Shown: piece after piece, positions 1 to 64,000 of the stretch
Position numbering within the stretch: the stretch's first letter is position 1
How the letters are laid out: each line of letters starts with the position of its first letter
Assembly (NCBI GenBank): GCA_963807525.1
Contig: CAWECI010000025.1
Location: 95,056-159,055, forward strand
Source of the DNA: Candidatus Aminicenantes bacterium
GTDB taxonomy: Bacteria > Acidobacteriota > Aminicenantia > Aminicenantales > Saccharicenantaceae
Direction: 5' to 3'
DNA length: 64,000 nucleotides
Notes under the pieces: generated by a model
Told to the model about the DNA's origin: nothing
Database searches by the model: none
Seen by the model: the letters and a program-made list of their open reading frames with translations, nothing else
Translations under genes and position numbers: made by a program

Positions 1-18
1 GAGGACACCTGGGGAGGT

Positions 19-1113
19 TCAGGCGTCGGGGATTGGCCAGCGCCTCCGGAAGGTCCGCAGCGGCTCTTCGAGCTCGACCATGAGGGACGGGGACATCTTC
101 TCAACGGGATCGTCCCCGGAGGGTGTTTTTTGGGGACTGTCCCCGGAGGGGACTGTCCCTCTTGATCTGACCGGGACGGTCTTTTTGCCCGCCAGAGCCT
201 TCAGGACCTCCATGACGCCATGGCCGAGGGACGGCAGGTCATAACCGCCCTCGAGCACCAGGGCCAAACGGCCGGAGGCGGTCCGGGCGGCCATGTCCGT
301 CAAGGCCCGGGCCAGACGGCCGAAGCCCGCCGCAGTCACGGCCATGCCGCCGAGCGGATCGCCGGCCGCGATGTCGAACCCAGCGCTGGAGATGATGAAC
401 TCCGGCTGGTACTCCGCCGCGATCGGGGCCAGGACCTTCTCGAAGATGTAGAGGAAGTCGGCGTCGGTCTTGCCTGCCAGCAGAGGGATGTTCAGGTTGT
501 AGCCGTGGCCTTCGCCGTGGCCGAAGAAGCGGGCCGCCCCGGTGCCCGGGTAGAGCGGCGACTGGTGGGTCGAGACGTACATCACGTCCCGCCGCTCATA
601 GAAGGCGTGCTCGGTGCCGTTGCCGTGGTGAAGGTCCCAATCGACGACGAGGACGCGGCGCAGGCCGTGCCGGCGGAGGAGATGCTCGGCGCCGATCGCG
701 GCGTTGTTGAAGAAGCAGAAGCCCATGGCTCGCGACGCCTCGGCATGATGGCCGGGCGGCCGGACCAGGGCGATCGCGTTGGGCACGGCCCCGTCCATGA
801 CCCGATCGAGCGATTCGAGGAAGCCTCCGGCGGCGAGCCGGGCCGTCTCCCACGTCATGGGGCCGGCGGTCGTATCGGCGTCCATCGGCACGGTCTTCCC
901 GGCCGTGGAGCGGACGAGATCGATGTAGCCCCGCTCGTGGACCCAGCCGAGCTCCTCTTCGGTGGCCGGCCGGGGCGGGATCGCGGTGAAGGAAACGGGA
1001 GGGTCGGTTTCGAGGAGCCGCAACAGGACCTCGATGCGGGCCGGCGACTCCACGTGGGCCGCGCCCATGTCATGGTCCATGTAGCGCCGGTCAATGACGA
1101 CGCCGGGCTTCAT
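19..1113 (-). CDS. Histone deacetylase family protein (class II-like HDAC / acetylpolyamine amidohydrolase-like)
   Basis: Motifs HVESPARI, RPPGHHA, GFCFFNN, DWDLHHGNGT, HQSPLYPGTG, SAGFD, LEGGY. Confidence 0.93.
   Translation of the reverse strand: MKPGVVIDRRYMDHDMGAAHVESPARIEVLLRLLETDPPVSFTAIPPRPATEEELGWVHERGYIDLVRSTAGKTVPMDADTTAGPMTWETARLAAGGFLESLDRVMDGAVPNAIALVRPPGHHAEASRAMGFCFFNNAAIGAEHLLRRHGLRRVLVVDWDLHHGNGTEHAFYERRDVMYVSTHQSPLYPGTGAARFFGHGEGHGYNLNIPLLAGKTDADFLYIFEKVLAPIAAEYQPEFIISSAGFDIAAGDPLGGMAVTAAGFGRLARALTDMAARTASGRLALVLEGGYDLPSLGHGVMEVLKALAGKKTVPVRSRGTVPSGDSPQKTPSGDDPVEKMSPSLMVELEEPLRTFRRRWPIPDA
132..164. repeat. REP-like GGGACTGTCCC doublet, copy 1 (inside the HDAC 3' end)
   Basis: ggggactgtccccggaggggactgtccctcttg; near-identical copies at 6576-6607 and 7479-7511. 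Confidence 0.8.
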
Positions 1114-1124
1114 CGTCCCTCCAA

Positions 1125-1226
1125 GACGGGGTCAGACCTATACCTTTTAACTTTTCCCGCTATCGAGGGCGACAAGTGGCGCGGGCCAATAAAGAGAAAG
1201 TTAAAAGGTATAGGTCTGACCCCGTC
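1125..1226. repeat. Perfect 30-bp inverted repeat (REP/REPIN-like), 42-nt spacer
   Basis: gacggggtcagacctataccttttaacttt (1125-1154) is the reverse complement of 1197-1226; related to the palindrome at 62366. Confidence 0.88.
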
Positions 1227-1242
1227 CGGATTCATCTCTTCT

Positions 1243-2748
1243 TTAGGGCTCGACGGGGCCGGGGCAGGCGTCCCCAGCCGCGTCCTTCTTGGGGAAGAAC
1301 CTTTCCAATTCCTCCGGCTTGGGCTTCGGCGTCGACAGGCTGACGATCACGAGGGCGCCGAGCGACGCGATGAGGGCCGGGTAGATGAGCGGGATGCCCC
1401 ACGGGTCGCCGTCGGGCGCCGGCACGCCGGGGATCTTGGACAGGATGAAGAAGGCCAAGCAGACCACGGTCCCGGTGATGATCGAAGCCAGGCCGCCGGC
1501 CTTGGTCACGCGTTTCCAGGCCAGGGCGGCGATGAGCGCGGGCGTGATCGCGACACCGTAGATCGTGTAGGCAAAGAAGCTCATCTCCAAGACCGACTTG
1601 AGCTGGGTGGCCAGCAAATAGGCGATGACGCCGATGGCCACGATCAGGACCTTCTGCAACGCGACCATCTTCTTGGGATCGGCGTCCTTCTTCATGAAGC
1701 GCTGGTAGATATCGCGCACGAGCGTCGTCGAGGGCGATAGAAGGTAGTTCATGCCGGTCGAAATGACGACCGCGCAGGCCGCGCCGAGGAGCAGCACGCC
1801 GACCGGGAAGGGCACGAGCTGCTTCGCGGCCATCAGCACGACCTTGCCTCCGGCCTTGGGCACGCTCAGGTCGATCTGGCCCTTGAGCTTGCTGAAGGCG
1901 AAGACGGCGATGACGACGACGATGGTCTCGACGAAGATCGTGCCGACCGTCCACCAGGCCACGGCCTTCTTGGCGTCCCGGCCCGACTTGGCGCTGTAGA
2001 ACTTCTGGTACATGCTCTGGACGCCCAGCAGCAGGAACATCGTCGAGAGGAAGTAGCCGATGGCTTTGAGCCAAGGATGGACGCCGAACTGGCTGTTGAC
2101 CACCGCGAAGTAGCCGGACGGGAGCGCGGCCTTGGCCGCCGGCAGGCCGCCCGAGGCCGTGATGACGAAGGGCACGGCCAGCAGGCAGGCCAGGACGATG
2201 ATGATGCCGTTCGGGAGGTCCGTGTAGGCGATCGCGACCATGCCGCCCAGGGCGGTGAAGAGGATGACGAACCCGGCCGCGATGATCGTGCCGTTGGCCT
2301 CGGAGATCTTGCCGTCGGTGATGACGTTGAGGATGAAGCCGCCGGCCACGAACTGGTAGGAGACGATCGAGACGAAGGACAGGATCAGGGCGACGGCCCC
2401 GAACAGCCGCGCCGCCGGCCCGTAGCGGACCTCGAGGACGTCGCCGACCGTGTATTGCCCGAAGGTGTGGATCTTGGCGGCCAGGAAGTAGATCAGGATG
2501 ATCCCGACCCAGGCGCCGCCGGCGAGCCACAAGGCGGAGAACCCGGCCTTGGAGGCGAACTCGGCCCCGCTGATGAACGTGCCCGAGCCGATCCAGGTGC
2601 AGATCAGGGTGAAGACCATGACCTGCCACTTGAGGCTCCGTCCGGCCACCATGAACTGTTCCTGGCTCTTGATCCGCCGGGACCGGATGAAGTTGAGGAC
2701 CGTGAGCGCGATGAGATACGCGAGGATGATGATGAGGTAGGTCGACAT
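1243..2748 (-). CDS. Sodium:solute symporter (SSS) family protein
   Basis: 501 aa, about 13 hydrophobic segments, FMVAGRSL, TWIGSGTF, FTALGGMVAIAYTD, LSPSTTLVRDIY. Confidence 0.92.
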   Translation of the reverse strand: MSTYLIIILAYLIALTVLNFIRSRRIKSQEQFMVAGRSLKWQVMVFTLICTWIGSGTFISGAEFASKAGFSALWLAGGAWVGIILIYFLAAKIHTFGQYTVGDVLEVRYGPAARLFGAVALILSFVSIVSYQFVAGGFILNVITDGKISEANGTIIAAGFVILFTALGGMVAIAYTDLPNGIIIVLACLLAVPFVITASGGLPAAKAALPSGYFAVVNSQFGVHPWLKAIGYFLSTMFLLLGVQSMYQKFYSAKSGRDAKKAVAWWTVGTIFVETIVVVIAVFAFSKLKGQIDLSVPKAGGKVVLMAAKQLVPFPVGVLLLGAACAVVISTGMNYLLSPSTTLVRDIYQRFMKKDADPKKMVALQKVLIVAIGVIAYLLATQLKSVLEMSFFAYTIYGVAITPALIAALAWKRVTKAGGLASIITGTVVCLAFFILSKIPGVPAPDGDPWGIPLIYPALIASLGALVIVSLSTPKPKPEELERFFPKKDAAGDACPGPVEP

Positions 2749-2779
2749 CCGCCCTCCTTCGGGCCGGACCGGTCCGGCC

Positions 2780-5700
2780 TCAGACTTGGAGATCGGGCGG
2801 CAGCTCGCCGCCCTTCCGCTCGAGCTTGACCGATAGCAGCCGGGTCATGTTCGGCTCGGCCATGGTCGTGCCGTAGATGTAGTCGGCCACTTCCATCGTC
2901 TTGTAGTTGTGGGTGATGATGATGAACTGGGTCTGGTGCTTGATCGTCTTCATCAAGTCGAGGAAGCGGGCCAGGTTGACGTCGTCGAGGGCCGCGTCGA
3001 CCTCGTCCAGGAAGCAGAAGGGCGAGGGCCGGTAGCGGAACAGGGCGAAGAGGAACGCCAGCGAGGTCAGGGACTTCTCGCCGCCCGAGAGGAGCGACAG
3101 GTTCTGGACGCGCTTGCCCGGCGGCTGGGCCACGATCTCGACGCCGCTCTCGAGCGGGTTGTCCGGCTCGAGCAGCTTGACCTCGGCGTTGCCGCCCTTG
3201 AAGAGGGCCGTGAAGAGCTCGGCGAAATTCTTGTTGACCTGCTCGAGGGCCTTGGCGAACTGGTCCTTGCTCTCCTCGTCGATCTTCTTGATGGCCTCGA
3301 CCGTCGAGGTGATCGAATCGCGGAGGTCCTGCCGCTGCTGGGTCAGGAACTCGAAGCGCTTCTTCTGCTCGGCGAACTCCTCCTCGGCCATCAGGTTGAC
3401 GGCCTTGAAGCGGGCGATGGCCTCCCGCGCTTCCTCGAGCTCCTTCTCCACGTCCTCGTCGGTCATCTCGGCCAGGGGCCGCCATTTCTTGAGGGTCCGG
3501 CGGGTCTTGACGGCCTGAGGCGCTTCGGCCCCGGCCTCGGCCGGCGCCGCGGCTTCGGCCGCGGGCTGGCCCTCGTCGCTGCCAGCCTCGTCGGCCCCGT
3601 TCTCCCCGATCTCCTCCTCGCCAAGGTCCTCGGCTTCGGCCTCTTCGGCGGCGGGGGAGGGGGCGCCGATCGGCGCGACGGTCTGGGCCTCGGCCCGGAG
3701 CTCGGCGATGGTCTTCTTGAGCTCCTGCCAGCACATCTCGTCGAGGTTGACCAGGTCGCGCTCGACCTCGGCCTTGCGGATCTCGTGGCGGATGCGCTCG
3801 TTCTTGGCCTCTTCTTCGGCCTCACGGCTTTTCTGGACGGCCGCCTCGAGGCCTTCGAGCGCCTTGCGGGCGTCGTCGAGACGGCCTTCGGTCGCTTCGA
3901 GCCCGGTCTCGGCCGCGGCCCTCTCCTCGGCCAGCGTCCGGCCGCTCTCCCGCAGGGCGGCGATCTCCTCGCGCAGGCGGGCCTGGTCCTCGTCGCCCTT
4001 CAGGATGTCGTTTTCGAGCGTTTGGATCTTGGAGGTCGCGGCTTCCTTGCGCTTCTCGGCGGTCCGGATCTGGTCGCCGAGGCCGTTCATCCTCTCCTGG
4101 ACGACGTCAAGCCCGGACTTGGCCTCGAAGAAGCGCCGTTCGAGGGCCGCCTCCCGGGCGGCGAATCCCGCCTGGTCGTGTTCCTGGCCTTCGATCTCCT
4201 GTCTCAGCGAAAGGACTTCGGCCTCGAGCCGGGTCAGCCCTTCGCCGGTGCCCCGAAGGACCTCCTCGAGCCGCTGCTTTTCGCCGCGGAGGACCTCGAT
4301 CTCCCGGCCGAGGATCGACCGCGTGGCGCGGATCTTCTCGCCGTCGCCGAGCCCGTACCGGTGCTCGCGCTCGCGGTCCTGGATGATGCGTTCGGTCCGT
4401 TCGAGCTCATCGCGGACGGCGGCCAAATCCCGCTCGACGGCCGCGACGGCCTTCGATCTTTCTTCGATCTCGGCCGCGACCGGCAGGGACTCGGACTCCA
4501 GGCGCGCCGCCTCGGCCTCGAGCCGTCGGATCTCGGAAGCGAGGGCGACGGCGCCTTCGGCCTTTTGGCCCAGCTTGAGGAGCCCCGAAGCCAGGAGCAG
4601 GTCGCCCGCCGGCGTCAGATAGTTGAGCTCCGGATGGTCGATCCAGGCCTTGACCGCCTCGCCCGCGTCCCGGACGATGACGGCGTCCTCGAGGCCAGCC
4701 AGGCGGCCCTTGAGCCGCTCATCAGGCTCGATGAGGCTCTTGAGAAGCCCGATGACCCCGGGGCGCGCCAGGACCTCGGCCGGAACCGCGGGCCGGGCCG
4801 CGGCTGGGACGAGCAGGTAATTGCCCCGCAGGCCCGCCGGCAATCCGCCGACGAGCTCCTCGGCCGGGATGACCCGGGACCGGGCGCCTTCGCGCCAGAA
4901 CGCATCGAACAGGACGGCGTTCTCGGGGCTCGTCCGGATGAGATCGGCCAGGATGCCGAGGCCGCCCGGCACGTCGGCCGGGCTGTCCTCGCGGGCCTTC
5001 TCGTCGATCCGGCGCAGGGCTTGGAGATGATAGGCCGTTTCGTCGCGCTTCGACTTGAGGGCTTCCAGCCGCCGGCGGGCCTCCTCGGCGGCGTTCTGGG
5101 CCGCGCCGAGGCCCGTCTTGAAGTCCTCGGCCCGGCTGACCAGGGCCTCGCGCAGGGCCCGGACCTCGGCGATGTCGCGCTCGAGGGCGGCCGTGCGGCC
5201 GGCGCTCTCGACGAGGGACGTGTCTTGCTCCGCGAACTGGGCGGCCAGCTTCTCGTCCTGGCGGGCGAGGAGCTCGAGCTCCTTCTCGGTCTTGACGTTC
5301 TCGTTCTTGATCTCGGTCAGGGCCTGGATCGTCTGGAGGTAGAACCCTCTCAGGCGTTCGACCTCGCGGCCGGCGAAGAGGCGCGCTTCGCGGGCGGCGG
5401 CGAGGTCCGTCTCGGCGATCGACGCCTCGGACCGGCTGGCCGCGAGCGACCCTTCGTGGCCGCCCAGCCGGCCCCGGAGCTCTTCGATCTCCCGGGTGAG
5501 GTAGAGCACGTCCTCGAGGAGCTCGTTGCGGTCGCTCTGGGCCCGCTTCTTCTTGTCCTCGAAGAACTCGATGCGCTTGGACTCGCGCTCGATGTCGCTC
5601 TCGATCCGGGCGGCCCGGGACTTGAGCCCGAAGACGCGTTCCTGACCGTCCTTGAGGGCTCTTTCCAGCTCCCAGAGCTCCTTGCGGCGGGCGGCGGCGT

Positions 5701-6487
5701 CCCTTTCCTCGCTCTTGAGGAGGGCCGTTGCGTCGGTCTCACGCTTCAGGCCGGCGTCGTAGAGGGCCGCGGCCTCCTGCTGGGACCTTTCGAGCACGAC
5801 GAGCTTCCGTTGGTAATGATGCGAGGTCAGCTCGCGGATGCGCTCGCGCAGGCGCCGGTAGCGGTTGGCGGCCTGGGCCTGGCGCTGGAGGGAGTTCTTG
5901 GCCTTCTCGACCTCGATGATGATGTCCTCGAGGCGGATGAGATTCTGTTCGGTGCTGTCGAGCTTCGATTGGGCCTGGCGCTTCTTGTCCTTGTAGTAGG
6001 CCGTGCCCGCGGCTTCCTCGATGAACACCCGCTTCTCGTTCGGCTTGGAGGTGACGAAATTGCCGATCGAGCCCTGCTCGATGACGAAATAATCGGAGGC
6101 CCCGATGGCGTGCTTCCAGAGCTCGTCCTGGATGTCCTTGAGACGGACGGTCTTGCCGTTCATCCGGTATTCGTTTTCGCCGGAGCGGAAGGCCCGGTGG
6201 GAGATGGTCATCTCTTCATCGTCGCCGGCCAGGCTCAGGACGGAGTCGGCCATGGACAGGGCCGGGCGCTTGGCGTTGCCCGAGAAGATGACCTCCTCGG
6301 TCCGATCGCCGCGGACGACCTTCTGGCGGCGGCCGCCGAGAGACCAAAGCATGGCATCGACGAGATTGGACTTGCCCGTGCCGTTGGGGCCGACGATGGC
6401 CGTGATGCCGGGGTGGAAGACGATCTTGGTGCGCTCGGCGAAGGATTTGAATCCCTGAAGCTCGAGCTTCTTGATGATCATGCTCAT
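2780..6487 (-). CDS. smc: Chromosome segregation protein SMC
   Basis: Walker A GPNGTGKSN, Q-loop IEQG, two coiled coils with central hinge, LSGGEKS signature, Walker B/D-loop LDEVDAALD, IIITHN. Confidence 0.96.
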   Translation of the reverse strand: MSMIIKKLELQGFKSFAERTKIVFHPGITAIVGPNGTGKSNLVDAMLWSLGGRRQKVVRGDRTEEVIFSGNAKRPALSMADSVLSLAGDDEEMTISHRAFRSGENEYRMNGKTVRLKDIQDELWKHAIGASDYFVIEQGSIGNFVTSKPNEKRVFIEEAAGTAYYKDKKRQAQSKLDSTEQNLIRLEDIIIEVEKAKNSLQRQAQAANRYRRLRERIRELTSHHYQRKLVVLERSQQEAAALYDAGLKRETDATALLKSEERDAAARRKELWELERALKDGQERVFGLKSRAARIESDIERESKRIEFFEDKKKRAQSDRNELLEDVLYLTREIEELRGRLGGHEGSLAASRSEASIAETDLAAAREARLFAGREVERLRGFYLQTIQALTEIKNENVKTEKELELLARQDEKLAAQFAEQDTSLVESAGRTAALERDIAEVRALREALVSRAEDFKTGLGAAQNAAEEARRRLEALKSKRDETAYHLQALRRIDEKAREDSPADVPGGLGILADLIRTSPENAVLFDAFWREGARSRVIPAEELVGGLPAGLRGNYLLVPAAARPAVPAEVLARPGVIGLLKSLIEPDERLKGRLAGLEDAVIVRDAGEAVKAWIDHPELNYLTPAGDLLLASGLLKLGQKAEGAVALASEIRRLEAEAARLESESLPVAAEIEERSKAVAAVERDLAAVRDELERTERIIQDREREHRYGLGDGEKIRATRSILGREIEVLRGEKQRLEEVLRGTGEGLTRLEAEVLSLRQEIEGQEHDQAGFAAREAALERRFFEAKSGLDVVQERMNGLGDQIRTAEKRKEAATSKIQTLENDILKGDEDQARLREEIAALRESGRTLAEERAAAETGLEATEGRLDDARKALEGLEAAVQKSREAEEEAKNERIRHEIRKAEVERDLVNLDEMCWQELKKTIAELRAEAQTVAPIGAPSPAAEEAEAEDLGEEEIGENGADEAGSDEGQPAAEAAAPAEAGAEAPQAVKTRRTLKKWRPLAEMTDEDVEKELEEAREAIARFKAVNLMAEEEFAEQKKRFEFLTQQRQDLRDSITSTVEAIKKIDEESKDQFAKALEQVNKNFAELFTALFKGGNAEVKLLEPDNPLESGVEIVAQPPGKRVQNLSLLSGGEKSLTSLAFLFALFRYRPSPFCFLDEVDAALDDVNLARFLDLMKTIKHQTQFIIITHNYKTMEVADYIYGTTMAEPNMTRLLSVKLERKGGELPPDLQV

Positions 6488-6575
6488 GATAAAAAGGCGC
6501 TTTCAGTCGAGTCGGCCCGACCCCCTGGGCCGAGCGAGAGGGCTATTGTAAGCGAATCGCCCCCTTTTTGGAATA

Positions 6576-6607
6576 GGGGCTGTCCCCGGAGGGGACTGTC
6601 CCTCTTG
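6576..6607. repeat. REP-like GGGACTGTCCC doublet, copy 2
   Basis: ggggctgtccccggaggggactgtccctcttg in the smc-tonB divergent intergenic region. Confidence 0.8.
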
Positions 6608-6612
6608 TCTTG

Positions 6613-6638
6613 GGAATAAGAGCGCCCCTGAATTGTAT
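6613..6638 (+). promoter_or_regulatory. Putative ECF-type promoter GGAATAA-N14-TGTAT upstream of tonB paralogue
   Basis: Same boxes and spacing occur at 32036-32061 before the ECF sigma gene. Confidence 0.55.
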
Positions 6639-6686
6639 TCAGTATGGAAGCGCAAGCTCCCGAGATTCTCCGGAAAGGAGGCGAAG

Positions 6687-7415
6687 ATGTTCCAAGATGC
6701 CCTGTTCGTCCCGGACCGGAATTGGCGGACGCGGGCGGCGGCCTTGCCGATCGCGACGCTGGCCCACGCCCTGGCCCTGACGCTCCTCGTGATGCTGCCT
6801 CTGTTGCGCCTCGGCGATCTGCCGAAGGTCGACATTTCGGACGTGATCGTCGTGCCGGCGCTTCCGACGACGCCGCTGCCGCCGCCGAAGGCGAGAACCG
6901 GCAACCCCGGGGCGCGCATCAAGGCCCGCCATATGGCGATCTCTTCGGGCGAGTCCTGGCGGCTGGCCCCCGTTGAGATACCTCAAGGGATCGTCGAGGA
7001 AAGCTTCGGGGCGGGCGGCGCGGAAAATGGGATCCCGGGCGGCGTCGATTATGGGGCAGGGGAGGGCGTCACCGCCAACCTGCTGGGGGCCGACCTTTAC
7101 CAGCTGGTCGGCAAGCCCGCCGAACCTCCCGTCCGCGCCGTCGGTGACGTCAAGTCGCCGCGGCTCATCCGGCGCGTCGAGCCCGGGTACCCCGAACTGG
7201 CCCGGCAGGCCCACCAGCAGGGGGTCGTCATCCTCGAAGCCACGACCGACATTTATGGCCGGGTTGTCGCTGTCAGGGTCCTCCGTTCGCTGCCGCTTCT
7301 CGACCAGGCCGCCATCGACGCCGTCCGGCAGTGGGTCTACGAGCCCCTGCTCCTCAACGGCCGTCCGCGGCCGGTGACTTTCACCGTGACCGTCACCTTC
7401 GTCTTGAAGAACTGA
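6687..7415 (+). CDS. Energy transducer TonB family protein
   Basis: SD AAGGAGG 5 nt before ATG 6687; N-terminal TM with His (ATLAH), Pro-rich linker, TonB_C domain YPELARQA..QGVVILEA..RSLPLLDQAAIDAVRQWVYEP. Confidence 0.9.
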   Translation: MFQDALFVPDRNWRTRAAALPIATLAHALALTLLVMLPLLRLGDLPKVDISDVIVVPALPTTPLPPPKARTGNPGARIKARHMAISSGESWRLAPVEIPQGIVEESFGAGGAENGIPGGVDYGAGEGVTANLLGADLYQLVGKPAEPPVRAVGDVKSPRLIRRVEPGYPELARQAHQQGVVILEATTDIYGRVVAVRVLRSLPLLDQAAIDAVRQWVYEPLLLNGRPRPVTFTVTVTFVLKN

Positions 7416-7453
7416 CGCCGGACTGAACGATCGTCTCCTCGGGAGACTGAGGA

Positions 7454-7511
7454 GGGACTGTCCCCGAATGGGGACTGAGGGACTGTCCCCGGAGGGGGAC
7501 TGTCCCTCTTG
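7454..7511. repeat. REP-like GGGACTGTCCC cluster, copy 3 plus partial units
   Basis: gggactgtcccc at 7454-7465, gggactga at 7471, full doublet at 7479-7511. Confidence 0.8.
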
Positions 7512-7565
7512 TCTGAGAGCTGACGAGATCCCTCGGGCGTGCGCCCCCTCCGTGTACCCCCTAAT

Positions 7566-7594
7566 TTGACAGGGAACCCCGTTTCGTTTAACTT
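7566..7594 (+). promoter_or_regulatory. Sigma70 promoter of tRNA-Thr
   Basis: TTGACA-N17-TAACTT ending 15 nt upstream of the tRNA. Confidence 0.7.
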
Positions 7595-7609
7595 ACTTAG
7601 GCCTCCCAA

Positions 7610-7685
7610 GCCAGCGTAGCTCAGTCGGTAGAGCAGCTGATTCGTAATCAGCAGGTCGGAGGTTCGATCCCTCTCGCTGGCTCCA
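7610..7685 (+). tRNA. tRNA-Thr(CGT)
   Basis: 76 nt; acceptor GCCAGCG/CGCTGGC, D-arm GCTC-AGTCGGTA-GAGC, anticodon stem GCTGA/TCAGC with loop TTCGTAA, T-loop GGTTCGATCC, encoded CCA. Confidence 0.97.
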
Positions 7686-7800
7686 TCGATTTTCTCCATT
7701 TAGCGCGCCAAAATCAGGGACTTAGACCCCGAGCCAAAGCAGATCCGGGTAGCAGATCTCCGCTGGACTCGACCCCAATTCCCAAGGCAAGATTGGTATA

Positions 7801-8976
7801 ATGGCTGTCATGAAGAAGGACGTGGTAATCATCGGTGCGGGCGCCGCGGGTCTTTTTTGCGCCGTCGAGTGCGGAAAGCGGGGCCGGTCGGTCGTCCTAC
7901 TCGAACACACCGGGACCATCGGGAATAAGATCCGGATCTCGGGAGGTGGCGCCTGCAACTTCACGAACCGCTTTTCGGACGGGACCCATTTTGTTTCGTC
8001 GAACCCGCACTTCGCGAGATCCGCTCTTTCCCGTTTCACACCGCAGGACATGATGGCGCTCCTCGAGCGCCACAAGATCCGGATCGTTGAAAGAAAATGG
8101 GGCCAGCTTTTCACCCGGGACGGGGCAGGATGGATCGTGAAAATGTTTCAAGACGAATGCGCCCGGGCGAAAGTCGAGACCCAACTCCATTGCCGAATAT
8201 TGGCAGTTTCAAAAAGAGAGCTGTTTGAAGTTGTTTCCAGCCAGGGCCATTTTGAGTCTGAATCGCTTGTGATCGCGACCGGAGGCCTCGCTAGGCCGAA
8301 GATCGGGGCCACGCCCTTAGGTTACCAACTCGCCCGGCAATTCGGGATGAATGTCATCGAACCTGTTCCCGCTTTGGTCCCACTTTTGTGGAGCGAAAAC
8401 GATCAAAATAGTTTCAGGGACTTGTCGGGACTCGCTTTCGATACGATCGTGAAATGCGGACGCCATCGTTATCGGGAAAATATTCTTTTCACGCACCGAG
8501 GATTGAGCGGGCCCGCCATTCTGCAAATATCTTCGCATTGGAAAGAAGGCCAGGCGATCTCGATCGATCTGTTTCCCGAAAGCGATATCTATCGGGAATT
8601 GATGATCCATCGGAGAGAAAAAACGGAGATGAGCACTTTTCTCGCCTCGTTTTTGCCGAAACGGTTCGCTAAAAAATGGTGCGGGCTCTATTTCCCTTCC
8701 AAGCCCTTGAACCGGACCTCTGAAAAAGAATTCAGATCGGCCGCGGAACGATTGCACGATTGGCAGGTGACGCCTCAAAAAAAGGACGGATACGGCGCCG
8801 CCGAAGTGACGGGCGGGGGGGTGGACACAGACGAAGTCTCCTCCAAAACCATGGAATCCAAAAAAATGCCCGGCTTGTTTATCGCGGGGGAAGTGCTGGA
8901 TGTGACGGGCGAACTGGGAGGATACAATTTGCAGTGGGCGTGGTCTTCGGGCTGGGCTGCTGGCCAATTCGCCTGA
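7801..8976 (+). CDS. NAD(P)/FAD-dependent oxidoreductase, HI0933/BaiN(YhiN) family
   Basis: GAGAAG, KIRISGGGACNFTN, LVIATGG, LFTHRGLSGPAIL, AEVTGGGV, GELGGYNLQWAWSSG. Confidence 0.93.
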   Translation: MAVMKKDVVIIGAGAAGLFCAVECGKRGRSVVLLEHTGTIGNKIRISGGGACNFTNRFSDGTHFVSSNPHFARSALSRFTPQDMMALLERHKIRIVERKWGQLFTRDGAGWIVKMFQDECARAKVETQLHCRILAVSKRELFEVVSSQGHFESESLVIATGGLARPKIGATPLGYQLARQFGMNVIEPVPALVPLLWSENDQNSFRDLSGLAFDTIVKCGRHRYRENILFTHRGLSGPAILQISSHWKEGQAISIDLFPESDIYRELMIHRREKTEMSTFLASFLPKRFAKKWCGLYFPSKPLNRTSEKEFRSAAERLHDWQVTPQKKDGYGAAEVTGGGVDTDEVSSKTMESKKMPGLFIAGEVLDVTGELGGYNLQWAWSSGWAAGQFA

Positions 8977-9019
8977 AGGATGCCGATATTAACAGGCTTT
9001 ATAAGAACTCAAATGTCAT

Positions 9020-9292
9020 CTATCGACCTTTTTTATCATCCGGAGCCTCGGGCCCAATAAGCTCGGTGGCTTTTCCTTGGCTTAAACTTTTGGGATCCTC
9101 CGCTCCCTTGGCTATTTTCTGATCTCGGTTTCCGCTTCCTTCGATGCCCTTTTCTGTCGGCTCGCGCTTCTTCGATTCCAGACGCTTCTTTGTCGTTAGC
9201 TTCGCGGTCTTCTGCCATTTTGCCTCTCTCGCGATCTCCGCCTTTCCCCTCGCCACCCTGTATGCTGAGGCCGTTAAGCTTATTTTTGCCAT
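9020..9292 (-). CDS. Small Lys/Arg/Glu-rich hypothetical protein (90 aa)
   Basis: Strong SD TAAGGAGG about 10 nt before the ATG; no recognisable domain. Confidence 0.55.
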   Translation of the reverse strand: MAKISLTASAYRVARGKAEIAREAKWQKTAKLTTKKRLESKKREPTEKGIEGSGNRDQKIAKGAEDPKSLSQGKATELIGPEAPDDKKGR

Positions 9293-9724
9293 GATGCTGA
9301 AACCTCCTTACTGTTCTTGCCAGAATTGCCCATTCATCATCCAAGCCACTCAAGAAGGGCGCGAACACTCCCGGTGGCCAGGGCGATGCTCGAATCCGCC
9401 CCCAGTTCCGGTCCCTTGGCCAATAAGCGAAGAGAGGCAATCCCTCCGAAATTACCGCCTTTGCCGTGGACAGACCAGACCGGGGCCGAGTGTTTCGTGG
9501 TTGGAAGTTGAGCCACTCGGGATTACACAGACAACTCAGTATATCACAATCCTACGGTCGGCATCAGAGCCGCGCGTGCGCCCCGCCTTGCGGGTGCCTT
9601 CAAACTCGTTTGATAAAAGGGGAGTATCAGCGGCGCCGCAGGTGAGCACAATCTGAGCACAGGCGATTGGGCGCACCACCAAAATACATTTATTATAAGC
9701 AGGTTGAGAAGCTAGGCCAGTTGG

Positions 9725-9769
9725 TTCGTAATCAGCAGGTCGGAGGTTCGATCCCTCTCGCTGGCTCCA
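9725..9769 (+). repeat. attR: duplicated 3' 45 nt of tRNA-Thr
   Basis: ttcgtaatcagcaggtcggaggttcgatccctctcgctggctcca, identical to 7641-7685. Confidence 0.92.
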
Positions 9770-9804
9770 GCCATGCTTCCCCAACGGCAGTGGCGTTCCT
9801 CACG

Positions 9805-9833
9805 TTGACTTCCCTCCCGGGCGGCGTTATCCT
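9805..9833 (+). promoter_or_regulatory. Sigma70 promoter of the kinase gene
   Basis: TTGACT-N17-TATCCT. Confidence 0.55.
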
Positions 9834-9860
9834 TGCGCCAAGCCGGAAAGTCATCGGGCC

Positions 9861-12335
9861 ATGAAATGCCCCCAGTGTCACGCCGATAATCCCGATACGT
9901 CCCGGTTCTGCGGCAGCTGCGCCGCGCTCCTAGGCCAGGATAGCACGCCCATCGACTCCTTGACGAAAACTATTCAAATTCCTGCCCATGCGCTTTCAAA
10001 GGGCACCCTCATCGCCGGGAAGTACCGGATCGTCGACGAGATCGGCCGGGGCGGAATGGGGATCGTCTACAAGGCCGAAGACATCGTCCTTCAGCGCACC
10101 GTCGCCCTCAAATTCCTCCCGGCGCAGTGGACGGCCGATCCCGAAGCGAGAGAGCGGTTCGTCCACGAGGCTCGGGCTGCGTCGGCCCTCGACCACTCCA
10201 ACATCTGCAACATTCATGAGATCGGAGAGGCCGCAGACGATCGGATGTACATCGCCATGGCCTTCTATGAAGGGAAGAGCCTGAGGGAAAAGATCAAGCA
10301 AGGTCTCCTGAAGCAGGAGGAAGCCCTGGACATCGCCGTCCAGGCGGCCACGGGCCTGGCCAAAGCCCACCAGAAAGGCATTGTCCACCGCGACATCAAG
10401 CCGGCCAACATGATCATCACGTCCGACGGTGTGGTGAAGATCTTAGACTTCGGCCTGGCCAAGCTCGCCGGCCAGATCAAGCTGACCCGCGAGGGAACGA
10501 CCGTGGGCACGGTCGCCTACATGTCTCCGGAGCAGGCGAAAGGCGAAGCCGTCGACCAGCGCACCGACATCTGGTCGCTGGGAGTTGTCCTCTACGAGAT
10601 GCTCTCGGGGATCCTCCCGTTTAAAGGGGATTACGAGCGGACGTTGATCCATTCGATCCTTAACCAGGAGCCGGAACGCCTGGGCGGGCGCCGGAAAGAC
10701 CTCCCTGCGGGCCTGGAGAATATCGTCTTCAAGGCCTTGTCCAAGGATCCCATTGACCGATACCAGAGCATGGACGAGCTGGTCGAGGACCTCCAATCGG
10801 TCGTGGCGGGCTTGCAGCCGGTCCGGGCCTCCTCCATGTTCCTCCGCGGCCGGTTCCTGGGGCTCAAGAAGGTCTTCGCCTACCCGGCGATGGCGGGAAT
10901 ATCGATTCTGGCCATCGTCGCGTGGCTTCTCATCTTCCCCAAACGCGGCCAGGCCTTCGATTCGATCGCCGTCCTGCCCATCGAAAACCTCACGGGTGAC
11001 CCCGGCCAGGAATACTTCGTCGACGGCGCCACCGATGAGCTGATCGGGCAGCTGGCCCAGATCGGCTCCTTGCGCGTGATCTCCCGCACGTCGGTCATGA
11101 AATACAAGGCGCTGAAGATACCCGTGCCGGAGATCGCCCGCGAGCTTAACGTGAAGGCCGTCGTCGAGGGGACCGTGCATCGGGTCGGCGACAGAGTGCG
11201 GATCCGGGTGGAGCTGATCAAGGCCCTGCCCGAAGAGCGAAACATCTGGAACCAGACCTACGACCGGGCCATGGCCGACGTGCTTGTCATGTATAGCGAA
11301 ATGGCGCGAACGATCGCAGGCAAGATGCAGGTCAAGCTGGCCCCGCAGGAAGAAACGCGTCTGGCGGCCGTCCACCAGGTCAATCCCGAGGCCTACCAGG
11401 CCTATCTCCAAGGCCAGTTTCACTGGTACAAGCTCACCCGACCGGACCTCGACAGCGCGCTTCAGTATTTCGAATTGGCCTTGGCCAAGGACCCCGGCTA
11501 CGCCCAAGCCTATGCGGGAATTGCCAGCGTTTGGATCGGGCGCCAGCAACAGGGCTTTGTTCCAACCCGCGAATCGGCGCCGAAAGCGAAGGCGGCCGCC
11601 GCAAAGGCCCTGGAGCTCGACAGCATGCTCGCGGAAGTTCATGAAACTCTGGCGGGCATCAGAACATGGACAGATTGGGATTGGGAAGGCGGGGAGGCGG
11701 AGTACCGTCGGGCGATTGAACTCAATCCCAACCTCCCGGGGCCACGCGCCAGTATCTCGCATTTATTGAACATCCTGAAGCGCCCCGAGGAGGCGATGAC
11801 GCAAATCCAGCGGGCCCTCGAATTGGATCCTCTCAATGCGTTGTTCCGGGGTCATTACGCCATGGACCTGATGTACGCGCACCGGTATGACGACGTCATC
11901 GCCGTGATCCGCGAAACGCTCAAAACCTCGCCGAACGACCCCATCGCGTTGTCAACTCTCCGGTCCGCCTACCACATGAAACGCATGTACCCTGAAGCGA
12001 TTGAAGCGTGGAAAGCGTCGTATGCCGCGAGGGGGGATGAAGCGGCTGAGGAGGCCCTGGCGCGCGGCTTCAAAGAAGGCGGTTACCCGAGAGCTTTGCA
12101 GCGTGTGGCCGAGACACTGGCGGCGCGGGCGCGGACAGCCTATGTGCCGGCCTGGCAGATCGGCACGCTCTATACCCGGGCCGGGATGAAGGATGAAGCC
12201 CTCGACTGGCTGGAGAAGGCTTATCAAGCTCATGATCCCAACATGCCTTATATCAGCGTGGATCCCATATTTGACGACATCCGGGACGATCCGCGCTTCA
12301 GGGATCTTCTGCGCCGGATGAACCTGGAATACTGA
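9861..12335 (+). CDS. Hanks-type Ser/Thr protein kinase: N-terminal zinc ribbon, TM, TolB-N-like domain, TPR repeats
   Basis: CPQC..CGSC; GRGGMGIVYKA, VALKFL, HRDIKPAN, DFGLAK, GTVAYMSPEQ; TM AMAGISILAIVAWLLIF; SIAVLPIENLTGD; TPR-like helices. Confidence 0.94.
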   Translation: MKCPQCHADNPDTSRFCGSCAALLGQDSTPIDSLTKTIQIPAHALSKGTLIAGKYRIVDEIGRGGMGIVYKAEDIVLQRTVALKFLPAQWTADPEARERFVHEARAASALDHSNICNIHEIGEAADDRMYIAMAFYEGKSLREKIKQGLLKQEEALDIAVQAATGLAKAHQKGIVHRDIKPANMIITSDGVVKILDFGLAKLAGQIKLTREGTTVGTVAYMSPEQAKGEAVDQRTDIWSLGVVLYEMLSGILPFKGDYERTLIHSILNQEPERLGGRRKDLPAGLENIVFKALSKDPIDRYQSMDELVEDLQSVVAGLQPVRASSMFLRGRFLGLKKVFAYPAMAGISILAIVAWLLIFPKRGQAFDSIAVLPIENLTGDPGQEYFVDGATDELIGQLAQIGSLRVISRTSVMKYKALKIPVPEIARELNVKAVVEGTVHRVGDRVRIRVELIKALPEERNIWNQTYDRAMADVLVMYSEMARTIAGKMQVKLAPQEETRLAAVHQVNPEAYQAYLQGQFHWYKLTRPDLDSALQYFELALAKDPGYAQAYAGIASVWIGRQQQGFVPTRESAPKAKAAAAKALELDSMLAEVHETLAGIRTWTDWDWEGGEAEYRRAIELNPNLPGPRASISHLLNILKRPEEAMTQIQRALELDPLNALFRGHYAMDLMYAHRYDDVIAVIRETLKTSPNDPIALSTLRSAYHMKRMYPEAIEAWKASYAARGDEAAEEALARGFKEGGYPRALQRVAETLAARARTAYVPAWQIGTLYTRAGMKDEALDWLEKAYQAHDPNMPYISVDPIFDDIRDDPRFRDLLRRMNLEY

Positions 12336-12424
12336 CCTCCATGGAAACTCCAGGAATTCTTCTTAAAAACCCCAATTCGGCTATAATAGTTAAAAGACAT
12401 CGCAAATTTTCGAGGGAGGAAATC

Positions 12425-13009
12425 ATGAAGCGTTTTGGCCTGGCCATCGGTGTTATCCTGGTCCTGGCTCTCGTCTTAGCTCTGCCTTCCCCATCATCCG
12501 CCCAGGGGCCTAAAGTGGCGGCAAGCCTCAAAGCTAGCGTGATGCAAAGGTTGGGAACGGATTGCGATATCACCATCGATTACAGCCGGCCCGGGGTCAA
12601 GGGCCGGAAGATCTGGGGCGGCCTGGTCCCATACGGCATGACCCCTGGAAATCAATATTCCAAGAACAAGCCCTTTCCCTGGAGGGCCGGCGCCAACGAG
12701 AACACGACCATTGAATTCAAGAAGGACGTCCTCGTCGAGGGGAAGCCTCTTCCGGCCGGGAAGTACGGCCTCCATATGATCCCCGGCGAAAAGGAATGGA
12801 CGATCATCTTCAGCAAGAAGAACGCCGACTGGGGAAGCTTCGCCTACGACCAGGCCGAGGATGCCCTCCGCGTCACGGTCACTCCCGTCATAGCCCCCCA
12901 CCAGGAGTGGTTGATGTTCGGGTTCGATGATCTGGCCGGGACATCGGCGACCGCCTACCTCCACTGGGAACAGCTGAAAGTCCCCTTCAAGATCCAGGTC
13001 GCGAAATAG
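12425..13009 (+). CDS. DUF2911 domain exported protein
   Basis: SD GGAGG before ATG 12425; signal peptide; ASVMQRLG, IDYSRPGVKGRKIWGGLVPYG, WRAGANENT, AGKYGLHMIP. Confidence 0.85.
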   Translation: MKRFGLAIGVILVLALVLALPSPSSAQGPKVAASLKASVMQRLGTDCDITIDYSRPGVKGRKIWGGLVPYGMTPGNQYSKNKPFPWRAGANENTTIEFKKDVLVEGKPLPAGKYGLHMIPGEKEWTIIFSKKNADWGSFAYDQAEDALRVTVTPVIAPHQEWLMFGFDDLAGTSATAYLHWEQLKVPFKIQVAK

Positions 13010-13063
13010 CTGCAGCAGGGTCTCCCGGAACGGCTTAACTGGGGCGCGCACGCGTTGCGGCCG

Positions 13064-15574
13064 ATGAACGGGACTATCCTCAAGAAGCTCATCACCATGG
13101 CCGTGGGATTGGCCCTGTTTCCCAGCATTCACGGGCTGGCCCAGCCGGCCGGGATCGTCGGTTCCGCCGATCTCGAGATCGCGCTTCACAAGCTCGACGT
13201 CCTCGGCAGCGTCCTCTACGTGGCCGCCCACCCGGACGATGAAAACACGGCCGTCCTGTCTTATTTCTCGAAGGGGCTAAAATTCCGGACGGCCTACCTG
13301 TCCCTTACGCGCGGCGAAGGCGGCCAGAATCTGATCGGCCCCGAGCAGGGCGCCGAGATCGGCATCATCCGGACCCAGGAGCTCCTGTCGGCCCGCCGGA
13401 TCGACGGAGCCGAACAGTACTTCACGCGCGCCGTCGATTTCGGCTATTCCAAAACGGCCGAGGAGACATTCGAGTTTTGGGGAAAAGAAAGAGTCCTGTC
13501 GGACATCGTCTGGGTGATCCGGAAGTTCCGGCCGGACGTGATCATCACCCGCTTTACCCCGGACAACGCCGGCGGCCATGGCCACCACCGGGCGTCCGCG
13601 ATCCTGGCCCAAGAGGCCTTCGCCGCCGCCGCTGACCCGGCGAGATTCCCGGAACAACTGAAGTATGTGTCGCCATGGAAGGCCAGGCGGCTGTTCTGGA
13701 ACGGTTTTCCCCAGGCCAAGGACGAAACCCGGAACATGTTGCGGCTCGACACGGGCGAATACAATCCGCTGCTGGGGAAATCCTATAACGAGATGGCCGC
13801 GGAGGGCCGTTCCCAACATAAGAGCCAGGGATTCGGCTCGGCCGCGCGACGCGGCACCCAGTACGAATATTTCGATCTCCTGGCCGGGGAGCCGGCGAAG
13901 AACGGCCTTTTCGAGGGGATCGACGTCACTTGGGACCGCGTCCCTGGCGGACACAAGGTGGGTGTCCTCCTCGCCGAAACCTCGAAGTCGTTCGATCCGG
14001 AGCGTCCATCAAAGTCCATCCCCGGCCTGCTGGCTGTCTATGGAGAATTGGCCAAGCTCCCCGACGAGAATTGGGTCCGTCTCAAGAAAGAGGAATTGGC
14101 CCGCGTCATCCAGGCCTGTGGCGGGATCTGGATGGAGGCCATGGCCGGTGATTTCGCCGCAGCGCCGGGGGACGAGATCCATGTCAAAACGACGATCATC
14201 AACCGGTCCGACAAGCCCTTCGCCATCCACAGCCTGAGCTTCCCGAAACTGGGGCCGGAGACGATCCTCGACCGGACCCTCAATGACAACGAGCCCGCGG
14301 TCATCGAAGACACCCTCAGGATCCCCAGGGATTTTCCGCTGTCTCAGCCCTATTGGCTGGACGCCGCTCATCAGGAGGGTCTCTTTTCGGTCGGAGACCA
14401 GAATCTCATCGGACTCGCTGAAAACCCGCCTGCCATCGTCGCCAAGATCACGCTCACCGCCGACGGCCATCTCCTGGAATATTCCCTCCCCCTGGCCTTC
14501 CGCTGGACGGACCAGGTCAACGGCGAGCTCCTGCGGCCCTTCGAGGTCCGGCCGCGCCTGACGATCAAGATCGACGATAAGGTCCAGATCTTCGCCGGCC
14601 TTAGTTCCAAGAGGATCAAGCTCCGGCTGAAGAGTCAATCCCCGAACGTGGCCGGTGAAATCCGGCTCAAGGGGCCGGACCGGTGGAAAGTCAGCCCGGC
14701 CAGCCTGTCTTTTTCACTGGCCGGCAAATATGAAGAGTGCGAGGTCGCGTTTGACGTGACCCCGCCGAAGGCCGCCGACGAGAGCGACCTCGTGGCGGAA
14801 GCCGAGGTCGGAGGCGAGACGATCAGCCGGGAGCTGGTCGAGATCTCCTACCCTCACATTCGCCGCCAGGTCTATTTCCCAGAGAGCCGGTTCAAGGTCG
14901 TCAAGCTGGACATCAAAACGGACGGGAAGAGGATCGGCTACATCATGGGGGCGGGGGACGAGATCCCCAACGCCCTTCGAAATCTCGGCTATGACGTCCT
15001 CGAGCTCGGCGACGACATGGTCGAAAACGCGGACCTCTCTCCCTTTGACGCCATCATCGCCGGGGTCAGGGCCTATAACACGCGGGACGTCCTCAAGCTC
15101 GCGAATGAGAGGCTTCTCCAGTACGTCGAGCGCGGCGGGACGCTCGTCGTCCAGTATAACGTGGCCTCCGGCTCGCTGGCCGACCGCATCGGCCCTTATC
15201 CCTTCACGATCGGGAGGGACCGGGTGAGCGTCGAAACCGCGCCGGTCGTCTTTCTGGCTCCCGATCATCCGCTCCTCAACCTTCCCAACAAGATCACGCC
15301 CGCGGATTTCGAGGGCTGGATCCAGGAGCGGGGCCTGAATTTCGCCTCCCAGTGGGACGAACGATATGAGACAGTCCTCGCCTGCCACGATCCCGACGAG
15401 CCCGACAAGAAGGGCGGCCTGCTCTACACCCACTACGGGAAAGGGATCTTCATCTACACCGGCTATGCCTGGTTCCGGCAGCTGCCGGCCGGCGTGCCGG
15501 GCGCGTATCGGCTTTTCGCCAACATCATTTCGGCGGGGAAAACCACTGGAAAACCACCCGACGGAAAGAACTGA
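13064..15574 (+). CDS. Exported PIG-L/LmbE-family deacetylase, multidomain (Ig-like middle, C-terminal GATase-like domain)
   Basis: Signal-like N-terminus; AAHPDDEN, LTRGEGGQN, RTQELLSARRIDG, GHGHH; C-terminal YIMGAGD..LVVQYN..YTGYAWFRQLPAGVPGAYRLFAN. Alternative TTG start at 13055. Confidence 0.88.
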   Translation: MNGTILKKLITMAVGLALFPSIHGLAQPAGIVGSADLEIALHKLDVLGSVLYVAAHPDDENTAVLSYFSKGLKFRTAYLSLTRGEGGQNLIGPEQGAEIGIIRTQELLSARRIDGAEQYFTRAVDFGYSKTAEETFEFWGKERVLSDIVWVIRKFRPDVIITRFTPDNAGGHGHHRASAILAQEAFAAAADPARFPEQLKYVSPWKARRLFWNGFPQAKDETRNMLRLDTGEYNPLLGKSYNEMAAEGRSQHKSQGFGSAARRGTQYEYFDLLAGEPAKNGLFEGIDVTWDRVPGGHKVGVLLAETSKSFDPERPSKSIPGLLAVYGELAKLPDENWVRLKKEELARVIQACGGIWMEAMAGDFAAAPGDEIHVKTTIINRSDKPFAIHSLSFPKLGPETILDRTLNDNEPAVIEDTLRIPRDFPLSQPYWLDAAHQEGLFSVGDQNLIGLAENPPAIVAKITLTADGHLLEYSLPLAFRWTDQVNGELLRPFEVRPRLTIKIDDKVQIFAGLSSKRIKLRLKSQSPNVAGEIRLKGPDRWKVSPASLSFSLAGKYEECEVAFDVTPPKAADESDLVAEAEVGGETISRELVEISYPHIRRQVYFPESRFKVVKLDIKTDGKRIGYIMGAGDEIPNALRNLGYDVLELGDDMVENADLSPFDAIIAGVRAYNTRDVLKLANERLLQYVERGGTLVVQYNVASGSLADRIGPYPFTIGRDRVSVETAPVVFLAPDHPLLNLPNKITPADFEGWIQERGLNFASQWDERYETVLACHDPDEPDKKGGLLYTHYGKGIFIYTGYAWFRQLPAGVPGAYRLFANIISAGKTTGKPPDGKN

Positions 15575-15692
15575 GGGCGAGCGGGAGCGGCCTCCTTTCT
15601 TCTCGTCGTGGGGACGCCTGTACGCAGCCGTCCTGTTGAATCTGGCCCTCCAGATCCTTCTCTTCTATATTTTCACCAAGGCATTCAGGTAG
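15546..15692 (+). CDS. Small single-TM protein (48 aa), symporter small-subunit-like; CTG start
   Basis: (M)ENHPTERTEGERERPPFFSSWGRLYAAVLLNLALQILLFYIFTKAFR; overlaps the deacetylase stop and abuts the bshC ATG. Confidence 0.6.
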   Translation: MENHPTERTEGERERPPFFSSWGRLYAAVLLNLALQILLFYIFTKAFR

Positions 15693-17309
<1,617 letters not shown>

Positions 17310-17336
17310 AGGATCCTGTCCGAAAAGGAGACGGCT

Positions 17337-18074
17337 ATGGATTTGGACGCTCTGGCGTTTGGGGCCCACGCTGATGACGTGGAACTCGGCTGCGGCGGCA
17401 CGCTGGTCAAACTGTCGGGACTGGGCCACAGCACGGGCGTTGTTGTGCTGACCCGGGGGGAGATGGCGACGCAGGGCAGTGCCGAGATCCGGGGCCGGGA
17501 GTTCACGAACGCCGCGACGATCCTGGGCCTGAAGGTCCATCGGATGTTGGACATCCCCGACGGGCGGGTCGAGGTGACGTGGGAGAACAAGCTCAAGATC
17601 ATCGGCGTTCTGCGCGCCCATAAGCCGAAAATCGTTTTCGCGCCCTATTGGGTCGACCGTCACCCGGACCACGAGCAGGCCTCGCATCTTGTGCGCCAGG
17701 CGGCCTACCTCTCGGGATTGAGGAAGATCGAAACGGATGAGCCGCCCTTCCGGCCCTATAAGATCATCTATTATCAGACTCGGTTTGAGTTCACCCCCTC
17801 CTTTATTGTCGATATCTCCGGCGTGCACGACGTGAAGATGAGGGCCGTCCGGGCCTATGGATCCCAATTCCACCGTCCCGGCCAGGCCGAACCCGGGAGC
17901 GACGGAACGCTCATCGGCCGGCCCGAATTCCTGGACTCCATCGAGATCCGGGCCAGGCACTACGGCGCCCAGATCGGCGCCAAGTTCGGCGAGCCCTTTC
18001 TGGTCAGGGAGGCCATCGGAGTGGAGGACCCCGTCGGATTCTTCGGACCCGAGTACCTATGGACGATCCCATGA
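17337..18074 (+). CDS. bshB1: Bacillithiol biosynthesis deacetylase
   Basis: LAFGAHADDVELGCGGT, TRGEMATQG, DRHPDH, AVRAYGSQF, RARHYG..AEPF; lies between bshC and bshA. Confidence 0.9.
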   Translation: MDLDALAFGAHADDVELGCGGTLVKLSGLGHSTGVVVLTRGEMATQGSAEIRGREFTNAATILGLKVHRMLDIPDGRVEVTWENKLKIIGVLRAHKPKIVFAPYWVDRHPDHEQASHLVRQAAYLSGLRKIETDEPPFRPYKIIYYQTRFEFTPSFIVDISGVHDVKMRAVRAYGSQFHRPGQAEPGSDGTLIGRPEFLDSIEIRARHYGAQIGAKFGEPFLVREAIGVEDPVGFFGPEYLWTIP

Positions 18075-19204
18075 GGTCCGCCATGAAGATCGGGATCGTC
18101 TGCTATCCGACGCACGGCGGGAGCGGGGTCGTGGCCTCGGAGCTGGCCATCGGCCTGGCCAAGAAGGGCCACGAGATCCATATCATCAGCTATGCCACGC
18201 CGTTCCGACTGCGCACGTTTTACCGGAATATTTTCGTCCACGAGATCGAGGTTACGACATATCCGCTGTTCAAGTATCCGCCGTACGAATTGAGCCTGGT
18301 CACCAAGCTGGTCGAGATCGCGGAGACGCGCGGCCTCGACATCATCCACGCCCATTACGCCGTGCCTCATGCCGCCAGCGCCTACCTGGCCAGGCAGATC
18401 CTCAATTCTGAGTGCTTGAAGACCATCACGACCCTCCACGGCACGGACATCACCCTCGTCGGCGCCGACCCGTCCTTTGCCCGGGTGGTCAAGTTCGCCA
18501 TCGATCAATCCGACGGCGTCACGGCCGTTTCCCGCTACCTCATGCAGCGCACGGTCGAGGAATTCGACATCCGCCGCGAGATCCGGGTCATCCCCAACTT
18601 TGTCGAGATCGCCAGGCCGGCGCAGAATCGCGACCTGTGCTCACGGGAGACGCTGGCGCCGAAGGGGGAGAAGATCCTGATGCACGCGTCCAATTTCCGT
18701 CCTGTGAAACGGATCGCGGACGTTGTCCGCATCTTCGCCAGGGTCCGCGAGCGCGTCCCGGCCAAGCTCATCCTGATCGGCGACGGGCCGGAGCGGCTGT
18801 TCATCCAGCAGCTCGTTCGGGAGCTGAAGCTCAACGCCGACGTCCAGTTCATGGGTGAACAGGACCAGCTCGAGGCCCTCTTTCTCTGTGCCGATCTGTT
18901 CCTCCTGCCGAGCGAGCAGGAAAGCTTCGGCCTCACCGCCCTCGAGGCCATGAACTGCGGCGTCCCGGTGATCGGCACCGCGATCGGGGGCCTGCCCGAG
19001 GTCATCATGCACGGGGAGACAGGGTACCTGTTCCCCGTCGGCGACATCGCGGAGATGGCGGCGAGTGCCGTGGCCCTTCTCGGCGACCCGGCGAGGCACG
19101 CCCTTTTCAGGGCGCAGGCCCGGAAGCGGGCCGAGCAATTCTTTGACGCCGACCGGATCATTCCGCTTTATGAAGCCTTTTATGAAGAAATCCTGAGATC
19201 CTAG
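18071..19204 (+). CDS. bshA: N-acetyl-alpha-D-glucosaminyl L-malate synthase
   Basis: KIGIVCYPTHGGSGVVASELA, HAHYAVPHA, TTLHGTDITLVG, SNFRPVKR, ESFGLTALEAM; alternative start 18083. Confidence 0.93.
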   Translation: MRSAMKIGIVCYPTHGGSGVVASELAIGLAKKGHEIHIISYATPFRLRTFYRNIFVHEIEVTTYPLFKYPPYELSLVTKLVEIAETRGLDIIHAHYAVPHAASAYLARQILNSECLKTITTLHGTDITLVGADPSFARVVKFAIDQSDGVTAVSRYLMQRTVEEFDIRREIRVIPNFVEIARPAQNRDLCSRETLAPKGEKILMHASNFRPVKRIADVVRIFARVRERVPAKLILIGDGPERLFIQQLVRELKLNADVQFMGEQDQLEALFLCADLFLLPSEQESFGLTALEAMNCGVPVIGTAIGGLPEVIMHGETGYLFPVGDIAEMAASAVALLGDPARHALFRAQARKRAEQFFDADRIIPLYEAFYEEILRS

Positions 19205-19207
19205 CGT

Positions 19208-20925
19208 ATGCATTCCCTGGACTGGATCGTCCTGACGTCATTCCTCCTGTTCGTAGCCGCCTACGGAGTCTGGAAGACCCGAGGGAAAAAGGACATGCCG
19301 GGCTATTTCCTGGCCAACAAATCGACTCCCTGGTACGGCGTCACCGTTTCCATCATGGCCACCCAGGCCAGCGCCATAACCTTCCTTTCCATGCCCGGCC
19401 AGGCCTACGTCGATGGCATGCGGTTCGTCCAGTTCTATTTCGGCTTGCCCATTGCCATGGTCATCCTCTCGATCACGGCCGTTCCGCTGTTCCATAAGCT
19501 CAAGGTGTACACGGCGTATGAATTCCTGGAGCAGAGGTTTGACCTGAAGAACCGGGCCCTGGGGAGCCTCCTCTTCCTCATCCAGCGGGGGCTCGCGGCC
19601 GGATTCACGATCCTGGCCCCGGCCCTGATCATCTCCGTTATCCTCGGCTGGGATTTCCGCCTGACGATCTTCATGATCGGGGGCCTGGTCGTCCTCTATA
19701 CGGCCGCGGGGGGACTGAGGCCGTCAATAAGACGCATCTTCTGCAGATGGCCATCGTGACGGTGGGCATGGGCGCGGCGTTCTTCATGATCTTCCGCCGG
19801 CTGCCGCCCGACATTTCATTTTCGAGCGCCGTCCATCTGGCCGGAAAGCTGGGCAAGCTGAATGTCGTCAATTTCACCTTCAACTGGGCGGACCGATACA
19901 ATTTTTGGTCGGGCCTCATCGGCGGGGCCTTCGTAGCCCTGTCATACTTCGGGACGGATCAATCTCAGGTCCAGCGCTACCTGGCCGGACGGTCCGTCGC
20001 CCAAAGCCGCATGGGGCTCCTCGCCAACGGCGTGGTCAAGGTCCCCATGCAGTTCGTCATCCTCTTCATCGGCGCCATGATCTTCGTTTTTTACCAGTTT
20101 GTGACGCCGCCGCTGTTCTTCAACCCAGTCGAAACGGCCCATGTCAAGAACGGGGCCTACGCGGCAGCCTATACGAAGCTCGAGGCGGACTATCGAGGCC
20201 TGAGCGGGGAGAAGCAGGACCAACTCCGGCGGATGCTGACGGCCATCGATAACCACAATAAAGGGGACGAGGCCGAGGCCATGGAGAAGCTCCGGCTGGT
20301 AAAAGAATCGGAATCCGGCCTCCGGCGGGACGCCATCGACCTCGTCAAGAAGAACGATCCCCTGGCCGAGACGAACGATACGAACTACATTTTCCTGAGC
20401 TTCGTGACCCGCTATCTCCCGGTCGGACTGGTCGGACTGATCCTGGCCGCTATCCTCTCGGCGTCGATGTCGGCGTCCTCCGCCGAGCTCAGCGCCCTGG
20501 CTTCCGTCACCGTGATCGACATCTACAAGCGTCTTATAAGGCGCAACGCCCCAGACCGGCACTATGTCCGCGCGTCGAAGGCGGCCACGGTTTTTTGGGG
20601 GCTCTATGCCATCGCGTTCGCCCAATTCGCGAACCACCTCGGCTCCTTGATCGAAGCCGTGAACATCATGGGGTCCCTGTTTTACGGGACGATCCTCGGG
20701 ATATTCCTCATCGCCTTCTATTTCAAGAGGATCGGCGGCAACGCGACCTTCGTGGCCGCGGTCATCGCCGAATTCACCGTGCTGGCCTGTTTCTTCTTTA
20801 CGAAGATCCCTTATCTCTGGTTCAACGTCATCGGCTGTGCCCTTCTCGTGATCCTGGCCAACATCATGAATCCTATTTGGCCGGGCAGGAGGACGGGATC
20901 GCCCGCACCGGCCTGTTCCGCCTGA
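19208..20925 (+). pseudogene. Sodium:solute symporter, split by a 1-nt deletion in a G6 run (19708-19713); may be a sequencing artefact
   Basis: ORF 19208-19759 (MATQASAITF, GMRFVQFYFG) and ORF to 20925 (YFGTDQSQVQRYL) join as YTAAGGTEAVNKTHLLQM if one G is added. Confidence 0.85.
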
Positions 20926-21022
20926 CTCTCCCGTCTTCCTGAGACGGGATTTCGGCTTCATTAAGCGCCGAAGGCACAATGTTAGGGGGCCGGCAATAAC
21001 GCGGGTCCTGCTCTCTCTTTCA

Positions 21023-21052
21023 TTGACTTCTTCCCTCCGAAGGCTCTAGAAT
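21023..21052 (+). promoter_or_regulatory. Sigma70 promoter, near-leaderless
   Basis: TTGACT-N18-TAGAAT, ATG 10 nt downstream. Confidence 0.55.
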
Positions 21053-21062
21053 CGCATCGCTG

Positions 21063-23468
21063 ATGGAAAAAGGGGACCAACTCGATTCCTGGAAAGAGAT
21101 CTCTGCCTACCTCAAACGCAATATCAGAACCTGCCAGAACTGGGAGCGAGAGCTCGGTCTTCCCGTCCATCGACTCGACGGTTCGCCCAGGGCCAGGGTT
21201 TTCGCCTACACCGGCGAGCTGGACGCCTGGCGAAACGATAAGTGTCTCGAACGGGGCGACCTGCAGGCGAAAGTGAAAACCCGGCGGCTGTTCATGGTCG
21301 CCTTCGCTCTGCTCGGCATCGTCGTCCTCGGCGCCGTCGTCTTGAGATATCTCTTCCGCGGGAGCGCAGGGGGCCCTACGGCGCTCGAGAACTCCGTCGC
21401 CATCATCAGCTTCGAGAACCAGACGGGTGACGCAGCGCTCGATATCTATCGCAAGATGATCCCCAGCCTCCTGATCACGAGCCTGGAACAAACGCAGAGC
21501 TTCTATGTGATGAGCTCCGAGCGCCTCGAGGATATCCTGAAGCAGATCGGCAAGGACGGCGCGGAGTTTATCGACGACGAGATCGGGTTCGAGGCCTGCC
21601 GCAAGGTCGGAGTGAAGGCGCTGGTCACTGGCAGTTTTTTCAAGGCCGGCGGCACATTCATGACGGACGTGAAAGTCCTTGATGTCAGGACCAAGCGGCT
21701 CCTCGGGACGGCCAAGGCCCAGGGGGCGGGGCCGGAGAGCCTTTTCCTGAATCAGGTCGATGATCTGAGCCGCCAGATCTCGACGAGCCTGGGTATTGCC
21801 AAAGACAGGCTCGACGCCAGCCTGAGGTCAGTCGAGGGCTTCGGCACGAAGTCGGCGGAGGCCTACAAGTATTACCTGCTGGGGTCAAGGGACCTCGATA
21901 ATCACCTCTACGCTCGGGCCCGCGAATCCTTGGAGAAGGCCGTCCGGATCGATCCGGATTTCGCTGACGCCTTTGGGCAACTGGCGAGCGCATATTATGG
22001 AGACGGCGACGAGCCGGCCTCCTTCCTGGCCATCGAAAGGGCACATGCCCTTTCCAAGAATGCCCCGGAAAAGGAAAGGCTTCAAATCGAAGCCAGCTAC
22101 GCCCAAGCCATTGAAACAGACAGCGAGAAAGAGCTAGCCATCGTCCAGGAGTTCGCGGCGAAGTTTCCCAAGGAGAAGTCGGCCCATATCTGGCTGGGCT
22201 GGTTGTACGAGACGTCGGACCCGACGAAAGCTATGGCCGAGTATCAGATCGCGCTCGATCTCGACCCCAATTCGACAGCAAGCCTGAACGCTCTCGGGTT
22301 GATGTACGTGGAACGGAAAGAATTCGACAAAGGCCTGGAACTCCTGCGAAGGGAAACGGCCGTCGCGCCGGAGAATCGCAACGCTTGGGATTCCCTGGCC
22401 CAGGCCTATTTCCGGGCCGGGAAGGTCGCCGAGGCAAAAGCCGGGTTCTTGCAGCTGCTTGAGAAATGGCCGGATACGAACTGGTCCGTTTCGGTCCTCC
22501 AGTATATCTATGCGCTCGAAGAGGATTATGGGGGAGCCCTGAGACAGTGGGACGGGCTCCTCGGGGTCTGTACGCCTCAGCAAAGGCCGCTGATCTATTG
22601 GTGGAAGGGATTCTACGGGTGTTGGCTTGGCGACTCGGTAGGTTGTCTGAGCGACCTCAAGCGGGCCGCGGAGATGCTCGAGGCGATGGGGAGAAAAGGC
22701 GAGGTGGCCGAGATCATGCGGCTCCGCGTCTGGCTATATCTCGATCGGCATGAGTACGATCTGAGCCGGAAGTCTCTCGCGGACTATCGGGCTTTTTGCT
22801 CAAGGGAAATGCCGCAATATACGGCCTATTCTGATGCTCTGTATGACGAAGCGCTCGGGCATATCGAATGCGGATCGGGAGATGCGGACCGGGCGGAGCA
22901 GTGCTTGGAGGATATGGAGGCGCTCATCCCCAAGGTCAAGGCCTTGGTCCCCCGGAACCCTCTCGTCCAGGCAGGAACGAGCATGATCGACGACAACGCT
23001 CAAAGAGCCCTGGAATACGGGGCGAAGCGGCTTCGAACCGAGGTGGAACTGGCTCATGGGCGCATCGATGAGGCCGTCGGAAGCCTGGAGAGGACGCCGC
23101 CCCGGCCGCTGCCGACGTTCATCGGCACGAGCATCTTCCTTTATCTGATGTCCTACAATATTCCCTTCCTTAATGATGCCCGCGCCAGAGCCTATGCGGC
23201 CAGGGGCGATCTGGACAAGGCTATCGCCGAATACGAGCGGCTGACCACGTTCGACCCGAAGAACGAGGCCCAATTCCTCATCCATCCGAAATACCATTAC
23301 CGGCTGGGCTTGCTCTACGAACAGAAGGGCCAGAAGGCCAAGGCCGCCGAGCGCTACCGGAAGTTCCTTGACCTCTGGAAAGACGCCGATCCCAGCCTGC
23401 CCGAGGTGGAGGATGCAAGGAAGAGGCTGGCCTTGCTGCCCTCGAAGCCGGCTGCAAGTTGTCCATGA
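21063..23468 (+). CDS. Membrane-anchored TPR protein with N-terminal HTH-like DNA-binding domain and TolB-N-like domain
   Basis: LDSWKEISAYLKRNIRTCQNWERELGLPVHR; TM LFMVAFALLGIVVLGAVVL; VAIISFENQTGD; many TPRs; YRKFLDLWKDADP. Confidence 0.8.
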   Translation: MEKGDQLDSWKEISAYLKRNIRTCQNWERELGLPVHRLDGSPRARVFAYTGELDAWRNDKCLERGDLQAKVKTRRLFMVAFALLGIVVLGAVVLRYLFRGSAGGPTALENSVAIISFENQTGDAALDIYRKMIPSLLITSLEQTQSFYVMSSERLEDILKQIGKDGAEFIDDEIGFEACRKVGVKALVTGSFFKAGGTFMTDVKVLDVRTKRLLGTAKAQGAGPESLFLNQVDDLSRQISTSLGIAKDRLDASLRSVEGFGTKSAEAYKYYLLGSRDLDNHLYARARESLEKAVRIDPDFADAFGQLASAYYGDGDEPASFLAIERAHALSKNAPEKERLQIEASYAQAIETDSEKELAIVQEFAAKFPKEKSAHIWLGWLYETSDPTKAMAEYQIALDLDPNSTASLNALGLMYVERKEFDKGLELLRRETAVAPENRNAWDSLAQAYFRAGKVAEAKAGFLQLLEKWPDTNWSVSVLQYIYALEEDYGGALRQWDGLLGVCTPQQRPLIYWWKGFYGCWLGDSVGCLSDLKRAAEMLEAMGRKGEVAEIMRLRVWLYLDRHEYDLSRKSLADYRAFCSREMPQYTAYSDALYDEALGHIECGSGDADRAEQCLEDMEALIPKVKALVPRNPLVQAGTSMIDDNAQRALEYGAKRLRTEVELAHGRIDEAVGSLERTPPRPLPTFIGTSIFLYLMSYNIPFLNDARARAYAARGDLDKAIAEYERLTTFDPKNEAQFLIHPKYHYRLGLLYEQKGQKAKAAERYRKFLDLWKDADPSLPEVEDARKRLALLPSKPAASCP

Positions 23469-23546
23469 AAGCGCTCGTGATCTGGGGACGAGGGGCCTGC
23501 CGCCTCTTAGTAGAATGGCCTGGGCGAGGTCGAGATGCGAGGGCCA

Positions 23547-23705
23547 ATGTCTAAACGGAAGACCGTGATCGGCATTGGAATTGTCCTGGTCCTCGTGATC
23601 TCGATATGGATGAGCATCGCCTCGAACCCGATCAGCGGGATCGCGGTTTTCTTTGTCCTGACAGGCCTGCTGTGGGCGCTGGCCAAGACCAGGCACTGGA
23701 TCTAG
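23547..23705 (+). CDS. Small two-TM hypothetical protein (52 aa), below the ORF-track cutoff
   Basis: GAGGG SD; MSKRKTVIGIGIVLVLVISIWMSIASNPISGIAVFFVLTGLLWALAKTRHWI. Confidence 0.55.
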   Translation: MSKRKTVIGIGIVLVLVISIWMSIASNPISGIAVFFVLTGLLWALAKTRHWI

Positions 23706-23795
23706 GGCGCGCTCGCCGCATCGATCCCGCGGGATATTGAGTCGTCCCTGCCCAGGTGCTACATTGTGGCAGGGAGCACCCGGAAGGAGATCTCC

Positions 23796-25727
23796 ATGGG
23801 GAAGCAGAAAGCGGCTCTGGCATTAAGCCTTGTCTTGGTCGTCGCGATCGCGGCTTCGGGACAAACCAAGCCCCGGGCCCGCGACTTGGGCATCCCCTTC
23901 GACGGCACGCCGGGCGCCTATAACGCCATCACCGACGTCGCGGGCGTCGAGGTCGGGATGACCACGCTCATCTCCGGCAAAGGACCTCTCGTCGTCGGCC
24001 AAGGACCGGTGCGGACGGGCGTGACCGCCGTCATCCCTCGCGGAAAAGGAAGGCTGAACCAGGTCTTCGCGGCCTGGTTCACGCTCAACGGCAACGGCGA
24101 GATGACGGGCACGACCTGGCTCGACGAATCGGGCTTTCTGGAGGGCCCCGTTCTGATCACGAACACCCACAGCGTCGGCGTCGTCCACGACGCGGTCATC
24201 GCCTGGCAGCTGGCGCGGATGGGGGACAGGTTCCCGACCTGGTCCCTGCCTGTCGTCGCCGAAACCTGGGACGGGGACCTCAATGATATCAACGGCTTCC
24301 ACGTTAAACCGGAACACGTCTATCAGGCCCTCGACGGCGCCAAGTCCGGGCCGGTGGCCGAAGGGAACGTCGGCGGCGGCACGGGCATGATCGTCCACCG
24401 CTTCAAGGGCGGCACCGGCACGTCCTCGCGAAAGGTCATGATCGGCCGGGCCTCCTATACGGTCGGCGTCCTCGTCCAGGCGAACTACGGCGGCAGGGAC
24501 CAGTTGACGATCGCCGGCGTCCCCGTCGGCAAGGAGATCCCGGACCTCATGCCGCATGGCGGGGAAGGAGACGCCGGGTCGATCATCGTCGTCATCGCCA
24601 CCGACGCGCCGCTCCTGCCCCACCAGCTCAAGCGCATAGCCGAGAGGGCCTCCCTCGGGATCGGCCGGACCGGCGGCATCGGCAGCAACAGCTCGGGCGA
24701 CATCTTCATCGCCTTTTCGACGGCCAACCCGGGCGCGGCGGGAAGCTCCGATCCGGTCAAGGTCGATATGCTGCCCAACGACTGGATCAATCCCCTGTTC
24801 ACCGCGACCGTCCAGGCCACCGAGGAAGCCATCGTCAATGCCATGGTCGCCGCGGAAACGATGGAGGGCATCAACGGCCGCGTCGTTTACGCCATTCCAC
24901 ACGATCGCTTGAGGGCCATTCTCAAGAAATACGGACGCCTCGTCGAGCCGGGGACGAAGGAGCCGCTGCCTGCCCAGGCCCCCGGGTCCGTGTTCCTGGA
25001 GAACCTGACCTGGGTCCAGGCGGAAAAAGCGCTCAAGGAACATGATGTCGTCCTCTTCGCGCTCGGCGCCCGCTCGAAAGAACACGGCCCCCATCTGCCG
25101 CTCAAGAACGACTATGTCCTCGCCGAATACCTGATGAAGCGCGTCGCGGACGAGGTCCCCGTCGCCGTCCTGCCGACGGTGCCCTACGGATATTACCCCG
25201 CCTTCCTCGAGTATCCGGGCTCAGTCTCGATCGGGGCCGAGACCTTCAAGAACTTCGTCATGGATATCTGCAAGTCCATGCACGGCTACGGGCGCGACAA
25301 GTTTTACTGTCTCAACACCGGCGTCTCGACGATCGGGCCGCTGGCCGAAGCGTCGAAAGAGCTGGCCGCCCTAGGCATCTTCCTCCGCTCCCTCAACGTC
25401 CTCGAGGCGGACGGCGCGCTGCCCGCCGGGCTCCTGAAACAGGAGGGCGGCACTCATGCCGACGAGAACGAGACCTCGATGATGCTCTATATCGCGCCCG
25501 AGATCGTGGACATGTCCAAGGCGGTCAAGGATTACGACCCCCGGCCCGGCCGTCATGGCCTCACTCGCGATCTCCAGGGGAAGGGCACATACAGCGCGAC
25601 CGGCATCTATGGCGACCCAACCCTGGCTAACCCGGAAAAGGGGAAGGTCATCGTCGAGGCGACGGTCCGCGAGATCGTCCGCCAGGTCCGTGACCTGATG
25701 GCCCTCAAGGCGAGCGGTATAAGATAA
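23796..25727 (+). CDS. Fusion: exported P1/DmpA (S58) aminopeptidase + creatininase-family amidohydrolase
   Basis: SD AAGGAG; signal peptide; NAITDVAGVEVG, NGNGEMTG, EGNVGGGTGM, VQANYG, G|SIIVVIATDAP; then ENLTW, EHGPHLP..D, HADENETS. Confidence 0.88.
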   Translation: MGKQKAALALSLVLVVAIAASGQTKPRARDLGIPFDGTPGAYNAITDVAGVEVGMTTLISGKGPLVVGQGPVRTGVTAVIPRGKGRLNQVFAAWFTLNGNGEMTGTTWLDESGFLEGPVLITNTHSVGVVHDAVIAWQLARMGDRFPTWSLPVVAETWDGDLNDINGFHVKPEHVYQALDGAKSGPVAEGNVGGGTGMIVHRFKGGTGTSSRKVMIGRASYTVGVLVQANYGGRDQLTIAGVPVGKEIPDLMPHGGEGDAGSIIVVIATDAPLLPHQLKRIAERASLGIGRTGGIGSNSSGDIFIAFSTANPGAAGSSDPVKVDMLPNDWINPLFTATVQATEEAIVNAMVAAETMEGINGRVVYAIPHDRLRAILKKYGRLVEPGTKEPLPAQAPGSVFLENLTWVQAEKALKEHDVVLFALGARSKEHGPHLPLKNDYVLAEYLMKRVADEVPVAVLPTVPYGYYPAFLEYPGSVSIGAETFKNFVMDICKSMHGYGRDKFYCLNTGVSTIGPLAEASKELAALGIFLRSLNVLEADGALPAGLLKQEGGTHADENETSMMLYIAPEIVDMSKAVKDYDPRPGRHGLTRDLQGKGTYSATGIYGDPTLANPEKGKVIVEATVREIVRQVRDLMALKASGIR

Positions 25728-25800
25728 ACGGGGGCTTGGACCTTCTCCCGGTTGAAAAAACCGAATAATGGGCTATTAATGGAATAAGGGGGTGGATCCG

Positions 25801-26085
25801 ATGAAGAAGATCGCGTTCGTCGTTCTTTTGGGGGTCTTGGCAGCGCTTCTGGCCGACTGCATCGTCTACCCGACGATCGGCCCGCCGGCGCTCCGGGCGG
25901 AGGCCGCGATCGGACGGCCCGGTCCCGGCTATGTCTGGATATCCGGCTACTGGACCTGGAGCGGAGGCGGCTATCGCTGGCACTCCGGCTACTGGGCCAG
26001 GGCCCGGCGCGGCCGGGCTTGGGTCGACGGCCGCTGGGAACAGCGCGGCCAGCGGTGGGCCTGGCATAAGGGCTACTGGCGATAG
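25801..26085 (+). CDS. YXWGXW/WXXGXW repeat-containing exported protein
   Basis: Signal/lipobox-like N-terminus; YVWISGYW, RWHSGYW, WVDGRW, WHKGYW. Confidence 0.82.
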   Translation: MKKIAFVVLLGVLAALLADCIVYPTIGPPALRAEAAIGRPGPGYVWISGYWTWSGGGYRWHSGYWARARRGRAWVDGRWEQRGQRWAWHKGYWR

Positions 26086-26159
26086 AAGTTGCGAACGGGA
26101 CCCTAACCCGTTAGAATCCTCCTCGGTTCGAAGCACCTGAGGATCTTCGAGGAGGTACC

Positions 26160-26645
26160 ATGCTCAAATCCCGTTCTGCTGCAGTGTCCGTCGTCGGGGC
26201 GATCGTCTTCGGGGCGGCTCTCTTCGCCGCCGCCAGCCTGGTCGGGGCCGGCGATCACGGGTCCGCCGGACAGGTTCGGACCGCCGTCAAGCCCGCCCAT
26301 AAGCTCCTGCCCGTCAAAGCCGTCGCCAACATCCAGCCCCTCGCCAAGGCGCTGGGCAATCCCGTCGCCTTTGGCTTTGTCCAGTACGATGGCTCGATCA
26401 GCGCGACGAGCGGCAATTTCACCGCGGAATGGAACCAGACGACCGGCCGGTATTACATTCATATCGCCGGAGTCTCCTATCAACGGGGACCTTATATCAC
26501 TTTCGTGACCGCCGAAGGCAATGGGGGGATCTATCTTCCGGCGACATGGGAAGATAACGGCGCGCTGGTTATTTATATCGGCGAGATCACCGGCGATACA
26601 GGGATCCAAGCCGGATTCCAGTTCGTGACATATAAAGTCTCCTGA
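26160..26645 (+). CDS. Exported hypothetical beta-rich protein
   Basis: SD GAGGAGG; signal peptide; AFGFVQYDGSISATSGNF..GRYYI. Confidence 0.7.
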   Translation: MLKSRSAAVSVVGAIVFGAALFAAASLVGAGDHGSAGQVRTAVKPAHKLLPVKAVANIQPLAKALGNPVAFGFVQYDGSISATSGNFTAEWNQTTGRYYIHIAGVSYQRGPYITFVTAEGNGGIYLPATWEDNGALVIYIGEITGDTGIQAGFQFVTYKVS

Positions 26646-26692
26646 GCCGATCCGGAGGGCCTGCCCCCCGTGCCGGGACAGCCCCTCAGAGA

Positions 26693-27637
26693 TCAGACAG
26701 CAGGAGCGACCGGCGCCGGCACCGCGTCCTGTGCCTGCCGCTTGAAGGCGTCGTATTCCGGGCCGAGCTGAGCCAGGAACTCGAGGCTGAACCCGCGGTA
26801 GGCGTACCACACAGGAAGGGTCACGACCGTGCTGATGTACGGGATAGCCAGCAGGATAAAGCCGATGCAGCAGGTGAGAAGACCGGCCGCGGCGACGGCG
26901 ATAATGAAGGCGATGACGAGGAAGAAGATGAGGACGCCGTAGCCGATGAAGTGAAAGGGGGCCTTGCCGAACGCGCGCAGGAAGCTCTTCCAAGCCTGGC
27001 CGCACGTGATCCGGTCGCGGTACATCAGGGCGGCGACGAAATCCCTGAGGAAGAGGTGAATGTAGCCCCAGATGACGATCAGCCCGAACATCACCAGCCC
27101 CAATCCGATGATGAAACCGATGGGCAGCGCCGGGCTGATGTCGGCCTCATAGAGCGCGGTGCCGCGGGCGAAGAAAACGGCGATGACCGCCCCGAACGTA
27201 ACGAACGCGCCGATCGCCAGCAGGAGCCGCCACACGAACAGGGAGTTGCCTTCCTTCCGGTACTCCCGCCAGGGCTTGGCGACCTCGACACTGTTCTTGA
27301 CGACGTTGTCCATGAGCATGAACGTGCCCCTGGCGCCCGCCCAGGTCAGGACGACGTACAGGGCGATCATGACCACGGCCCCGAAGAGAATGAGGTAGGA
27401 CCAGAGCGGATGCGCCATCAGCCAGGTCCAGGCCGTATGCGGGAAATAGACGGCGTCCCTGAAGTTCCCGTGCTGGCCGAAGCGGGCCCCGCTGCCGCTG
27501 TTCCAGACCCCAAAGAGCCCGGCCAGGAAGGCGTTGAAGCCGACGACGAACCACTTGTGGAGGTCGAACGGCTTGAACAGCGCGATCTTCATCCGGTTCC
27601 AGGCATGGCTGAGCGGTTCCATGAAATGAACGGTCAT
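26693..27637 (-). CDS. Hypothetical multi-pass membrane protein
   Basis: SD GGGAGG; 314 aa with about 6 TM segments; LLTCCIGFILLAIPYISTVV. Confidence 0.8.
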   Translation of the reverse strand: MTVHFMEPLSHAWNRMKIALFKPFDLHKWFVVGFNAFLAGLFGVWNSGSGARFGQHGNFRDAVYFPHTAWTWLMAHPLWSYLILFGAVVMIALYVVLTWAGARGTFMLMDNVVKNSVEVAKPWREYRKEGNSLFVWRLLLAIGAFVTFGAVIAVFFARGTALYEADISPALPIGFIIGLGLVMFGLIVIWGYIHLFLRDFVAALMYRDRITCGQAWKSFLRAFGKAPFHFIGYGVLIFFLVIAFIIAVAAAGLLTCCIGFILLAIPYISTVVTLPVWYAYRGFSLEFLAQLGPEYDAFKRQAQDAVPAPVAPAV

Positions 27638-27814
27638 TGGGACCTCCCGACGTTGGCCTTGTTATTGATCTCCCCAGCTCATAATACGGAATTGCGGGCC
27701 TCTTGTTCAAGGACCTTGTCGCGCCCCGCTTCGGGCGGCGTTGCCACCGGGGGTCAAATCCGATACTATTGATAGGGTTTTTCGCGGCCTGGCCGCGCGA
27801 TCCAGGGAGCGCTC

Positions 27815-29188
27815 ATGAGATCCGTGTGGAAATTCTTGTCCTCGATCAAGCTGGCCATCGTCCTGATCATCCTCCTGACCGTCGCCTCGGTCATCGGCAC
27901 GCTCATCCCGCAGGGCCGCAGCGCCGCTGAGTACACCTCCCGCTACGGCGTCCTGGCCGGCCTGTTCACGGCCCTCCGCCTGACCGCCCTCTATCGCTCC
28001 GTCTGGTTCCTGGTCCTTCTCCTCCTGTTCGCCGCGAACACGATCGTCTGCACCGTGACCAGGTTCGGCCCCAAATGGCGGCGCGCCTTCCGCCCGGTCC
28101 CCGACTTCGATCCCAAGTCCGTATGCTCGATGCGCTCGAGTTGCCGGTTCCGGCTGCCGCTCGGCCTTGAGGCGGCGCGCGGGAAGGTCGAGAGGGAGCT
28201 CAGGGGCCACCGCTACGCCATGAATCGATCGACGGGCGAGGGGAAGGCCCTCCTCCAGGCCCGCAAGCGGCGGCTGGGGTGGTTCGGCTCGGACATGGTC
28301 CACCTGGGCCTCCTGGTGATCCTCGCCGGCGGCCTCACCAGCGGCCTGGCCAGCCGGAAGTCGCCGTTGGCCCTGGCCGGCGGCCAGTCGGCCCCCGTGC
28401 CCCAAACCTCGTTCACGCTGCGCCTGGACACGTTCGAGACCGAATATTACCCGGGCGGCGAGATCAAAGATTGGAAGAGCACGGTGACCATCGTCGACGG
28501 CGGCGCGCCGGTCAAGACCGGGACCATCGAGGTCAACAGGCCCCTGAAGTACCGGGGCGTCACGTTCTACCAGCAGGGCTATGGCCTCGATTGGGACCTG
28601 GCCCGCTGCGTCCTCGAGCTCAAGAAGCCGGGCGACCCGGCCTTCTCCCGCGCGGTCTCGCTCAGGGTCGGCGAGCGAGCCCCCGTCGACGACCCCGACG
28701 TCACCCTGATCGCCATCCGCCGCTTCGTCCCCGATTTTATCCTTGGCGAGGGGAACCAGGTCCAGAGCCGGTCCGAAGATCCCAACAACCCGGCCGCCCT
28801 CGTCGAAGCCTGGAAAGGGGAGGAGCGCGTTTTTTCCGGCTGGGTCTTCGCCAAGTTCCCCGAGTTCGGGCAGGGACATGGGACAGGCGCGGCGGCCGGC
28901 CGCAACGCCCCGAAGGTCGCCGTCGTCCTGAAAGAATATACCCCGAGCCCCTATTCCGTCCTCGAAGCGGCCCGGGACCCGGGGGCGACCCTGATCTGGA
29001 TCGGCTGCGCGCTCATCTCCGTTGGCTTCTTCCTGGCCTTCTATTGGCCGCCCCGCGAGATCCGGATCGTCCTCGAGGCGTCTCCGGAGCGGGTCGATCT
29101 GGCCGCCGGCGGGCAAGCCTCGAAAAGCCGGGAATCGTTCCAAGCCGAATTCGATAAGATCTTCGAATCCATCCGGAGGCCGGAATGA
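27815..29188 (+). CDS. resB: Cytochrome c biogenesis protein ResB/CcsB (system II)
   Basis: LSSIKLAI..SVIGTLIPQ, SDMVHLGLLVIL, IEVNRPLKYRGVTFYQ, RDPGATLIWIGC. Confidence 0.92.
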   Translation: MRSVWKFLSSIKLAIVLIILLTVASVIGTLIPQGRSAAEYTSRYGVLAGLFTALRLTALYRSVWFLVLLLLFAANTIVCTVTRFGPKWRRAFRPVPDFDPKSVCSMRSSCRFRLPLGLEAARGKVERELRGHRYAMNRSTGEGKALLQARKRRLGWFGSDMVHLGLLVILAGGLTSGLASRKSPLALAGGQSAPVPQTSFTLRLDTFETEYYPGGEIKDWKSTVTIVDGGAPVKTGTIEVNRPLKYRGVTFYQQGYGLDWDLARCVLELKKPGDPAFSRAVSLRVGERAPVDDPDVTLIAIRRFVPDFILGEGNQVQSRSEDPNNPAALVEAWKGEERVFSGWVFAKFPEFGQGHGTGAAAGRNAPKVAVVLKEYTPSPYSVLEAARDPGATLIWIGCALISVGFFLAFYWPPREIRIVLEASPERVDLAAGGQASKSRESFQAEFDKIFESIRRPE

Positions 29189-30027
29189 CCGAATCGACGC
29201 TGTTCACGATCGCCTTCGTCGCCTACGTTCTCGCGCTGCTCGTCTATTTCGCGGCCCTCTTCGCCCGGCGCGATAGGTGGGCCGGCGGCGGGCTTGTCCT
29301 GGCCGTTATCGGCTTTCTCTTTCATACCGCCGCCCTGGTGCTGAGGACCGTGGCGAGCGGTCACGCGCCGTTCACGAACATGTTCGAATCGCTCTCGTTC
29401 CTCTCCTGGGCCATCGTGTTGGCCCTGGTCGTCTTCGGCCGGTCCGCGCGCGTGTCGCGGCTGGGGCCCTACCTCATGCTCATCGTCGTGGCCCTGGTCG
29501 CCTTGGCCTCGTCCCCCCTCATGCCCAAGGAGGCGACGCCGCTCGTCCCGGCCCTTCAGAGCTACTGGCTGTGGCTCCACGTCTCCGTGACCATGCTCGG
29601 GGAGGCCTTTTTTGCCGTGGCTTTCGTGGCCAGCCTGCTTTTTATCGCGGCCCCCGCCGTCGATTTCCTGAGGCGCCATCTGCCCTGGCTTAGGATCCGG
29701 GCCGTCAACGTCGAGGAGAAGAAGGCCCGACTCGACGCCTTGGCTTACAGAGCCGTAGCCGTCGGTTTCCCGCTCTTCACCCTGGGCGGGCTCATCTTCG
29801 GCATGGTCTGGGCCTACCGGGCCTGGGGCAGCTATTGGTCATGGGACCCGAAGGAGGTCTGGAGCCTGATCACCTGGTTCGTCTTCGCCCTCTATCTCCA
29901 TACGCGGATCGTCATGGGCTGGAAGGGCAAGAGATCGGCTCTCGTCGCCATCATCGGCTTCTTGGCCGCGCTGTTCACCTACTTCGGCGTCAACTATCTG
30001 CTCGCCGGCCTGCATTCTTACGCCTGA
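29185..30027 (+). CDS. ccsA: Cytochrome c synthase CcsA/ResC (system II)
   Basis: GHAPFTNMFES, LQSYWLWLHV, WWD motif WGSYWSWDPKE, LHTR, GLHSY; ATGA overlap with resB. Confidence 0.94.
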   Translation: MTESTLFTIAFVAYVLALLVYFAALFARRDRWAGGGLVLAVIGFLFHTAALVLRTVASGHAPFTNMFESLSFLSWAIVLALVVFGRSARVSRLGPYLMLIVVALVALASSPLMPKEATPLVPALQSYWLWLHVSVTMLGEAFFAVAFVASLLFIAAPAVDFLRRHLPWLRIRAVNVEEKKARLDALAYRAVAVGFPLFTLGGLIFGMVWAYRAWGSYWSWDPKEVWSLITWFVFALYLHTRIVMGWKGKRSALVAIIGFLAALFTYFGVNYLLAGLHSYA

Positions 30028-30092
30028 GGACGGCCCGAACGGCTTTTGACAGGTCTCGGGCCTTCGGCTAGCATGAGGACGTAGAGGAACCG

Positions 30093-30629
30093 ATGAAGAA
30101 GATCCCAGGCGTCCCTGCCCTCGCGGCTCCCGTCGCTATCCTCGCCCTTGTCCTGGCGGCCGCCCTGCCCGGACAGAACTCCACGTATGTCGGCGCCCAG
30201 AAGTGCGCCCTATGCCACAAGGCGGACGCGCGCGGCGCGCAATATAAGATCTGGCAGAACAGCCGGCACTCCAAGTCCTTTGAGGCCCTGCAGTCGCCCA
30301 AGGCCGCGGAGGCCGCGAAGTCCATGGGCGTCGATAAGCCGGCCGAAAGTCCGCAGTGCCTCAAATGCCATGTTCCGCTCTTCGACAAGGCCCCCGAGAT
30401 CAAGGAGGAGGGCGTCACCTGTGAAGTTTGCCACGGCCCAGGCAGCGCCTACCGGAAACTCCCCGTCATGCAGGACCGGGCCAAGGCCGCGGCGAACGGC
30501 CTCATCCTCTATGGCGGCCCGGACGCCATCAAGGCCCAGTGCCTGACGTGCCATGCCGACGCCCACGGCATCAAGTTCGATTTCGAGGCTTCCTGGGCCA
30601 AGATCAAGCACCCGATCCCCGGCAAGTGA
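30093..30629 (+). CDS. Exported tetraheme cytochrome c (c554-like)
   Basis: Signal peptide; CALCH, CLKCH, CEVCH, CLTCH; YVGAQKC, EGVTCEVCHGPGS. Confidence 0.9.
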   Translation: MKKIPGVPALAAPVAILALVLAAALPGQNSTYVGAQKCALCHKADARGAQYKIWQNSRHSKSFEALQSPKAAEAAKSMGVDKPAESPQCLKCHVPLFDKAPEIKEEGVTCEVCHGPGSAYRKLPVMQDRAKAAANGLILYGGPDAIKAQCLTCHADAHGIKFDFEASWAKIKHPIPGK

Positions 30630-30639
30630 ATCCGCCCGG

Positions 30640-31290
30640 ATGAACGAAACCGCGAAGGCGAGCCCGCTCGCCGCCCTCCTGTTCGCCGGGCTCCTTGCCG
30701 CCGTCGCTCCGGTCTCTTCGTCGCCCGTTCCCCAAGAGGACGCGACCTGTCTCCATTGCCATGCCCGCCCCGGGCTCAAGTCCGAGTCGGGGCAGACGGT
30801 CTATGTTGACGGGAACGTCTATGACGCTTCGGTCCACGGCCAGGCCGGCGTCAATTGCGTCGACTGCCATCGCGAGCTCAAAGATGTGAAGCAGCTCCCC
30901 CATGCCAAGGGCCTCGCGGCCGTGAGGTGCGCGGACTGCCATGCGGATTACGCGCGGACCACGACGGGCGGCGTCCATGACACCTGGAGTCCCCGGCTGG
31001 AGGCCGCCCCGGTGCTCTGCAGGGACTGCCACGGCGGCCATGATATTCTTCCATCGTCGGACCCTCGCTCGACCGTCACTCCCGCCAGCCGCCCGGCGAC
31101 CTGCGGTCGATGCCACCCCGGTGCCGGCCCGAATTTCGCCCGGGGCCGGGTCCACGAACTCGGCGGGGCCGCCGGGCGGACTCCGGCCGGAGTGGTCCGG
31201 ATCCTCTATAAGGCCCTGATCGCTATCATGGGCGCCTTTTTCCTGGCTTATATCGCCGCCGACCTCATTCGTTCCCGGAGGCGGCCATGA
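30640..31290 (+). CDS. Pentaheme cytochrome c with C-terminal membrane anchor
   Basis: CLHCH, CVDCH, CADCH, CRDCH, CGRCH; PGAGPNFARGRVH; TM ILYKALIAIMGAFFLAYIAAD. Confidence 0.9.
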   Translation: MNETAKASPLAALLFAGLLAAVAPVSSSPVPQEDATCLHCHARPGLKSESGQTVYVDGNVYDASVHGQAGVNCVDCHRELKDVKQLPHAKGLAAVRCADCHADYARTTTGGVHDTWSPRLEAAPVLCRDCHGGHDILPSSDPRSTVTPASRPATCGRCHPGAGPNFARGRVHELGGAAGRTPAGVVRILYKALIAIMGAFFLAYIAADLIRSRRRP

Positions 31291-32042
31291 GGGCGCCGGC
31301 CGTCGATCCCGGAATTCTCATTCCCGACGACGAGGTCTTCGTCCGCATGACCCTGACCGAGCGCTGGCAGCATGGCCTTCTGATGGCCTCGTTCGTTCTT
31401 CTCATCCTGTCCGGACTCCCCGTTCTCTCGGAAGACATTGAGGTCATCCGGCTCCTCGCCGGCCGGGCCGCGACTTTCACCGTGCGCGGTCTTGTCCACC
31501 GGGCCGCGGCCGTCCTCCTCATCCTCGACCTCGTTTGGCAGCTGGCCTACACGTTCTTCACCCCCCGCGGCAGGCAGAACCTGCGGGACCGGAAATGGCG
31601 CCGCCAGGATACGCGCGACGCCCTGGCCGTTTTCCGTCCCCTGGCGCCGCGGCCCGAGTTCGACCGCTACAGCTTCGCGCAGAAGTTCGAGTACTGGGCG
31701 CTCATCTGGGGCTCGGCCGTCATGATCGTCACGGGCGCCTTGATGTGGCTCCCGAGCCTGTCCCTGTCGCTCTTCCCGCTCTGGCTCCATCAGGTCTTCG
31801 TCGTCGTCCACGGCTACGAAGCCATCCTGGCTTTTGTGGCCATCCTCGTCTGGCACATGTACACGGCCCACCTCGATCCCGAGATCTTCCCGATGAGCGG
31901 GGTCTGGCTCAACGGCCGGATGACCGGCGCCGAGCTGAAGCGCTTTCACCCCCTCGAGCACCGCCGCCTCCTGGAGAGCCGGGACCGACTCCATCGCGAG
32001 CTCTTGGCCCCGAAAAATGCTATGATGAACGGCAAGGAATAA
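31287..32042 (+). CDS. Di-heme cytochrome b subunit (FdnI/HydC-like)
   Basis: Four TMs with His ligands (WQHG, VHRA, VHGY, WHMY); KFEYWALIWG; ATGA overlap. Confidence 0.85.
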   Translation: MRAPAVDPGILIPDDEVFVRMTLTERWQHGLLMASFVLLILSGLPVLSEDIEVIRLLAGRAATFTVRGLVHRAAAVLLILDLVWQLAYTFFTPRGRQNLRDRKWRRQDTRDALAVFRPLAPRPEFDRYSFAQKFEYWALIWGSAVMIVTGALMWLPSLSLSLFPLWLHQVFVVVHGYEAILAFVAILVWHMYTAHLDPEIFPMSGVWLNGRMTGAELKRFHPLEHRRLLESRDRLHRELLAPKNAMMNGKE

Positions 32043-32061
32043 TTCCCGCGACCAGGTGTAT
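32036..32061 (+). promoter_or_regulatory. Putative autoregulatory ECF promoter GGAATAA-N14-TGTAT (leaderless transcript)
   Basis: Ends 5 nt before the ECF ATG; same motif at 6613-6638. Confidence 0.55.
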
Positions 32062-32066
32062 GAGAC

Positions 32067-32657
32067 ATGGGAGCTCCGACGAGAGCGAACGAGCAACCGG
32101 AGGATGCCGTCCTCGTCCGGAAAGCCCAGCAGGGAGACATGGACGCTTACGAGAGCCTGGTCCGGAGATACCAGCAACGGGTCTACGCCCTGTGCCGCCG
32201 TCTGACCGGCGCGCACCAGTCGGCGGACGACCTGGCCCAGGAAACGTTCATCAAAGCTTATTTCGCGCTGGCCCGCTTCGACGCCCAATGGCCGCTCTAT
32301 CCCTGGCTTCGGAGGATCGCCGTCAACACCGGGCTGAACTACCTCAAGACCCGGGGCCGGGAAAGGTCCCTCGAGGACGGCCCGGCCGACGGCCGGCGCC
32401 TGCCGCCGGCCCCGGCGACCGACGATCCCGTGGATCGGCTCGAAAGCGCCGAATTCCAGGCCAGGCTCGACTGGGCGGTGGATTCCCTTCCCGCCGACCA
32501 GAGAAGCGTCTTCGTCCTGAGATTCCATGAGAGCCTGAGCTACGAGGAGATCGGAAGGACCCTCGGACTGCCGCTCGGCACCGTCATGTCGCGGCTGAAC
32601 CGGGCCCGCCAGAAGCTGAAAGAGCTTCTCGCGGATTCCCTCGGAAGGGGAGCTTGA
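32067..32657 (+). CDS. ECF RNA polymerase sigma factor
   Basis: ADDLAQETFIKAY, WLRRIAVN, LSYEEIGRTLGLPLGTVMSRLNRAR. Confidence 0.93.
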   Translation: MGAPTRANEQPEDAVLVRKAQQGDMDAYESLVRRYQQRVYALCRRLTGAHQSADDLAQETFIKAYFALARFDAQWPLYPWLRRIAVNTGLNYLKTRGRERSLEDGPADGRRLPPAPATDDPVDRLESAEFQARLDWAVDSLPADQRSVFVLRFHESLSYEEIGRTLGLPLGTVMSRLNRARQKLKELLADSLGRGA

Positions 32658-32658
32658 G

Positions 32659-33657
32659 ATGAGACACCGCAAACTCCAGGAACTCATCGGGGCCTACGCC
32701 GATGGCGAGCTCCGGCCGGCCGACCGGCCGCGGGTGGAGAAGCATCTCAAGCGCTGCCCGGACTGCCGGCGGGACCTCGAGTTCATCCGCCGTCTTTCGA
32801 AACTCGCCGAGACGCCTCCGACGGGACCTCAGGACAGGGACTACTGGGACTCTTTCCCCGGACGGGTCCGGGCCGGGATCGCCCGCGAGCTGGCCGGAGC
32901 CCCCGCACCCCAAGTTGCGGAGGACAAGATGTTCAAAGACTCATTCTTCCAGCCGGAACCGCGGACACGGCAGAGGGCCCTGCTCCTGCCGCTGTCCGTC
33001 ATCGGCCATGCGGTCGTTCTGATCCTGCTCATCATGCTGCCCCTTCTCAAGATGGGGCAGCTGCCGACGGTCGAGGTCTATAGCGCGTTCCTGGCGCCCC
33101 CGCCGCCGCCCCCGCCGCCTCCGCCGCCGCCGGCCAAGCGGAAAGCGTCGGCGCAAAGCGCCCGGATCAAGCGCGTCCAGGCCGCCGCGCCGACCGAGGC
33201 CGGCCGCCTGGTGGCCCCCGTCGAGATCCCCGAACAGATCGCTGAGGAAACGCTCTCCGACGTCGGCGTCGAGGGCGGTGTCGAAGGCGGCGTCGAGGGC
33301 GGCGTCGTCGGCGGCGTTCTCGGAGGCGTTGTGGGCGGCGTCCTGGGCGGCGTCGTCGGCGAGGTCGAGGCGCCGGTGCGGGCCATCGGCGACGTCAAGC
33401 CGCCGAAGCTCGTGCGGGAGGTGGCGCCGGTCTACCCGGAGATCGCCCGGCAGGCCCGGGTGGAGGGCATCGTCATCGTCGAGGCGACGACGGACGTCTA
33501 CGGCCGGGTGACGAGCGTCAAGGTCCTGCGCTCGATCCCGCTCCTGGACCAGGCGGCCATCGACGCGGTGCGGCAGTGGGTCTACGAGCCCATGATCATC
33601 AACGGCCGGCCCCGGCCGGTCGTCTTCACCGTCACCGTCCGGTTCCAGCTGAAATGA
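32659..33657 (+). CDS. Zinc-finger anti-sigma (zf-HC2) - TonB fusion protein
   Basis: AYADGEL..HLKRCPDC (HxxxCxxC); then MFKDSFF, TM with SVIGH (SxxxH), poly-Pro, GGV repeats, TonB_C. Confidence 0.88.
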   Translation: MRHRKLQELIGAYADGELRPADRPRVEKHLKRCPDCRRDLEFIRRLSKLAETPPTGPQDRDYWDSFPGRVRAGIARELAGAPAPQVAEDKMFKDSFFQPEPRTRQRALLLPLSVIGHAVVLILLIMLPLLKMGQLPTVEVYSAFLAPPPPPPPPPPPPAKRKASAQSARIKRVQAAAPTEAGRLVAPVEIPEQIAEETLSDVGVEGGVEGGVEGGVVGGVLGGVVGGVLGGVVGEVEAPVRAIGDVKPPKLVREVAPVYPEIARQARVEGIVIVEATTDVYGRVTSVKVLRSIPLLDQAAIDAVRQWVYEPMIINGRPRPVVFTVTVRFQLK

Positions 33658-33764
33658 TTACCCCTTCGGGGTGAGGCTCTTCCCCCCTAGCAATCATCAC
33701 CCTGGGCGATTGCCAACCCGCGGGGCCTGTCCGATACTGGCAATCGAGAGTGATGGGAACAGCG

Positions 33765-34616
33765 ATGAAGGTCTCTAAAGCCCGCCTGGTCCTGGCCCTT
33801 CTGGGGATCGGCCTTCTCGTCCCCCTGGCGGCCCGGGCCGAGATCATCGTCCGGCTCGAGGTGACGGCCGAGAACGTGGCGATCCATCTCGAGCCGAGCG
33901 ACCGCAGCCCCGTCGTCGAGGTGCTGCCTCGCGGCGCCGTCGTCAAGCAGTCGAGCGCCATGAAGTTCAGGACCAACTGGTACTACGTCCTCTTCACGTC
34001 GTCCAAGTCCGGCCGGACGCTGACCGGCTATGTCCTGGATACCTGCGTCCGCAAGCTGAACTCGACCCTCAGGGTGGTCGATCTGACGCCCGCCGCGGAG
34101 GTCGCCGACCCGGCCGAGTTCGACCTGACCGCCCGCGTCCTGCCCAGGATCGAATGGGGCAGGAAAGAGGAGATCATCCTGCGGGCCGAGGGCCGGCCCC
34201 TCAGCCGCGACCTGTCGGGCGACATGGTGTTCCTGCGCTATCAGCGGCTGGTCCTGGGCAAGCGCTGCCTGGTGACCTATGTCCTGATCGACCGCAAGCT
34301 GGCCTCGCTGCGCCTGCACCTCCTCGAACGCTACGCGAACAAGGACCGCTACGTCGCGGATTACAACAGGATCCGGGAGTTCCTGAACGGCAAGATCGGC
34401 CAGCCCCGCTATAACAACGTCGTCTGGAAGGACTGGGCCTACGCCGGGAAAGGCGAGAACCTGGGCCAGGCGGTCACGACCGGCAGCCTGAGCCTGTCCT
34501 CGGAATGGGCCGTGGGCGATACCGGGCTCCGGCTGAGCCTGACCGGCGAGAACAGCGAAGTCCGCTTCGACGCCGAGATCAACGCCCTCAAAACACGGAA
34601 TCCGGCCTCTTTCTAA
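33765..34616 (+). CDS. Exported hypothetical protein with N-terminal SH3b-like region
   Basis: Signal peptide ending AARA; VTAENVAIHLEPS..WYYV..GYV. Confidence 0.7.
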   Translation: MKVSKARLVLALLGIGLLVPLAARAEIIVRLEVTAENVAIHLEPSDRSPVVEVLPRGAVVKQSSAMKFRTNWYYVLFTSSKSGRTLTGYVLDTCVRKLNSTLRVVDLTPAAEVADPAEFDLTARVLPRIEWGRKEEIILRAEGRPLSRDLSGDMVFLRYQRLVLGKRCLVTYVLIDRKLASLRLHLLERYANKDRYVADYNRIREFLNGKIGQPRYNNVVWKDWAYAGKGENLGQAVTTGSLSLSSEWAVGDTGLRLSLTGENSEVRFDAEINALKTRNPASF

Positions 34617-34681
34617 CCCTCCTTACTTCTCGGCCCCCTTCTTCGCACCCCCCCGGGGAAGGGGGCCCTTCTGTCCCGGCG

Positions 34682-35635
34682 TCAGACCATGTCTTTCTGA
34701 ACGAAGCTCATGCTGACCCGGTTCCGGCCCAGCCACTTGCTGTGCATCATGAGCTGCTCGCCGCGCTTGATCAGGGATTCGACCGTGTCGTAGCGCAGGA
34801 CGAGGCTCGCGCCCATGGACACCGTGGCGTTGAGCATCCCGGTCTCGGTCGTGATGTACGACTCGGCGACGAGGAGGCGCAGCTTGTTGGCGACGATGTC
34901 CAGACGCCCTTCGTCGATGTTGAGCAGGATGATGAGGAACTCCTCGGTGCTCCAGCGTCCGACGATGTCGAAGAACCGGATGTTCTTCTGGAGGGTCCGG
35001 GCGACGGTCCGGACGATCTTGCCGGCGTTGAACCGGCCGTGCTTTTCGAGGATCTTGCCGTAATTGTCGATGTCGACGTAGATCAGGCCGAACGACAGGC
35101 CGTATTTCTGGAACTCCTGCAGCCGCGTGGCCAGGGTCATGTCCAGGTACTGCTTGGACGGGACCCCGGTCTCGGTCTCGACGAGCCCCATCTTCTCGAG
35201 CTCGGGCAGCCCGAGCGGCAGGGTGATCTTCGGCGCGCTGCCGCTGAAGGTCTCGACGGCGCCCAGGACCTGGCCCTCGTCATTGAACACAGGGATAATC
35301 CGCAAGCTGGCCGGCACCCGGAAACCCTCTTTGCGCTGGAGATAGACCTCGAGGGTGCGCGGCGCCCCGTCCTGCAGGGTCATGGCCACGGGGCATTTGT
35401 CCCGGCAGACGTTGACCCCGCCGGGGTCCACGAACAGGGGGGGCTCCTCATGGCACTTGGTCCCCAGAACGGCGGCCGTCTCGCGGCCCGTGATCTGTTC
35501 GGCCGCCTTGTTCCAGAAGACGACCTGGCGCTGCGGATCGAGCCAGGCCACCCCGTCCTGGACTTGGTCGAGGACGCTGTTGCAGATGCTCTTCGAAATG
35601 CCCGGGAAGATGTCGAGGATGTTGTTTTCGGCCAT
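34682..35635 (-). CDS. PAS + GGDEF-domain protein with degenerate active site (RWSTEEF)
   Basis: WNKAAEQITG PAS; LIYVDIDNYGKILEKHG, DIVGRWSTEEF, TVSMGAS. Confidence 0.87.
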   Translation of the reverse strand: MAENNILDIFPGISKSICNSVLDQVQDGVAWLDPQRQVVFWNKAAEQITGRETAAVLGTKCHEEPPLFVDPGGVNVCRDKCPVAMTLQDGAPRTLEVYLQRKEGFRVPASLRIIPVFNDEGQVLGAVETFSGSAPKITLPLGLPELEKMGLVETETGVPSKQYLDMTLATRLQEFQKYGLSFGLIYVDIDNYGKILEKHGRFNAGKIVRTVARTLQKNIRFFDIVGRWSTEEFLIILLNIDEGRLDIVANKLRLLVAESYITTETGMLNATVSMGASLVLRYDTVESLIKRGEQLMMHSKWLGRNRVSMSFVQKDMV

Positions 35636-35659
35636 TATCGTCCCTCGGTTTTGCTTTTC

Positions 35660-35738
35660 ATTCTAAGGGCAACCTATGAATTGTCAATCTTTTTTTGCCA
35701 GGGCCGCGGTTGACAAACCCCTAACCGCATGTTATCTT
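35660..35738. promoter_or_regulatory. Back-to-back divergent sigma70 promoters
   Basis: Minus strand TTGACA(35687-82)-N16-TAGAAT; plus strand TTGACA(35710-15)-N17-TATCTT with extended TG. Confidence 0.65.
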
Positions 35739-35765
35739 GCCGACGCCGCCCAGGGGTGCGCTGCC

Positions 35766-36854
35766 ATGGACAAGCTTCTCGGGACACGCCTTAAGAAGGC
35801 CCGCGAGGAGGTTAACCTGAGCCAGGGCGCGTTCGCCAAGGCCTTGGGGCTTTCGTCCGAGTACATCTCCCTGCTCGAGTCCGGCAAGCGGACGCCGAGC
35901 TTCGAGACCCTCCAGAAAGTGGCCGGGTTCCTCAACAAGAACGTCTCCTATTTCTTCGAAGACCGGCGGCCGGCCTTCGAGGCCCTGTTCGACCGGGCCG
36001 AATCCGACGACCGGGTCCGCAAGGACCTGCAGAAGTTCCGGGCGACCTGCGAGCGCTATCTCGAGCTCGAGGAGACGACCGGCCGCCGGCTCGATCTGGC
36101 CCCGTCCTATGCCCGGATCTCCCCGGAGCGGCTGGCCGAGGAGGAGCGCCGCCGTCTCGGACTGGGCAACGAGCCCATCCGCGACGTCCTGGCCCTCTGC
36201 GAGGTCAACGGCTGCCGGATCGTCCGCCAGACGCTCCCCGATGAGGCCCGCATCGCCGGCCTTTTCGTTTATGACCAGGAGCGCAAGGCCGCCTTCGCCC
36301 TGATCAACGCCAACGAGCCGCCCGGGCTACAGACGCTCATCGCCGCGCACCTGTACGGCCACTACCTCATGGACCGGGCCGACAGCCCCATCTTCGACAA
36401 TCCCGACGTCGTCGTGGACGAGTACGTCTCGCTCTACCCGCCGCGGGAACAGTCCGCCCAGACCTTCGCCTCGCGCTTTCTCGTGCCGCCCGGGAAGCTG
36501 GCCGAGCTCATCGAGAAGGACCTTCGGTCCCGGTCCCTGACCTTCGATGATGTCCTCTTCCTCAAGCGTTATTTCGGCGTCAGCACGCGGGCCATGCTGC
36601 GGACCCTGCGGGGCCGGGGCATCCTGGCCGAGGCCAAGTTCGAGGAGTTCTTCAAGAGGGGCCCCGAGGACCGGGAACAGGAGGTCTTCGGCGGCCTGTC
36701 GGGCCAGGAGGAGCGGCGCACGCGGACCCTGTTCCGGAAATCGCGGACCATCCTCTCGGACCGCTTCCGGCTGCTCCTCGCCGAGGCCGCGGCCATGGAC
36801 AAGTCCCGTCCGGCCGCCCCGGCGCCGGCTCCGACCGGAGGATCCGATGAGTAA
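35766..36854 (+). CDS. XRE-family HTH + ImmA/IrrE (M78)-like domain protein
   Basis: LKKAREEVNLSQ..LSSEYISLLESGKRTP; ERRRLGLGNEPI; metal motif reads AHLYGH instead of AHELGH. Confidence 0.85.
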   Translation: MDKLLGTRLKKAREEVNLSQGAFAKALGLSSEYISLLESGKRTPSFETLQKVAGFLNKNVSYFFEDRRPAFEALFDRAESDDRVRKDLQKFRATCERYLELEETTGRRLDLAPSYARISPERLAEEERRRLGLGNEPIRDVLALCEVNGCRIVRQTLPDEARIAGLFVYDQERKAAFALINANEPPGLQTLIAAHLYGHYLMDRADSPIFDNPDVVVDEYVSLYPPREQSAQTFASRFLVPPGKLAELIEKDLRSRSLTFDDVLFLKRYFGVSTRAMLRTLRGRGILAEAKFEEFFKRGPEDREQEVFGGLSGQEERRTRTLFRKSRTILSDRFRLLLAEAAAMDKSRPAAPAPAPTGGSDE

Positions 36855-37290
36855 AACGCTCCGTTTCCTGATCATCTTCCTGATCTTCGACGCCGTCGTC
36901 ATCGGCGGCTATTTCCTGATCAAGGCCCTTGGCTCCGGCCAGGCCAAAGACCCGACGGCCGGCGTCGCTTGGGTGACCATGGACGAGGCCTACCAGCCCG
37001 CGACCGAGCTCGAGCAGTTCGTCAAGACGGATGCCGAAGAGAACGGCCTCCTGCCCCTCCAGTTCCGCAGCTTCGGCCGCAGCGCCGCCGCCCTCAAGAG
37101 GTTCCGCGGCGCCAAGCTTGCCGGCGCCAGCGTCTCGGTCCTCGAGATGCAGTTCAAGGGCCTCGATGATTGGGCCGTCGCGGAGCTCTGGATCAAGACC
37201 GCGGACGGACGGGAGATCCGCCGGACCGTCCTTTACGTGCTGACCTCCAGCACCTGGAAGGTCGGCGATAGCGGCCGGCTGGCCGACTGA
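36847..37290 (+). CDS. Hypothetical single-TM protein
   Basis: ATG overlaps the XRE gene stop; TM FLIIFLIFDAVVIGGYFLI. Confidence 0.75.
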   Translation: MSKTLRFLIIFLIFDAVVIGGYFLIKALGSGQAKDPTAGVAWVTMDEAYQPATELEQFVKTDAEENGLLPLQFRSFGRSAAALKRFRGAKLAGASVSVLEMQFKGLDDWAVAELWIKTADGREIRRTVLYVLTSSTWKVGDSGRLAD

Positions 37291-37325
37291 GCGCGCCGCC
37301 GCGCGCCTCGCTTCGCGGAGGGTCC

Positions 37326-38237
37326 ATGACCATCAAATCCCTCAAGACCGACGTCCTCATCGCCGGGGCCGGCCCGGCCGGGCTGACGGCCGGCCTCTAT
37401 GTCGCCCGAGCCGGAAAAAAGGCCCTCATCCTCGAGGGCCGGGGGACCTCCCGGATGTCCATTCCCTATACGATCGAGAACTACCCCGGCTTCCCCTCGA
37501 TCGGCAGCGTCGAGCTGCTGGACCTGTTCCGGCGCCAGGCGGTCGCGCTCGGGGCCGAGGTCCTCCCCGGCGAGGCCATCGCCCTGGCGCTCGACGGCAG
37601 CCCCAAGTACGTGACGACCAAGAAAGAGATCATCGAGTGCGGGGCCGTCATCCTGGCCACCGGCCGGCCCGTCCCGAAGGCGCGCCTCATCGCCGGCGAG
37701 GGCGAGCTCGTCGGCCAGGGCGTGAGCTACTGCGCCACGTGCGACGGACCGTTGTTCAAGGGCCTGACCGTGGCCGCCGTCGGCGATTCCGAGGAGGCGC
37801 TGGAGGAGGTCCACGCTCTGCAGGCCCTCGGATGCATGGTCCTGTGGGTGCCCGGCGGCAAAGGCCAAGCGCCGGACTCGCCCGCGGCCCGGGCCCTCGA
37901 AGGCCGGGGCGTGACCATCCTGCGGGAGGCCAAGGTCAAGGAGATCCGCGGCGGGGACAGGGTCGAGACCATCGTCGTCGAATCGCCGGCCGGATCGGAG
38001 ACGCTGGCCGTGGCGGCCGTCTTCATCTTCCGCGAGATCCCCTCCGGCCCGCTGTTCGAACGGGCGGGCGTGGCCCTCGACCACAAGCAGTGCGTCACCG
38101 TGGACCGGTTCCAGGGCACGAACATCCCCGGCGTTTTCGCGGCCGGGGACATCACCTGCGGCGGGCTGCAGGTCGTGACCGCCGCCGGCGAAGGCTGCGT
38201 GGCCGGCATGCAGGCGCTCGTCTACCTCAGGAAATAG
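37326..38237 (+). CDS. Thioredoxin-reductase-like FAD-dependent disulfide oxidoreductase
   Basis: GAGPAG, IENYPGF, ILATG, GVSYCATCDG (CxxC), TNIPGVFAAGD. Confidence 0.88.
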   Translation: MTIKSLKTDVLIAGAGPAGLTAGLYVARAGKKALILEGRGTSRMSIPYTIENYPGFPSIGSVELLDLFRRQAVALGAEVLPGEAIALALDGSPKYVTTKKEIIECGAVILATGRPVPKARLIAGEGELVGQGVSYCATCDGPLFKGLTVAAVGDSEEALEEVHALQALGCMVLWVPGGKGQAPDSPAARALEGRGVTILREAKVKEIRGGDRVETIVVESPAGSETLAVAAVFIFREIPSGPLFERAGVALDHKQCVTVDRFQGTNIPGVFAAGDITCGGLQVVTAAGEGCVAGMQALVYLRK

Positions 38238-38442
38238 GTTGCCCTAGAATCTGGGAAGTTCTCCGACCGGCTGTGCTCGGGATATCGATCCTTGCCCCCG
38301 CGCCCAGGAAACCTTGTAGCTGGTTTCCCCCAGCCTCCGGCCGGGCCCCCTTTCCATTACGGGGGCCTTGGATCGACATCCCTCGCCGCCTCATATCGAA
38401 CTTCCCATGGGGATGGGCCGCGGCTTCTATTTTGGAGCTGGC

Positions 38443-39411
38443 CTAGGCGGCCTGACCGTTGCGGGGCGAGTGCCTGTTGAGCCGGAAGGTGATGCGCTTG
38501 GAGCGGGAGATGGTGACCCGGCCGCCGATCGGCACGGCCATCAGGTTGCGCTTGATGTCGTGGCCGAAGTTCGTGACCGTCAGGATGGGCAGAGGATAGC
38601 CCTGCTTGCGGCGGTCGCGGATGACGTCGGCGAGATAGGTCCGGATGAACCGGACGGCCTCGCGCTGGGTTCTCTTCGGGACCGGCGGCTTTCCCGGCGG
38701 CGTGACCGAGCCGATGACGATGCCCTTGATCCCGGCGAAAACGTTGTGACGGCGCAGGGCCGCCAGGAGCCGGTGCAGGTCCTCGACGTCGACCTGGATA
38801 TCCTCGAAGAACAGGACGTGCCGCCGCCAGCTGAACTGGGGCGGCTGGCCCCGGTTGAGGAAGTTGACGAAGGTCGAGAGATTGCCGCCGATCGGGATGC
38901 CGGAGAGCTTCCGGGGCGGGGGAGGGGTCAGCCAGATCGAGCCCTTGTAGTGGATCTCCTCGCCGTTGATGAGGGCCAGGAGGCTCCGGAAATCGCCCTT
39001 GCCGACCTTGAGCGACGGGAAGTAGATGACCGGCACGCGGCAGGCGTAGTAGATCTCGTTCAGCAGGAAGGTGAAATCGGAGAAGCCGATGAACAGGGGC
39101 CGCCGGGCCCGGATGACGCGCAGGTCCTTGGCGTCGATCTTGCGGACCAGGTCCTCGGCGCCCGTCCCCCCGGCGACCGAGATGATCAGGTCGAGCTCGC
39201 GGATGGACTCCTTGAAGACAGCGGCCCGGGCCTCGACCGGCGCGGTCACATGGTCGATCTCGGCGTCGCTCGAGTAAAGGTGGGGGCTCTGATAGACGGT
39301 CCGGACGCCGAGCGCCTTCTTGAGATGCCGGGCCGTCCGGTCGAGCAACGGCTTCTCCTTGGGCGAGAGGCAGGTCGAGGGCGCGATGAAGCCGATCTTC
39401 TCGTAGGTCAT
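38443..39411 (-). CDS. LD-carboxypeptidase (S66) family protein
   Basis: IGFIAPS, GGTGA, FIGFSDFT (Ser), GGNLSTF, FFED (Glu), FGH (His). Confidence 0.85.
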   Translation of the reverse strand: MTYEKIGFIAPSTCLSPKEKPLLDRTARHLKKALGVRTVYQSPHLYSSDAEIDHVTAPVEARAAVFKESIRELDLIISVAGGTGAEDLVRKIDAKDLRVIRARRPLFIGFSDFTFLLNEIYYACRVPVIYFPSLKVGKGDFRSLLALINGEEIHYKGSIWLTPPPPRKLSGIPIGGNLSTFVNFLNRGQPPQFSWRRHVLFFEDIQVDVEDLHRLLAALRRHNVFAGIKGIVIGSVTPPGKPPVPKRTQREAVRFIRTYLADVIRDRRKQGYPLPILTVTNFGHDIKRNLMAVPIGGRVTISRSKRITFRLNRHSPRNGQAA

Positions 39412-39500
39412 GAGGGCACCGGAGCAGGAAAGACGTCTAGCCTAACAGAACGCGCCGGCCCGTTCAACGCGGGCCTCGGGACCCGGCCGCGTCCCCGGGA

Positions 39501-40940
39501 TCAGAAGGATTTGAGCTTCTGGCCCGGACCCGAGAGCTGCAGGGCCTTGAGGGCCTTCAGCTCGATCTGGCGGATCCGCTCGCGGGTCAGCTTGAAATGC
39601 TGGCCCACCTCTTCGAGCGTGTATTCCCGTCCGTCCCCGAGCCCGTAGCGCATCCGCAGGACGAGGGTCTCCCGCTCCGGCAGGGTGCGCAGGGCCGCTT
39701 CGATCTGCTCGCGGAGATTGATGTGGATGACGGTGTCCGGAGGAGAGGGAAAGGCCTTGTCCTCGAGCAGGTCGCCGAGAGAGCCCTCGCCGTTCTCCCC
39801 GAGGGGCGTCTCGATCGAGACGGGGTCCTGCGAGCTGTAGAGCATCTCCAGGACCTTGTTGACGGGCAGGTTCATCTTCCTCGCCAGCTCCTCGGGGTTG
39901 GGCAGCTTGCCGCTTTCCTGGACCGAGGTCTGGGAGATCTTCTTGAGCCGGTGGATGGTCTCCGTCAGGTGAACGGGGATGCGGATCGTGCGTCCCTGGT
40001 CGGCGATGGCCCGGGTGATCGACTGGCGGATCCACCAGGTCGCGTACGTCGAGAACTTGTGGCCGCGGCGGTAGTCGAACTTCTCCGCGGCCCGCATCAG
40101 GCCGATGTTGCCTTCCTGGATGAGGTCGAGGAGCTGCAGTCCGCGCCCCTGGTACTTCTTGGCGATCGACACGACCAGCCGCAGGTTGGCCGATACAAGA
40201 TCGCCCTTGGCCCGCTCGCGGGTCCGGCGTCCCGACTGGATGGCCTGCAGGATGGACTTGTGGATCTGGCGGGCCTGCTTGGGGTCCGTCCTGAGGCTCT
40301 CCCTGAGGCGCAGCTGCACGGTCTGAACGGTCCTGTCCTGGTATTCGGGCTTGAGCTCGAGCTCGCGGGCCATCCGGACGATCCGGACGGCCAGCCGGCC
40401 GCGGGCGAAGCGGTTGCGGACCAGGGGCCGGACCTTCATCAGGCGGCCGCAGACGGCCCGGATCTTGTGGACCCTCTCCAGGACCTCGGCCCGCCGGTCT
40501 TCGAGGCTGTCCTCCGTGAAGCTGTCCTCGGCCATGTTGAAATACTTGACGAAGGCCTCGGGCGTCCTCTTGAGCAGGGCCTCCAGAGCCACCAGCTCGT
40601 CGAGGGTGTAGGGCGTCTTGACGAGGGCCTTCAGGATGGCCTTCTCGCCCCGCTCCATGCGCCGGGCCAGGCTGATCTCCTGCTCCCGCGACAGGAGCAG
40701 AATGCTGCCCATCTCGCGCAGGTAGATCTTGACCAGGTCGGCGGTCTGCTCGATGTCCTCCGGGGACGTGAGGCCTTTGCCGCGGCCGTGCCCGTTCCCG
40801 GGCTCGCCGAGGCGTTCCCTCAGGGCTTCGGCATCGGCGCCGGAGAAAGGATCCTCGTCGTCTCCGAAGATCTTCCCCGAAGTGCCCGGCATGATCCCGA
40901 GGAGCTCTTCGCCGTCCTTGTATTTATATTCGGTAGCCAT
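39501..40940 (-). CDS. RpoD-like sigma70 factor (group 1/2) lacking a clear region 1.1
   Basis: [11 protein letters not shown] (1.2), [52 protein letters not shown]. Confidence 0.9.
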
Positions 40941-41113
40941 GTTCGTCTCCCTTTATCTATTAATCTTATAGGAAAACTACAATGCCTGACTTTTCGTTCC
41001 GTCTCCGGGGCGTTTTGTTCATTTTCCCAGCCCATAAACTCCGGTATCTTAACGGGGTCGAGGGGGAAACCGTTTCACCCTCGGAGGGCGGGATTTCCGG
41101 ACAAGAAGCGCGG

Positions 41114-41142
41114 AGGATACCCTCTCCGGTCCCGCCTGTCAA
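41114..41142 (-). promoter_or_regulatory. Sigma70 promoter of the rpoD-like gene
   Basis: TTGACA-N17-TATCCT on the minus strand, about 165 nt leader. Confidence 0.6.
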
Positions 41143-41343
41143 GAAAAAACTTTACATCCCGGAACATCTGTCCGCCAGGCGCCCCTGCCTGATCGGGGCC
41201 TTCCCGCCTGGAAACACGCCCTTTTCGGATCTCGGTCATTTTGGACCCTCCCGGCTGCCTCCCCCCACTTCAAGATTCGTGCCAGGATGCAGGGGAGTAC
41301 GGGAGAAAGTGTCACATTTTGAGGACACCCGATGGGGGGCTTT

Positions 41344-42381
41344 TCAGTCGCAGACGAAGCCGTGCTTTTCGAAATACTTCTGATGGTATTCTTCGGCCTT
41401 GTAGAACGCAGAGGCCGGGACAAGCTCGGTGGCCAGGCGCTTCTTGAAACGACCCGACTTCGAGACTTCGTCCCTGACCTTCAGGGCCGCTTCCTTCTGG
41501 GCCTCGCCGTGATAGAAGATGGCCGACCGGTACTGGGTGCCGCGGTCGGGTCCCTGCCTGTTGACCTGAGTCGGGTCGTGGAGCTCGAAGAAGCGCCTGA
41601 CGAGATCGGCATAGCTGATCTTGGCCGGGTCGAAGGTGACCTGGACGGCCTCGGCGTGGCCCGTTTTGTCGGTGCAGACCTCTTCGTAGGTCGGCGCGAC
41701 CGTATGTCCCCCCGTGTACCCGACGACGGTGGACACGACGCCGGGTATCTGACCCAGCTTGTGCTCGACTCCCCAGAAACAGCCGGCGGCGAAGGTCGCG
41801 ACCTCAGTCGCCGCCGTCGCCGTCTTGGGGGCGGCCGCGGCGTCGGAGGCCGCCGCCTCGGGTTTGAAGTCGAGCGAGGCCGAATTCACGCAATAGTGAA
41901 CGAAGGTCGGCTCGGGGCCGTCATCGAAAACGTGGCCCAGATGAGCGCCGCAGACCGCGCAGCGGACCTCGATCCTTTTCGCCAGCAGCGAATAATCGTC
42001 CTTGTATTCCAGGTTCTTCTCGTCGGCCGGGGCCGTGAAGCTCGGCCAGCCGGTGCCGTGCTCGTACTTGGCCTCGGAACGGAAAAGGGGCGTGCCGCAA
42101 CCGGCGCAGACATAGACGCCCTTATCCCAGAAATCGTTGTATCGGCCGGTGAACGGCCTTTCCGTATTGCACTTTCGCATGACCTCGAACCGTTCCGGGG
42201 TCAAGGCGGCCTTCCATTCCTTTTCGGACTTCCTGATTTTCTGAGCCATCTGGCGTCCTTCCCGGGAGGCGTGGACGACGAGCCGCGGGTCCGTGCCGGC
42301 GAGGGCGTTAAGGGCCCGCCAGCCGGCGAAGCCGAGGAGCGTCGCCGCCGCGAAGATGACGATCTTGACCCTGAGGGGCAC
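41344..42381 (-). CDS. msrAB: Bifunctional methionine sulfoxide reductase MsrB-MsrA with N-terminal anchor
   Basis: CAGC/CAVC zinc sites, HLGHVFDDGP, YCVNS; FAAGCFWGVE, GYTGG, GHAEAV, AEEYHQKY. Confidence 0.94.
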   Translation of the reverse strand: MPLRVKIVIFAAATLLGFAGWRALNALAGTDPRLVVHASREGRQMAQKIRKSEKEWKAALTPERFEVMRKCNTERPFTGRYNDFWDKGVYVCAGCGTPLFRSEAKYEHGTGWPSFTAPADEKNLEYKDDYSLLAKRIEVRCAVCGAHLGHVFDDGPEPTFVHYCVNSASLDFKPEAAASDAAAAPKTATAATEVATFAAGCFWGVEHKLGQIPGVVSTVVGYTGGHTVAPTYEEVCTDKTGHAEAVQVTFDPAKISYADLVRRFFELHDPTQVNRQGPDRGTQYRSAIFYHGEAQKEAALKVRDEVSKSGRFKKRLATELVPASAFYKAEEYHQKYFEKHGFVCD

Positions 42382-42506
42382 TCACGTCTCCGTTCCCTGA
42401 ATTCCTACTAAAATAGTATACATTAGGCCGGCTAAAAAGCAAGTTGCCCCCCCGCCCCCGCCCCCTGATCCGGCCCGGGAAATTTCCTAAATTGGACACT
42501 TTAGGA

Positions 42507-42536
42507 TTGACAAGACCAAAAAAGCGGCCCTATAAT
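42507..42536 (+). promoter_or_regulatory. Consensus sigma70 promoter with no downstream sense CDS
   Basis: TTGACA-N18-TATAAT. Confidence 0.7.
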
Positions 42537-42542
42537 GAAAAC

Positions 42543-42656
42543 GCTGGCTGGAGAGGGATCCTCCTTAGCCCCGCTTCCTTTTCCTTTGAAACCTTGGCGC
42601 CTCACCAGCCAGCCTTCCGATCTCACCCCATCAGGCTGGCCCGCAGGCGCCTTTTC
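42543..42656 (+). ncRNA. Candidate structured sRNA
   Basis: Begins at the predicted +1; GCTGGCTGG(42543-51) pairs with CCAGCCAGC(42605-13); anti-SD-like CCTCCTTA in a pyrimidine-rich loop; alternative stem 42608-15/42633-40. Confidence 0.4.
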
Positions 42657-42658
42657 CC

Positions 42659-45588
42659 CTAGTTGGATTTCTGCGCGGCGTCCTTCTTCGGGGCGGTTTC
42701 GGCCGGCCTCAAGCCCTTGGCCCGTTCCTTGAGATAGTCCTTGAGCTCGAGGTAGGGGACGCCGTCGGTCTACCAGTCCGGCGCCGGCTTGCCCATGAGG
42801 TAGTGGTCGAAGAACTCCTTCATCCGCACGGTGTAGTCCTTCTGGTTGGCCGGCTTCTGCAGGCCGTGGTTCTCGCCGACGTATTCGAGCATGACGACCG
42901 GCTTCTTGAGCCGGCGCAGCGTGTTGTAGTATTCGATGCCCTGGTTCCAGACGACCGCGCCGTCCTTGTCGTTGTGCAGGATGATGAGCGGCGTGCTTGA
43001 CCCGCTCGGCGTAGTAGACCGGCGAGTTGCGCTGGTAGGCCTCGAGGTTGTCCCAGTAGCCGCCCTTGAACCGGCCCTGGCTCGATTCGAAGATGGGCTG
43101 GTTGGCCGAGCCGGAGTTGAAGTAGATCGAGCTGTACATGCTGATCATGTTGGTCAGCGGCGCCCCGGCCACGGCCGCGGCGAAGTCGGCCTGGGTGACG
43201 AGGAACGCCGTCTGGTAGCCGCCCCAGGAGTGGCCCTGGAGCCCGACCTTGGAGCGGTCGACGACGCCCGCGGCCACGGCCGCGTCGATCGCCGGCAGGA
43301 CGCACCAGACGGCCGACATGCCCGGGTCGTTGATCTTGTAGGTGATGTCCGGCATGAGCACGGCGTAGCCGTTGCTCGTGTAGACCGACTTGTTGAAGCC
43401 GTTGGCGGAGGGCTGGGCGTACCGGTTGAGCTGCTGGGACATCTTCTCGTAGAAATAGACGATCGTCGGGTAACTCTTGCCCTTCTCGTAGTTGGCGGGC
43501 AGGAAGAGGGCGGCCTGGAGCGGCTTGTCCAGGCCGCTCTTGGGATCCGTCTTGTAGTCGAGGAGCATGGACCCGCTCGACCACAGGAAGTCCTTCTGCT
43601 GGGGGTTGGCCTCGGTCAGGCGCCGGCCGTTCCCGAGCCCGGCGTCCGCGGCGTAGTAATCGGGATAGTCCTTGTAGGTGTCGCGGGTGTAGAGATAGAC
43701 GTCGGCCTTCTTGGCCTTCATCAGGCCGCCGAAGCCGGCGTCGTCCCAGAGGAGAAGGGTCGGGGCCGTCCGGCCCTTGTCGAGCCGGGCGAAGCCCGCC
43801 TTCTTCGTCCATTCGCCGTAGACGCCGAAGTACTGGGGCTGGGCGAGGTCGATGGCCTTCTCCTCGGGATCGAGGCGCAGGCCGCCGGTAGCGGAGCTTG
43901 TCCTTGAAGCCGTTCCCGGTCAGGTTGACGGCCTTGCCGGTCCCGCCGACGGGGACGTTCCAGACGTCCCAGCCGTCCGAGAGGAGCACGTTCAGGCCGT
44001 CCTTGGTCCAGCCGACCGGATAGTCGGGCGGCTTGACGACGTTGTGGTCGTCCTCCTCGTTGACGAACGAGGCCGGCACGTCCTTGGTGATGTTGATCGA
44101 ATGCTCGGCCGCCATGTCGAAGGTGTAGAAATGGCCGTCGTCGTAATAGAGGAAGTGGGCCCCGTCGAAGAGCGGCATGAACATGTAGCGGCACTTCTTC
44201 AGGGCCAGCGTCCGCTTGCCCGTCTTCATGTCGATGACATAGACGTCCGAGTAGTTGCGGCCGTCGAGGTTGCCGTCGAGCTCGTAGGCCCGGACGTCCT
44301 GGCCGATGGCGAACCGGTCCTTGGGCGCGGGCTCGACCTCGCGGACGTCGTCGTCGGCCAGCCGGATGAATTTTTTTTCGTCGACCCGGTATTCGGCCAG
44401 ATAGCTGAAGATTTGTCCGCGTGCTCCTCCACCTGCTGCTCGGACTGGAGGCGCTTGTCCTGGCCATGCCAGATGACCAGGTCGGGCATGTCCTCGTCGG
44501 CGATCTCGTCGTTCTTCGGAGCCGGCCGCGGCCGGGCCCTCCGGACCGGTCTTGGCGGCGTCCGGTCCCTTGGCCTCGGCGTCCTTCTTCTTCTTGGCCT
44601 CGTGGATGCCGAAGAGAACGGCGTCGAAGCTCTCGGTCCACTCGGGCGCCCGGTCCGGGCTGACGGCCATCCCGGCCGGGAAGGTCTTGTCGGCGGCCGG
44701 GTCGTAGACGATCTTGCGGGGCCCCGCGGGGTCCTTGAAGCCGCTGAAGGCGACGACGCTCCAGAGCTTGTCCTCGAAGGCCTTGTCTTCCTTGCCTTTG
44801 AGGACGGCCAGGGCTTCGCCCTTTTCCGACCAGGCCAGGGATTTGTACGAGGCCTTGTCGTCGTCCAGGGAGACGACCGAGCCGGAGCGCATGTCCCGGA
44901 GCTCGAGGCCGTTGCCCGCCTGGCCCAAGGCGTCGATGACCAGGGCCAAGTGGGCGCCCGGCTTGTCGAACGCGTATTCGGCGACGTTGCCGATATTGAC
45001 CTCTTTTCCCGAAGCGAGCTCGCGAAGCAGGAGGTCCGAGCCCGTCCACTTGTCCTTTTCCTTGTCCTGGCTCTCCGGGGCGTAGCGATGGAGGGCCGCA
45101 TAGCCCGGGTTTTCGCCCGAGAAGTCCAGTCCGCGGACCTTCTCGAATTCGGTCTTGGCCCCCGTGGCCAGGTCGACCAGCACGGCCGTCGTCTGGACCC
45201 TCTTCTTGTCCTTGCGCAGGGCCTTCATGTCCTTGGAGCCCGGGTAGGACAGGAACGCGGCCCATTTCGAATCCGCGGAGAAACCCGTCCGCAGGGGCGC
45301 GCCGTAGCGCGGCGCCTCGCCGATCGGGAACCGGTATTCCTTCGTCCCGGCGACCTGGCGCACGACGATCTCGCTCTCTCCCTCGAGCGGGCTCGTCCGG
45401 TACATGAACCAGGTCCCGTCGGGGGAGAGCTCGGCCGCGCCGATCGACTTCCAGGCCAGGATGTCCTGGAGCGCGACGGGGCGCGGGCCGGCCGGTTTGT
45501 CGCCGGCCTTGTCCTGGGCGGCGAGGAGGAGGCCGGCGAAGAGACAAGCGATGACGAGGAGGAGGAGAACGTTGCGGAGTTTGCTCAT
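42659..45588 (-). pseudogene. S9 family (prolyl oligopeptidase-like) exported peptidase, four indels plus an in-frame TAG (real decay or assembly error)
   Basis: Signal peptide; GHSWGG (Ser), HNDKDGAV (Asp), GENHG (His) spread across frames; shifts near 44521, 44412, 43881, 42995; TAG at 42770-72. Confidence 0.85.
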
Positions 45589-46562
45589 AGGGGTGTTCCT
45601 TGTCGTTCCTTTTTTCGTTTTTCCTGATACATCAAGAAATCGGCGTGGGACAGGAAGTCATCGAGCTGCTGGTATTTCTGGGGATCGATGCGCACCAGGC
45701 CCATGCTGATCGACAGCCTCAAGCGCGGATAGTCCTTGAGGTGGAAGGCCGCGACGCCTTCGTCGATGCGGGCCGGCAGCCCGCGCTCGCCCTGCCCCTT
45801 CGAGCGCATGGCCAGGACGGCGAACTCGTCGCCGCCGATGCGCCCGATGACGTCGGATTCGCGCAGGGTCGTCCGGAGGATCATGGCCACGCCTTTCAAG
45901 AGGAGATCGCCGACGGCGTGGCCGTACGTGTCGTTGACCTCCTTGAGGTTGTCGATGTCCAGAAAGACCAGGTAGTTGTCGTTCTTGATGCGCTTGGCGA
46001 TCTTCATCTGCTGGAGGCCGAAGGAATAGAAGCCGCGGCGGTTGTTGAGCCCGGTCAGATGGTCGGTCAGCGACAGGCCCTCGAGCTTCTCGTTGCTCAG
46101 CTGCAGCTTCCGCAGGGCCAGCTGCAGCCGCCGCTCGGTCGTCTTCCGGTCCGTGATGTCGAGGAGGATCCCGTCGAAATGGCGGGTCACCCCGTCGGGG
46201 CCGCAGATCCGGCGGCTGTGGTCGCGGACCCAGAGCTTCTTGCCGTCCCGCTGGCGGAGCTCGTACTCCTGGACGGCCGTCGATTGCTCCTTCAGCTTGG
46301 CCATGTGCTCCCGCCGGTCCTCGGGGCGAACGTAGAACTCCCTGACCTCGTGCGAGTGGAGATCTTTGGGGTCCTCGAAGCCGAGCATGCGGGCCAAGAC
46401 GGCGTTGGCCTCGACGATCCGGCCTCCCGGCGTCGTCCGGTAGACCCCGACCGGGAGCTGTTCGACGAGGGCCCGGTAACGGTCCTCGCCGTCATGACCT
46501 GTGGATGCGGCCGGCCGGCGGGCCCGCCGCCCGGGGGACTGGGAGGGATCGCGGGTGCTCAT
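45585..46562 (-). CDS. PAS + GGDEF diguanylate cyclase
   Basis: PAS IVEANAVLARMLG; DHLTGLNNRR, FLDIDNLKEVNDTYGHAVGD, RIGGDEF. Confidence 0.92.
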   Translation of the reverse strand: MSTRDPSQSPGRRARRPAASTGHDGEDRYRALVEQLPVGVYRTTPGGRIVEANAVLARMLGFEDPKDLHSHEVREFYVRPEDRREHMAKLKEQSTAVQEYELRQRDGKKLWVRDHSRRICGPDGVTRHFDGILLDITDRKTTERRLQLALRKLQLSNEKLEGLSLTDHLTGLNNRRGFYSFGLQQMKIAKRIKNDNYLVFLDIDNLKEVNDTYGHAVGDLLLKGVAMILRTTLRESDVIGRIGGDEFAVLAMRSKGQGERGLPARIDEGVAAFHLKDYPRLRLSISMGLVRIDPQKYQQLDDFLSHADFLMYQEKRKKERQGTPL

Positions 46563-46745
46563 GTCCGTTCGAATCTAGCAAAGACAGCCGCTCCATGTCA
46601 AAGTCGGCTCGGAAGAATAGTCGCGCTCTCATGGGGAAAGTTTGAAGACCCCTGAAACTTCCCTCGCCCGCCGCGCGCTTCGGCTAAACTTTTCCAAATC
46701 GAGCTCGACTATCCTTCCTCGCCTTAGATTGGTCGGATCGGAAGA

Positions 46746-46807
46746 AAATGGGGACGCTTCTATTTTTCCCTTCAGAGGACTCTGGAAAAATAGAAGCGTC
46801 CCCATTT
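46746..46807. repeat. Perfect 24-bp inverted repeat, 14-nt loop
   Basis: aaatggggacgcttctatttttcc / ggaaaaatagaagcgtccccattt. Confidence 0.88.
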
Positions 46808-46862
46808 CCCGTGATACGCTAAGAATAAAGTTGTAGGAATAGGGGACAGGCTCGAGAAGGCC

Positions 46863-46890
46863 TAAACGCGTTATAAGGGACGGGCGTAAT
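46863..46890 (+). promoter_or_regulatory. Putative ECF autoregulatory promoter (AAAC-N17-CGTAAT), leaderless
   Basis: Resembles SigW/X-type AAAC/CGT boxes; ends 5 nt before the ECF ATG. Confidence 0.4.
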
Positions 46891-46895
46891 CTCCG

Positions 46896-47468
46896 ATGGA
46901 ACAAGGGACAAGGCCTCCCGTGGACGAAAAGGACATCATCGAGGGCTGTCTGCGGGGGAGCCTCGCCGCGGAGAAAGCGATGGTCGACGCCTATGGGACG
47001 CTGGTGCTTTCGGTCGCTCTCAATGTCCTGGCCAACAGGGAGGATGCCGAGGACGTCTGCCAGGAGACATTCCTCCAGACCTTCCGGCATCTCGACCGCT
47101 ACGACCGGGAGCGGAGCTTCAAGACCTGGCTCCTGACCATCGCCTACAGGAGATCGCTCGACACGCTCAGAAAGCGCAGGCGGTTCAGGGAATTCGCCGT
47201 CCGGGCCGCGTCCGCGGAGGCCGCGGCCTCTGAGCGGGAGGATCCCGGCCCGGGATCGCCTGCCCCCCTGCCGTCGAAGCTGCTCGAGACCCTGTCGCCG
47301 CGCGAGCGGACGGCGCTCTGCCTGTGGGCCAACGAGGGCTACGCGGCCAAGGATATCGCCGAGGTCCTGTCGTGCTCAGCCTCCACAGCCCGCGTCAACC
47401 TCTTCAACGCCCGCCGCAAGGTCAAGGCCCTCCTGGAGAATGATCATGGACTTCTGCAACACGGTTGA
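46896..47468 (+). CDS. ECF RNA polymerase sigma factor
   Basis: EDAEDVCQETFLQTF, SFKTWLLTIAYRR, YAAKDIAEVL..STARVNLFNARRK. Confidence 0.92.
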   Translation: MEQGTRPPVDEKDIIEGCLRGSLAAEKAMVDAYGTLVLSVALNVLANREDAEDVCQETFLQTFRHLDRYDRERSFKTWLLTIAYRRSLDTLRKRRRFREFAVRAASAEAAASEREDPGPGSPAPLPSKLLETLSPRERTALCLWANEGYAAKDIAEVLSCSASTARVNLFNARRKVKALLENDHGLLQHG

Positions 47469-47922
47469 TCTCCTCTATCGCGCCGTCCCGGTGCCGCGGT
47501 TCCGGGACTGGCTCATCCGGGCCCATATCGAGCGGTGTCCCGGCTGCCAGGCCCGGCTGCTCAGCCGGGATGAGGCCCTGAGCCTGCTCGTCCGGCCGTC
47601 CGACCTCGGCGCCATCGACCGCCTCTGGCCGTCGATCTCCCGGCGCGCCGGTCGGGCCCCGGTCGTCGCCGAACCGACGATGGGACGGGGATCTTATGTC
47701 TGGCGCTGGGCGGCTGTGCCGGCCATGGTCCTGGCCGTGACCCTTTCTGGCTTCTGGCTTCTCCGTCAAGTCGAACGATCGACGTCCGGCGCGGCCCTCG
47801 CGGCCTCGACTCCGCGCTTCGAGCTCGACTATGTCAACGTGGGCGGCGCGCCCGCCCAGACTTTCGTCTATCAGCCCCAGGGGACGGATACCGTCTTTGT
47901 CTGGGCTTCGAAGGCTCCCTGA
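47446..47922 (+). CDS. Putative zinc-binding anti-sigma factor (HxxxCxxC, single TM)
   Basis: HIERCPGC; TM WAAVPAMVLAVTLSGFWLL; overlaps the ECF 3' end; alternative start 47440. Confidence 0.78.
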   Translation: MDFCNTVDLLYRAVPVPRFRDWLIRAHIERCPGCQARLLSRDEALSLLVRPSDLGAIDRLWPSISRRAGRAPVVAEPTMGRGSYVWRWAAVPAMVLAVTLSGFWLLRQVERSTSGAALAASTPRFELDYVNVGGAPAQTFVYQPQGTDTVFVWASKAP

Positions 47923-47936
47923 AAAGGAGGAGTGAC

Positions 47937-49631
47937 ATGAAAACGATGAAAGACCTCATGATCTTGGGGATCGTCGTTCTGGGCCTTTCGGCTCTGGGCT
48001 CGACCGTGGCCCGAGCCGAAAATAGCCCGGGACAGGCCTTGAAGGGATCCGCGACGATGTTCGAGCTCAAGATGAGGATCCTCGAAGGCAGCCGGGAAGC
48101 GCCGGGCCAGCCGTCCAAGCCGGTCACGGCCTCATTCCTGAAATTCCAGAACTTCATAAACTTCGATACCCCCGAGGACGTCCAGGTCGAGGCGCAGATC
48201 AAGAAGCTCTACAACCTTAAGGGGCTAGGCCTGATGACCGAAGCGCCGCTCGTTTGGGAGAAGGGCAAGTCCGAGAAGGCCCTCCATATGTTCCGCCTGA
48301 ACGGCCAGGAATACCTGGTCCTGGTGACCCCGGGACGGCTGATCGATAAGAACCAGTTCCGGATCGAGGTGTACGAGCAGGCCGGAGAACAAAAGACGAA
48401 TCTTCTGGACACGGAGTTCTCCCTGCCGGACAAGAGCGCGGCTGTGTTCGGCTTCGAGAACACACAGGACAAGCCCTATTTCATCACGTTGAGGATCTCC
48501 GCCTGGGGAGGGGTCCTTGGCGGAGTGGTCGGTGGCGTTGTCGGTGAGCCTACAGGCGGCGTCGTCCCCGGGGTCCTGAAATCCGGAGCCAAGGTCATGC
48601 CGCCTAAGCTCGTCAAGCAGGTCGATCCTATCTATCCGGAGATCGCTCGGCAATCCAAGGTGGAGGGCATCGTCATCCTCGAGGCCACGACCGATACTTA
48701 TGGACGGGTCGCGAACGTCAGGATCCTGCGCTCGATCCCGCTTCTCGACCAAGCGGCCATCGACGCGCTCCGCCAGTGGGTCTATGAGCCGATGGTCGTC
48801 GAGGGCAAGCCCGAGCCTGTGACCTTTACCGTGACCGTGCGGTTCGCCCTGGATGAGAAGAAGCCCGAGGTCGGCGGGGTGGTCGGGGGGGTCCTCGGCG
48901 GCGTCCAAGGTGGGGTCTCCGGCGGGGTCAAGGGCGGTGTCCAGGGTGGGGTTGAAGGCGGAGTCTCCTCGGTCACTTTCGGCGCCCTTGATATCCAAGC
49001 CTATAAGGAATTCGAAGGCGACGCTGTCCGGGCCGTCGGCGATATCAAGCCGCCCAGGCTCATCAAAGAGGTCGCCCCCGTTTATCCCCTCAAGGCCCGC
49101 CAGGGACAAGTTGAAGGGATCGTCATCCTCGAAGCCAAGGCCGACGAGCAGGGCACCGTCGTCGATGCCCGGATCCTGCGCTCCATCCCGCTCCTCGACC
49201 AGGCCGCGATCGACGCCGTCAAGCAGTGGAAATACGAACCCCTGATCATCAATGGCAAGGCCCGCCAGGTTATCTTCACGGTGACGGTCCGGTTCATGCT
49301 CAAGGAAGGGGACCAGGCCAAGACCATCGAGAAGTTTGCGGCCGGCGCGGTCAAAGCCGCAGGCGAGATCCAACCCCCTAAGCTCATCAAGGAGGTCGCG
49401 CCGGTCTATCCCGAGGTGGCCCGTGTCGCCGGTGTCCAGGGCGTGGTCATCCTGAGCGTCAAGGCCGATGAGACCGGCAAGATCGTGGACGCCATGATCT
49501 TGCGTTCCATCCCGCTGCTCGACCAGGCGGCCATCGACGCGGTCAAGCAGTGGGTCTACGAGCCGACGATCATCGACGGCAAGGCCGTGCCTATCGTCTT
49601 CACCGTGACCGTCCGCTTCCAGCTCAAGTAG
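47937..49631 (+). CDS. Exported protein with three tandem TonB_C domains
   Basis: SD AAGGAGGAG; signal peptide ending VARA; about 190-aa N-domain; three PPxLxKxVxPxYP..RSIPLLDQAAIDA units; GGV repeats. Confidence 0.88.
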   Translation: MKTMKDLMILGIVVLGLSALGSTVARAENSPGQALKGSATMFELKMRILEGSREAPGQPSKPVTASFLKFQNFINFDTPEDVQVEAQIKKLYNLKGLGLMTEAPLVWEKGKSEKALHMFRLNGQEYLVLVTPGRLIDKNQFRIEVYEQAGEQKTNLLDTEFSLPDKSAAVFGFENTQDKPYFITLRISAWGGVLGGVVGGVVGEPTGGVVPGVLKSGAKVMPPKLVKQVDPIYPEIARQSKVEGIVILEATTDTYGRVANVRILRSIPLLDQAAIDALRQWVYEPMVVEGKPEPVTFTVTVRFALDEKKPEVGGVVGGVLGGVQGGVSGGVKGGVQGGVEGGVSSVTFGALDIQAYKEFEGDAVRAVGDIKPPRLIKEVAPVYPLKARQGQVEGIVILEAKADEQGTVVDARILRSIPLLDQAAIDAVKQWKYEPLIINGKARQVIFTVTVRFMLKEGDQAKTIEKFAAGAVKAAGEIQPPKLIKEVAPVYPEVARVAGVQGVVILSVKADETGKIVDAMILRSIPLLDQAAIDAVKQWVYEPTIIDGKAVPIVFTVTVRFQLK

Positions 49632-50013
49632 GGGAGGGCCCGCCGACTTTCTTCAGGCTCAGGATCCAATCCTCGAGGACCTTGATTGAGGCCGGGCCCA
49701 GAGCCTTGGTCGGAGGCATCCTGTCGCCTTTGATGCCCTTCTCGCCGCGGACCTTCTTCAGGACGTAGCTCGACTCGGGCGCGGCCGTGTCGATGATCTT
49801 CAGCGAGGGAACCTCCCGGCTCGGGGCGTCGATCGCCGCCTCGATCTTCTTCGCTTCCCAGCTCAGGCCGCGCGGGGGGAACTTGCCGTGGTGACAGTCC
49901 AGGCAATTCTTGGCGAAAACGGATGCGACCTCGCCTGGCACCTTGATCTGGGCCCACGCTCCCATGGCAGCGATGGCGAGAAGGGCGAGACCCGCGGGCA
50001 AGATCTTCTTCAT
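49624..50013 (-). CDS. Monoheme c-type cytochrome (planctomycete cytochrome c-like)
   Basis: Signal peptide; single CLDCH; RMPP distal Met; IKVLEDWI. Confidence 0.82.
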   Translation of the reverse strand: MKKILPAGLALLAIAAMGAWAQIKVPGEVASVFAKNCLDCHHGKFPPRGLSWEAKKIEAAIDAPSREVPSLKIIDTAAPESSYVLKKVRGEKGIKGDRMPPTKALGPASIKVLEDWILSLKKVGGPSPT

Positions 50014-50064
50014 GGGCGGCTCCTTGGCCGGTGCGGGACGCCTGCCCGTCCAGAACTCTCCGGC

Positions 50065-50859
50065 TCATCCCTTCGGGGTATATTTATACTCGGATCCGAG
50101 CAGGCTGTGGGGGATCAGAAAGACGATGAGCGTGACGAGCGAGGCCGCGATGACCAGCGGCCGGACCGGCTTGCCCTTGCGGCCGGCGATCCAGGCCGCG
50201 ACCCAGAACAGGAACGCGATGAGCGTCTTGTTGTCGGTCAGGTCCATGCCCGCCGGGAAGCCGGCCCAGGCGACGCCGAAGGCGAACTTCTGGACCAGGG
50301 GCCCGAGCACGAAGCCGCCGAGGAAAAGAAAAGCGAGCGTCCAGAGCGTCAGCCGGCGCGGGTCCCTCTTCTTGTCGATCGCGGCCAGGCCCGCCGCTGT
50401 CGCCAGGAGCATGCCGGCGAACATGACCAGGGCATGGGGGATCAGGAGGCCCAGCGGGACCGGGTCCTTGAAGCGAACGACCGCCGGGGCCTCGCCGGTC
50501 ACCGTCTTCGATTCGCCCGCGTTCGTCAGGACGATCCGATAGGCGATCTTGCCGGCGGCCGGCTGCTGAGGGAGGCTCCCGACGAGCCGGTCGTCTTGCC
50601 GGATGAGCGCCGAGCCCGCCCACGCGTCCGTCGTCCCGACCCGCTGCCACTCGACCCGGCCTTCGATCGGCGCCGGCGCCAGCAGGGCCAGCTTGGCGTC
50701 CGCTCCGGTGTCGGCGCTGCGCGGCAGTCGGTACTTGATGTCCACGCCGCCGACCGCGGCCTGGCCCCTGATCGGGTAGGTCGGCCCCGTGACGCGCTGA
50801 TAGACCGCCGAGGCCAGGGTGACGACGACGGCCAGGGTCCAGAACAGGCCTTTTCGCAT
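50065..50859 (-). CDS. Hypothetical membrane protein
   Basis: YQRVTGPTYP N-terminus; four C-terminal TMs; IPHSLLGSE. Confidence 0.8.
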   Translation of the reverse strand: MRKGLFWTLAVVVTLASAVYQRVTGPTYPIRGQAAVGGVDIKYRLPRSADTGADAKLALLAPAPIEGRVEWQRVGTTDAWAGSALIRQDDRLVGSLPQQPAAGKIAYRIVLTNAGESKTVTGEAPAVVRFKDPVPLGLLIPHALVMFAGMLLATAAGLAAIDKKRDPRRLTLWTLAFLFLGGFVLGPLVQKFAFGVAWAGFPAGMDLTDNKTLIAFLFWVAAWIAGRKGKPVRPLVIAASLVTLIVFLIPHSLLGSEYKYTPKG

Positions 50860-50864
50860 GTCGC

Positions 50865-51557
50865 CTACCCTTTGACTTCGATCGAGCCGAGCACGGCCGA
50901 TCCGTGGATAGTCAGCGTCGCCGACGTCGCCCCTTCGGCCGCCGGCTTGTGGTTCTCGATCGAGCCGAGCACCGGGGTGCCCTGGAGGGCGACCTGCCAG
51001 TCGCGGGGCACGAAGACCGTGATGCTGCCGAAGACGACGGACAGGACGAGCGTGGCCTGTCCGCCGGCAAGCCGGGCGTTCCGCAGATCGATGTCGGCCG
51101 AGCCGAAGACGATGTCGGCCTTGCCGCCGCGGAAGTTCTGGGATTCGATCCTGTGGACCTGGCCCGAGAAGACCTGGTTGACGGAAAGATCGTCCCCGGC
51201 GGTCATCTCAGGTAGTTTTTTTTTGTCCGGATGCCAGGCCGGCCGCAACAGGACCCACAACCCGACGGCGATGATGGCCAGCGGCCAGACGTAGTGCCAG
51301 ACCGCCCGGTCGAAGATCCTCAGCCTAAGAAGCAGGAAGAACGTGCCGAACAGGATGAAGAAGACGGCCGAGCCCACGTTCCGGAAGTTGTTGCTGAACA
51401 GGATGGAGACGCCGATGAGGATGAAGAGAACCGGCCAATAGCGGCCGACGAGGTCGCCGAAATCCACGCGGCCCATCTGGTCCAGCAGGAAGAGGACGCC
51501 CAGAAGGATCAGCAGGAGGCCCCAAAAGATGCGGCCCTGGTTCTTGTGCTCTCTCAT
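50865..51557 (-). CDS. LiaF/LiaI-like cell-envelope stress membrane protein (DUF5668 + DUF2154-like)
   Basis: RIFWGLLLILLGVLFLL, YWPVLFILIG; FRGGKADIVFGSADIDLR, VFGSITVFVPRDW. Confidence 0.82.
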   Translation of the reverse strand: MREHKNQGRIFWGLLLILLGVLFLLDQMGRVDFGDLVGRYWPVLFILIGVSILFSNNFRNVGSAVFFILFGTFFLLLRLRIFDRAVWHYVWPLAIIAVGLWVLLRPAWHPDKKKLPEMTAGDDLSVNQVFSGQVHRIESQNFRGGKADIVFGSADIDLRNARLAGGQATLVLSVVFGSITVFVPRDWQVALQGTPVLGSIENHKPAAEGATSATLTIHGSAVLGSIEVKG

Positions 51558-51616
51558 TGTTCCCTCCGCCAGGCACTAGGATATCAGAACGGTCCGGGTC
51601 TGTAAAAAGGCCCGGA

Positions 51617-52429
51617 TCAGAGACGGCGGATGCCCATGCCGCCGCTGACCTCGATCGCCGCCCCGGTCGAATAGCCGAAGTCGCCGCGCGCCAGGGCCGC
51701 CACCGCCCGGCCCACGTCTTCGGGCTTGCCCCAGCGCCCCTGCGGGATGAGACCCGCGGCGATGAGCTTGTCGTACTTGGCCTTGACCGCCGCGGTCATG
51801 CCCGTGGCGATGATGCCGGGGCGCACCTCGAAGACATCGATCCCCCGGCCGGCCAGGGCGTCGGCGAACAGGGTCGCGGTCATGCTCAGGGCCGCTTTCG
51901 AGACGCAGTACTCGGGCCGCGAGACGGACGACCAGGCGGCCGAGATCGACGTGATAAAGATGATGGCTGGGCGCCGGCCGTCCTTGACCGGTTTCTGGGC
52001 GGCCATTCTCCGGGCCGCGTTCTGGGTCAGGAAGAACGGCCCCCGGGCGTTGACGGCCATGAGCCGGTCGTAGCTCTCCGGGCCCGTCTCCAGGATGTCC
52101 GTCCGCCGGAGCGGCGCGACGCCGGCATTGTTGACCAGGACGTCGATCCGGCCGCAGACGCCGTAGGCGGCGGCGAGCATGCGGTCGTGATCGTCGATGC
52201 GGGAGATGTCGCCGGCGACGGGAAGGAAGCGGCCGCCGAGCTCCTCGACCCGGGCCTTGACCTCGAAGAGTCCCTTGGTCCCATTTCCGGGATCGAATTC
52301 GATGTCGATGCCGACGATGTCGAAGCCTTCCCGGGCCAAGGCCATAACGATGCCCCGGCCGATGCCGCGGCCGGCTCCGGTGACCACCGCGGCCGGCGCG
52401 GCCGGTTGTTTCTTCGGGCTCACGCTCAT
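51617..52429 (-). CDS. SDR family oxidoreductase (3-ketoacyl-ACP-reductase-like)
   Basis: TGAGRGIG, NNAG, S..YCVSK, RPGIIATGMT, GRWGKPEDVG. Confidence 0.92.
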   Translation of the reverse strand: MSVSPKKQPAAPAAVVTGAGRGIGRGIVMALAREGFDIVGIDIEFDPGNGTKGLFEVKARVEELGGRFLPVAGDISRIDDHDRMLAAAYGVCGRIDVLVNNAGVAPLRRTDILETGPESYDRLMAVNARGPFFLTQNAARRMAAQKPVKDGRRPAIIFITSISAAWSSVSRPEYCVSKAALSMTATLFADALAGRGIDVFEVRPGIIATGMTAAVKAKYDKLIAAGLIPQGRWGKPEDVGRAVAALARGDFGYSTGAAIEVSGGMGIRRL

Positions 52430-54441
52430 TCCTCCTCGACGATGGTCCGGTCATTCCGATAATCGGCCCAAACGGATTCGAACCAGCCTTCCGGGTGGGG
52501 GATCGGCCGCACCGGGACCCATCTCTTCTCGGGCAGTCCCTGGCCGTCCACGCGGATCTCGAGAATGTGCGAGGAGACGAAGTCCGCCGGCGCGGCCAGC
52601 GAAAAGGCCCACGGCGTCCCGAGCATGGAGTGGGGGATCGTCCCGGCCGTGTCGGGAACGAGATAGGACCCCCGGCTCTTCCCGCCGCGCCCGAGGTACT
52701 CGTCGATGGCTTCGAGATAGACGGCCTGGGTCAGGGCCAGGCCCAGAGCCTGGAAGCCTCGGGGCAGGTCGCGGGCCGAGGCGACGCCGATGTCCCGTCG
52801 GGCCCTGAGCCACAGCCCGCGGGCCCGCGTCTTTTCGAGGCGCACCTGGCCCGGGTTCCGGACGACCGCGCCGCAGGCCGACATGCGCCGCCGCACTTCC
52901 GCCAGGCAGGCCTCCGGGGTCAGGGCGTTCGACCGGAGATCGAGCATGGCCTCGGCCTGACGCCACTTCCCGAGGACGAGCGGGGCCGCGGCCCGGGCGA
53001 AGTCGGGTTCCGGCAGGGGCCCCCCGGCGCGCTGGCGCGAGATGAACAGCGCGGCCCGGGCGGCGCCGACCTGCCCGGCGTTGAGCGCCGAGCCGCCCGG
53101 CCTGGTCACGCCGTGGGTGCCGCAGAGCTCGCCGACCGGGAAGAGTCCGCGGAGGCTGGACTCCCACCAGATCGAGCCCCGGAAACCGCCGTTGTTGTGC
53201 TGGGCGCAGACGGCGATCTCCAGCGGCTCGCGGCGAAGGTCGATGCCGTGGGCCCGGTAGAGCTCGACGGCCGGAGGGTTCATCCGGATCAGGCGCGCGA
53301 TCGGCGTCGGCCGCAGCGCGTCCGACTTCTCGAGATAGGCCGCGGCCTCGGGGCCGAGCTGTTTCGGCTCGAACGGCCGGAGGCGGCCGTCGCCGCGGGC
53401 GTCGCTCCGGAAATCGAGGAAGACCCGGCGGCCTTTGACCACGGTCTCGTTATAGACGATGAGGTCGATGAGCGACGATCCGCCGTCGACGGCCCGCCGC
53501 GGGTCGAACGGCCACTGGTAGCCTTTGAGGAAGACGGCCGTGGCCAAGGCGCCCATGTCCGAGAAGTAATCGTTGAGGAACTCCCGCGGGTCCTTGCCCG
53601 CGGCGTCGGTCGAGATATAGCGGGGCACCGCCTGCTGGTAGCTTCCGGAGACGTTCCAGCGGAACTTGGTCGAAGCCAGGCCGAACTGGGATTCGGTCAG
53701 GTTCTGGGCCACGGCGCCCGCCTCGAAGAGCAGCCCGTGCGACCCGGCCTGGCTCTCCGGATAGACCGAATGCTCATACAGGCCCCCCGGGCCGCCCGTG
53801 GCCGCGACGACATTCGCCGCGTTGAAAAGGACGAAACCGCGGTCCGGCCGTCCGAGCTTCCGGGTATCGAGGGCCAGGGCGCCGATCGCCTTCTTGGCCA
53901 CCCCCCGGCCGGATGTGAGCAGGGCGATCACCGCGTGTCCGTCGAAGGTCCGGATCCTCCGCCGCTTGACCTCCCGGGCCAGGGCTTCGAACATGAGCTT
54001 GGAGGTCAGCGGCCCGGCCGAGGTGGCCCGCTGGCGCGGATCGTGGTCGGTCTTGTAGCCGACATAGGCGCCGAAGCGATCGTGAGGGAACGGCACACCC
54101 AGGCCGACGAGGTGGAAAAAGGCCTCGAGCGAACCCTGGGCTTCGACGAGAGCGATATCGCCGTGCATGGAGCCGCCGGCGGCCAGGTCGCAAGCCATGT
54201 CGGCGGCGGAATCGGGCACGTCGCCGGCCAGCGAGAGCTTGTAGTAGGTCTGCTTGTCGGAGCCGGATTCGGCCGAAGCTCCCGTTCCGAGCCGCTCGGT
54301 GACGATGGCGATGTCGGTCTGCCCGAGCTCGTGCAGACGGACGGCCGCGTTGAGCCCGGCCGCCCCGCTGCCGATGATGAGCGTGTTCAGGGAGTGGACC
54401 GGGAAGGCCCGCCCGCCGATCCGGACCTGGCCCGATCTCAT
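52426..54441 (-). CDS. FAD-binding protein, SdhA/FrdA/NadB flavoprotein superfamily
   Basis: IIGSGAAG, SGSDKQTYYK, GYKTDHDP..RATSAGP, ATGGPG, CAQHNNGG, GELCGTHGVTRPGGSALNAGQVG; ATG 54441 overlaps the upstream stop. Confidence 0.88.
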   Translation of the reverse strand: MRSGQVRIGGRAFPVHSLNTLIIGSGAAGLNAAVRLHELGQTDIAIVTERLGTGASAESGSDKQTYYKLSLAGDVPDSAADMACDLAAGGSMHGDIALVEAQGSLEAFFHLVGLGVPFPHDRFGAYVGYKTDHDPRQRATSAGPLTSKLMFEALAREVKRRRIRTFDGHAVIALLTSGRGVAKKAIGALALDTRKLGRPDRGFVLFNAANVVAATGGPGGLYEHSVYPESQAGSHGLLFEAGAVAQNLTESQFGLASTKFRWNVSGSYQQAVPRYISTDAAGKDPREFLNDYFSDMGALATAVFLKGYQWPFDPRRAVDGGSSLIDLIVYNETVVKGRRVFLDFRSDARGDGRLRPFEPKQLGPEAAAYLEKSDALRPTPIARLIRMNPPAVELYRAHGIDLRREPLEIAVCAQHNNGGFRGSIWWESSLRGLFPVGELCGTHGVTRPGGSALNAGQVGAARAALFISRQRAGGPLPEPDFARAAAPLVLGKWRQAEAMLDLRSNALTPEACLAEVRRRMSACGAVVRNPGQVRLEKTRARGLWLRARRDIGVASARDLPRGFQALGLALTQAVYLEAIDEYLGRGGKSRGSYLVPDTAGTIPHSMLGTPWAFSLAAPADFVSSHILEIRVDGQGLPEKRWVPVRPIPHPEGWFESVWADYRNDRTIVEEE

Positions 54442-55463
54442 CGGATCGTTCGTCCTTTCAGCGCCGGGGAGGCCAGGAGCGCCGTCGCGGCCAGGAACAC
54501 GAGGCCGAAGACGGTCCAGGCGTCGGTCGCGAAGAAGAGCACGCCGCAGGTGATGATCCACAGGAACCCGAAATAGATCCACCAGCTTCTCTTGAAAAAG
54601 AGGACGCCGACGAGGATGAGGGTCAGGGCCAGGAAACCGGCCAACGCCGCGCGCAGGTCGGCCGTTTCCTTGATGATCAGGCCGGCGTAGATCGCGGGGA
54701 CGAACAGCCACAGCCCCCGGCGCTTCCTCAGGGTGATCAAGAGGGCCGCCCCCAACGCCGCGGCAGCGAATCCGAAGGTGGCCACGGCCTCGAGCCAGCC
54801 GGGGGGACCGGGCCGCCGTCCTTCCGCCAGCCTCTCGATCCTGACCATCATCGTCCTCTCCATGACGAAATGGGCCGGTTCGAGGAGCCAGAAACTGAAC
54901 AGGCGCCCTATGATCCCGGGCGGCGGACCGCCCCGGCTTCGGGCGTAGAACCGCGTCCCCCCGTCGGCCGTCGGCTCGAGGGCGAACGTGCCCCAGTTCC
55001 TGAGCGTCAGGGACTCGCCGGGCGCCACGAAGGCGACCTTCCAGCCCGGCAAGAACGTTTTTTTTGGCAGGCCGAACAGATAATCCGGCTTGACGCCGCG
55101 GACGAGGTCCTTGGCCTGCCGCGTCTGCCACTCCGGCCGGATCGCATAAGTATTGTGGATGTCCGCGAGGGTCAGGTTCTCGAGCCAGGTGTGGCTGTAG
55201 AAACCGGCCCGGTCCTGGCCGATCTGGATAAGCCATTCCCAAACCTTCGTCGGCGGCGCTTTGACGGTGATGGCCCGGGTGCCGGTGACGACGCCGCCGA
55301 TCCAGGCGTCGTCACCGAGCACGGCCCGCGTCCGCTCCTGCGGCGTCGTTCCCCAATTGGCGAAAAAGGGACGGGCCAGGAGGGAATAGGCCGCGATGGC
55401 GGCCAGGATAATAACGAAGGACGTGCCCGTGATCACGAGCCAGGTCCTCTCGGCCTTGTTCAT
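54438..55463 (-). CDS. Membrane protein with SRPBCC-like domain
   Basis: WGTTPQER, TRAITVKAPPTKVWEWLIQIGQDRAGFYSHTWLEN, HFVMER; C-terminal TMs. Confidence 0.75.
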   Translation of the reverse strand: MNKAERTWLVITGTSFVIILAAIAAYSLLARPFFANWGTTPQERTRAVLGDDAWIGGVVTGTRAITVKAPPTKVWEWLIQIGQDRAGFYSHTWLENLTLADIHNTYAIRPEWQTRQAKDLVRGVKPDYLFGLPKKTFLPGWKVAFVAPGESLTLRNWGTFALEPTADGGTRFYARSRGGPPPGIIGRLFSFWLLEPAHFVMERTMMVRIERLAEGRRPGPPGWLEAVATFGFAAAALGAALLITLRKRRGLWLFVPAIYAGLIIKETADLRAALAGFLALTLILVGVLFFKRSWWIYFGFLWIITCGVLFFATDAWTVFGLVFLAATALLASPALKGRTIR

Positions 55464-56800
55464 CCGTTGTGTCCTTTCGCCGCGGCCTTGCCGTATTCCG
55501 GGTCCCGCACGGCGCAGCCGACGTGTCTCTGGCGGCGCAGGAGGTGCGAACAGAGGGAGCACGTCGTGCAGACCTTCTTTGGCGAGAGACGGCCGTGGCG
55601 GATGAGATCGGCCGCGAAGTCCGGATAGGCGAGGGCGCCCCGGCCGAGCCCGAACGCGGCGCTGCGTCCGGCCGAGACCATGGCCGCGGCGACCCCGGGG
55701 CCGAGGGTGCGGAGCCAGGAATACCCGGCCCCCACGACCGGGGTCCAGGGCGACGACCGCTGGATCTCGGTGGCGATCCGGAGATGGCGGGCCACGCCTT
55801 CGAGCGGGTGCTCGTCCGGAAGCGGGCCGCCGGGGACGGGTTCGTCGAACGGCCGCCCGTAGTGGGACCTCCAGGCCGGGATGCCGAGGGACAAGGCCAG
55901 GAACCAGACGCCCGCCCGGGCCAGCAAGGCCACGAGGGCCTTGGTTTCCGTGAGGTCGATCCGGTCCGGGTCATCGGCGTCCATGCCGAACCCGTACGGG
56001 AAGGGGAGACAGTCCGTCGCGGAGATCCGGCTGGTGACCAGGATCCCGGGCGCTTCCTCGCGGATGTGCCGGACGATCTCCAGCAGCAGCCGGGCCCTGT
56101 TCTCGAAGGGACCGCCGTAGCGGCTGCCCTCGCGGCTGCGCGCGGCCAGCGTCTCCGAAACGAGATAGCCGTGACAGGCCTTGATATCGACGCCGTCGAA
56201 CCCCGCCGCCGCGGCCAGGCCGGCGGCCTCGACGAAATCGTCCCGGATGGCCGCCAGCTCGCCGTCGGAAACGACCAGAGCGTCGGGCGGCAGCTCGTGG
56301 AGGGGATCGAGGTGGGGGTTGTGCTGGACGATGATCGGCCGGGGTAATCCCTCGGGCTTGGCGAACCGGCCCGAATGCGTCAGCTGGAGAAGGAGGAGGG
56401 GGTTGTGACCGGCGCCCCATTCTCTGCGGGCCGCGTCCCGGGTCTCCTCGACGAGCCGGGCGAACCCCCCCTGCGTTCCTTCGGTCACCATCAGCTGGTT
56501 CGGGTTCGAGCGGCCGCCCGGCCGGACGGCGGCGGCCTCGCACCAGATCAGGCCGGCCCCTCCGGCCGCCGCCCGCCGGTAGCGGCGCCGCGTCAGATCG
56601 GAGGGTGCACCCGAGGCCTCGGCGTCCGCCCCCTCCATGGGCAGGACGGCCAGCCTGTTGGGGACCTCGCGCCCGCCGAAGAGGGCCCGGTCGAGGAGGA
56701 TCGAGATCTCGTCCTGGTAAGGGATGTCGAGTCCGAGACGCTCGGCCTCGACGCGGAGATCGCCCGCTCCCCGCAGCCGGAATCTCTCGTGCGTCGCCAC
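55460..56800 (-). CDS. NADH:flavin oxidoreductase / Old Yellow Enzyme family
   Basis: NRLAVLPMEG, LIWCEA, QLTHSGR, GFDGVDIKACHGYL, YGGPFENR, FGLGR, C-terminal CTTCSLC..C. Confidence 0.92.
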   Translation of the reverse strand: MATHERFRLRGAGDLRVEAERLGLDIPYQDEISILLDRALFGGREVPNRLAVLPMEGADAEASGAPSDLTRRRYRRAAAGGAGLIWCEAAAVRPGGRSNPNQLMVTEGTQGGFARLVEETRDAARREWGAGHNPLLLLQLTHSGRFAKPEGLPRPIIVQHNPHLDPLHELPPDALVVSDGELAAIRDDFVEAAGLAAAAGFDGVDIKACHGYLVSETLAARSREGSRYGGPFENRARLLLEIVRHIREEAPGILVTSRISATDCLPFPYGFGMDADDPDRIDLTETKALVALLARAGVWFLALSLGIPAWRSHYGRPFDEPVPGGPLPDEHPLEGVARHLRIATEIQRSSPWTPVVGAGYSWLRTLGPGVAAAMVSAGRSAAFGLGRGALAYPDFAADLIRHGRLSPKKVCTTCSLCSHLLRRQRHVGCAVRDPEYGKAAAKGHNG

Positions 56801-56801
56801 T

Positions 56802-57797
56802 CTATGTCCTGGGGCCGGCGGCCATGCGCCGCACGGCCTGGAGGTCGCGCTTGACCCGGGGCTCGCAGACCGCCGGCCAGCGGTCCCGGGCCAGAACGGA
56901 GAGCTTCCCGGCGTCGAGCAGCGCCTGGGTCTTGACGCCGAGGCCGACGAGCCGAACGAGCTCGGGCACGGCCAGGTCCGGGAAACGGGCCAGGAAGTCG
57001 GGATCGGCGACCGGGATGGCGAAGTCGCCGCCGTGGTCCTCGACGGTCAGCGTCAGATGCGGGTGGGCCGCCGCGAGCGTCTCGATGATGGCCGGAAGAT
57101 CGATCACCCCCTTGCCGGCCTCGGCCGTGAACGAGACGAAGCCGTCGGGCCCGAGCTTCAGGCCGCCGTCCTTGACGTGGGTGGTCACGACCCAGGGCAG
57201 GAGCCGGCGCGAAGCCAGGACCGGGTCCTCGAGCATGGTCAGAAGGTTCATCGTGTCCAGGCAGATGCCCAGCCCTTCGCCGGGCGCCGCCCCGCACATG
57301 TCGAAGAGGCGCAGCAGCTCGAAGGAGGTGAACTCGAAGTGGGTCTCGATCGCCAGGATGACGCCCAGGTCCCGCAGCATCGGCCTCTGCTCGCCGAGCG
57401 AGGCGGCCATGAGCCGGAGGAGCTCCTGGGTCGGCCGGGCGTCCTTGGCCCAGCGCATCAGCCCGCCCGAGCAGGAGCGGACCGTCGCGGCGCCCAACTG
57501 GCGGGCCTGCTCTGCGGCGCGCCGGTTGATCGCGGCGATATCTTTCGGCCGGCCGGTGGCGAGGTCGACGGGGATGTGTTCGCCCCCGCCCCACTCGAGG
57601 TACAGGCGGTTCTCCCGGGCGAAGCCGCCGAGCTCCTGCAGGAAGGTCTTGTCGATGACCGTGCCGGGCGGCACGTTGACCTCGGAGAATTGGACCCCGT
57701 CGGCCCCGTTCAGGACCGCCCACTCGATAAGCTCGAACGGCGACAGATCGAGGGGCTTCAGGCTGTAGCTGTCGATTCCGACCCTGAGCGCTTTCAT
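56802..57797 (-). CDS. Sugar-phosphate isomerase/epimerase (xylose isomerase-like TIM barrel)
   Basis: GIDSYS, LAIETH, CLDTMN, THVKDG, TVED metal motifs. Confidence 0.87.
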   Translation of the reverse strand: MKALRVGIDSYSLKPLDLSPFELIEWAVLNGADGVQFSEVNVPPGTVIDKTFLQELGGFARENRLYLEWGGGEHIPVDLATGRPKDIAAINRRAAEQARQLGAATVRSCSGGLMRWAKDARPTQELLRLMAASLGEQRPMLRDLGVILAIETHFEFTSFELLRLFDMCGAAPGEGLGICLDTMNLLTMLEDPVLASRRLLPWVVTTHVKDGGLKLGPDGFVSFTAEAGKGVIDLPAIIETLAAAHPHLTLTVEDHGGDFAIPVADPDFLARFPDLAVPELVRLVGLGVKTQALLDAGKLSVLARDRWPAVCEPRVKRDLQAVRRMAAGPRT

Positions 57798-58079
57798 GTC
57801 CCCGTCCGGCGGTCCTCATTCTATCAGTTTTCAAGGACCCTTGACCAGCCTGCTTTATTCATAAAAACGCCCATATTTCTTTGTCTCACTCTGATCAGGC
57901 GTTTTTACCCTGCGGGCGAACCGATCCGACCCCATCTGCTTCGTTCTCGGGGATTCGCAGTACCAAAGAGTACAGCTTCACCCCTCGGCCTCCCATCTGG
58001 GGCCGCCTCGATTCGTGAATAATTCAGGCCAGATGTACCGGCTTGAAAAAACGGGGGCCTTGGGATATCCTACCGTCCC

Positions 58080-58787
58080 ATGAGACGGACTTTTGCGGCC
58101 CTGGCGCTGCTTTTGGCGCTCATCCCGGCCGCGGCCCGCGGCCAGTCGTCGCTGGTCGCGGAGATCGCCGGGGACAAGGCGGCCACCCCGAAGCTCTTTT
58201 TCAGCCTCAAGTTCGGGCTCAACTTCTCGCACTTGACGGGAGCCGTCGATATGCGGCACACCGGCGGCGTCAGCTTCGGTCTCACCGCGACCATCCGGCT
58301 GAGCGACCGCTTCTCCCTCGTGCCCGAGATCACCCCCTTCCTGCGCAAGGGCGTTTCGGACATTCCCCTGGGCACGACCGGCGACCCGGGGCTCGATCCG
58401 TTCTTTGCCGACCCGGCGTCTTCGGAGCTCGCCCTGGACTACGTGGACTTCCCGGTCCTCGTGACCTACCGTCTGGGCCGGTTCCATCTCGGCGCCGGGC
58501 CTTATGTCGCCCTGCTCAGCACCGCCCGGGAGATCTTCCGGAGCGAGCCCACGACCGACCAATCGCTGAGGTTCTCGCGCGATGTCACGAGCCAGTACAA
58601 GACGACGGATGCCGGGCTGGCCGTCGAAGCGTCCTGGACCATGGCCAAGCCCCGGCGGGGCCTGGGCCTGATCCTCCACGTCCGCTATGAGGCCGGGCTC
58701 CTGAACGTCCGGGCCGCCCCGTCGGCGACGGGCTCCGGCCGGAACTCGGTCATCCAGGTCTTTCTGAGCTTTCCGTTCGTTCTCTGA
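58080..58787 (+). CDS. Outer-membrane beta-barrel (porin/PorT-like) protein
   Basis: Signal peptide; FSLKFGLNFS, LDYVDFPVLVTY, GAGPYVALL, RYEAGL, terminal aromatic strand. Confidence 0.8.
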   Translation: MRRTFAALALLLALIPAAARGQSSLVAEIAGDKAATPKLFFSLKFGLNFSHLTGAVDMRHTGGVSFGLTATIRLSDRFSLVPEITPFLRKGVSDIPLGTTGDPGLDPFFADPASSELALDYVDFPVLVTYRLGRFHLGAGPYVALLSTAREIFRSEPTTDQSLRFSRDVTSQYKTTDAGLAVEASWTMAKPRRGLGLILHVRYEAGLLNVRAAPSATGSGRNSVIQVFLSFPFVL

Positions 58788-58830
58788 TAAAGGCCCGCAA
58801 GGCCGCGCATTTTTCCGGAGGAGAGTCGAG

Positions 58831-59454
58831 ATGCTGAACAAGATGCAGGACGCCCTGATCGCCGGCAAGAAGGCCGAAGTCGAAGCGCTCGTCGACCAGG
58901 CCCTGGCCGCCGGGATACCGGCCGGCACAATCCTGAACGAAGGCCTGATCCCGGGCATGGCGCGGCTCGGCGTCCAGTTCAAGGCCAACGAGGTCTTCAT
59001 CCCCGAGGTCCTCGTCGCCGCCCGGGCCATGAACGCGGGCCTGGCCAAGCTCGAGCCGCACCTGGCCAAAGCCGGGGTCAAGCCGCGCGGCGTCGTCGTG
59101 ATCGGCACGGTCAAGGGCGATCTCCACGACATCGGCAAGAACCTGGTGGCCATGATGCTTCGCGGCAACGGCTACAAGATCGTCGACCTGGGCGTCGACG
59201 TCGCGCCCGAGAAATACCTGGAGGCGGCCAGGGCGAACCAAGCCAGCGTCATCGCCCTGTCGGCCCTGCTGACGACGACCATGGTCCAGATGAAGACGGT
59301 CATCGAGGCCGTCGAGAAGGCCGGGCTCAAGGTCCCGATCGTCATCGGCGGCGCGCCGGTCACCAAAGATTATGCCGACCAGATCCACGCCAGCGGCTAC
59401 GCCCCCGACGCCGCCTCCGCCGTCGAGGAGATCAGCCGCCTCATCGCCGCCTGA
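58831..59454 (+). CDS. Methyltransferase cognate corrinoid (cobalamin-binding) protein
   Basis: EVFIPEVLVAARAM, GTVKGDLHDIGKNLV (DxHxxG), SALLTTTM, IGGAPV. Confidence 0.94.
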   Translation: MLNKMQDALIAGKKAEVEALVDQALAAGIPAGTILNEGLIPGMARLGVQFKANEVFIPEVLVAARAMNAGLAKLEPHLAKAGVKPRGVVVIGTVKGDLHDIGKNLVAMMLRGNGYKIVDLGVDVAPEKYLEAARANQASVIALSALLTTTMVQMKTVIEAVEKAGLKVPIVIGGAPVTKDYADQIHASGYAPDAASAVEEISRLIAA

Positions 59455-60458
59455 TGACCTCTCGCGAGCTGGTCGTCGCCAGCCTCGAGCTCCGCGGCCC
59501 GGAGCGAGTGCCGCGCCAGCTCTGGACCCTGCCCTGGGCCCAATGGACCTGGCCCCGGGAGCTGGCCGGGATCGCCCGGAGGTTCCCTGACGACATCGTG
59601 ACCTGTCCCGCGTTCCTGCGCGAGCCGCTGCGGACGAGCGGGCAGGAATACGAGCCCGGGCTCTTCGTCGATGAATGGGGCTGCCGCTTCGAGAACAAGC
59701 AGCGCGGCATCATCGGCCAGGTCAAGGAGCCCGTCCTCCGCAGCTGGGACGATCTCGACGCCGTCCGGGTGCCCCGCGAGCGGCTGAGCGTCGACACCGG
59801 TCAGGTCGACCGATTTTGCGAGGCCTCGGAGGCCTTCGTGCTGGCCAAGACCTGGTCCCGCCCGTTCGAGCTCGTCCAGTTCCTGCGCGGCCCGGAGAAC
59901 CTCTATGTGGACCTGGCCGAGCGGCCGGCCGGGCTCGAGCGCCTCCTCGAGAAGGTCCACGCGTTCTATCTCGAGGAAATGGCGATCTGGGCCTCGACAG
60001 ATGTCGACGCCCTTGTTTTCGCCGACGACTGGGGCGGACAGGGCTCGCTTCTCGTCGCGCCCGCCCTGTGGCGGGAGCTGTTCAAGCCGCTCTACCGGGA
60101 CTATGTCGAGATGGCCCACCGCCACGGCAAGTACGCTTTCATGCACTCGGACGGGCACATCGAGGCCATCCTGCCGGACCTCGTGGAGATCGGCCTCGAC
60201 GCGCTGAACTCCCAGCTCTTCACCATGGACATCGACGGGATCGGGGCGCGCTTCGCCGGGCGGCTGACCTTCTGGGGCGAGGTCGACCGGCAGCACCTCC
60301 TGCCGTACGGCACGCCGGCCGAGGTCCGGGCGGCGGTCTGCACGGTGCGGCGGGCCCTCTGGCGCCGGGGCGGGGTCATCGCCCAGTGCGAGTTCGGCAT
60401 CGGCGCCAGGCCCGAGAACGTGGCGGCGGTGTTCGAAGCCTGGGACGAGCCCTTTTGA
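59454..60458 (+). CDS. Uroporphyrinogen decarboxylase/MtaA-like superfamily protein
   Basis: DEWGC, LRGPENLYVDL, FADDWGGQ, HSDG, FWGEVDRQ, QCEFG; TGATG overlap with the corrinoid gene. Confidence 0.85.
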   Translation: MTSRELVVASLELRGPERVPRQLWTLPWAQWTWPRELAGIARRFPDDIVTCPAFLREPLRTSGQEYEPGLFVDEWGCRFENKQRGIIGQVKEPVLRSWDDLDAVRVPRERLSVDTGQVDRFCEASEAFVLAKTWSRPFELVQFLRGPENLYVDLAERPAGLERLLEKVHAFYLEEMAIWASTDVDALVFADDWGGQGSLLVAPALWRELFKPLYRDYVEMAHRHGKYAFMHSDGHIEAILPDLVEIGLDALNSQLFTMDIDGIGARFAGRLTFWGEVDRQHLLPYGTPAEVRAAVCTVRRALWRRGGVIAQCEFGIGARPENVAAVFEAWDEPF

Positions 60459-60466
60459 CGGCAGAG

Positions 60467-60475
60467 TGATATAAT
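60467..60475 (+). promoter_or_regulatory. Extended -10 promoter
   Basis: TGATATAAT followed by SD GAGGAGG. Confidence 0.55.
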
Positions 60476-60527
60476 TCGAAGATAGCCGGGAGGACCGGCG
60501 GTCCCCTCGGGCCTGAGGAGGTCACAT

Positions 60528-61358
60528 ATGACACGAACGATGCGCTGGGCCTTTTTGGTCCTGGCGGCGGCGGCCGCGCTGGCCGTCCCCGCGTTCCCCA
60601 ACGATACCTTGGTGAGCAGTGCGTGGACCTCCGCGCCGGTCAAGATCGACGCCCAAGGCCAGGATTGGCAGGGCGTCCCCATGCTGACCGACAAGGACTC
60701 CAAGGCCGAATACGCCCTCGTCAACGACGGCCAGAACCTCTATATCCTCTTCGTGTTCAAGACGCCCGAGGCGGCCTCGACGATCGAGGCCACGGGCTTG
60801 AAGATCTACTATGGCGCCGCGGACAAGAAGAGCAAGGATCGCGGCGTGCACTTTCTGAAGAAGAGCGTGACCGCCGAGGCGCTGATCGCCAGCCTGGAAA
60901 AACAGGGCGAGACCCTGACCGAGGCCCGCCAGGCCGAGCTCCGGCAAAAGAAGGACTATATCCTGTTCGAGGCCGACGTCATCAACCCCAAGAAGGTCCC
61001 GGCGCCGACCGATCCGGCCGTCAAGACCGAGCCGCCCCTCTTCCATGCGGCCCGGGCCCAGGGCCTGGTGTACGAATGCCGCATTCCCCTCAGCCGCACC
61101 AACCAGCCCGGCGGCTTGGGCGTCGAGGCGGGCGGCGCCGTCAAGATCGGCTTCGATTGGGGCGGCCTGACGGACGAGATGAAGCGGAACATGATGGCCC
61201 CGAGCGGCCTGTCCGGCGCGCGCACCTCGACCGGCGACAGCCTCGCCAACCCGCGGAACGATGAGGCCAGGGACAGCGGGGCCATGCTGAGGCACGATCC
61301 GAGAACGAAGGAGCACGCCTTCTGGATCGACGTCAAGCTGGCCGCCGAAGGCCGCTAG
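60528..61358 (+). CDS. Exported hypothetical protein (CBM9/DOMON-like start)
   Basis: Signal peptide ending AFP; PVKIDAQGQDW, NDGQNLYILF, YECRIPL, FWIDVKLA. Confidence 0.75.
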   Translation: MTRTMRWAFLVLAAAAALAVPAFPNDTLVSSAWTSAPVKIDAQGQDWQGVPMLTDKDSKAEYALVNDGQNLYILFVFKTPEAASTIEATGLKIYYGAADKKSKDRGVHFLKKSVTAEALIASLEKQGETLTEARQAELRQKKDYILFEADVINPKKVPAPTDPAVKTEPPLFHAARAQGLVYECRIPLSRTNQPGGLGVEAGGAVKIGFDWGGLTDEMKRNMMAPSGLSGARTSTGDSLANPRNDEARDSGAMLRHDPRTKEHAFWIDVKLAAEGR

Positions 61359-61423
61359 GCCTCAGCGACCCGACGTCCCTGCTTGTTCGGGCGGGCACAT
61401 GTCCGCCCCGGGGGCCCGCGGGG

Positions 61424-62341
61424 TCAGAACGGCCGTGACGCCAGATAGGCCCCGATCAAGGCCAGGCCGACCGCCAGGAGCTTCCAACCCGTCAAGCGTT
61501 CCTTGAGGAAGATCGCCGCGATGATGACGATGAAGATCGTGTTGAGCTGATTGAGGACCGCGGCGACCGAGGCCTTGACGTACGTCATGCCGCCCATCCA
61601 CAGGATCAGCGAAAGATAGGACCCGAAGAAGGCCGCCGGGATGAGGACCGGCAGGTTGCGCCGTTCGAGGAGAGGGGCCAGCAGGGCCCTCCGGTTCCTC
61701 AGGAAGGGCGTCAGGACGGCCAGGGCCGCCGCCCCGCCGGCCAGGCGGACGAAGGTTGACCAGAAGACCGAGACCGAGCCCAGCACGGGCTTGACCATGA
61801 CGATGCCGAAGGCGACGAAGAACATCGCCAGGATGCCGTAAAGGATGCCCCAGGCGAGGTCCTTCCGTCCGATCTTTTCGAGCTTCCCTTCTTTGGCCAG
61901 GGTCAGGATGGCGGAGACGACGAGCCCGGCCCCGGCCAGCTGGATGAAGGTCAGCCGCTCGCCGAGCAGGGCGAACGACAGGGCGATGACGAAGGGACTG
62001 TAGAAACAATCGACGATCGCGGTCAGGCCGGCCCCGAGCCGGTTGAGGGCGTAGAAGAACAGCGTGTCCGAGACGGCGATGCCGAGGACCCCGCTCGCGA
62101 GAAGCAGCCAGGTCGTCGACGCGGGCACGGCCGGGAAGATGGGCTGGCCCAGGATGAGGAGCGTCGCGACGATGGCCGCCAGAGCCAGGACCGTCTTGCC
62201 CAGGTTCAGGGCGATCGGGTGGATGCGCCGCCCGCTGACGCGAAAGAGGACCACGGCGATGGCCCAGGCGAGGGCCGAAGAAGCGGCCAGCGTTTCCCCG
62301 AGCCCGTGCGGCGATCCAAGCGGATCCAACATGCCTGCCAT
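61424..62341 (-). CDS. DMT/EamA family transporter
   Basis: Ten TMs in two repeats; LAWAIAVVLFR, GVLGIAVSDTLFFYALNRLGA, LGERLT, LKERLT; alternative start 62332. Confidence 0.92.
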   Translation of the reverse strand: MAGMLDPLGSPHGLGETLAASSALAWAIAVVLFRVSGRRIHPIALNLGKTVLALAAIVATLLILGQPIFPAVPASTTWLLLASGVLGIAVSDTLFFYALNRLGAGLTAIVDCFYSPFVIALSFALLGERLTFIQLAGAGLVVSAILTLAKEGKLEKIGRKDLAWGILYGILAMFFVAFGIVMVKPVLGSVSVFWSTFVRLAGGAAALAVLTPFLRNRRALLAPLLERRNLPVLIPAAFFGSYLSLILWMGGMTYVKASVAAVLNQLNTIFIVIIAAIFLKERLTGWKLLAVGLALIGAYLASRPF

Positions 62342-62365
62342 CCTATAGGAGGACTGTCTTGGCCG

Positions 62366-62420
62366 CAAGATGGGGTCAAACCTACCTTTAATTACATTTT
62401 GGCAAAAGGTAGGTTTGACC
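62366..62420. repeat. REP-like palindrome disrupted by the IS (right arm continues at 63783-63800)
   Basis: caagatggggtcaaacctacctttt / aaaaggtaggtttgaccccgtcttg after removing the IS and one TSD; one mismatch in 25. Confidence 0.85.
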
Positions 62421-63782
62421 CAGTAGTGTCCCAACGTTAGTTAAATAGATTCAGTTGGTTAGAAGAGTATCTCGGGGTGGTTTAGGTTTGGCTGAAGTCA
62501 TTAAGGAATTGAGATAAGTGGCGACTTTTTCAAAAAGGGTCACGCTCAGGATCTGGAGAATTGTGTAAAGACTTCGGTCCGATTTTCAGTTTCTTTTTGA
62601 TGATGGCAACAAGAAGATAGACCGAGATCGGCAATCCAGATTTGGGTCTTTGACAGCATTCTCGGAGGTTCCGTAAGAATGACTTTAATGCGGAGATGTT
62701 GCTTGATCCATTTGAAGAACAATTCGATCTTCCACCGGCAGCGAAACAGTTCGGCAATCAGAAATCGACGGCAACGTGAAAGTTGTTGGTCAAGAAAGAT
62801 CAAGCCGCTTTCTGTTTCTGGGCGTCGAAGTCACGGATCCTTCGGAGCCGCTCGGGATAATCTCTCCGGGCATAGAAGCCGTGGAGGGCGATGATTTGAT
62901 CGGCTTGTACTCCTTTTGATTTGTCGACGCGGATGGGAGTAGATCCTCCGGAACCGAAAATTGCTTTTGGCCCGGATGATGAAGAAGGCCTCAGGGACTG
63001 ATGCAGATGCGTAGAGACGCGGGCAAAGTCGAGGATAGCCCCGGTCGAAAAGGTAAATAGCACCGGATTCGATGAGGAGGTCGTCGAGAAAATTGACCTC
63101 GTGCGTTTTTCCCGTTGGTTACGTAGATCAAAATCGGAATACTGCCGCGTAAATCCAGGAGGGTGTGGAGCTTGATCGCGCCTTTGTGCCGACGGAATCT
63201 GGCCCAGGGGAAAAGCGAGAGGCAAAGGTCGATCGTAGTGGCATCGAAGGCATAGACGGTTCTGTTGAAGCTCGACACCAAAATTTTCGTCGGCATATAG
63301 ATGACGGGCTTGGATGCATTAAGACTTGGGCGAAGTCGGCATAGATACGCCAATCGCGGGATTGGTTGGCGTGAGCCAGCGTATTGCGTGAGACTTTTCC
63401 GCGGATGCCCATATGATAGAGTTTCTGTTTGCGTGCCCCGTAAGACAGGCTTCGATATCGCGGAGACTTTCGCGATAGGTGAGCTGGGCAAAGGCCATGC
63501 AGAGGAACTGGTCCAAGCAGGAAAAGGTTTTGATTTTGTAATTGCCATGGTAGCGCTCGACGCGAGTGCCGAAACTCTCGTAGATGGGCAAAAAGTCCAT
63601 CAGTTGGGAGAAAATGGTTTTTCCAGAATTCATTAGCCCACTCCTTCTCTGGTTAGAGCTGAGGAAGTATGAGCATTTCGGGCAATTACAATTCAAATCG
63701 ATTCCGGCCCAAAACCCGGCTAGTCTATTGATAAACTAATAATGATAGAGATAGTCTTAAACCGAACGTTGGGACACTACTG
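62421..63782 (-). mobile_element. IS4-family insertion sequence (1362 bp)
   Basis: Perfect 18-bp TIR cagtagtgtcccaacgtt / aacgttgggacactactg; 10-bp TSD AGGTTTGACC (62411-20, 63783-92). Confidence 0.95.
62437..63633 (-). pseudogene. IS4-family DDE transposase (DUF4372 + DDE_Tnp_1), multiply frameshifted
   Basis: MNSGKTIFSQL, FAQLTYRESLRDIE, DATTIDLCLSLFPWARFR..KGAIKLHTLLDL, RWKIELFFKWIKQHLRIK, C-terminal QLNLF. Confidence 0.92.
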
Positions 63783-63844
63783 AGGTTTGACCCCGTCTTG
63801 GCTGACCGGCCCCTTCCGCGGTCCTATGGCGGCCTGCGTCCGGA

Positions 63845-63874
63845 TTGACCAGCGTAATGACGGCGTGCTATAAA
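63845..63874 (+). promoter_or_regulatory. Sigma70 promoter
   Basis: TTGACC-N18-TATAAA with TG extension; SD TAAGGAG downstream. Confidence 0.55.
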
Positions 63875-63894
63875 CGCGCCTAAGGAGACGCGCG

Positions 63895-64000
63895 ATGAGC
63901 AAGCCGAGATCTATCCCGTTCCTGGTCCTGGGGCTGGTCGTTCTGGCCTTGTCGGCCGTGCCGGCGGCCCAGGGGCTCCGGCCGGTCCCCGGGCGGACCG
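63895..64000 (+). CDS. 5' fragment of an exported protein (runs off the window)
   Basis: SD TAAGGAG; MSKPRSIPFLVLGLVVLALSAVPAAQ signal peptide. Confidence 0.65.
   Translation, partial: MSKPRSIPFLVLGLVVLALSAVPAAQGLRPVPGRT

What the first reader, a model, noticed from the sequence alone, without database searches (positions are those of the whole stretch)
46896..49631. Second ECF-ZAS operon with a soluble triple-TonB_C protein
Seen: ECF, an overlapping HxxxCxxC single-TM anti-sigma with a small periplasmic domain, then a protein with an AxA-type signal peptide (no SxxxH anchor), an unknown N-domain and three TonB_C repeats. Inference: if cleaved it cannot be energised by ExbBD, so it may be a periplasmic TonB-box sensor or adaptor whose N-domain contacts the anti-sigma. 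This would be the split version of the fusion at 32659.
Basis: partly seen in the sequence, partly recalled or inferred. Interest (0 to 1): 0.72.

Follow-up and report, generated by a model that had tools for sequence, protein, structure and literature searches.

The report
Sigma switch controlling exported TonB-domain protein
An uncultured Aminicenantes bacterium has a conserved three-gene unit (an alternative sigma factor, its membrane inhibitor and an exported protein carrying three copies of the TonB docking domain with no link to the TonB motor) that seems to switch on only itself, so it looks like an undescribed envelope signalling or feedback device, not a nutrient-uptake part.

Summary
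Window 46896-49631 holds an ECF sigma gene, an overlapping zinc-type single-pass anti-sigma gene, and a 564-aa protein (T3). T3 has a signal-peptide-like N-terminus, a family-specific beta-rich N-domain with no Pfam or PDB match, and three TonB_C domains.

The three genes co-occur. Across two partly overlapping samples, 12 of 13 and 36 of 37 loci with enough upstream DNA carry the same sigma directly upstream. The module is confined to class Aminicenantia.

New here:
- A conserved ECF promoter (TAAAYG-N16-CGTAT) precedes the operon in all 13 loci examined. It is the only convincing site in the genome, so T3 is the sigma's only visible output.
- The most conserved part of the anti-sigma is its 35-residue periplasmic tail.
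- T3's TonB_C domains are 65-75% identical to the cell's working TonB.
- In other lineages the same operon slot holds N-domain + TonB_C + an intact M23 cell-wall peptidase.

My best reading is an autoregulated module whose exported, motor-less TonB_C protein is both the output and a probable periplasmic partner of the anti-sigma tail, in a titration feedback loop. No contact was tested.

It is not an evolutionary split of the fusion at 32659. The closest described analogue is VreA/VreI/VreR of Pseudomonas. I class it as a new variant of a known kind.

The parts
46863..46890 (+). ECF-type promoter: TAAACG (46863-46868), 16-nt spacer, CGTAAT (46885-46890)
   Evidence: The same two-block motif lies 35-82 nt upstream of the sigma start in all 13 loci. 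It is the top PWM hit in the whole genome at 23.3 bits, and the next-best hits lack the CGTA block.
46896..47468 (+). ECF sigma factor (ECF2). The longest ORF starts at ATG 46896. The start is probably GTG 46920.
   Evidence: Sigma70_r2 and r4_2, TIGR02937. Orthologue N-termini align from MDEKEII. Single copy in the genome, with the next paralogue at E 2e-20.
47446..47922 (+). Zinc-type (ZAS) single-pass anti-sigma factor, 158 aa (160 aa if read from ATG 47440)
   Evidence: C4, H27, C31 and C34 are invariant in 40 homologues. 241 homologues, all about 158 aa and without Pfam domains. Secondary structure is 4 short helices + 1 helix + a long TM helix + 3 strands, in a low-confidence model.
47524..47547 (+). 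HxxxCxxC zinc motif of the anti-sigma factor
   Evidence: Read directly from the sequence. Invariant in the family.
47707..47763 (+). Transmembrane helix of the anti-sigma factor (W90-L108, numbered from 47440)
   Evidence: Hydrophobic stretch in the sequence. Long helix H84-113 in the model.
47815..47919 (+). Periplasmic tail of the anti-sigma factor, RFELDYVNVGGAPAQTFVYQPQGTDTVFVWASKAP. It is the most conserved part of the protein and ends in the TonB-box-like DTVFVWA.
   Evidence: Nearly invariant in 40 homologues. Still recognisable in distant orthologues that have lost the zinc motif. Three predicted strands.
47937..48017 (+). Signal-peptide-like N-terminus of T3 (aa 1-27, ARA|EN)
   Evidence: n-h-c layout. 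Least conserved segment (0.53). No His.
48048..48506 (+). Family-specific N-domain of T3 (aa 38-190)
   Evidence: No Pfam or NCBIfam match. AF2 pLDDT 81, pTM 0.76, one helix plus eight strands. No PDB fold match, best TM 0.33. 153 clusters at 50% identity. Found only in class Aminicenantia.
48507..48599 (+). Gly-Gly-Val-rich linker 1
   Evidence: Read from the sequence. The same (GGVx)n linker precedes the TonB_C domain of the housekeeping TonB.
48600..48851 (+). TonB_C domain 1
   Evidence: Pfam PF03544. Genome scan hit C25:143682-143906. 75% identical to the housekeeping TonB C-domain.
48852..49049 (+). Long (GGVx)n linker 2
   Evidence: Read from the sequence. Its length varies among homologues.
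49050..49301 (+). TonB_C domain 2
   Evidence: 68% identical to the housekeeping TonB C-domain.
49374..49631 (+). TonB_C domain 3 and stop codon
   Evidence: 65% identical to the housekeeping TonB C-domain.

Best explanation
This is a self-contained, autoregulated ECF sigma module.

Shown:
- The sigma factor sits next to a zinc-binding, single-pass anti-sigma factor.
- Both are co-transcribed, with translational coupling, with a third gene, T3.
- The sigma's promoter type (TAAAYG-N16-CGTAT) occurs only in front of this operon. Activation therefore yields more sigma, more anti-sigma and T3, and T3 is the only non-regulatory product.
- T3 has the features of a Sec-exported protein without a membrane anchor that could engage ExbB/ExbD.
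- T3 consists of a lineage-specific beta-rich N-domain and three TonB_C domains copied, linker included, from the housekeeping TonB.

Inferred:
- The TonB_C domains bind the same kind of exposed beta-strand ligands as TonB does (TonB boxes of outer-membrane transporters, or a similar strand), without transmitting force.
- Free T3 docks on the anti-sigma's almost invariant 35-residue periplasmic tail and protects it.
- When T3 is drawn away to its envelope targets, the tail is exposed, the anti-sigma is degraded and the sigma makes more T3 until free T3 returns.
- This is a titration feedback loop of the RseB/RseA or CpxP/CpxA type, built from a soluble piece of the Ton system as in VreA.

In sister lineages the variable C-terminal part of T3 is an M23 cell-wall peptidase. 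The constant core (N-domain + first TonB_C) is therefore probably the targeting and regulatory part, and the rest the cargo.
For: Gene content and junctions.

Co-occurrence: an ECF2-like sigma lies directly upstream in 12/13 species-representative genomes. Nine of those also have a detectable anti-sigma homologue, and the other three have a divergent one with the same tail. The sigma is also upstream in 36/37 loci of a second, partly overlapping sample that have at least 1 kb of upstream DNA. Only these three genes are conserved around the locus.

Promoter: the motif is present in 13/13 loci. It is the only convincing site in the 3.86-Mb assembly by regex and by PWM. A class-wide scan shows no excess over the reversed-pattern control, and the operon site is recovered in G167, G207 and G177.

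Export.

Descent of the TonB_C domains: 65-75% identity to the housekeeping TonB C-domain against 25-34% to other TonB_C proteins of the genome, with a shared (GGVx)n linker. PDB sequence hits are all TonB C-domains.

Partners exist: 7 Plug-domain transporters and 5 ExbD homologues in the genome.

Anti-sigma tail: it is the most conserved segment, and it is retained even where the zinc motif is lost.

Modular family: M23, STN/FecR_C, Poly_export/SLBB and PD40 tails, with the M23 variants keeping the same operon.

Tandem TonB_C arrays also form the periplasmic part of BlaR1/M56-type sensors in related genomes.
Against: - No physical contact between T3 and the anti-sigma was tested, and co-occurrence is equally explained if T3 is only the regulated cargo.
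- Signal-peptide cleavage is inferred from sequence rules, not from a trained predictor or from protein data.
- The 'regulon = operon' claim rests on a motif search in an assembly that is 85% complete. A second promoter class, or degenerate sites, would be missed.
- The N-domain has no recognisable fold relative, so its role is a guess.
- The anti-sigma model has low confidence (pLDDT 59).
Confidence: 0.42

Rival explanations
1. T3 is cargo only. It is simply the effector of a small ECF stress regulon, as oatA is in the Bacillus sigV-rsiV-oatA operon. It would be an envelope tether or remodelling protein that is aimed at outer-membrane proteins or peptidoglycan by its TonB_C domains. The anti-sigma tail would sense something else (a ligand or a site-1 protease) and never touch T3.
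For: The operon is the only promoter target. Orthologous operons encode an M23 peptidase with intact HxxxD and HxH motifs in this position. Other members carry Poly_export/SLBB, PD40 or CarboxypepD_reg modules typical of envelope proteins.
Against: This does not explain why a non-enzymatic core (N-domain + TonB_C) is the invariant part while the 'effector' modules come and go. It also does not explain why the anti-sigma tail is more conserved than its sigma-binding domain across the same set of genomes.
Confidence: 0.3
2. The tail is a TonB-box mimic. The anti-sigma's C-terminal strand (DTVFVWA) acts as a built-in TonB box that is held by one of T3's TonB_C domains, not by the N-domain. Genuine TonB boxes exposed on ligand-loaded transporters compete T3 away and so trigger the switch.
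For: DTVFVWA fits the classical (D/E)-T-h-h-V-x-A TonB-box pattern (textbook knowledge). It shares the h-x-V-x-A register with this genome's own boxes DIVVTA, VEITVTA and EEITVTG. TonB_C binds its partners by strand addition. The same idea was raised independently for a homologous locus (e1-1205664), but that is a lead, not evidence.
Against: In distant orthologues the D-T is lost, and the conserved hallmark is a Trp (…IFIWA, …TIVWF, …VVIWV), which is not a TonB-box feature. A 7-residue beta-strand match is weak statistically. The idea leaves the conserved N-domain without a role.
Confidence: 0.13
3. T3 is an anchored TonB paralogue. The N-terminal helix is an uncleaved anchor, and T3 is a multi-headed TonB energised by ExbB/ExbD.
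For: The uncharged N-terminal span is about 19 residues, long enough to cross a membrane. The linkers (32, 65 and 28 residues) could span the periplasm.
Against: There is no conserved Ser/His motif. The fusion at 32659 has S-x3-H, and both stand-alone TonBs of the genome have a His in the helix. The segment is the least conserved part of T3. There is no proline-rich spacer and no exbBD beside the operon. One homologue has a canonical lipobox, and some have a GWxTD domain after the helix.
Confidence: 0.06

Closest known systems
PUMA3 cell-surface signalling system of Pseudomonas aeruginosa: VreA-VreI-VreR (PMC2729926)
   Same: An ECF sigma factor and a membrane sigma regulator are paired with a soluble, signal-peptide-bearing periplasmic protein instead of an outer-membrane transducer. 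That protein has an N-terminal domain proposed to contact the regulator and a TolA/TonB-like C-terminal domain proposed to contact an outer-membrane partner.
   Different: - The VreA N-domain is an STN signalling domain; here the N-domain is an unrelated beta-rich fold.
- VreA has one remote TolA-like domain; T3 has three close copies of the cell's own TonB_C.
- VreR is FecR-type; here the anti-sigma is a short-tailed zinc type.
- The gene order differs.
- VreI controls many genes and does not induce vreA; here the operon appears to be the only target.
FecI-FecR-FecA type cell-surface signalling (review PMC9249621)
   Same: An ECF sigma/anti-sigma pair is coupled to Ton-system parts, with signalling through periplasmic strand-exchange domains.
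   Different: There is no TonB-dependent transducer in the operon, no FecR domain in the anti-sigma, and no need for an energised TonB. STN/FecR_C-like domains appear only in some T3 relatives, and there they follow the TonB_C domain.
RseA-RseB (sigma E) and CpxP-CpxA feedback logic in E. coli (textbook knowledge)
   Same: A periplasmic protein encoded with, or induced by, the system could bind the membrane regulator and be titrated by envelope ligands.
   Different: No sequence or fold relation: no MucB_RseB or CpxP match. Those regulons are large; this one seems limited to the operon.
TonB energy transducers and multi-domain TonB_C proteins (B. thetaiotaomicron TonB9 and TonB10; PMC10350073)
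   Same: They carry Pfam TonB_C domains, sometimes two per protein, and sometimes attached to signalling modules such as M56/BlaR1. That paper states that TonB proteins with extra domains have not been characterised.
   Different: T3 has no anchor motif, no proline-rich spacer and no exbBD neighbours. It has a signal peptide, a new N-domain and a dedicated sigma/anti-sigma pair.
ZAS-TonB fusion and its sigma at window 32067-33657
   Same: Same genome and same idea of wiring a TonB_C domain to an ECF switch. T3 domain 1 is 75% identical to the fusion's TonB_C.
   Different: The fusion keeps the TonB anchor (S-x3-H) and the proline spacer. Its sigma is only 24% identical to ECF2, and the anti-sigma parts share only the zinc motif. 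The two are distant paralogous designs, not a split pair.

Membership tests
ECF (group 4) sigma-70 factors | Regions 2 and 4 only, about 190 aa | tested here: met
   PF04542 at 4e-20 and PF08281 at 5e-9, both above their cut-offs. TIGR02937 scores 81.8 bits against a 42.9-bit cut-off.
ECF (group 4) sigma-70 factors | Autoregulated promoter with an AAC-type -35 and a CGT-type -10 | tested here: met
   TAAAYG-N16-CGTAT is conserved upstream in 13/13 loci. Function is inferred and was not measured.
Zinc-binding (ZAS) class I anti-sigma factors | H-x3-C-x2-C plus an upstream Cys/His ligand in an N-terminal helical domain | tested here: met
   C4, H27, C31 and C34 are invariant in 40 homologues. 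Four N-terminal helices are predicted. Zinc binding was not tested.
Zinc-binding (ZAS) class I anti-sigma factors | Match to curated family models (zf-HC2, NCBIfam anti-sigma) | tested here: inconclusive
   zf-HC2 gives E 0.11 and 13 bits against a 22.2-bit cut-off. NF052375 gives 4e-7 and 30 bits against a 100-bit cut-off.
Zinc-binding (ZAS) class I anti-sigma factors | Encoded directly after, and coupled to, its sigma gene | tested here: met
   A 23-29 nt overlap in the window. The same order holds in the orthologous loci.
TonB energy transducer | N-terminal membrane anchor with the conserved Ser/His motif that engages ExbB/ExbD | tested here: not met
   Signal-peptide-like segment with no His, and the least conserved region of the family. 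The genome's real TonBs and the fusion do have a His in the helix.
TonB energy transducer | Proline-rich periplasmic spacer | tested here: not met
   No proline-rich stretch. The spacers are (GGVx)n linkers and a 150-residue globular N-domain.
TonB energy transducer | C-terminal TonB_C domain | tested here: met
   Three PF03544 stretches, 5e-58. PDB sequence hits are TonB C-domains.
TonB energy transducer | Binds TonB boxes and transduces proton-motive force | not testable with these tools
   Needs biochemistry.
Cell-surface signalling (FecIRA type) | TonB-dependent transducer with an N-terminal STN domain, plus a FecR-type regulator | tested here: not met
   No Plug, STN or FecR domain in the three window proteins. 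No transporter gene is conserved beside the operon.
VreA-like soluble CSS receptor | Signal peptide + N-terminal domain + TolA/TonB-like C-domain, encoded with an ECF sigma and its regulator | tested here: met
   The architecture and gene linkage are met. This is an analogy of design. Homology of the N-domains is not met, because the fold is beta-rich and not STN.
RseB/MucB periplasmic anti-sigma binders | MucB_RseB (LolA-like) domain | tested here: not met
   No Pfam match. No PDB fold match above TM 0.33.

The most novel reading that the evidence does not exclude
The TonB_C/TonB-box strand-exchange pair has been taken out of energy transduction and reused as a transcription switch. The anti-sigma factor ends in its own TonB-box-like strand. 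A sigma-inducible, soluble, trivalent copy of the cell's TonB docking domain holds that strand. The real TonB boxes exposed by ligand-loaded outer-membrane transporters compete for the docking domains. The cell would thereby read the overall occupancy of its TonB-dependent transporters without a dedicated signalling domain on any of them.
Probability: 0.13. Interest if true: 0.8.

Novelty: new variant of a known kind. Interest (0 to 1): 0.55.

Why it matters
ECF sigma/anti-sigma pairs are a major class of bacterial signalling devices, and for most groups the input is unknown. Here a whole bacterial class (about half of the sampled Aminicenantia genomes) keeps a compact module in which the only visible output is an exported protein built from copies of the TonB docking domain without the motor.

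If the feedback or partner-switch reading is right, TonB_C is a general periplasmic strand-capture module for signalling. Three observations would then make sense together:
- VreA of Pseudomonas;
- the uncharacterised BlaR1/M56-TonB_C proteins of Bacteroides and Acidobacteriota;
- the anti-sigma-TonB fusion in the same window.

The module is small enough (three genes and one promoter) to rebuild in a laboratory strain, so the question can be tested directly.

If instead T3 is only cargo, the finding is a new family of sigma-controlled envelope proteins, some of them cell-wall peptidases, aimed by TonB_C domains.

Tried and rejected
- Foldseek of the confident N-domain model against PDB gave no match with E <= 0.001; the best had TM 0.33 and the rest were scattered lipocalin, C2 and TbpB hits. 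The fold stays unassigned.
- A profile search of PDB sequences found only TonB C-domains.
- The AF2 model of the anti-sigma had pLDDT 59 and pTM 0.22. That is too poor for a fold search, so none was run.
- No complex of the anti-sigma tail with T3 could be predicted.
- I looked for a 'Rosetta stone' fusion. N-domains that start at residue ~125 turned out to follow a GWxTD domain, not an anti-sigma. The apparently long ORFs in L039 and L051 are frame artefacts or a frameshifted anti-sigma, not fusions.
- The other promoter-like hits (for example C25:31973, before a 921-aa exported protein, and C2:17394) have the wrong spacing or lack CGTA. They number no more than the reversed-pattern control, so I rejected them as regulon members.
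It worked with A1.
- Literature searches found no paper on soluble multi-TonB_C proteins in ECF operons.
Full report
**What is there**

Three co-directional ORFs fill window 46896-49631.

The first is an ECF sigma factor: Sigma70_r2 4e-20, Sigma70_r4_2 5e-9, TIGR02937 4e-23. Its longest ORF starts at ATG 46896. Orthologues begin at a conserved MDEKEII, which matches GTG 46920.

The second ORF overlaps the first by 23-29 nt. The ATG at 47446 has GGAG 7 nt upstream and matches the 158-aa gene calls of homologues. It encodes:
- a Cys...His-x3-Cys-x2-Cys motif;
- one transmembrane helix;
- a tail of about 50 residues.

Curated models match it only below their thresholds. However, the four zinc-ligand positions are invariant in 40 homologues.

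The third ORF (T3, 564 aa) starts 14 nt after the anti-sigma stop, behind a GGAGG. It has:
- an n-h-c/ARA|EN N-terminus;
- 150 residues that match no family model;
- three TonB_C domains (PF03544, 5e-58, three stretches), joined by (GGVx)n linkers.

**Who has it**

Database names place the hits in Candidatus Aminicenantes.

The N-domain found 302 proteins in the 90%-clustered collection and 153 clusters at 50% identity in the exhaustive search. Among species-representative genomes it occurs in 13 of 27 genomes of the same class. It occurs in none of about 270 other genomes of the phylum.

The family plan is signal peptide, N-domain, then one to four TonB_C domains (61, 39, 18 and 5 clusters respectively). 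Optional additions are:
- an N-terminal GWxTD domain;
- C-terminal Peptidase_M23, STN/FecR_C/GspD-N0, Poly_export+SLBB, CarboxypepD_reg+LOR or PD40 modules.

**Gene linkage**

In 12 of 13 representative genomes, the N-domain gene is directly preceded on the same strand by a sigma gene closer to ECF2 than to ECF1. In 9 of those, a detectable homologue of the anti-sigma lies between the two. The 13th locus is a broken copy.

The three loci without a detectable anti-sigma hit do have a small single-pass ORF in the gap. That ORF has lost the zinc motif but keeps the C-terminal tail pattern.

A second sample from the genome collection overlaps the first in part. There, 36 of 37 loci with at least 1 kb of upstream DNA have the ECF2-like sigma, and 34 have the anti-sigma. 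The exception is a truncated remnant.

No other neighbouring gene is conserved.

**Promoter and regulon**

All 13 loci carry TAAAYG, a 15-17-nt spacer (16 nt in 12 of the 13), then (C/A)GTAT, 35-82 nt before the sigma start. In the window this is 46863-46890. This is the usual ECF layout of an AAC-type -35 and a CGT-type -10 (established knowledge of ECF promoters).

- In the window's own 3.86-Mb assembly, a regular-expression scan finds five matches. Only the operon site has the consensus spacing and -10.
- A position-weight scan ranks the operon site first at 23.3 bits. Nothing convincing follows.
- A class-wide pattern scan shows no more hits than the reversed-pattern control. It recovers the operon sites of G167, G207 and G177.

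As far as an 85%-complete assembly allows, the sigma's regulon is its own operon. That makes T3 the only non-regulatory output.

**Is T3 exported and motor-less?**

No trained signal-peptide predictor was available, so this rests on sequence rules and comparison.

- The N-terminal 27 residues are the least conserved part of the family. Majority-residue frequency is 0.53, against 0.82 for the N-domain and 0.83 for each TonB_C.
- Over 251 homologues, 96% have a basic n-region, the median hydrophobic core is 11 residues, and only 12% have any His there.
- One cluster has a canonical lipobox.
- Some relatives have a whole GWxTD domain between this segment and the N-domain.
- By contrast, the fusion at 32659 has S-x3-H in its helix and a proline run. 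Both stand-alone TonBs of the genome have a His in the helix.
- T3 has no proline spacer.
- None of the genome's five ExbD genes lies in C25, the contig that holds the window.

I take export as likely (about 85-90%) and ExbBD coupling as unlikely.

**What the parts look like**

The N-domain folds with confidence (pLDDT 81, pTM 0.76) into one helix plus eight strands. Nothing in PDB resembles it (best TM 0.33), and a sequence profile finds only TonB C-domains.

The three TonB_C domains are 75, 68 and 65% identical to the C-domain of the housekeeping TonB. That TonB C-terminal half is itself identical to that of the fusion at 32659. The T3 domains are only 25-34% identical to the other TonB_C proteins of the genome.

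The (GGVx)n linker is shared with that TonB. Each unit therefore looks like a copy of 'linker + C-domain' of tonB. The genome has seven Plug-domain transporters, so TonB boxes are available as ligands.

**The anti-sigma tail**

The most conserved stretch of the anti-sigma is not its sigma-binding domain. It is the last 35 residues, RFEIDYVNVGGAPAQTFVYQPQGTDTVFVWASKTP, predicted as three short strands.

The pattern survives in orthologues that have lost the zinc motif. Such conservation of a very short periplasmic tail argues for a specific partner.

The last strand, DTVFVWA, fits the classical TonB-box pattern. It shares the h-x-V-x-A register with this genome's boxes DIVVTA, VEITVTA and EEITVTG. 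In distant orthologues, however, the Asp-Thr is lost and a Trp is the invariant feature. I therefore hold the mimic idea at low odds.

**M23 variants**

In L017, L022 and L026 (three genomes of another family of the class), the same sigma/anti-sigma operon ends in signal peptide + N-domain + one TonB_C + Peptidase_M23. Their Pfam E-values are 2e-32 to 2e-34, and the HxxxD and HxH motifs are intact.

The constant part of the third gene is thus N-domain + TonB_C. What follows is exchangeable: more TonB_C copies, a cell-wall endopeptidase, a Wza-like module and others. This supports two statements:
- the protein works in the periplasm;
- it is a product the sigma is meant to deliver.

**How it most likely works**

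Shown:
- the operon structure;
- its conservation;
- its private promoter;
- the export features;
- the descent of the TonB_C copies.

Inferred:
- T3 binds TonB-box-like strands without force.
- T3 also docks on the anti-sigma tail and shields it from proteolysis.
- Titration of T3 by its envelope ligands exposes the tail, releases the sigma and restores the T3 level.

I give this 0.42. The rivals are:
- cargo only, 0.30;
- tail as a TonB-box mimic held by a TonB_C domain, 0.13;
- energised, anchored TonB paralogue, 0.06.

In related genomes, tandem TonB_C arrays also form the outer part of BlaR1/M56-type membrane sensors (compare B. thetaiotaomicron TonB1 and TonB10, PMC10350073). This lends some support to a sensory use of the domain in this lineage.

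**Relation to the fusion at 32659**

ECF2 and ECF1 are 24% identical, and ECF1 ranks only 13th of the 18 hits to ECF2 in the genome, counting ECF2 itself. The two anti-sigma parts align only over the zinc motif (32% over 72 residues, E 7e-4). T3 has an N-domain that the fusion lacks, and the fusion keeps a TonB anchor that T3 lacks. They are two separate designs on one theme, not a fused and a split form of one system.

**Comparison with known systems**

The nearest described design is PUMA3 of P. aeruginosa. VreA is a soluble, signal-peptide-bearing periplasmic protein. It has an N-terminal domain thought to contact the sigma regulator VreR and a TolA/TonB-like C-domain thought to contact an outer-membrane partner (PMC2729926).

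The differences are substantial:
- a different N-domain fold;
- three close TonB copies instead of one remote TolA-like domain;
- a short-tailed zinc anti-sigma instead of FecR;
- a self-limited regulon.

T3 is not a TonB. Two defining features, the anchor motif and the proline spacer, were tested and not met. I found no paper that describes this family.

**Earlier notes of this scan**

Homologous loci in three other genomes were already examined: e1-1205664, e1-689554 and e1-1166691. Those agents reached similar readings, including the titration idea and the M23 variants.

I found the M23 variants and reached the feedback reading before I read those notes. Even so, they are AI notes on the same family and are not independent evidence. 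The pointer to VreA came from e1-689554, and I checked it in the paper.

**Verdict**

This is a real, conserved, lineage-wide module. It is a new variant of ECF and cell-surface-type signalling that uses soluble TonB_C domains. The mechanism is unproven but directly testable. Interest 0.55.

Noticed in passing
window 46750-46803: A perfect 20-bp-arm palindrome (GGGGACGCTTCTATTTTTCC ... GGAAAAATAGAAGCGTCCCC) lies in the divergent intergenic region between the PAS-GGDEF gene and the sigma gene. The 20-mer occurs 7 times in the genome (the two arms here plus one each on C12, C13, C15, C16 and C20), and its 11-mer core occurs 32 times. It is therefore a REP-like dispersed element and not an operator specific to this operon.
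   Followed up: partly
genome contig C33:~8100-10000 (outside the window), minus strand: A 613-codon open frame encodes a protein with a signal peptide and an N-terminal stretch that starts like the T3 N-domain (VHVRLALFRGKW... against FELKMRILEG...). It also has one divergent TonB_C and an unassigned C-terminal region of about 300 residues. No ECF sigma was found on that 16.6-kb contig. It may be a distant orphan relative of the family.
   Followed up: partly
loci L054, L057, L060, L064, L072, L080 (related Aminicenantes genomes); L067, L082, L084, L088 (other Acidobacteriota): These are BlaR1/M56-type membrane proteins (HELSHIxxxD) whose periplasmic C-terminus is a tandem array of two or three TonB_C domains close to those of T3. 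This is a third way in which the lineage wires TonB_C to a signalling device.
   Followed up: partly
window 32659-33657 and genome C16:~53950-54746: From LPTVEVYSAF to the end, the C-terminal half of the stand-alone TonB on contig C16 is letter-for-letter identical to that of the anti-sigma-TonB fusion in the window. An exbD gene follows the C16 tonB.
   Followed up: no
loci L034 and L036 (same MAG, CAVTOI01): One genome carries two complete copies of the sigma/anti-sigma/T3 module on different contigs.
   Followed up: no
window 46896-46920 and 47440-47446: The longest-ORF starts are probably not the real ones. Orthologue alignment favours GTG 46920 for the sigma, and the Shine-Dalgarno spacing favours ATG 47446 for the anti-sigma. 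If ATG 46896 were used instead, the transcript would be nearly leaderless, because the -10 block ends 5 nt before it.
   Followed up: partly
window 49624-51557, minus strand: Three genes converge on the end of the operon: a small cytochrome-c-like gene (weak PF13442 match) that overlaps the T3 stop by 8 nt, a multi-pass membrane protein with no family match, and a LiaF-like gene (LiaF-TM 2e-24, LiaF-like_C 4e-10). None is conserved next to the module in other genomes.
   Followed up: no
locus L051 (CAWDSL01): The anti-sigma gene of this orthologous operon appears frameshifted after its zinc motif. This is either an assembly error or a natural loss of the inhibitor.
   Followed up: no

Follow-up and report, generated by a model that had tools for sequence, protein, structure and literature searches.

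An OYE-flavoprotein-SDR cluster in Candidatus Aminicenantes: a candidate sugar-acid module beside a separable corrinoid/UroD arm

Gene content of the locus

The stretch of DNA analysed here (64,000 nt of a Candidatus Aminicenantes contig; hereafter the window) contains a minus-strand operon made of a TIM barrel gene (56802-57797, the first), an OYE gene (55460-56800), a membrane protein gene (54438-55463), a flavoprotein gene (52426-54441) and, at its end, an SDR gene (51617-52429). The TIM and OYE genes are separated by a 1-nt gap, and at each of the other three junctions the genes overlap by 4 nt. Facing the operon on the plus strand are genes for a small-barrel outer-membrane protein (OMP; 58080-58787), a B12-binding protein (58831-59454) and a UroD-like protein (59454-60458), the last two overlapping by 1 nt. 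This layout, as described in the first-pass annotation, was confirmed by the gene calls and junctions and by Pfam/NCBIfam matches (AP_endonuc_2, Oxidored_FMN, FAD_binding_2, adh_short, OMP_b-brl_2, B12-binding_2+B12-binding, and URO-D). The 282-bp divergent intergenic region holds a promoter-like site 5' of the TIM gene (57818..57847, minus strand), which is a pattern match only (consensus scan, 9/12 matches plus a TG extension). Gene order is identical in 20/20 loci retrieved across the genus and order, so the arrangement is beyond chance.

The TIM barrel protein is xylose-isomerase-like (PF01261, E 4e-17; sugar isomerase/epimerase/eliminase family), and its nearest solved sequences, 3qc0 ('sugar isomerase') and 3ju2, match at merely E 1e-5. 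The SDR is a KduD/FabG-like keto-reductase (PF13561/PF00106), scoring 319 bits against PRK12745 (NCBIfam cut-off: 250) and matching the KduD model TIGR01832 at E 1e-43, under its cut-off. The membrane protein has an N-terminal TM helix, a central domain and a C-terminal TM bundle. It had been labelled SRPBCC: no Pfam model matched even at E<=1, and the top Foldseek matches of its AF2 model (medium confidence, pLDDT 64) were all of SRPBCC type (AHSA1/Bet v 1/cyclase; E ~0.1, TM <=0.55), which weakly supports such a fold for the central domain. Its slot is variable; in relatives it is empty or holds PFK (L044) or radical SAM/SPASM genes (L052).

Among the flanking genes, the OMP (PF13568, E 2e-14; 235 aa, with signal peptide) is an outer-membrane barrel, as its earlier label 'porin' implied, but not a classical diffusion porin; it is restricted to the genus (46-63% identity), and is missing from some members. 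The first-pass idea of substrate import through it is unsupported. Downstream of the UroD-like gene lie a gene for a secreted 276-aa protein (60528..61358, plus strand; signal-peptide-like N-terminus, no Pfam match), syntenic with the B12 gene and 32-67% identical among genus/order loci, and an EamA/DMT-family transporter gene (61424..62434, minus strand; PF00892 twice), which, in the genus and some order-level relatives, stays beside the B12 gene. On the other side, 3' of the SDR gene in 20/20 genus/order loci, is a gene for a LiaF-like membrane protein (50865..51557, minus strand; PF22570, PF18917, PF09922) with its own promoter-like site (51606-51578, consensus scan); it is probably unrelated to the operon.

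The flavoprotein and the short OYE

The 671-aa flavoprotein (PF00890) has the FrdA/SdhA/NadB fold with FAD. Its AF2 model (pLDDT 93) shows the complete four-domain SdhA fold (Foldseek probability 1.0, TM 0.6-0.8), and the closest solved structures (SdhA/FrdA, AprA, NadB) are 15-19% identical. No NCBIfam model was matched at or above its cut-off, in agreement with the earlier view that it falls outside the known enzymes. The GSDKQTYYK and KTDHDP motifs, pointed out in the same place as distinctive, are real and near-invariant across the family (S61, D62, K63, Q64, T65 and Y66; T131, D132 and D134), and both loops are specific to it as compared to SdhA/FrdA, NadB and AprA. Shared with NadB are the invariant H415 and R447, which align to its substrate-carboxylate ligands H351 and R386. 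In contrast, the 'HPT' His is replaced by an invariant Gly (G254), and no His is found at the covalent-FAD position. We place the flavoprotein in an uncharacterised FrdA/SdhA/NadB-fold subfamily; 505 clusters (50% identity) match it at E<1e-30. SdhA/FrdA, NadB and AprA likewise require an Fe-S partner; no Fe-S site was found in the sequence or fold of the flavoprotein itself, no SdhB/FrdB or AprB gene is present, and the adjacent candidate Fe-S protein is the OYE.

The OYE (PF00724, E 1e-21) is a short FMN-family protein with weak, partial matches, far under cut-offs, to FadH-type, BaiCD and BilR NCBIfam models. Its C-terminal CxxCxxCx11C motif (at residue 411) is kept in 48/50 orthologs across phyla, among which QLTHSGR and CHGYL are also conserved, and is predicted to bind [4Fe-4S]; its CxxCxxC...C spacing is presumably TMADH-like. 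The OYE TIM barrel, the FMN-site residues and the four-Cys motif after the barrel are shared with FadH, clostridial 2-enoate reductases, BaiCD/BaiH, trimethylamine dehydrogenase and BilR, as would be a one-electron relay between two flavin sites. Unlike these enzymes, the OYE here ends after the Cys motif, lacking the fused FAD/NAD(P)H domains (none of the 50 orthologs compared has an NAD(P)H domain either), and its partner would be the separate FrdA-fold flavoprotein, with NCBIfam matches far under cut-offs. One sequence, P0123, is a continuous OYE-flavoprotein fusion, the sole one found and possibly an assembly artefact. Because the Cys motif is so widely kept, an NAD(P)H domain is lacking and this fusion occurs, we infer that the OYE (FMN + [4Fe-4S]) and the flavoprotein (FAD) may form one two-subunit enzyme, in which the OYE would be to the flavoprotein what SdhB/FrdB is to SdhA/FrdA; a full SdhA fold that has no Fe-S site of its own also counts in favour of such a complex. 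The complex would not be obligatory, since the flavoprotein occurs at many loci without OYE or SDR (L098, L110, L113, L117, L132).

Genomic neighbourhoods of the trio and of the corrinoid/UroD pair

The conserved unit is the OYE-flavoprotein-SDR trio, found in anaerobes of many phyla (Bacillota, Bacteroidota, Planctomycetota, Synergistota, Acidobacteriota). Among 80 flavoprotein loci from other species, the SDR adjoins the flavoprotein in 55, OYE is found in 49, and the TIM gene in 20 (Aminicenantes, Acidobacteriota, Planctomycetota and one Bacteroidota). Fused Eda-KdgK occurs in 16 of these loci (plus Eda in 8 and PfkB in 6), Gfo/Idh/MocA in 19 and GH38 in 8. Other neighbours of the trio include UxaC/UxaE/UxuB/UxaA, GH28, transporters (TRAP, TTT, SSF, MFS) and regulators (LacI, IclR, AraC). 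For example, the Halanaerobium congolense locus reads LacI-OYE-SDR-flavoprotein-TctCBA-UxuB-like-UxaE-UxaC-UxaA, H. kushneri has GH28 genes on both sides of the flavoprotein, and Eda-KdgK lies directly 3' of the SDR in other Aminicenantes (L061, L066, L069-L071). These KDG and hexuronate genes, glycoside hydrolases and carboxylate transporters argue for a cytoplasmic sugar-acid module and support the first-pass reading of an uncharacterised sugar/sugar-acid catabolic cluster. In L077, L122, L126 and L132 the flavoprotein is found with CoA-transferase, enoyl-CoA hydratase and acyl-CoA dehydrogenase, thus the family's substrates vary between lineages. Across the order, no significant correlation was seen between flavoprotein presence and GH88-like genes (p=0.16).

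The B12 protein is a stand-alone corrinoid protein (PF02607+PF02310; GDLHDIGKN, i.e. DxHxxG) whose best NCBIfam models are the methyltransferase corrinoid proteins MtgC/MtbC/TIGR02370 (E 1e-61 to 1e-51, under cut-offs), and it is found near the operon in 20/20 genus/order loci (70-88% identical). The UroD-like protein (PF01208, E 5e-16) is very remote from solved structures and matches MtaA models at E 1e-7 only, with H231-S-D233-G invariant and C312 near-invariant; the MtaA zinc motif is H-x-C, and H-S-D-G stands at the corresponding place here. Judged by its sequence, this UroD-superfamily protein is probably a corrinoid-dependent methyltransferase. As in MtaA/MtaC and bacterial O-demethylases (PMC10418091), a DxHxxG corrinoid protein is coupled to a UroD-fold protein and RACo, the corrinoid activase, is encoded elsewhere in the genome, whereas only one methyltransferase is present and the pair is embedded in sugar-acid loci instead of methylotrophy/acetogenesis loci.

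The pairing of B12 and UroD is seen in three lineages (translationally coupled here and in L081, adjacent in G213). The first-pass annotation had treated the operon and this pair as two arms of one pathway, and in part they do co-occur in other genomes: Phycisphaerales L081 has TIM-OYE-flavoprotein-SDR-B12-UroD-SSF, with the pair (B12 homolog 47% identical) inside the operon, and 7/8 distant genomes checked carry a single-copy UroD ortholog within the flavoprotein locus. Such orthologs (45-60% identity), which Planctomycetota, Acidobacteriota and Bacteroidota carry in their flavoprotein loci, also lie between Eda-KdgK and an SSF symporter (L076, L108) or adjoin GH38/Gfo (L071, L079, L127). As an obligate unit the two arms do not hold up: about 14 genus members (~40% of operon keepers) retain operon and B12 with the UroD ortholog nowhere in the genome, and both genes are missing from most of the trio loci found in other phyla. 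Nor are they a single unit in 81 Phycisphaerae genomes, of which 10 have the flavoprotein (UroD ortholog in 4/10, adjacent in 1) and 11 the UroD ortholog (7/11 without flavoprotein); co-occurrence is nonetheless above chance (4 observed vs 1.4 expected, p=0.026). The corrinoid/UroD arm is thus separable from the operon, an occasional partner.

Proposed function and alternatives

The reading we favour, with somewhat better than even confidence, is a cytoplasmic sugar-acid module feeding KDG kinase/KDPG aldolase, with an OYE-flavoprotein enzyme at its core and an optional methyltransferase add-on; its compound is probably uronate-derived. The FAD site, with its carboxylate-binding His415/Arg447 pair, would add or remove hydrogen at carbons next to the substrate carboxylate, and the cluster would carry electrons to or from the FMN site, where the reactant would be either NAD(P)H or an intermediate enone. 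The KduD-like SDR would then act on a keto group, its reduction yielding KDG or a near analogue, and the TIM barrel, where present, may catalyse isomerisation, epimerisation or beta-elimination. The corrinoid and UroD-type proteins would be a methyltransferase pair outside the conserved core, in some lineages possibly stripping a methyl group from the module's substrate. The trio's chemistry is undescribed.

The nearest known route is the unsaturated-uronate (DHU) funnel, KduI or DhuI to KduD or DhuD to KdgK and Eda (PMC12838403). In common with it are the KduD-like SDR by KDG kinase/KDPG aldolase, the UxaC, UxaE, GH28 and heparinase-like neighbours, and KDG as the likely end; in contrast, KduI is absent in 61/61 Aminicenantales genomes (positive controls included), the SDR falls under the KduD cut-off, and the known pathway has nothing equivalent to the two large flavoenzymes. 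In this genus the operon itself lacks kinase, aldolase and regulator genes and any obvious importer, so the KDG end point is proposed here by analogy to other lineages. That the host genome encodes KdgK and Eda (C7) and UxaC/UxaE (C13) speaks for the proposed module, but the classical hexuronate route, being already in place, counts against a need for extra redox steps.

Both arms could instead serve one methylated sugar or sugar acid, e.g. 4-O-methylglucuronate, through uptake, O-demethylation onto the corrinoid and remodelling by the flavoenzymes and SDR. Demethylation of a methylated sugar is possible given the pair in the L081 operon and the UroD orthologs in the flavoprotein loci of 7/8 distant genomes; translational coupling, the Phycisphaerae excess, RACo in the host and the existence of corrinoid O-demethylases within the UroD superfamily (PMC10418091) all agree with it. 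We nevertheless consider a single pathway unlikely, given the 14 genus members and most trio loci described above, the 6/10 Phycisphaerae flavoprotein genomes that have no UroD ortholog and the 7/11 converse cases, the lack in the locus of a second methyltransferase that would unload the corrinoid, H-S-D-G in a protein very remote from MtaA, and flavoenzymes unnecessary for plain glucuronate. Doubtful to a similar degree is the opposite reading, that the arms are unrelated neighbours held by descent, the corrinoid/UroD pair serving methylamines, methoxylated aromatics or methyl-sulfur compounds, and the OMP, secreted protein and EamA transporter being envelope genes. The presumably unrelated LiaF-like gene equals B12 in synteny within the order, as does EamA, so conserved adjacency there may merely reflect common descent; a peptidase S9 gene lies between the B12 and TIM genes in order-level relatives, UroD presence is patchy, the corrinoid protein's best matches are glycine-betaine and methylamine types, and, in the host, UroD paralogs number more than 10 and RACo, corrinoid and MTTB genes share a locus of their own. 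Descent fails to explain the UroD adjacencies in L081, L076, L108, L071, L079 and L127, because these are independent and cross-phylum.

The equol cluster is the sole characterised pathway we found with OYE, SDR and a fumarate-reductase-like flavoprotein in series (DZNR, DHDR and THDR, converting daidzein to equol; PMC4965515). A similar reduction of a hydrophobic enone (flavonoid, steroid or terpenoid), with OYE acting on C=C, SDR on C=O and the FrdA-like protein in dehydroxylation, would fit the weak OYE matches to BaiCD and BilR models. The membrane protein would then bind the lipophilic substrate, as lipid binding is common among SRPBCC folds. This seems very improbable: the SRPBCC-like gene is a variable one that is frequently missing, DZNR includes an NAD(P)H domain and the OYE here does not, the flavoprotein retains the carboxylate-binding His/Arg pair, and the cross-phylum neighbours are carbohydrate/carboxylate genes, with no steroid or flavonoid genes among them. 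For the favoured sugar-acid module, we note that SSF, GH42, Gfo/Idh/MocA, a second UroD, GH38 and an uncharacterised 'c42' are encoded 5-20 kb outside the window, and that these families also flank the trio in other genomes.

A predicted redox module in the minus-strand arm of the cluster

The minus-strand arm of the cluster contains a real, widespread and uncharacterised enzyme module (OYE, flavoprotein and SDR; referred to as the trio), in which two known flavoenzyme folds are combined in an unusual way. According to the ORF calls that remained after removal of shadow ORFs, the arm consists of a TIM barrel gene (56802-57797), an OYE gene (55460-56800), a membrane protein gene (54438-55463), a flavoprotein gene (52426-54441; its true start is MRSGQV, not the start of a 938-aa ORF) and an SDR gene (51617-52429). 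ORF coordinates reproduce the junctions described in the first-pass annotation, i.e. one 1-nt gap and then three 4-nt overlaps. A 282-bp gap separates this operon from four plus-strand genes, which encode a small barrel protein of the outer membrane (58080-58787), a corrinoid (B12-binding) protein (58831-59454), a UroD-superfamily protein (59454-60458, overlapping the B12 gene by 1 nt) and a secreted protein of no known family (60528-61358); the next gene, on the minus strand, encodes an EamA transporter. Promoter-like sites in both directions are found in the divergent intergenic region, and the LiaF-like gene that comes after the SDR gene is preceded by a promoter-like site of its own. An Rfam scan of window positions 50000-64000 (E<=0.1) gave no match, and therefore no cobalamin or other riboswitch was found there. 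The window, C25:95056-159055 of an uncultured Aminicenantes bacterium, is rich in G+C (62-72% over the cluster); directly past the EamA gene (window positions 62000-64000) G+C falls from ~0.68 to 0.54, and the GC skew is strong there.

Pfam and NCBIfam confirmed the domain labels assigned earlier, except that two turned out weaker than claimed. What was labelled a "porin" is a barrel protein of 235 aa (PF13568), and the "SRPBCC" membrane protein has no Pfam match, its label being supported by weak fold matches (model pLDDT 64; top Foldseek matches all SRPBCC-type, E 0.1-1). PDB profile searches with the UroD-like and SRPBCC-like proteins gave marginal matches only. The slot of the membrane protein gene is variable: in relatives it is either empty or occupied by an SRPBCC-like gene, a small gene, a PFK-family kinase gene, or a block containing radical SAM/SPASM genes. 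The kinase lies beside the OYE gene in one Aminicenantales family (locus L044, 11006-12211), and the radical SAM/SPASM genes (loci L052, 6697-7689, L068 and L080) are similar in size to anaerobic sulfatase maturases.

In the flavoprotein (PF00890), the FAD_binding_2 fold is accompanied by a capping, a helical and a C-terminal domain, and its AF2 model (pLDDT 93) contains the complete SdhA/FrdA fold (Foldseek E 1e-28), with the best matches sharing 15-19% identity. The first-pass annotation had described its GSDKQTYYK and KTDHDP motifs as unlike SdhA/NadB. Against the NCBIfam models of the named groups (SdhA, FrdA, NadB, TfrA and AprA) the protein scores 15-79 bits, below the cut-offs of 285-930. 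When the family profile is compared with NadB, the invariant H415 and R447 align with NadB H351 and R386; residues of this type bind the substrate carboxylate in this enzyme class. The His position of the "HPT" motif is an invariant Gly254 in the family, the capping-domain Arg could not be aligned, and a family-specific insertion (GSDKQTYYK) takes the place of the SdhA loop that holds the covalent-FAD histidine. The family alignment contains no invariant or near-invariant cysteines.

The OYE matches the Oxidored_FMN TIM barrel (PF00724) at 77.7 bits versus a cut-off of 27. Its FMN-site motifs (QLTHSGR and CHGYL) are conserved across 50 orthologs, and CxxCxxCx11C after the barrel, a predicted [4Fe-4S] site, is kept in 48 of the 50. 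The protein (446 aa) ends 17 residues past the last Cys with no further Pfam domain; the fused C-terminal FAD/ADP and NAD(P)H domains of the Fe-S OYE family (FadH, enoate reductase, TMADH type) are absent here. In P0123 (1084 aa, a metagenomic representative protein), the OYE C-terminus (...GCAVRDPEYGG) directly continues into the flavoprotein N-terminus, giving a seamless fusion. From the Cys motif without an NAD(P)H domain, the features of the flavoprotein, and this fusion, we infer that the OYE and the flavoprotein probably form one enzyme. In such an enzyme the OYE cluster would connect FMN with FAD, much as SdhB connects SdhA with its acceptor, and electrons could flow in either of two directions: NAD(P)H oxidised at FMN would drive reduction at FAD, or dehydrogenation at FAD would drive ene-reduction at FMN. 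This would define a new wiring of an OYE to a complex-II-type flavoprotein. In the library of literature that we searched, neither the trio nor a corrinoid/UroD pair in sugar loci is described.

Distribution and genomic neighborhood of the flavoprotein

The flavoprotein family comprises 505 clusters at 50% identity (E<1e-30), and a search of 185,579 reference-species genomes gave at least about 600 matching stretches; the family is confined to anaerobes that live in sediments, digesters and guts. It was found in 1 of 151 genomes of a phylum-wide sample and in 43 of 61 close relatives; we therefore rejected the idea of an Acidobacteriota-wide gene, the distribution being patchy and cross-phylum. 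The 80 loci that the scan of reference genomes gave belong to Bacillota (among them the cultured strains of Halanaerobium congolense and H. kushneri), Bacteroidota, Planctomycetota, Synergistota, Thermotogota and Acidobacteriota, among other groups. Flavoproteins of 57-74% identity were seen on metagenomic contigs L052 (labelled Candidatus Moduliflexus flocculans), L057, L065 and L074 (labelled Eubacteriales). L052 and L057 show synteny of the Aminicenantes type, and the taxonomic assignment of all four looks doubtful. The "Moduliflexus" homolog (74% identity) was considered as a sign of transfer, and this was rejected because the Aminicenantes synteny of its contig puts the label itself in doubt.

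The order TIM-OYE-[variable slot]-flavoprotein-SDR-LiaF is found in 20/20 loci from the same genus and order. Clustering of all ORFs in the 80 reference-genome loci places SDR in 55 of them, OYE in 49 and the TIM barrel in 20. Frequent companions include a fused KDPG aldolase-KDG kinase (16 loci; Eda and PfkB as separate genes in 8 and 6, respectively), the UroD ortholog (13), Gfo/Idh/MocA of types 1 (11) and 2 (8), GH38, the SSF symporter and the B12 protein (8 each), and LacI (7); TRAP, TTT and MFS transporters and IclR and AraC regulators are also found. The H. congolense operon reads LacI-OYE-SDR-flavoprotein-TctC-Usp-(158-aa ORF, probably TctB)-TctA; after it come genes for a reductase of the mannitol dehydrogenase family, UxaE, UxaC and a dehydratase of the altronate type. 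In H. kushneri, GH28 polygalacturonase-like genes lie on both sides of the flavoprotein gene. The Aminicenantes genome under study encodes KdgK and Eda on contig C7 and UxaC/UxaE on C13, and an SSF symporter 65% identical to that of a Bacteroidota cluster (L112) lies past the window on its contig, C25.

That downstream region (C25:158001-177500) contains peptidase C69, the SSF symporter, an RlmN-like radical SAM gene, GH42 and an IS200-type transposase, and then a minus-strand operon for an unknown 678-aa protein (c42), GH38, UroD2 (a paralog of the UroD-like protein) and Gfo/Idh/MocA. The families SSF, GH42, c42, GH38, UroD and Gfo/Idh/MocA, which lie here 5-20 kb past the window, are those that flank the trio elsewhere. 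Beyond the operon comes a gene for an aldo-keto reductase with a fused 4Fe-4S dicluster domain. In Sedimentisphaerales, an IF-2B-family (MtnA-like) sugar-phosphate isomerase gene follows the flavoprotein gene directly (L131) or comes after Eda-KdgK (L129).

Judged from sequence and gene neighborhoods, the most economical reading is that the operon would encode a cytoplasmic sugar-acid module feeding the KDG/KDPG route. A flavonoid- or steroid-type substrate for the trio has a parallel in equol formation, a characterised pathway that uses these three enzyme families one after the other (PMC4965515); apart from it we found no characterised pathway in which OYE, SDR and a fumarate-reductase-like flavoprotein act in series. 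We rank this type of substrate low because the gene context speaks against it. The flavoprotein family is not uniform, since in a minority of loci it is found with CoA-transferase, enoyl-CoA hydratase and acyl-CoA dehydrogenase. One or more of these genes are seen in L077 (Bacillus sp. V3-13), L122, L126 and L132, with SDR and Eda also nearby in L077 and L126, which suggests a CoA-thioester variant of the pathway in these four loci. As a whole, the family sits in polysaccharide and sugar-acid loci without an assigned reaction, and knowing its substrate would close a gap that recurs whenever the metabolism of Aminicenantes, Phycisphaerae, Bacteroidales, Halanaerobium or gut Clostridia is reconstructed.

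As to the position of the sugar-acid module in uronate catabolism, the SDR is a classical SDR (TGxxxGxG and YxxxK are present) whose nearest types in NCBIfam are KduD/FabG-type keto-reductases; it scores 149 bits against the KduD equivalog TIGR01832, below the cut-off of 339. KduI (PF04962) is absent from 61/61 Aminicenantales genomes (G000, the genome under study, and G151-G210; positive controls included), and 30 of the 61, the genome under study among them (contig C21), carry GH88/105-like genes. Given this combination, the TIM barrel and SDR could stand in for KduI/KduD of the pathway for unsaturated uronates (PMC12838403). A strict dependence of the flavoprotein on unsaturated uronates is unsupported, as its presence shows no significant correlation with that of GH88-like genes within the order (p=0.16). 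The C21 locus (C21:9001-27000) contains a heparinase II/III-like homolog of the neighbor ORF cluster c45, a 362-aa classical OYE paralog, GH88/105-like, GH28 and DUF4838, looking like a pectin or unsaturated-uronate locus.

The corrinoid/UroD pair

The B12 protein contains PF02607 and PF02310 (both above cut-offs), carries DxHxxG within GDLHDIGKN, and has methyltransferase corrinoid proteins as its best NCBIfam matches. The UroD-like protein belongs to PF01208 and matches MtaA models weakly (E 1e-7), being distant from HemE as well as MtaA. In its family H231-S-D233-G is invariant and C312 near-invariant, with MtaA-like spacing; Asp233 lies at the place of MtaA's first Cys. Corrinoid O-, S- and halide-demethylases are known within the UroD superfamily (PMC10418091).

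The first-pass annotation had joined the two arms into one pathway. They do co-occur outside this lineage: a Phycisphaerales locus (L081) has TIM-OYE-flavoprotein-SDR-B12-UroD-SSF on one strand with overlapping genes, and eight further genomes from outside the genus have UroD orthologs inside flavoprotein loci (45-60% identity to the UroD-like protein of the window, not to UroD2); of 8 genomes checked, 7 have the ortholog as a single copy that lies in the flavoprotein locus. B12-UroD adjacency recurs in one genome (G213). Among 81 Phycisphaerae genomes, 10 contain the flavoprotein and 11 the UroD ortholog, with both in 4 (hypergeometric p = 0.026) and adjacent in 1. The link is not obligate, however. 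In the genus, the UroD ortholog is found in 20 of 33 flavoprotein genomes, always adjoining the cluster, and the remaining ones, near-complete genomes included, lack it and keep the B12 gene; the majority of trio loci elsewhere have neither B12 nor UroD. LiaF and EamA equal B12 in synteny within the order, and the order-level synteny of B12 is therefore no evidence of shared function.

We conclude that the two proteins are probably a real methyltransferase-type pair and an optional companion of the sugar-acid module, outside its core. Confidence in the methylated-sugar idea of the first-pass annotation, which would need both arms, is low to moderate. The full proposal is a long shot: the Fe-S OYE and the FrdA-fold flavoprotein would make up an undescribed FMN-[4Fe-4S]-FAD enzyme for redox on uronate-type acids in anaerobes, coupled in lineages such as this one to a corrinoid/UroD O-demethylase, giving the first corrinoid-dependent route for methyl-etherified sugars (e.g. 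4-O-methylglucuronate). If the pair does act on a sugar methyl ether, corrinoid demethylation would be extended from aromatics and C1 compounds to carbohydrates, with bearing on how glucuronoxylan, pectin and algal glycans are turned over anaerobically.

The locus itself contains no second methyltransferase and no reductive activase. A separate corrinoid methyltransferase locus with an amino-acid permease is found on contig C30 (C30:119001-135000; positions 6593-12159 of the fetched locus L134). It encodes a RACo-type reductive activase with a 2Fe-2S domain, a 589-aa corrinoid fusion (the C-terminal 210 aa are B12-binding_2 and B12-binding, and the N-terminal ~370 aa have no Pfam match) and a fragment of the MTTB family; because of these three, the organism may plausibly carry out corrinoid methyl transfer. 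The MTTB piece (237 aa) covers profile positions 24-231 of 500, and may be a split gene, frameshifted, or recoded.
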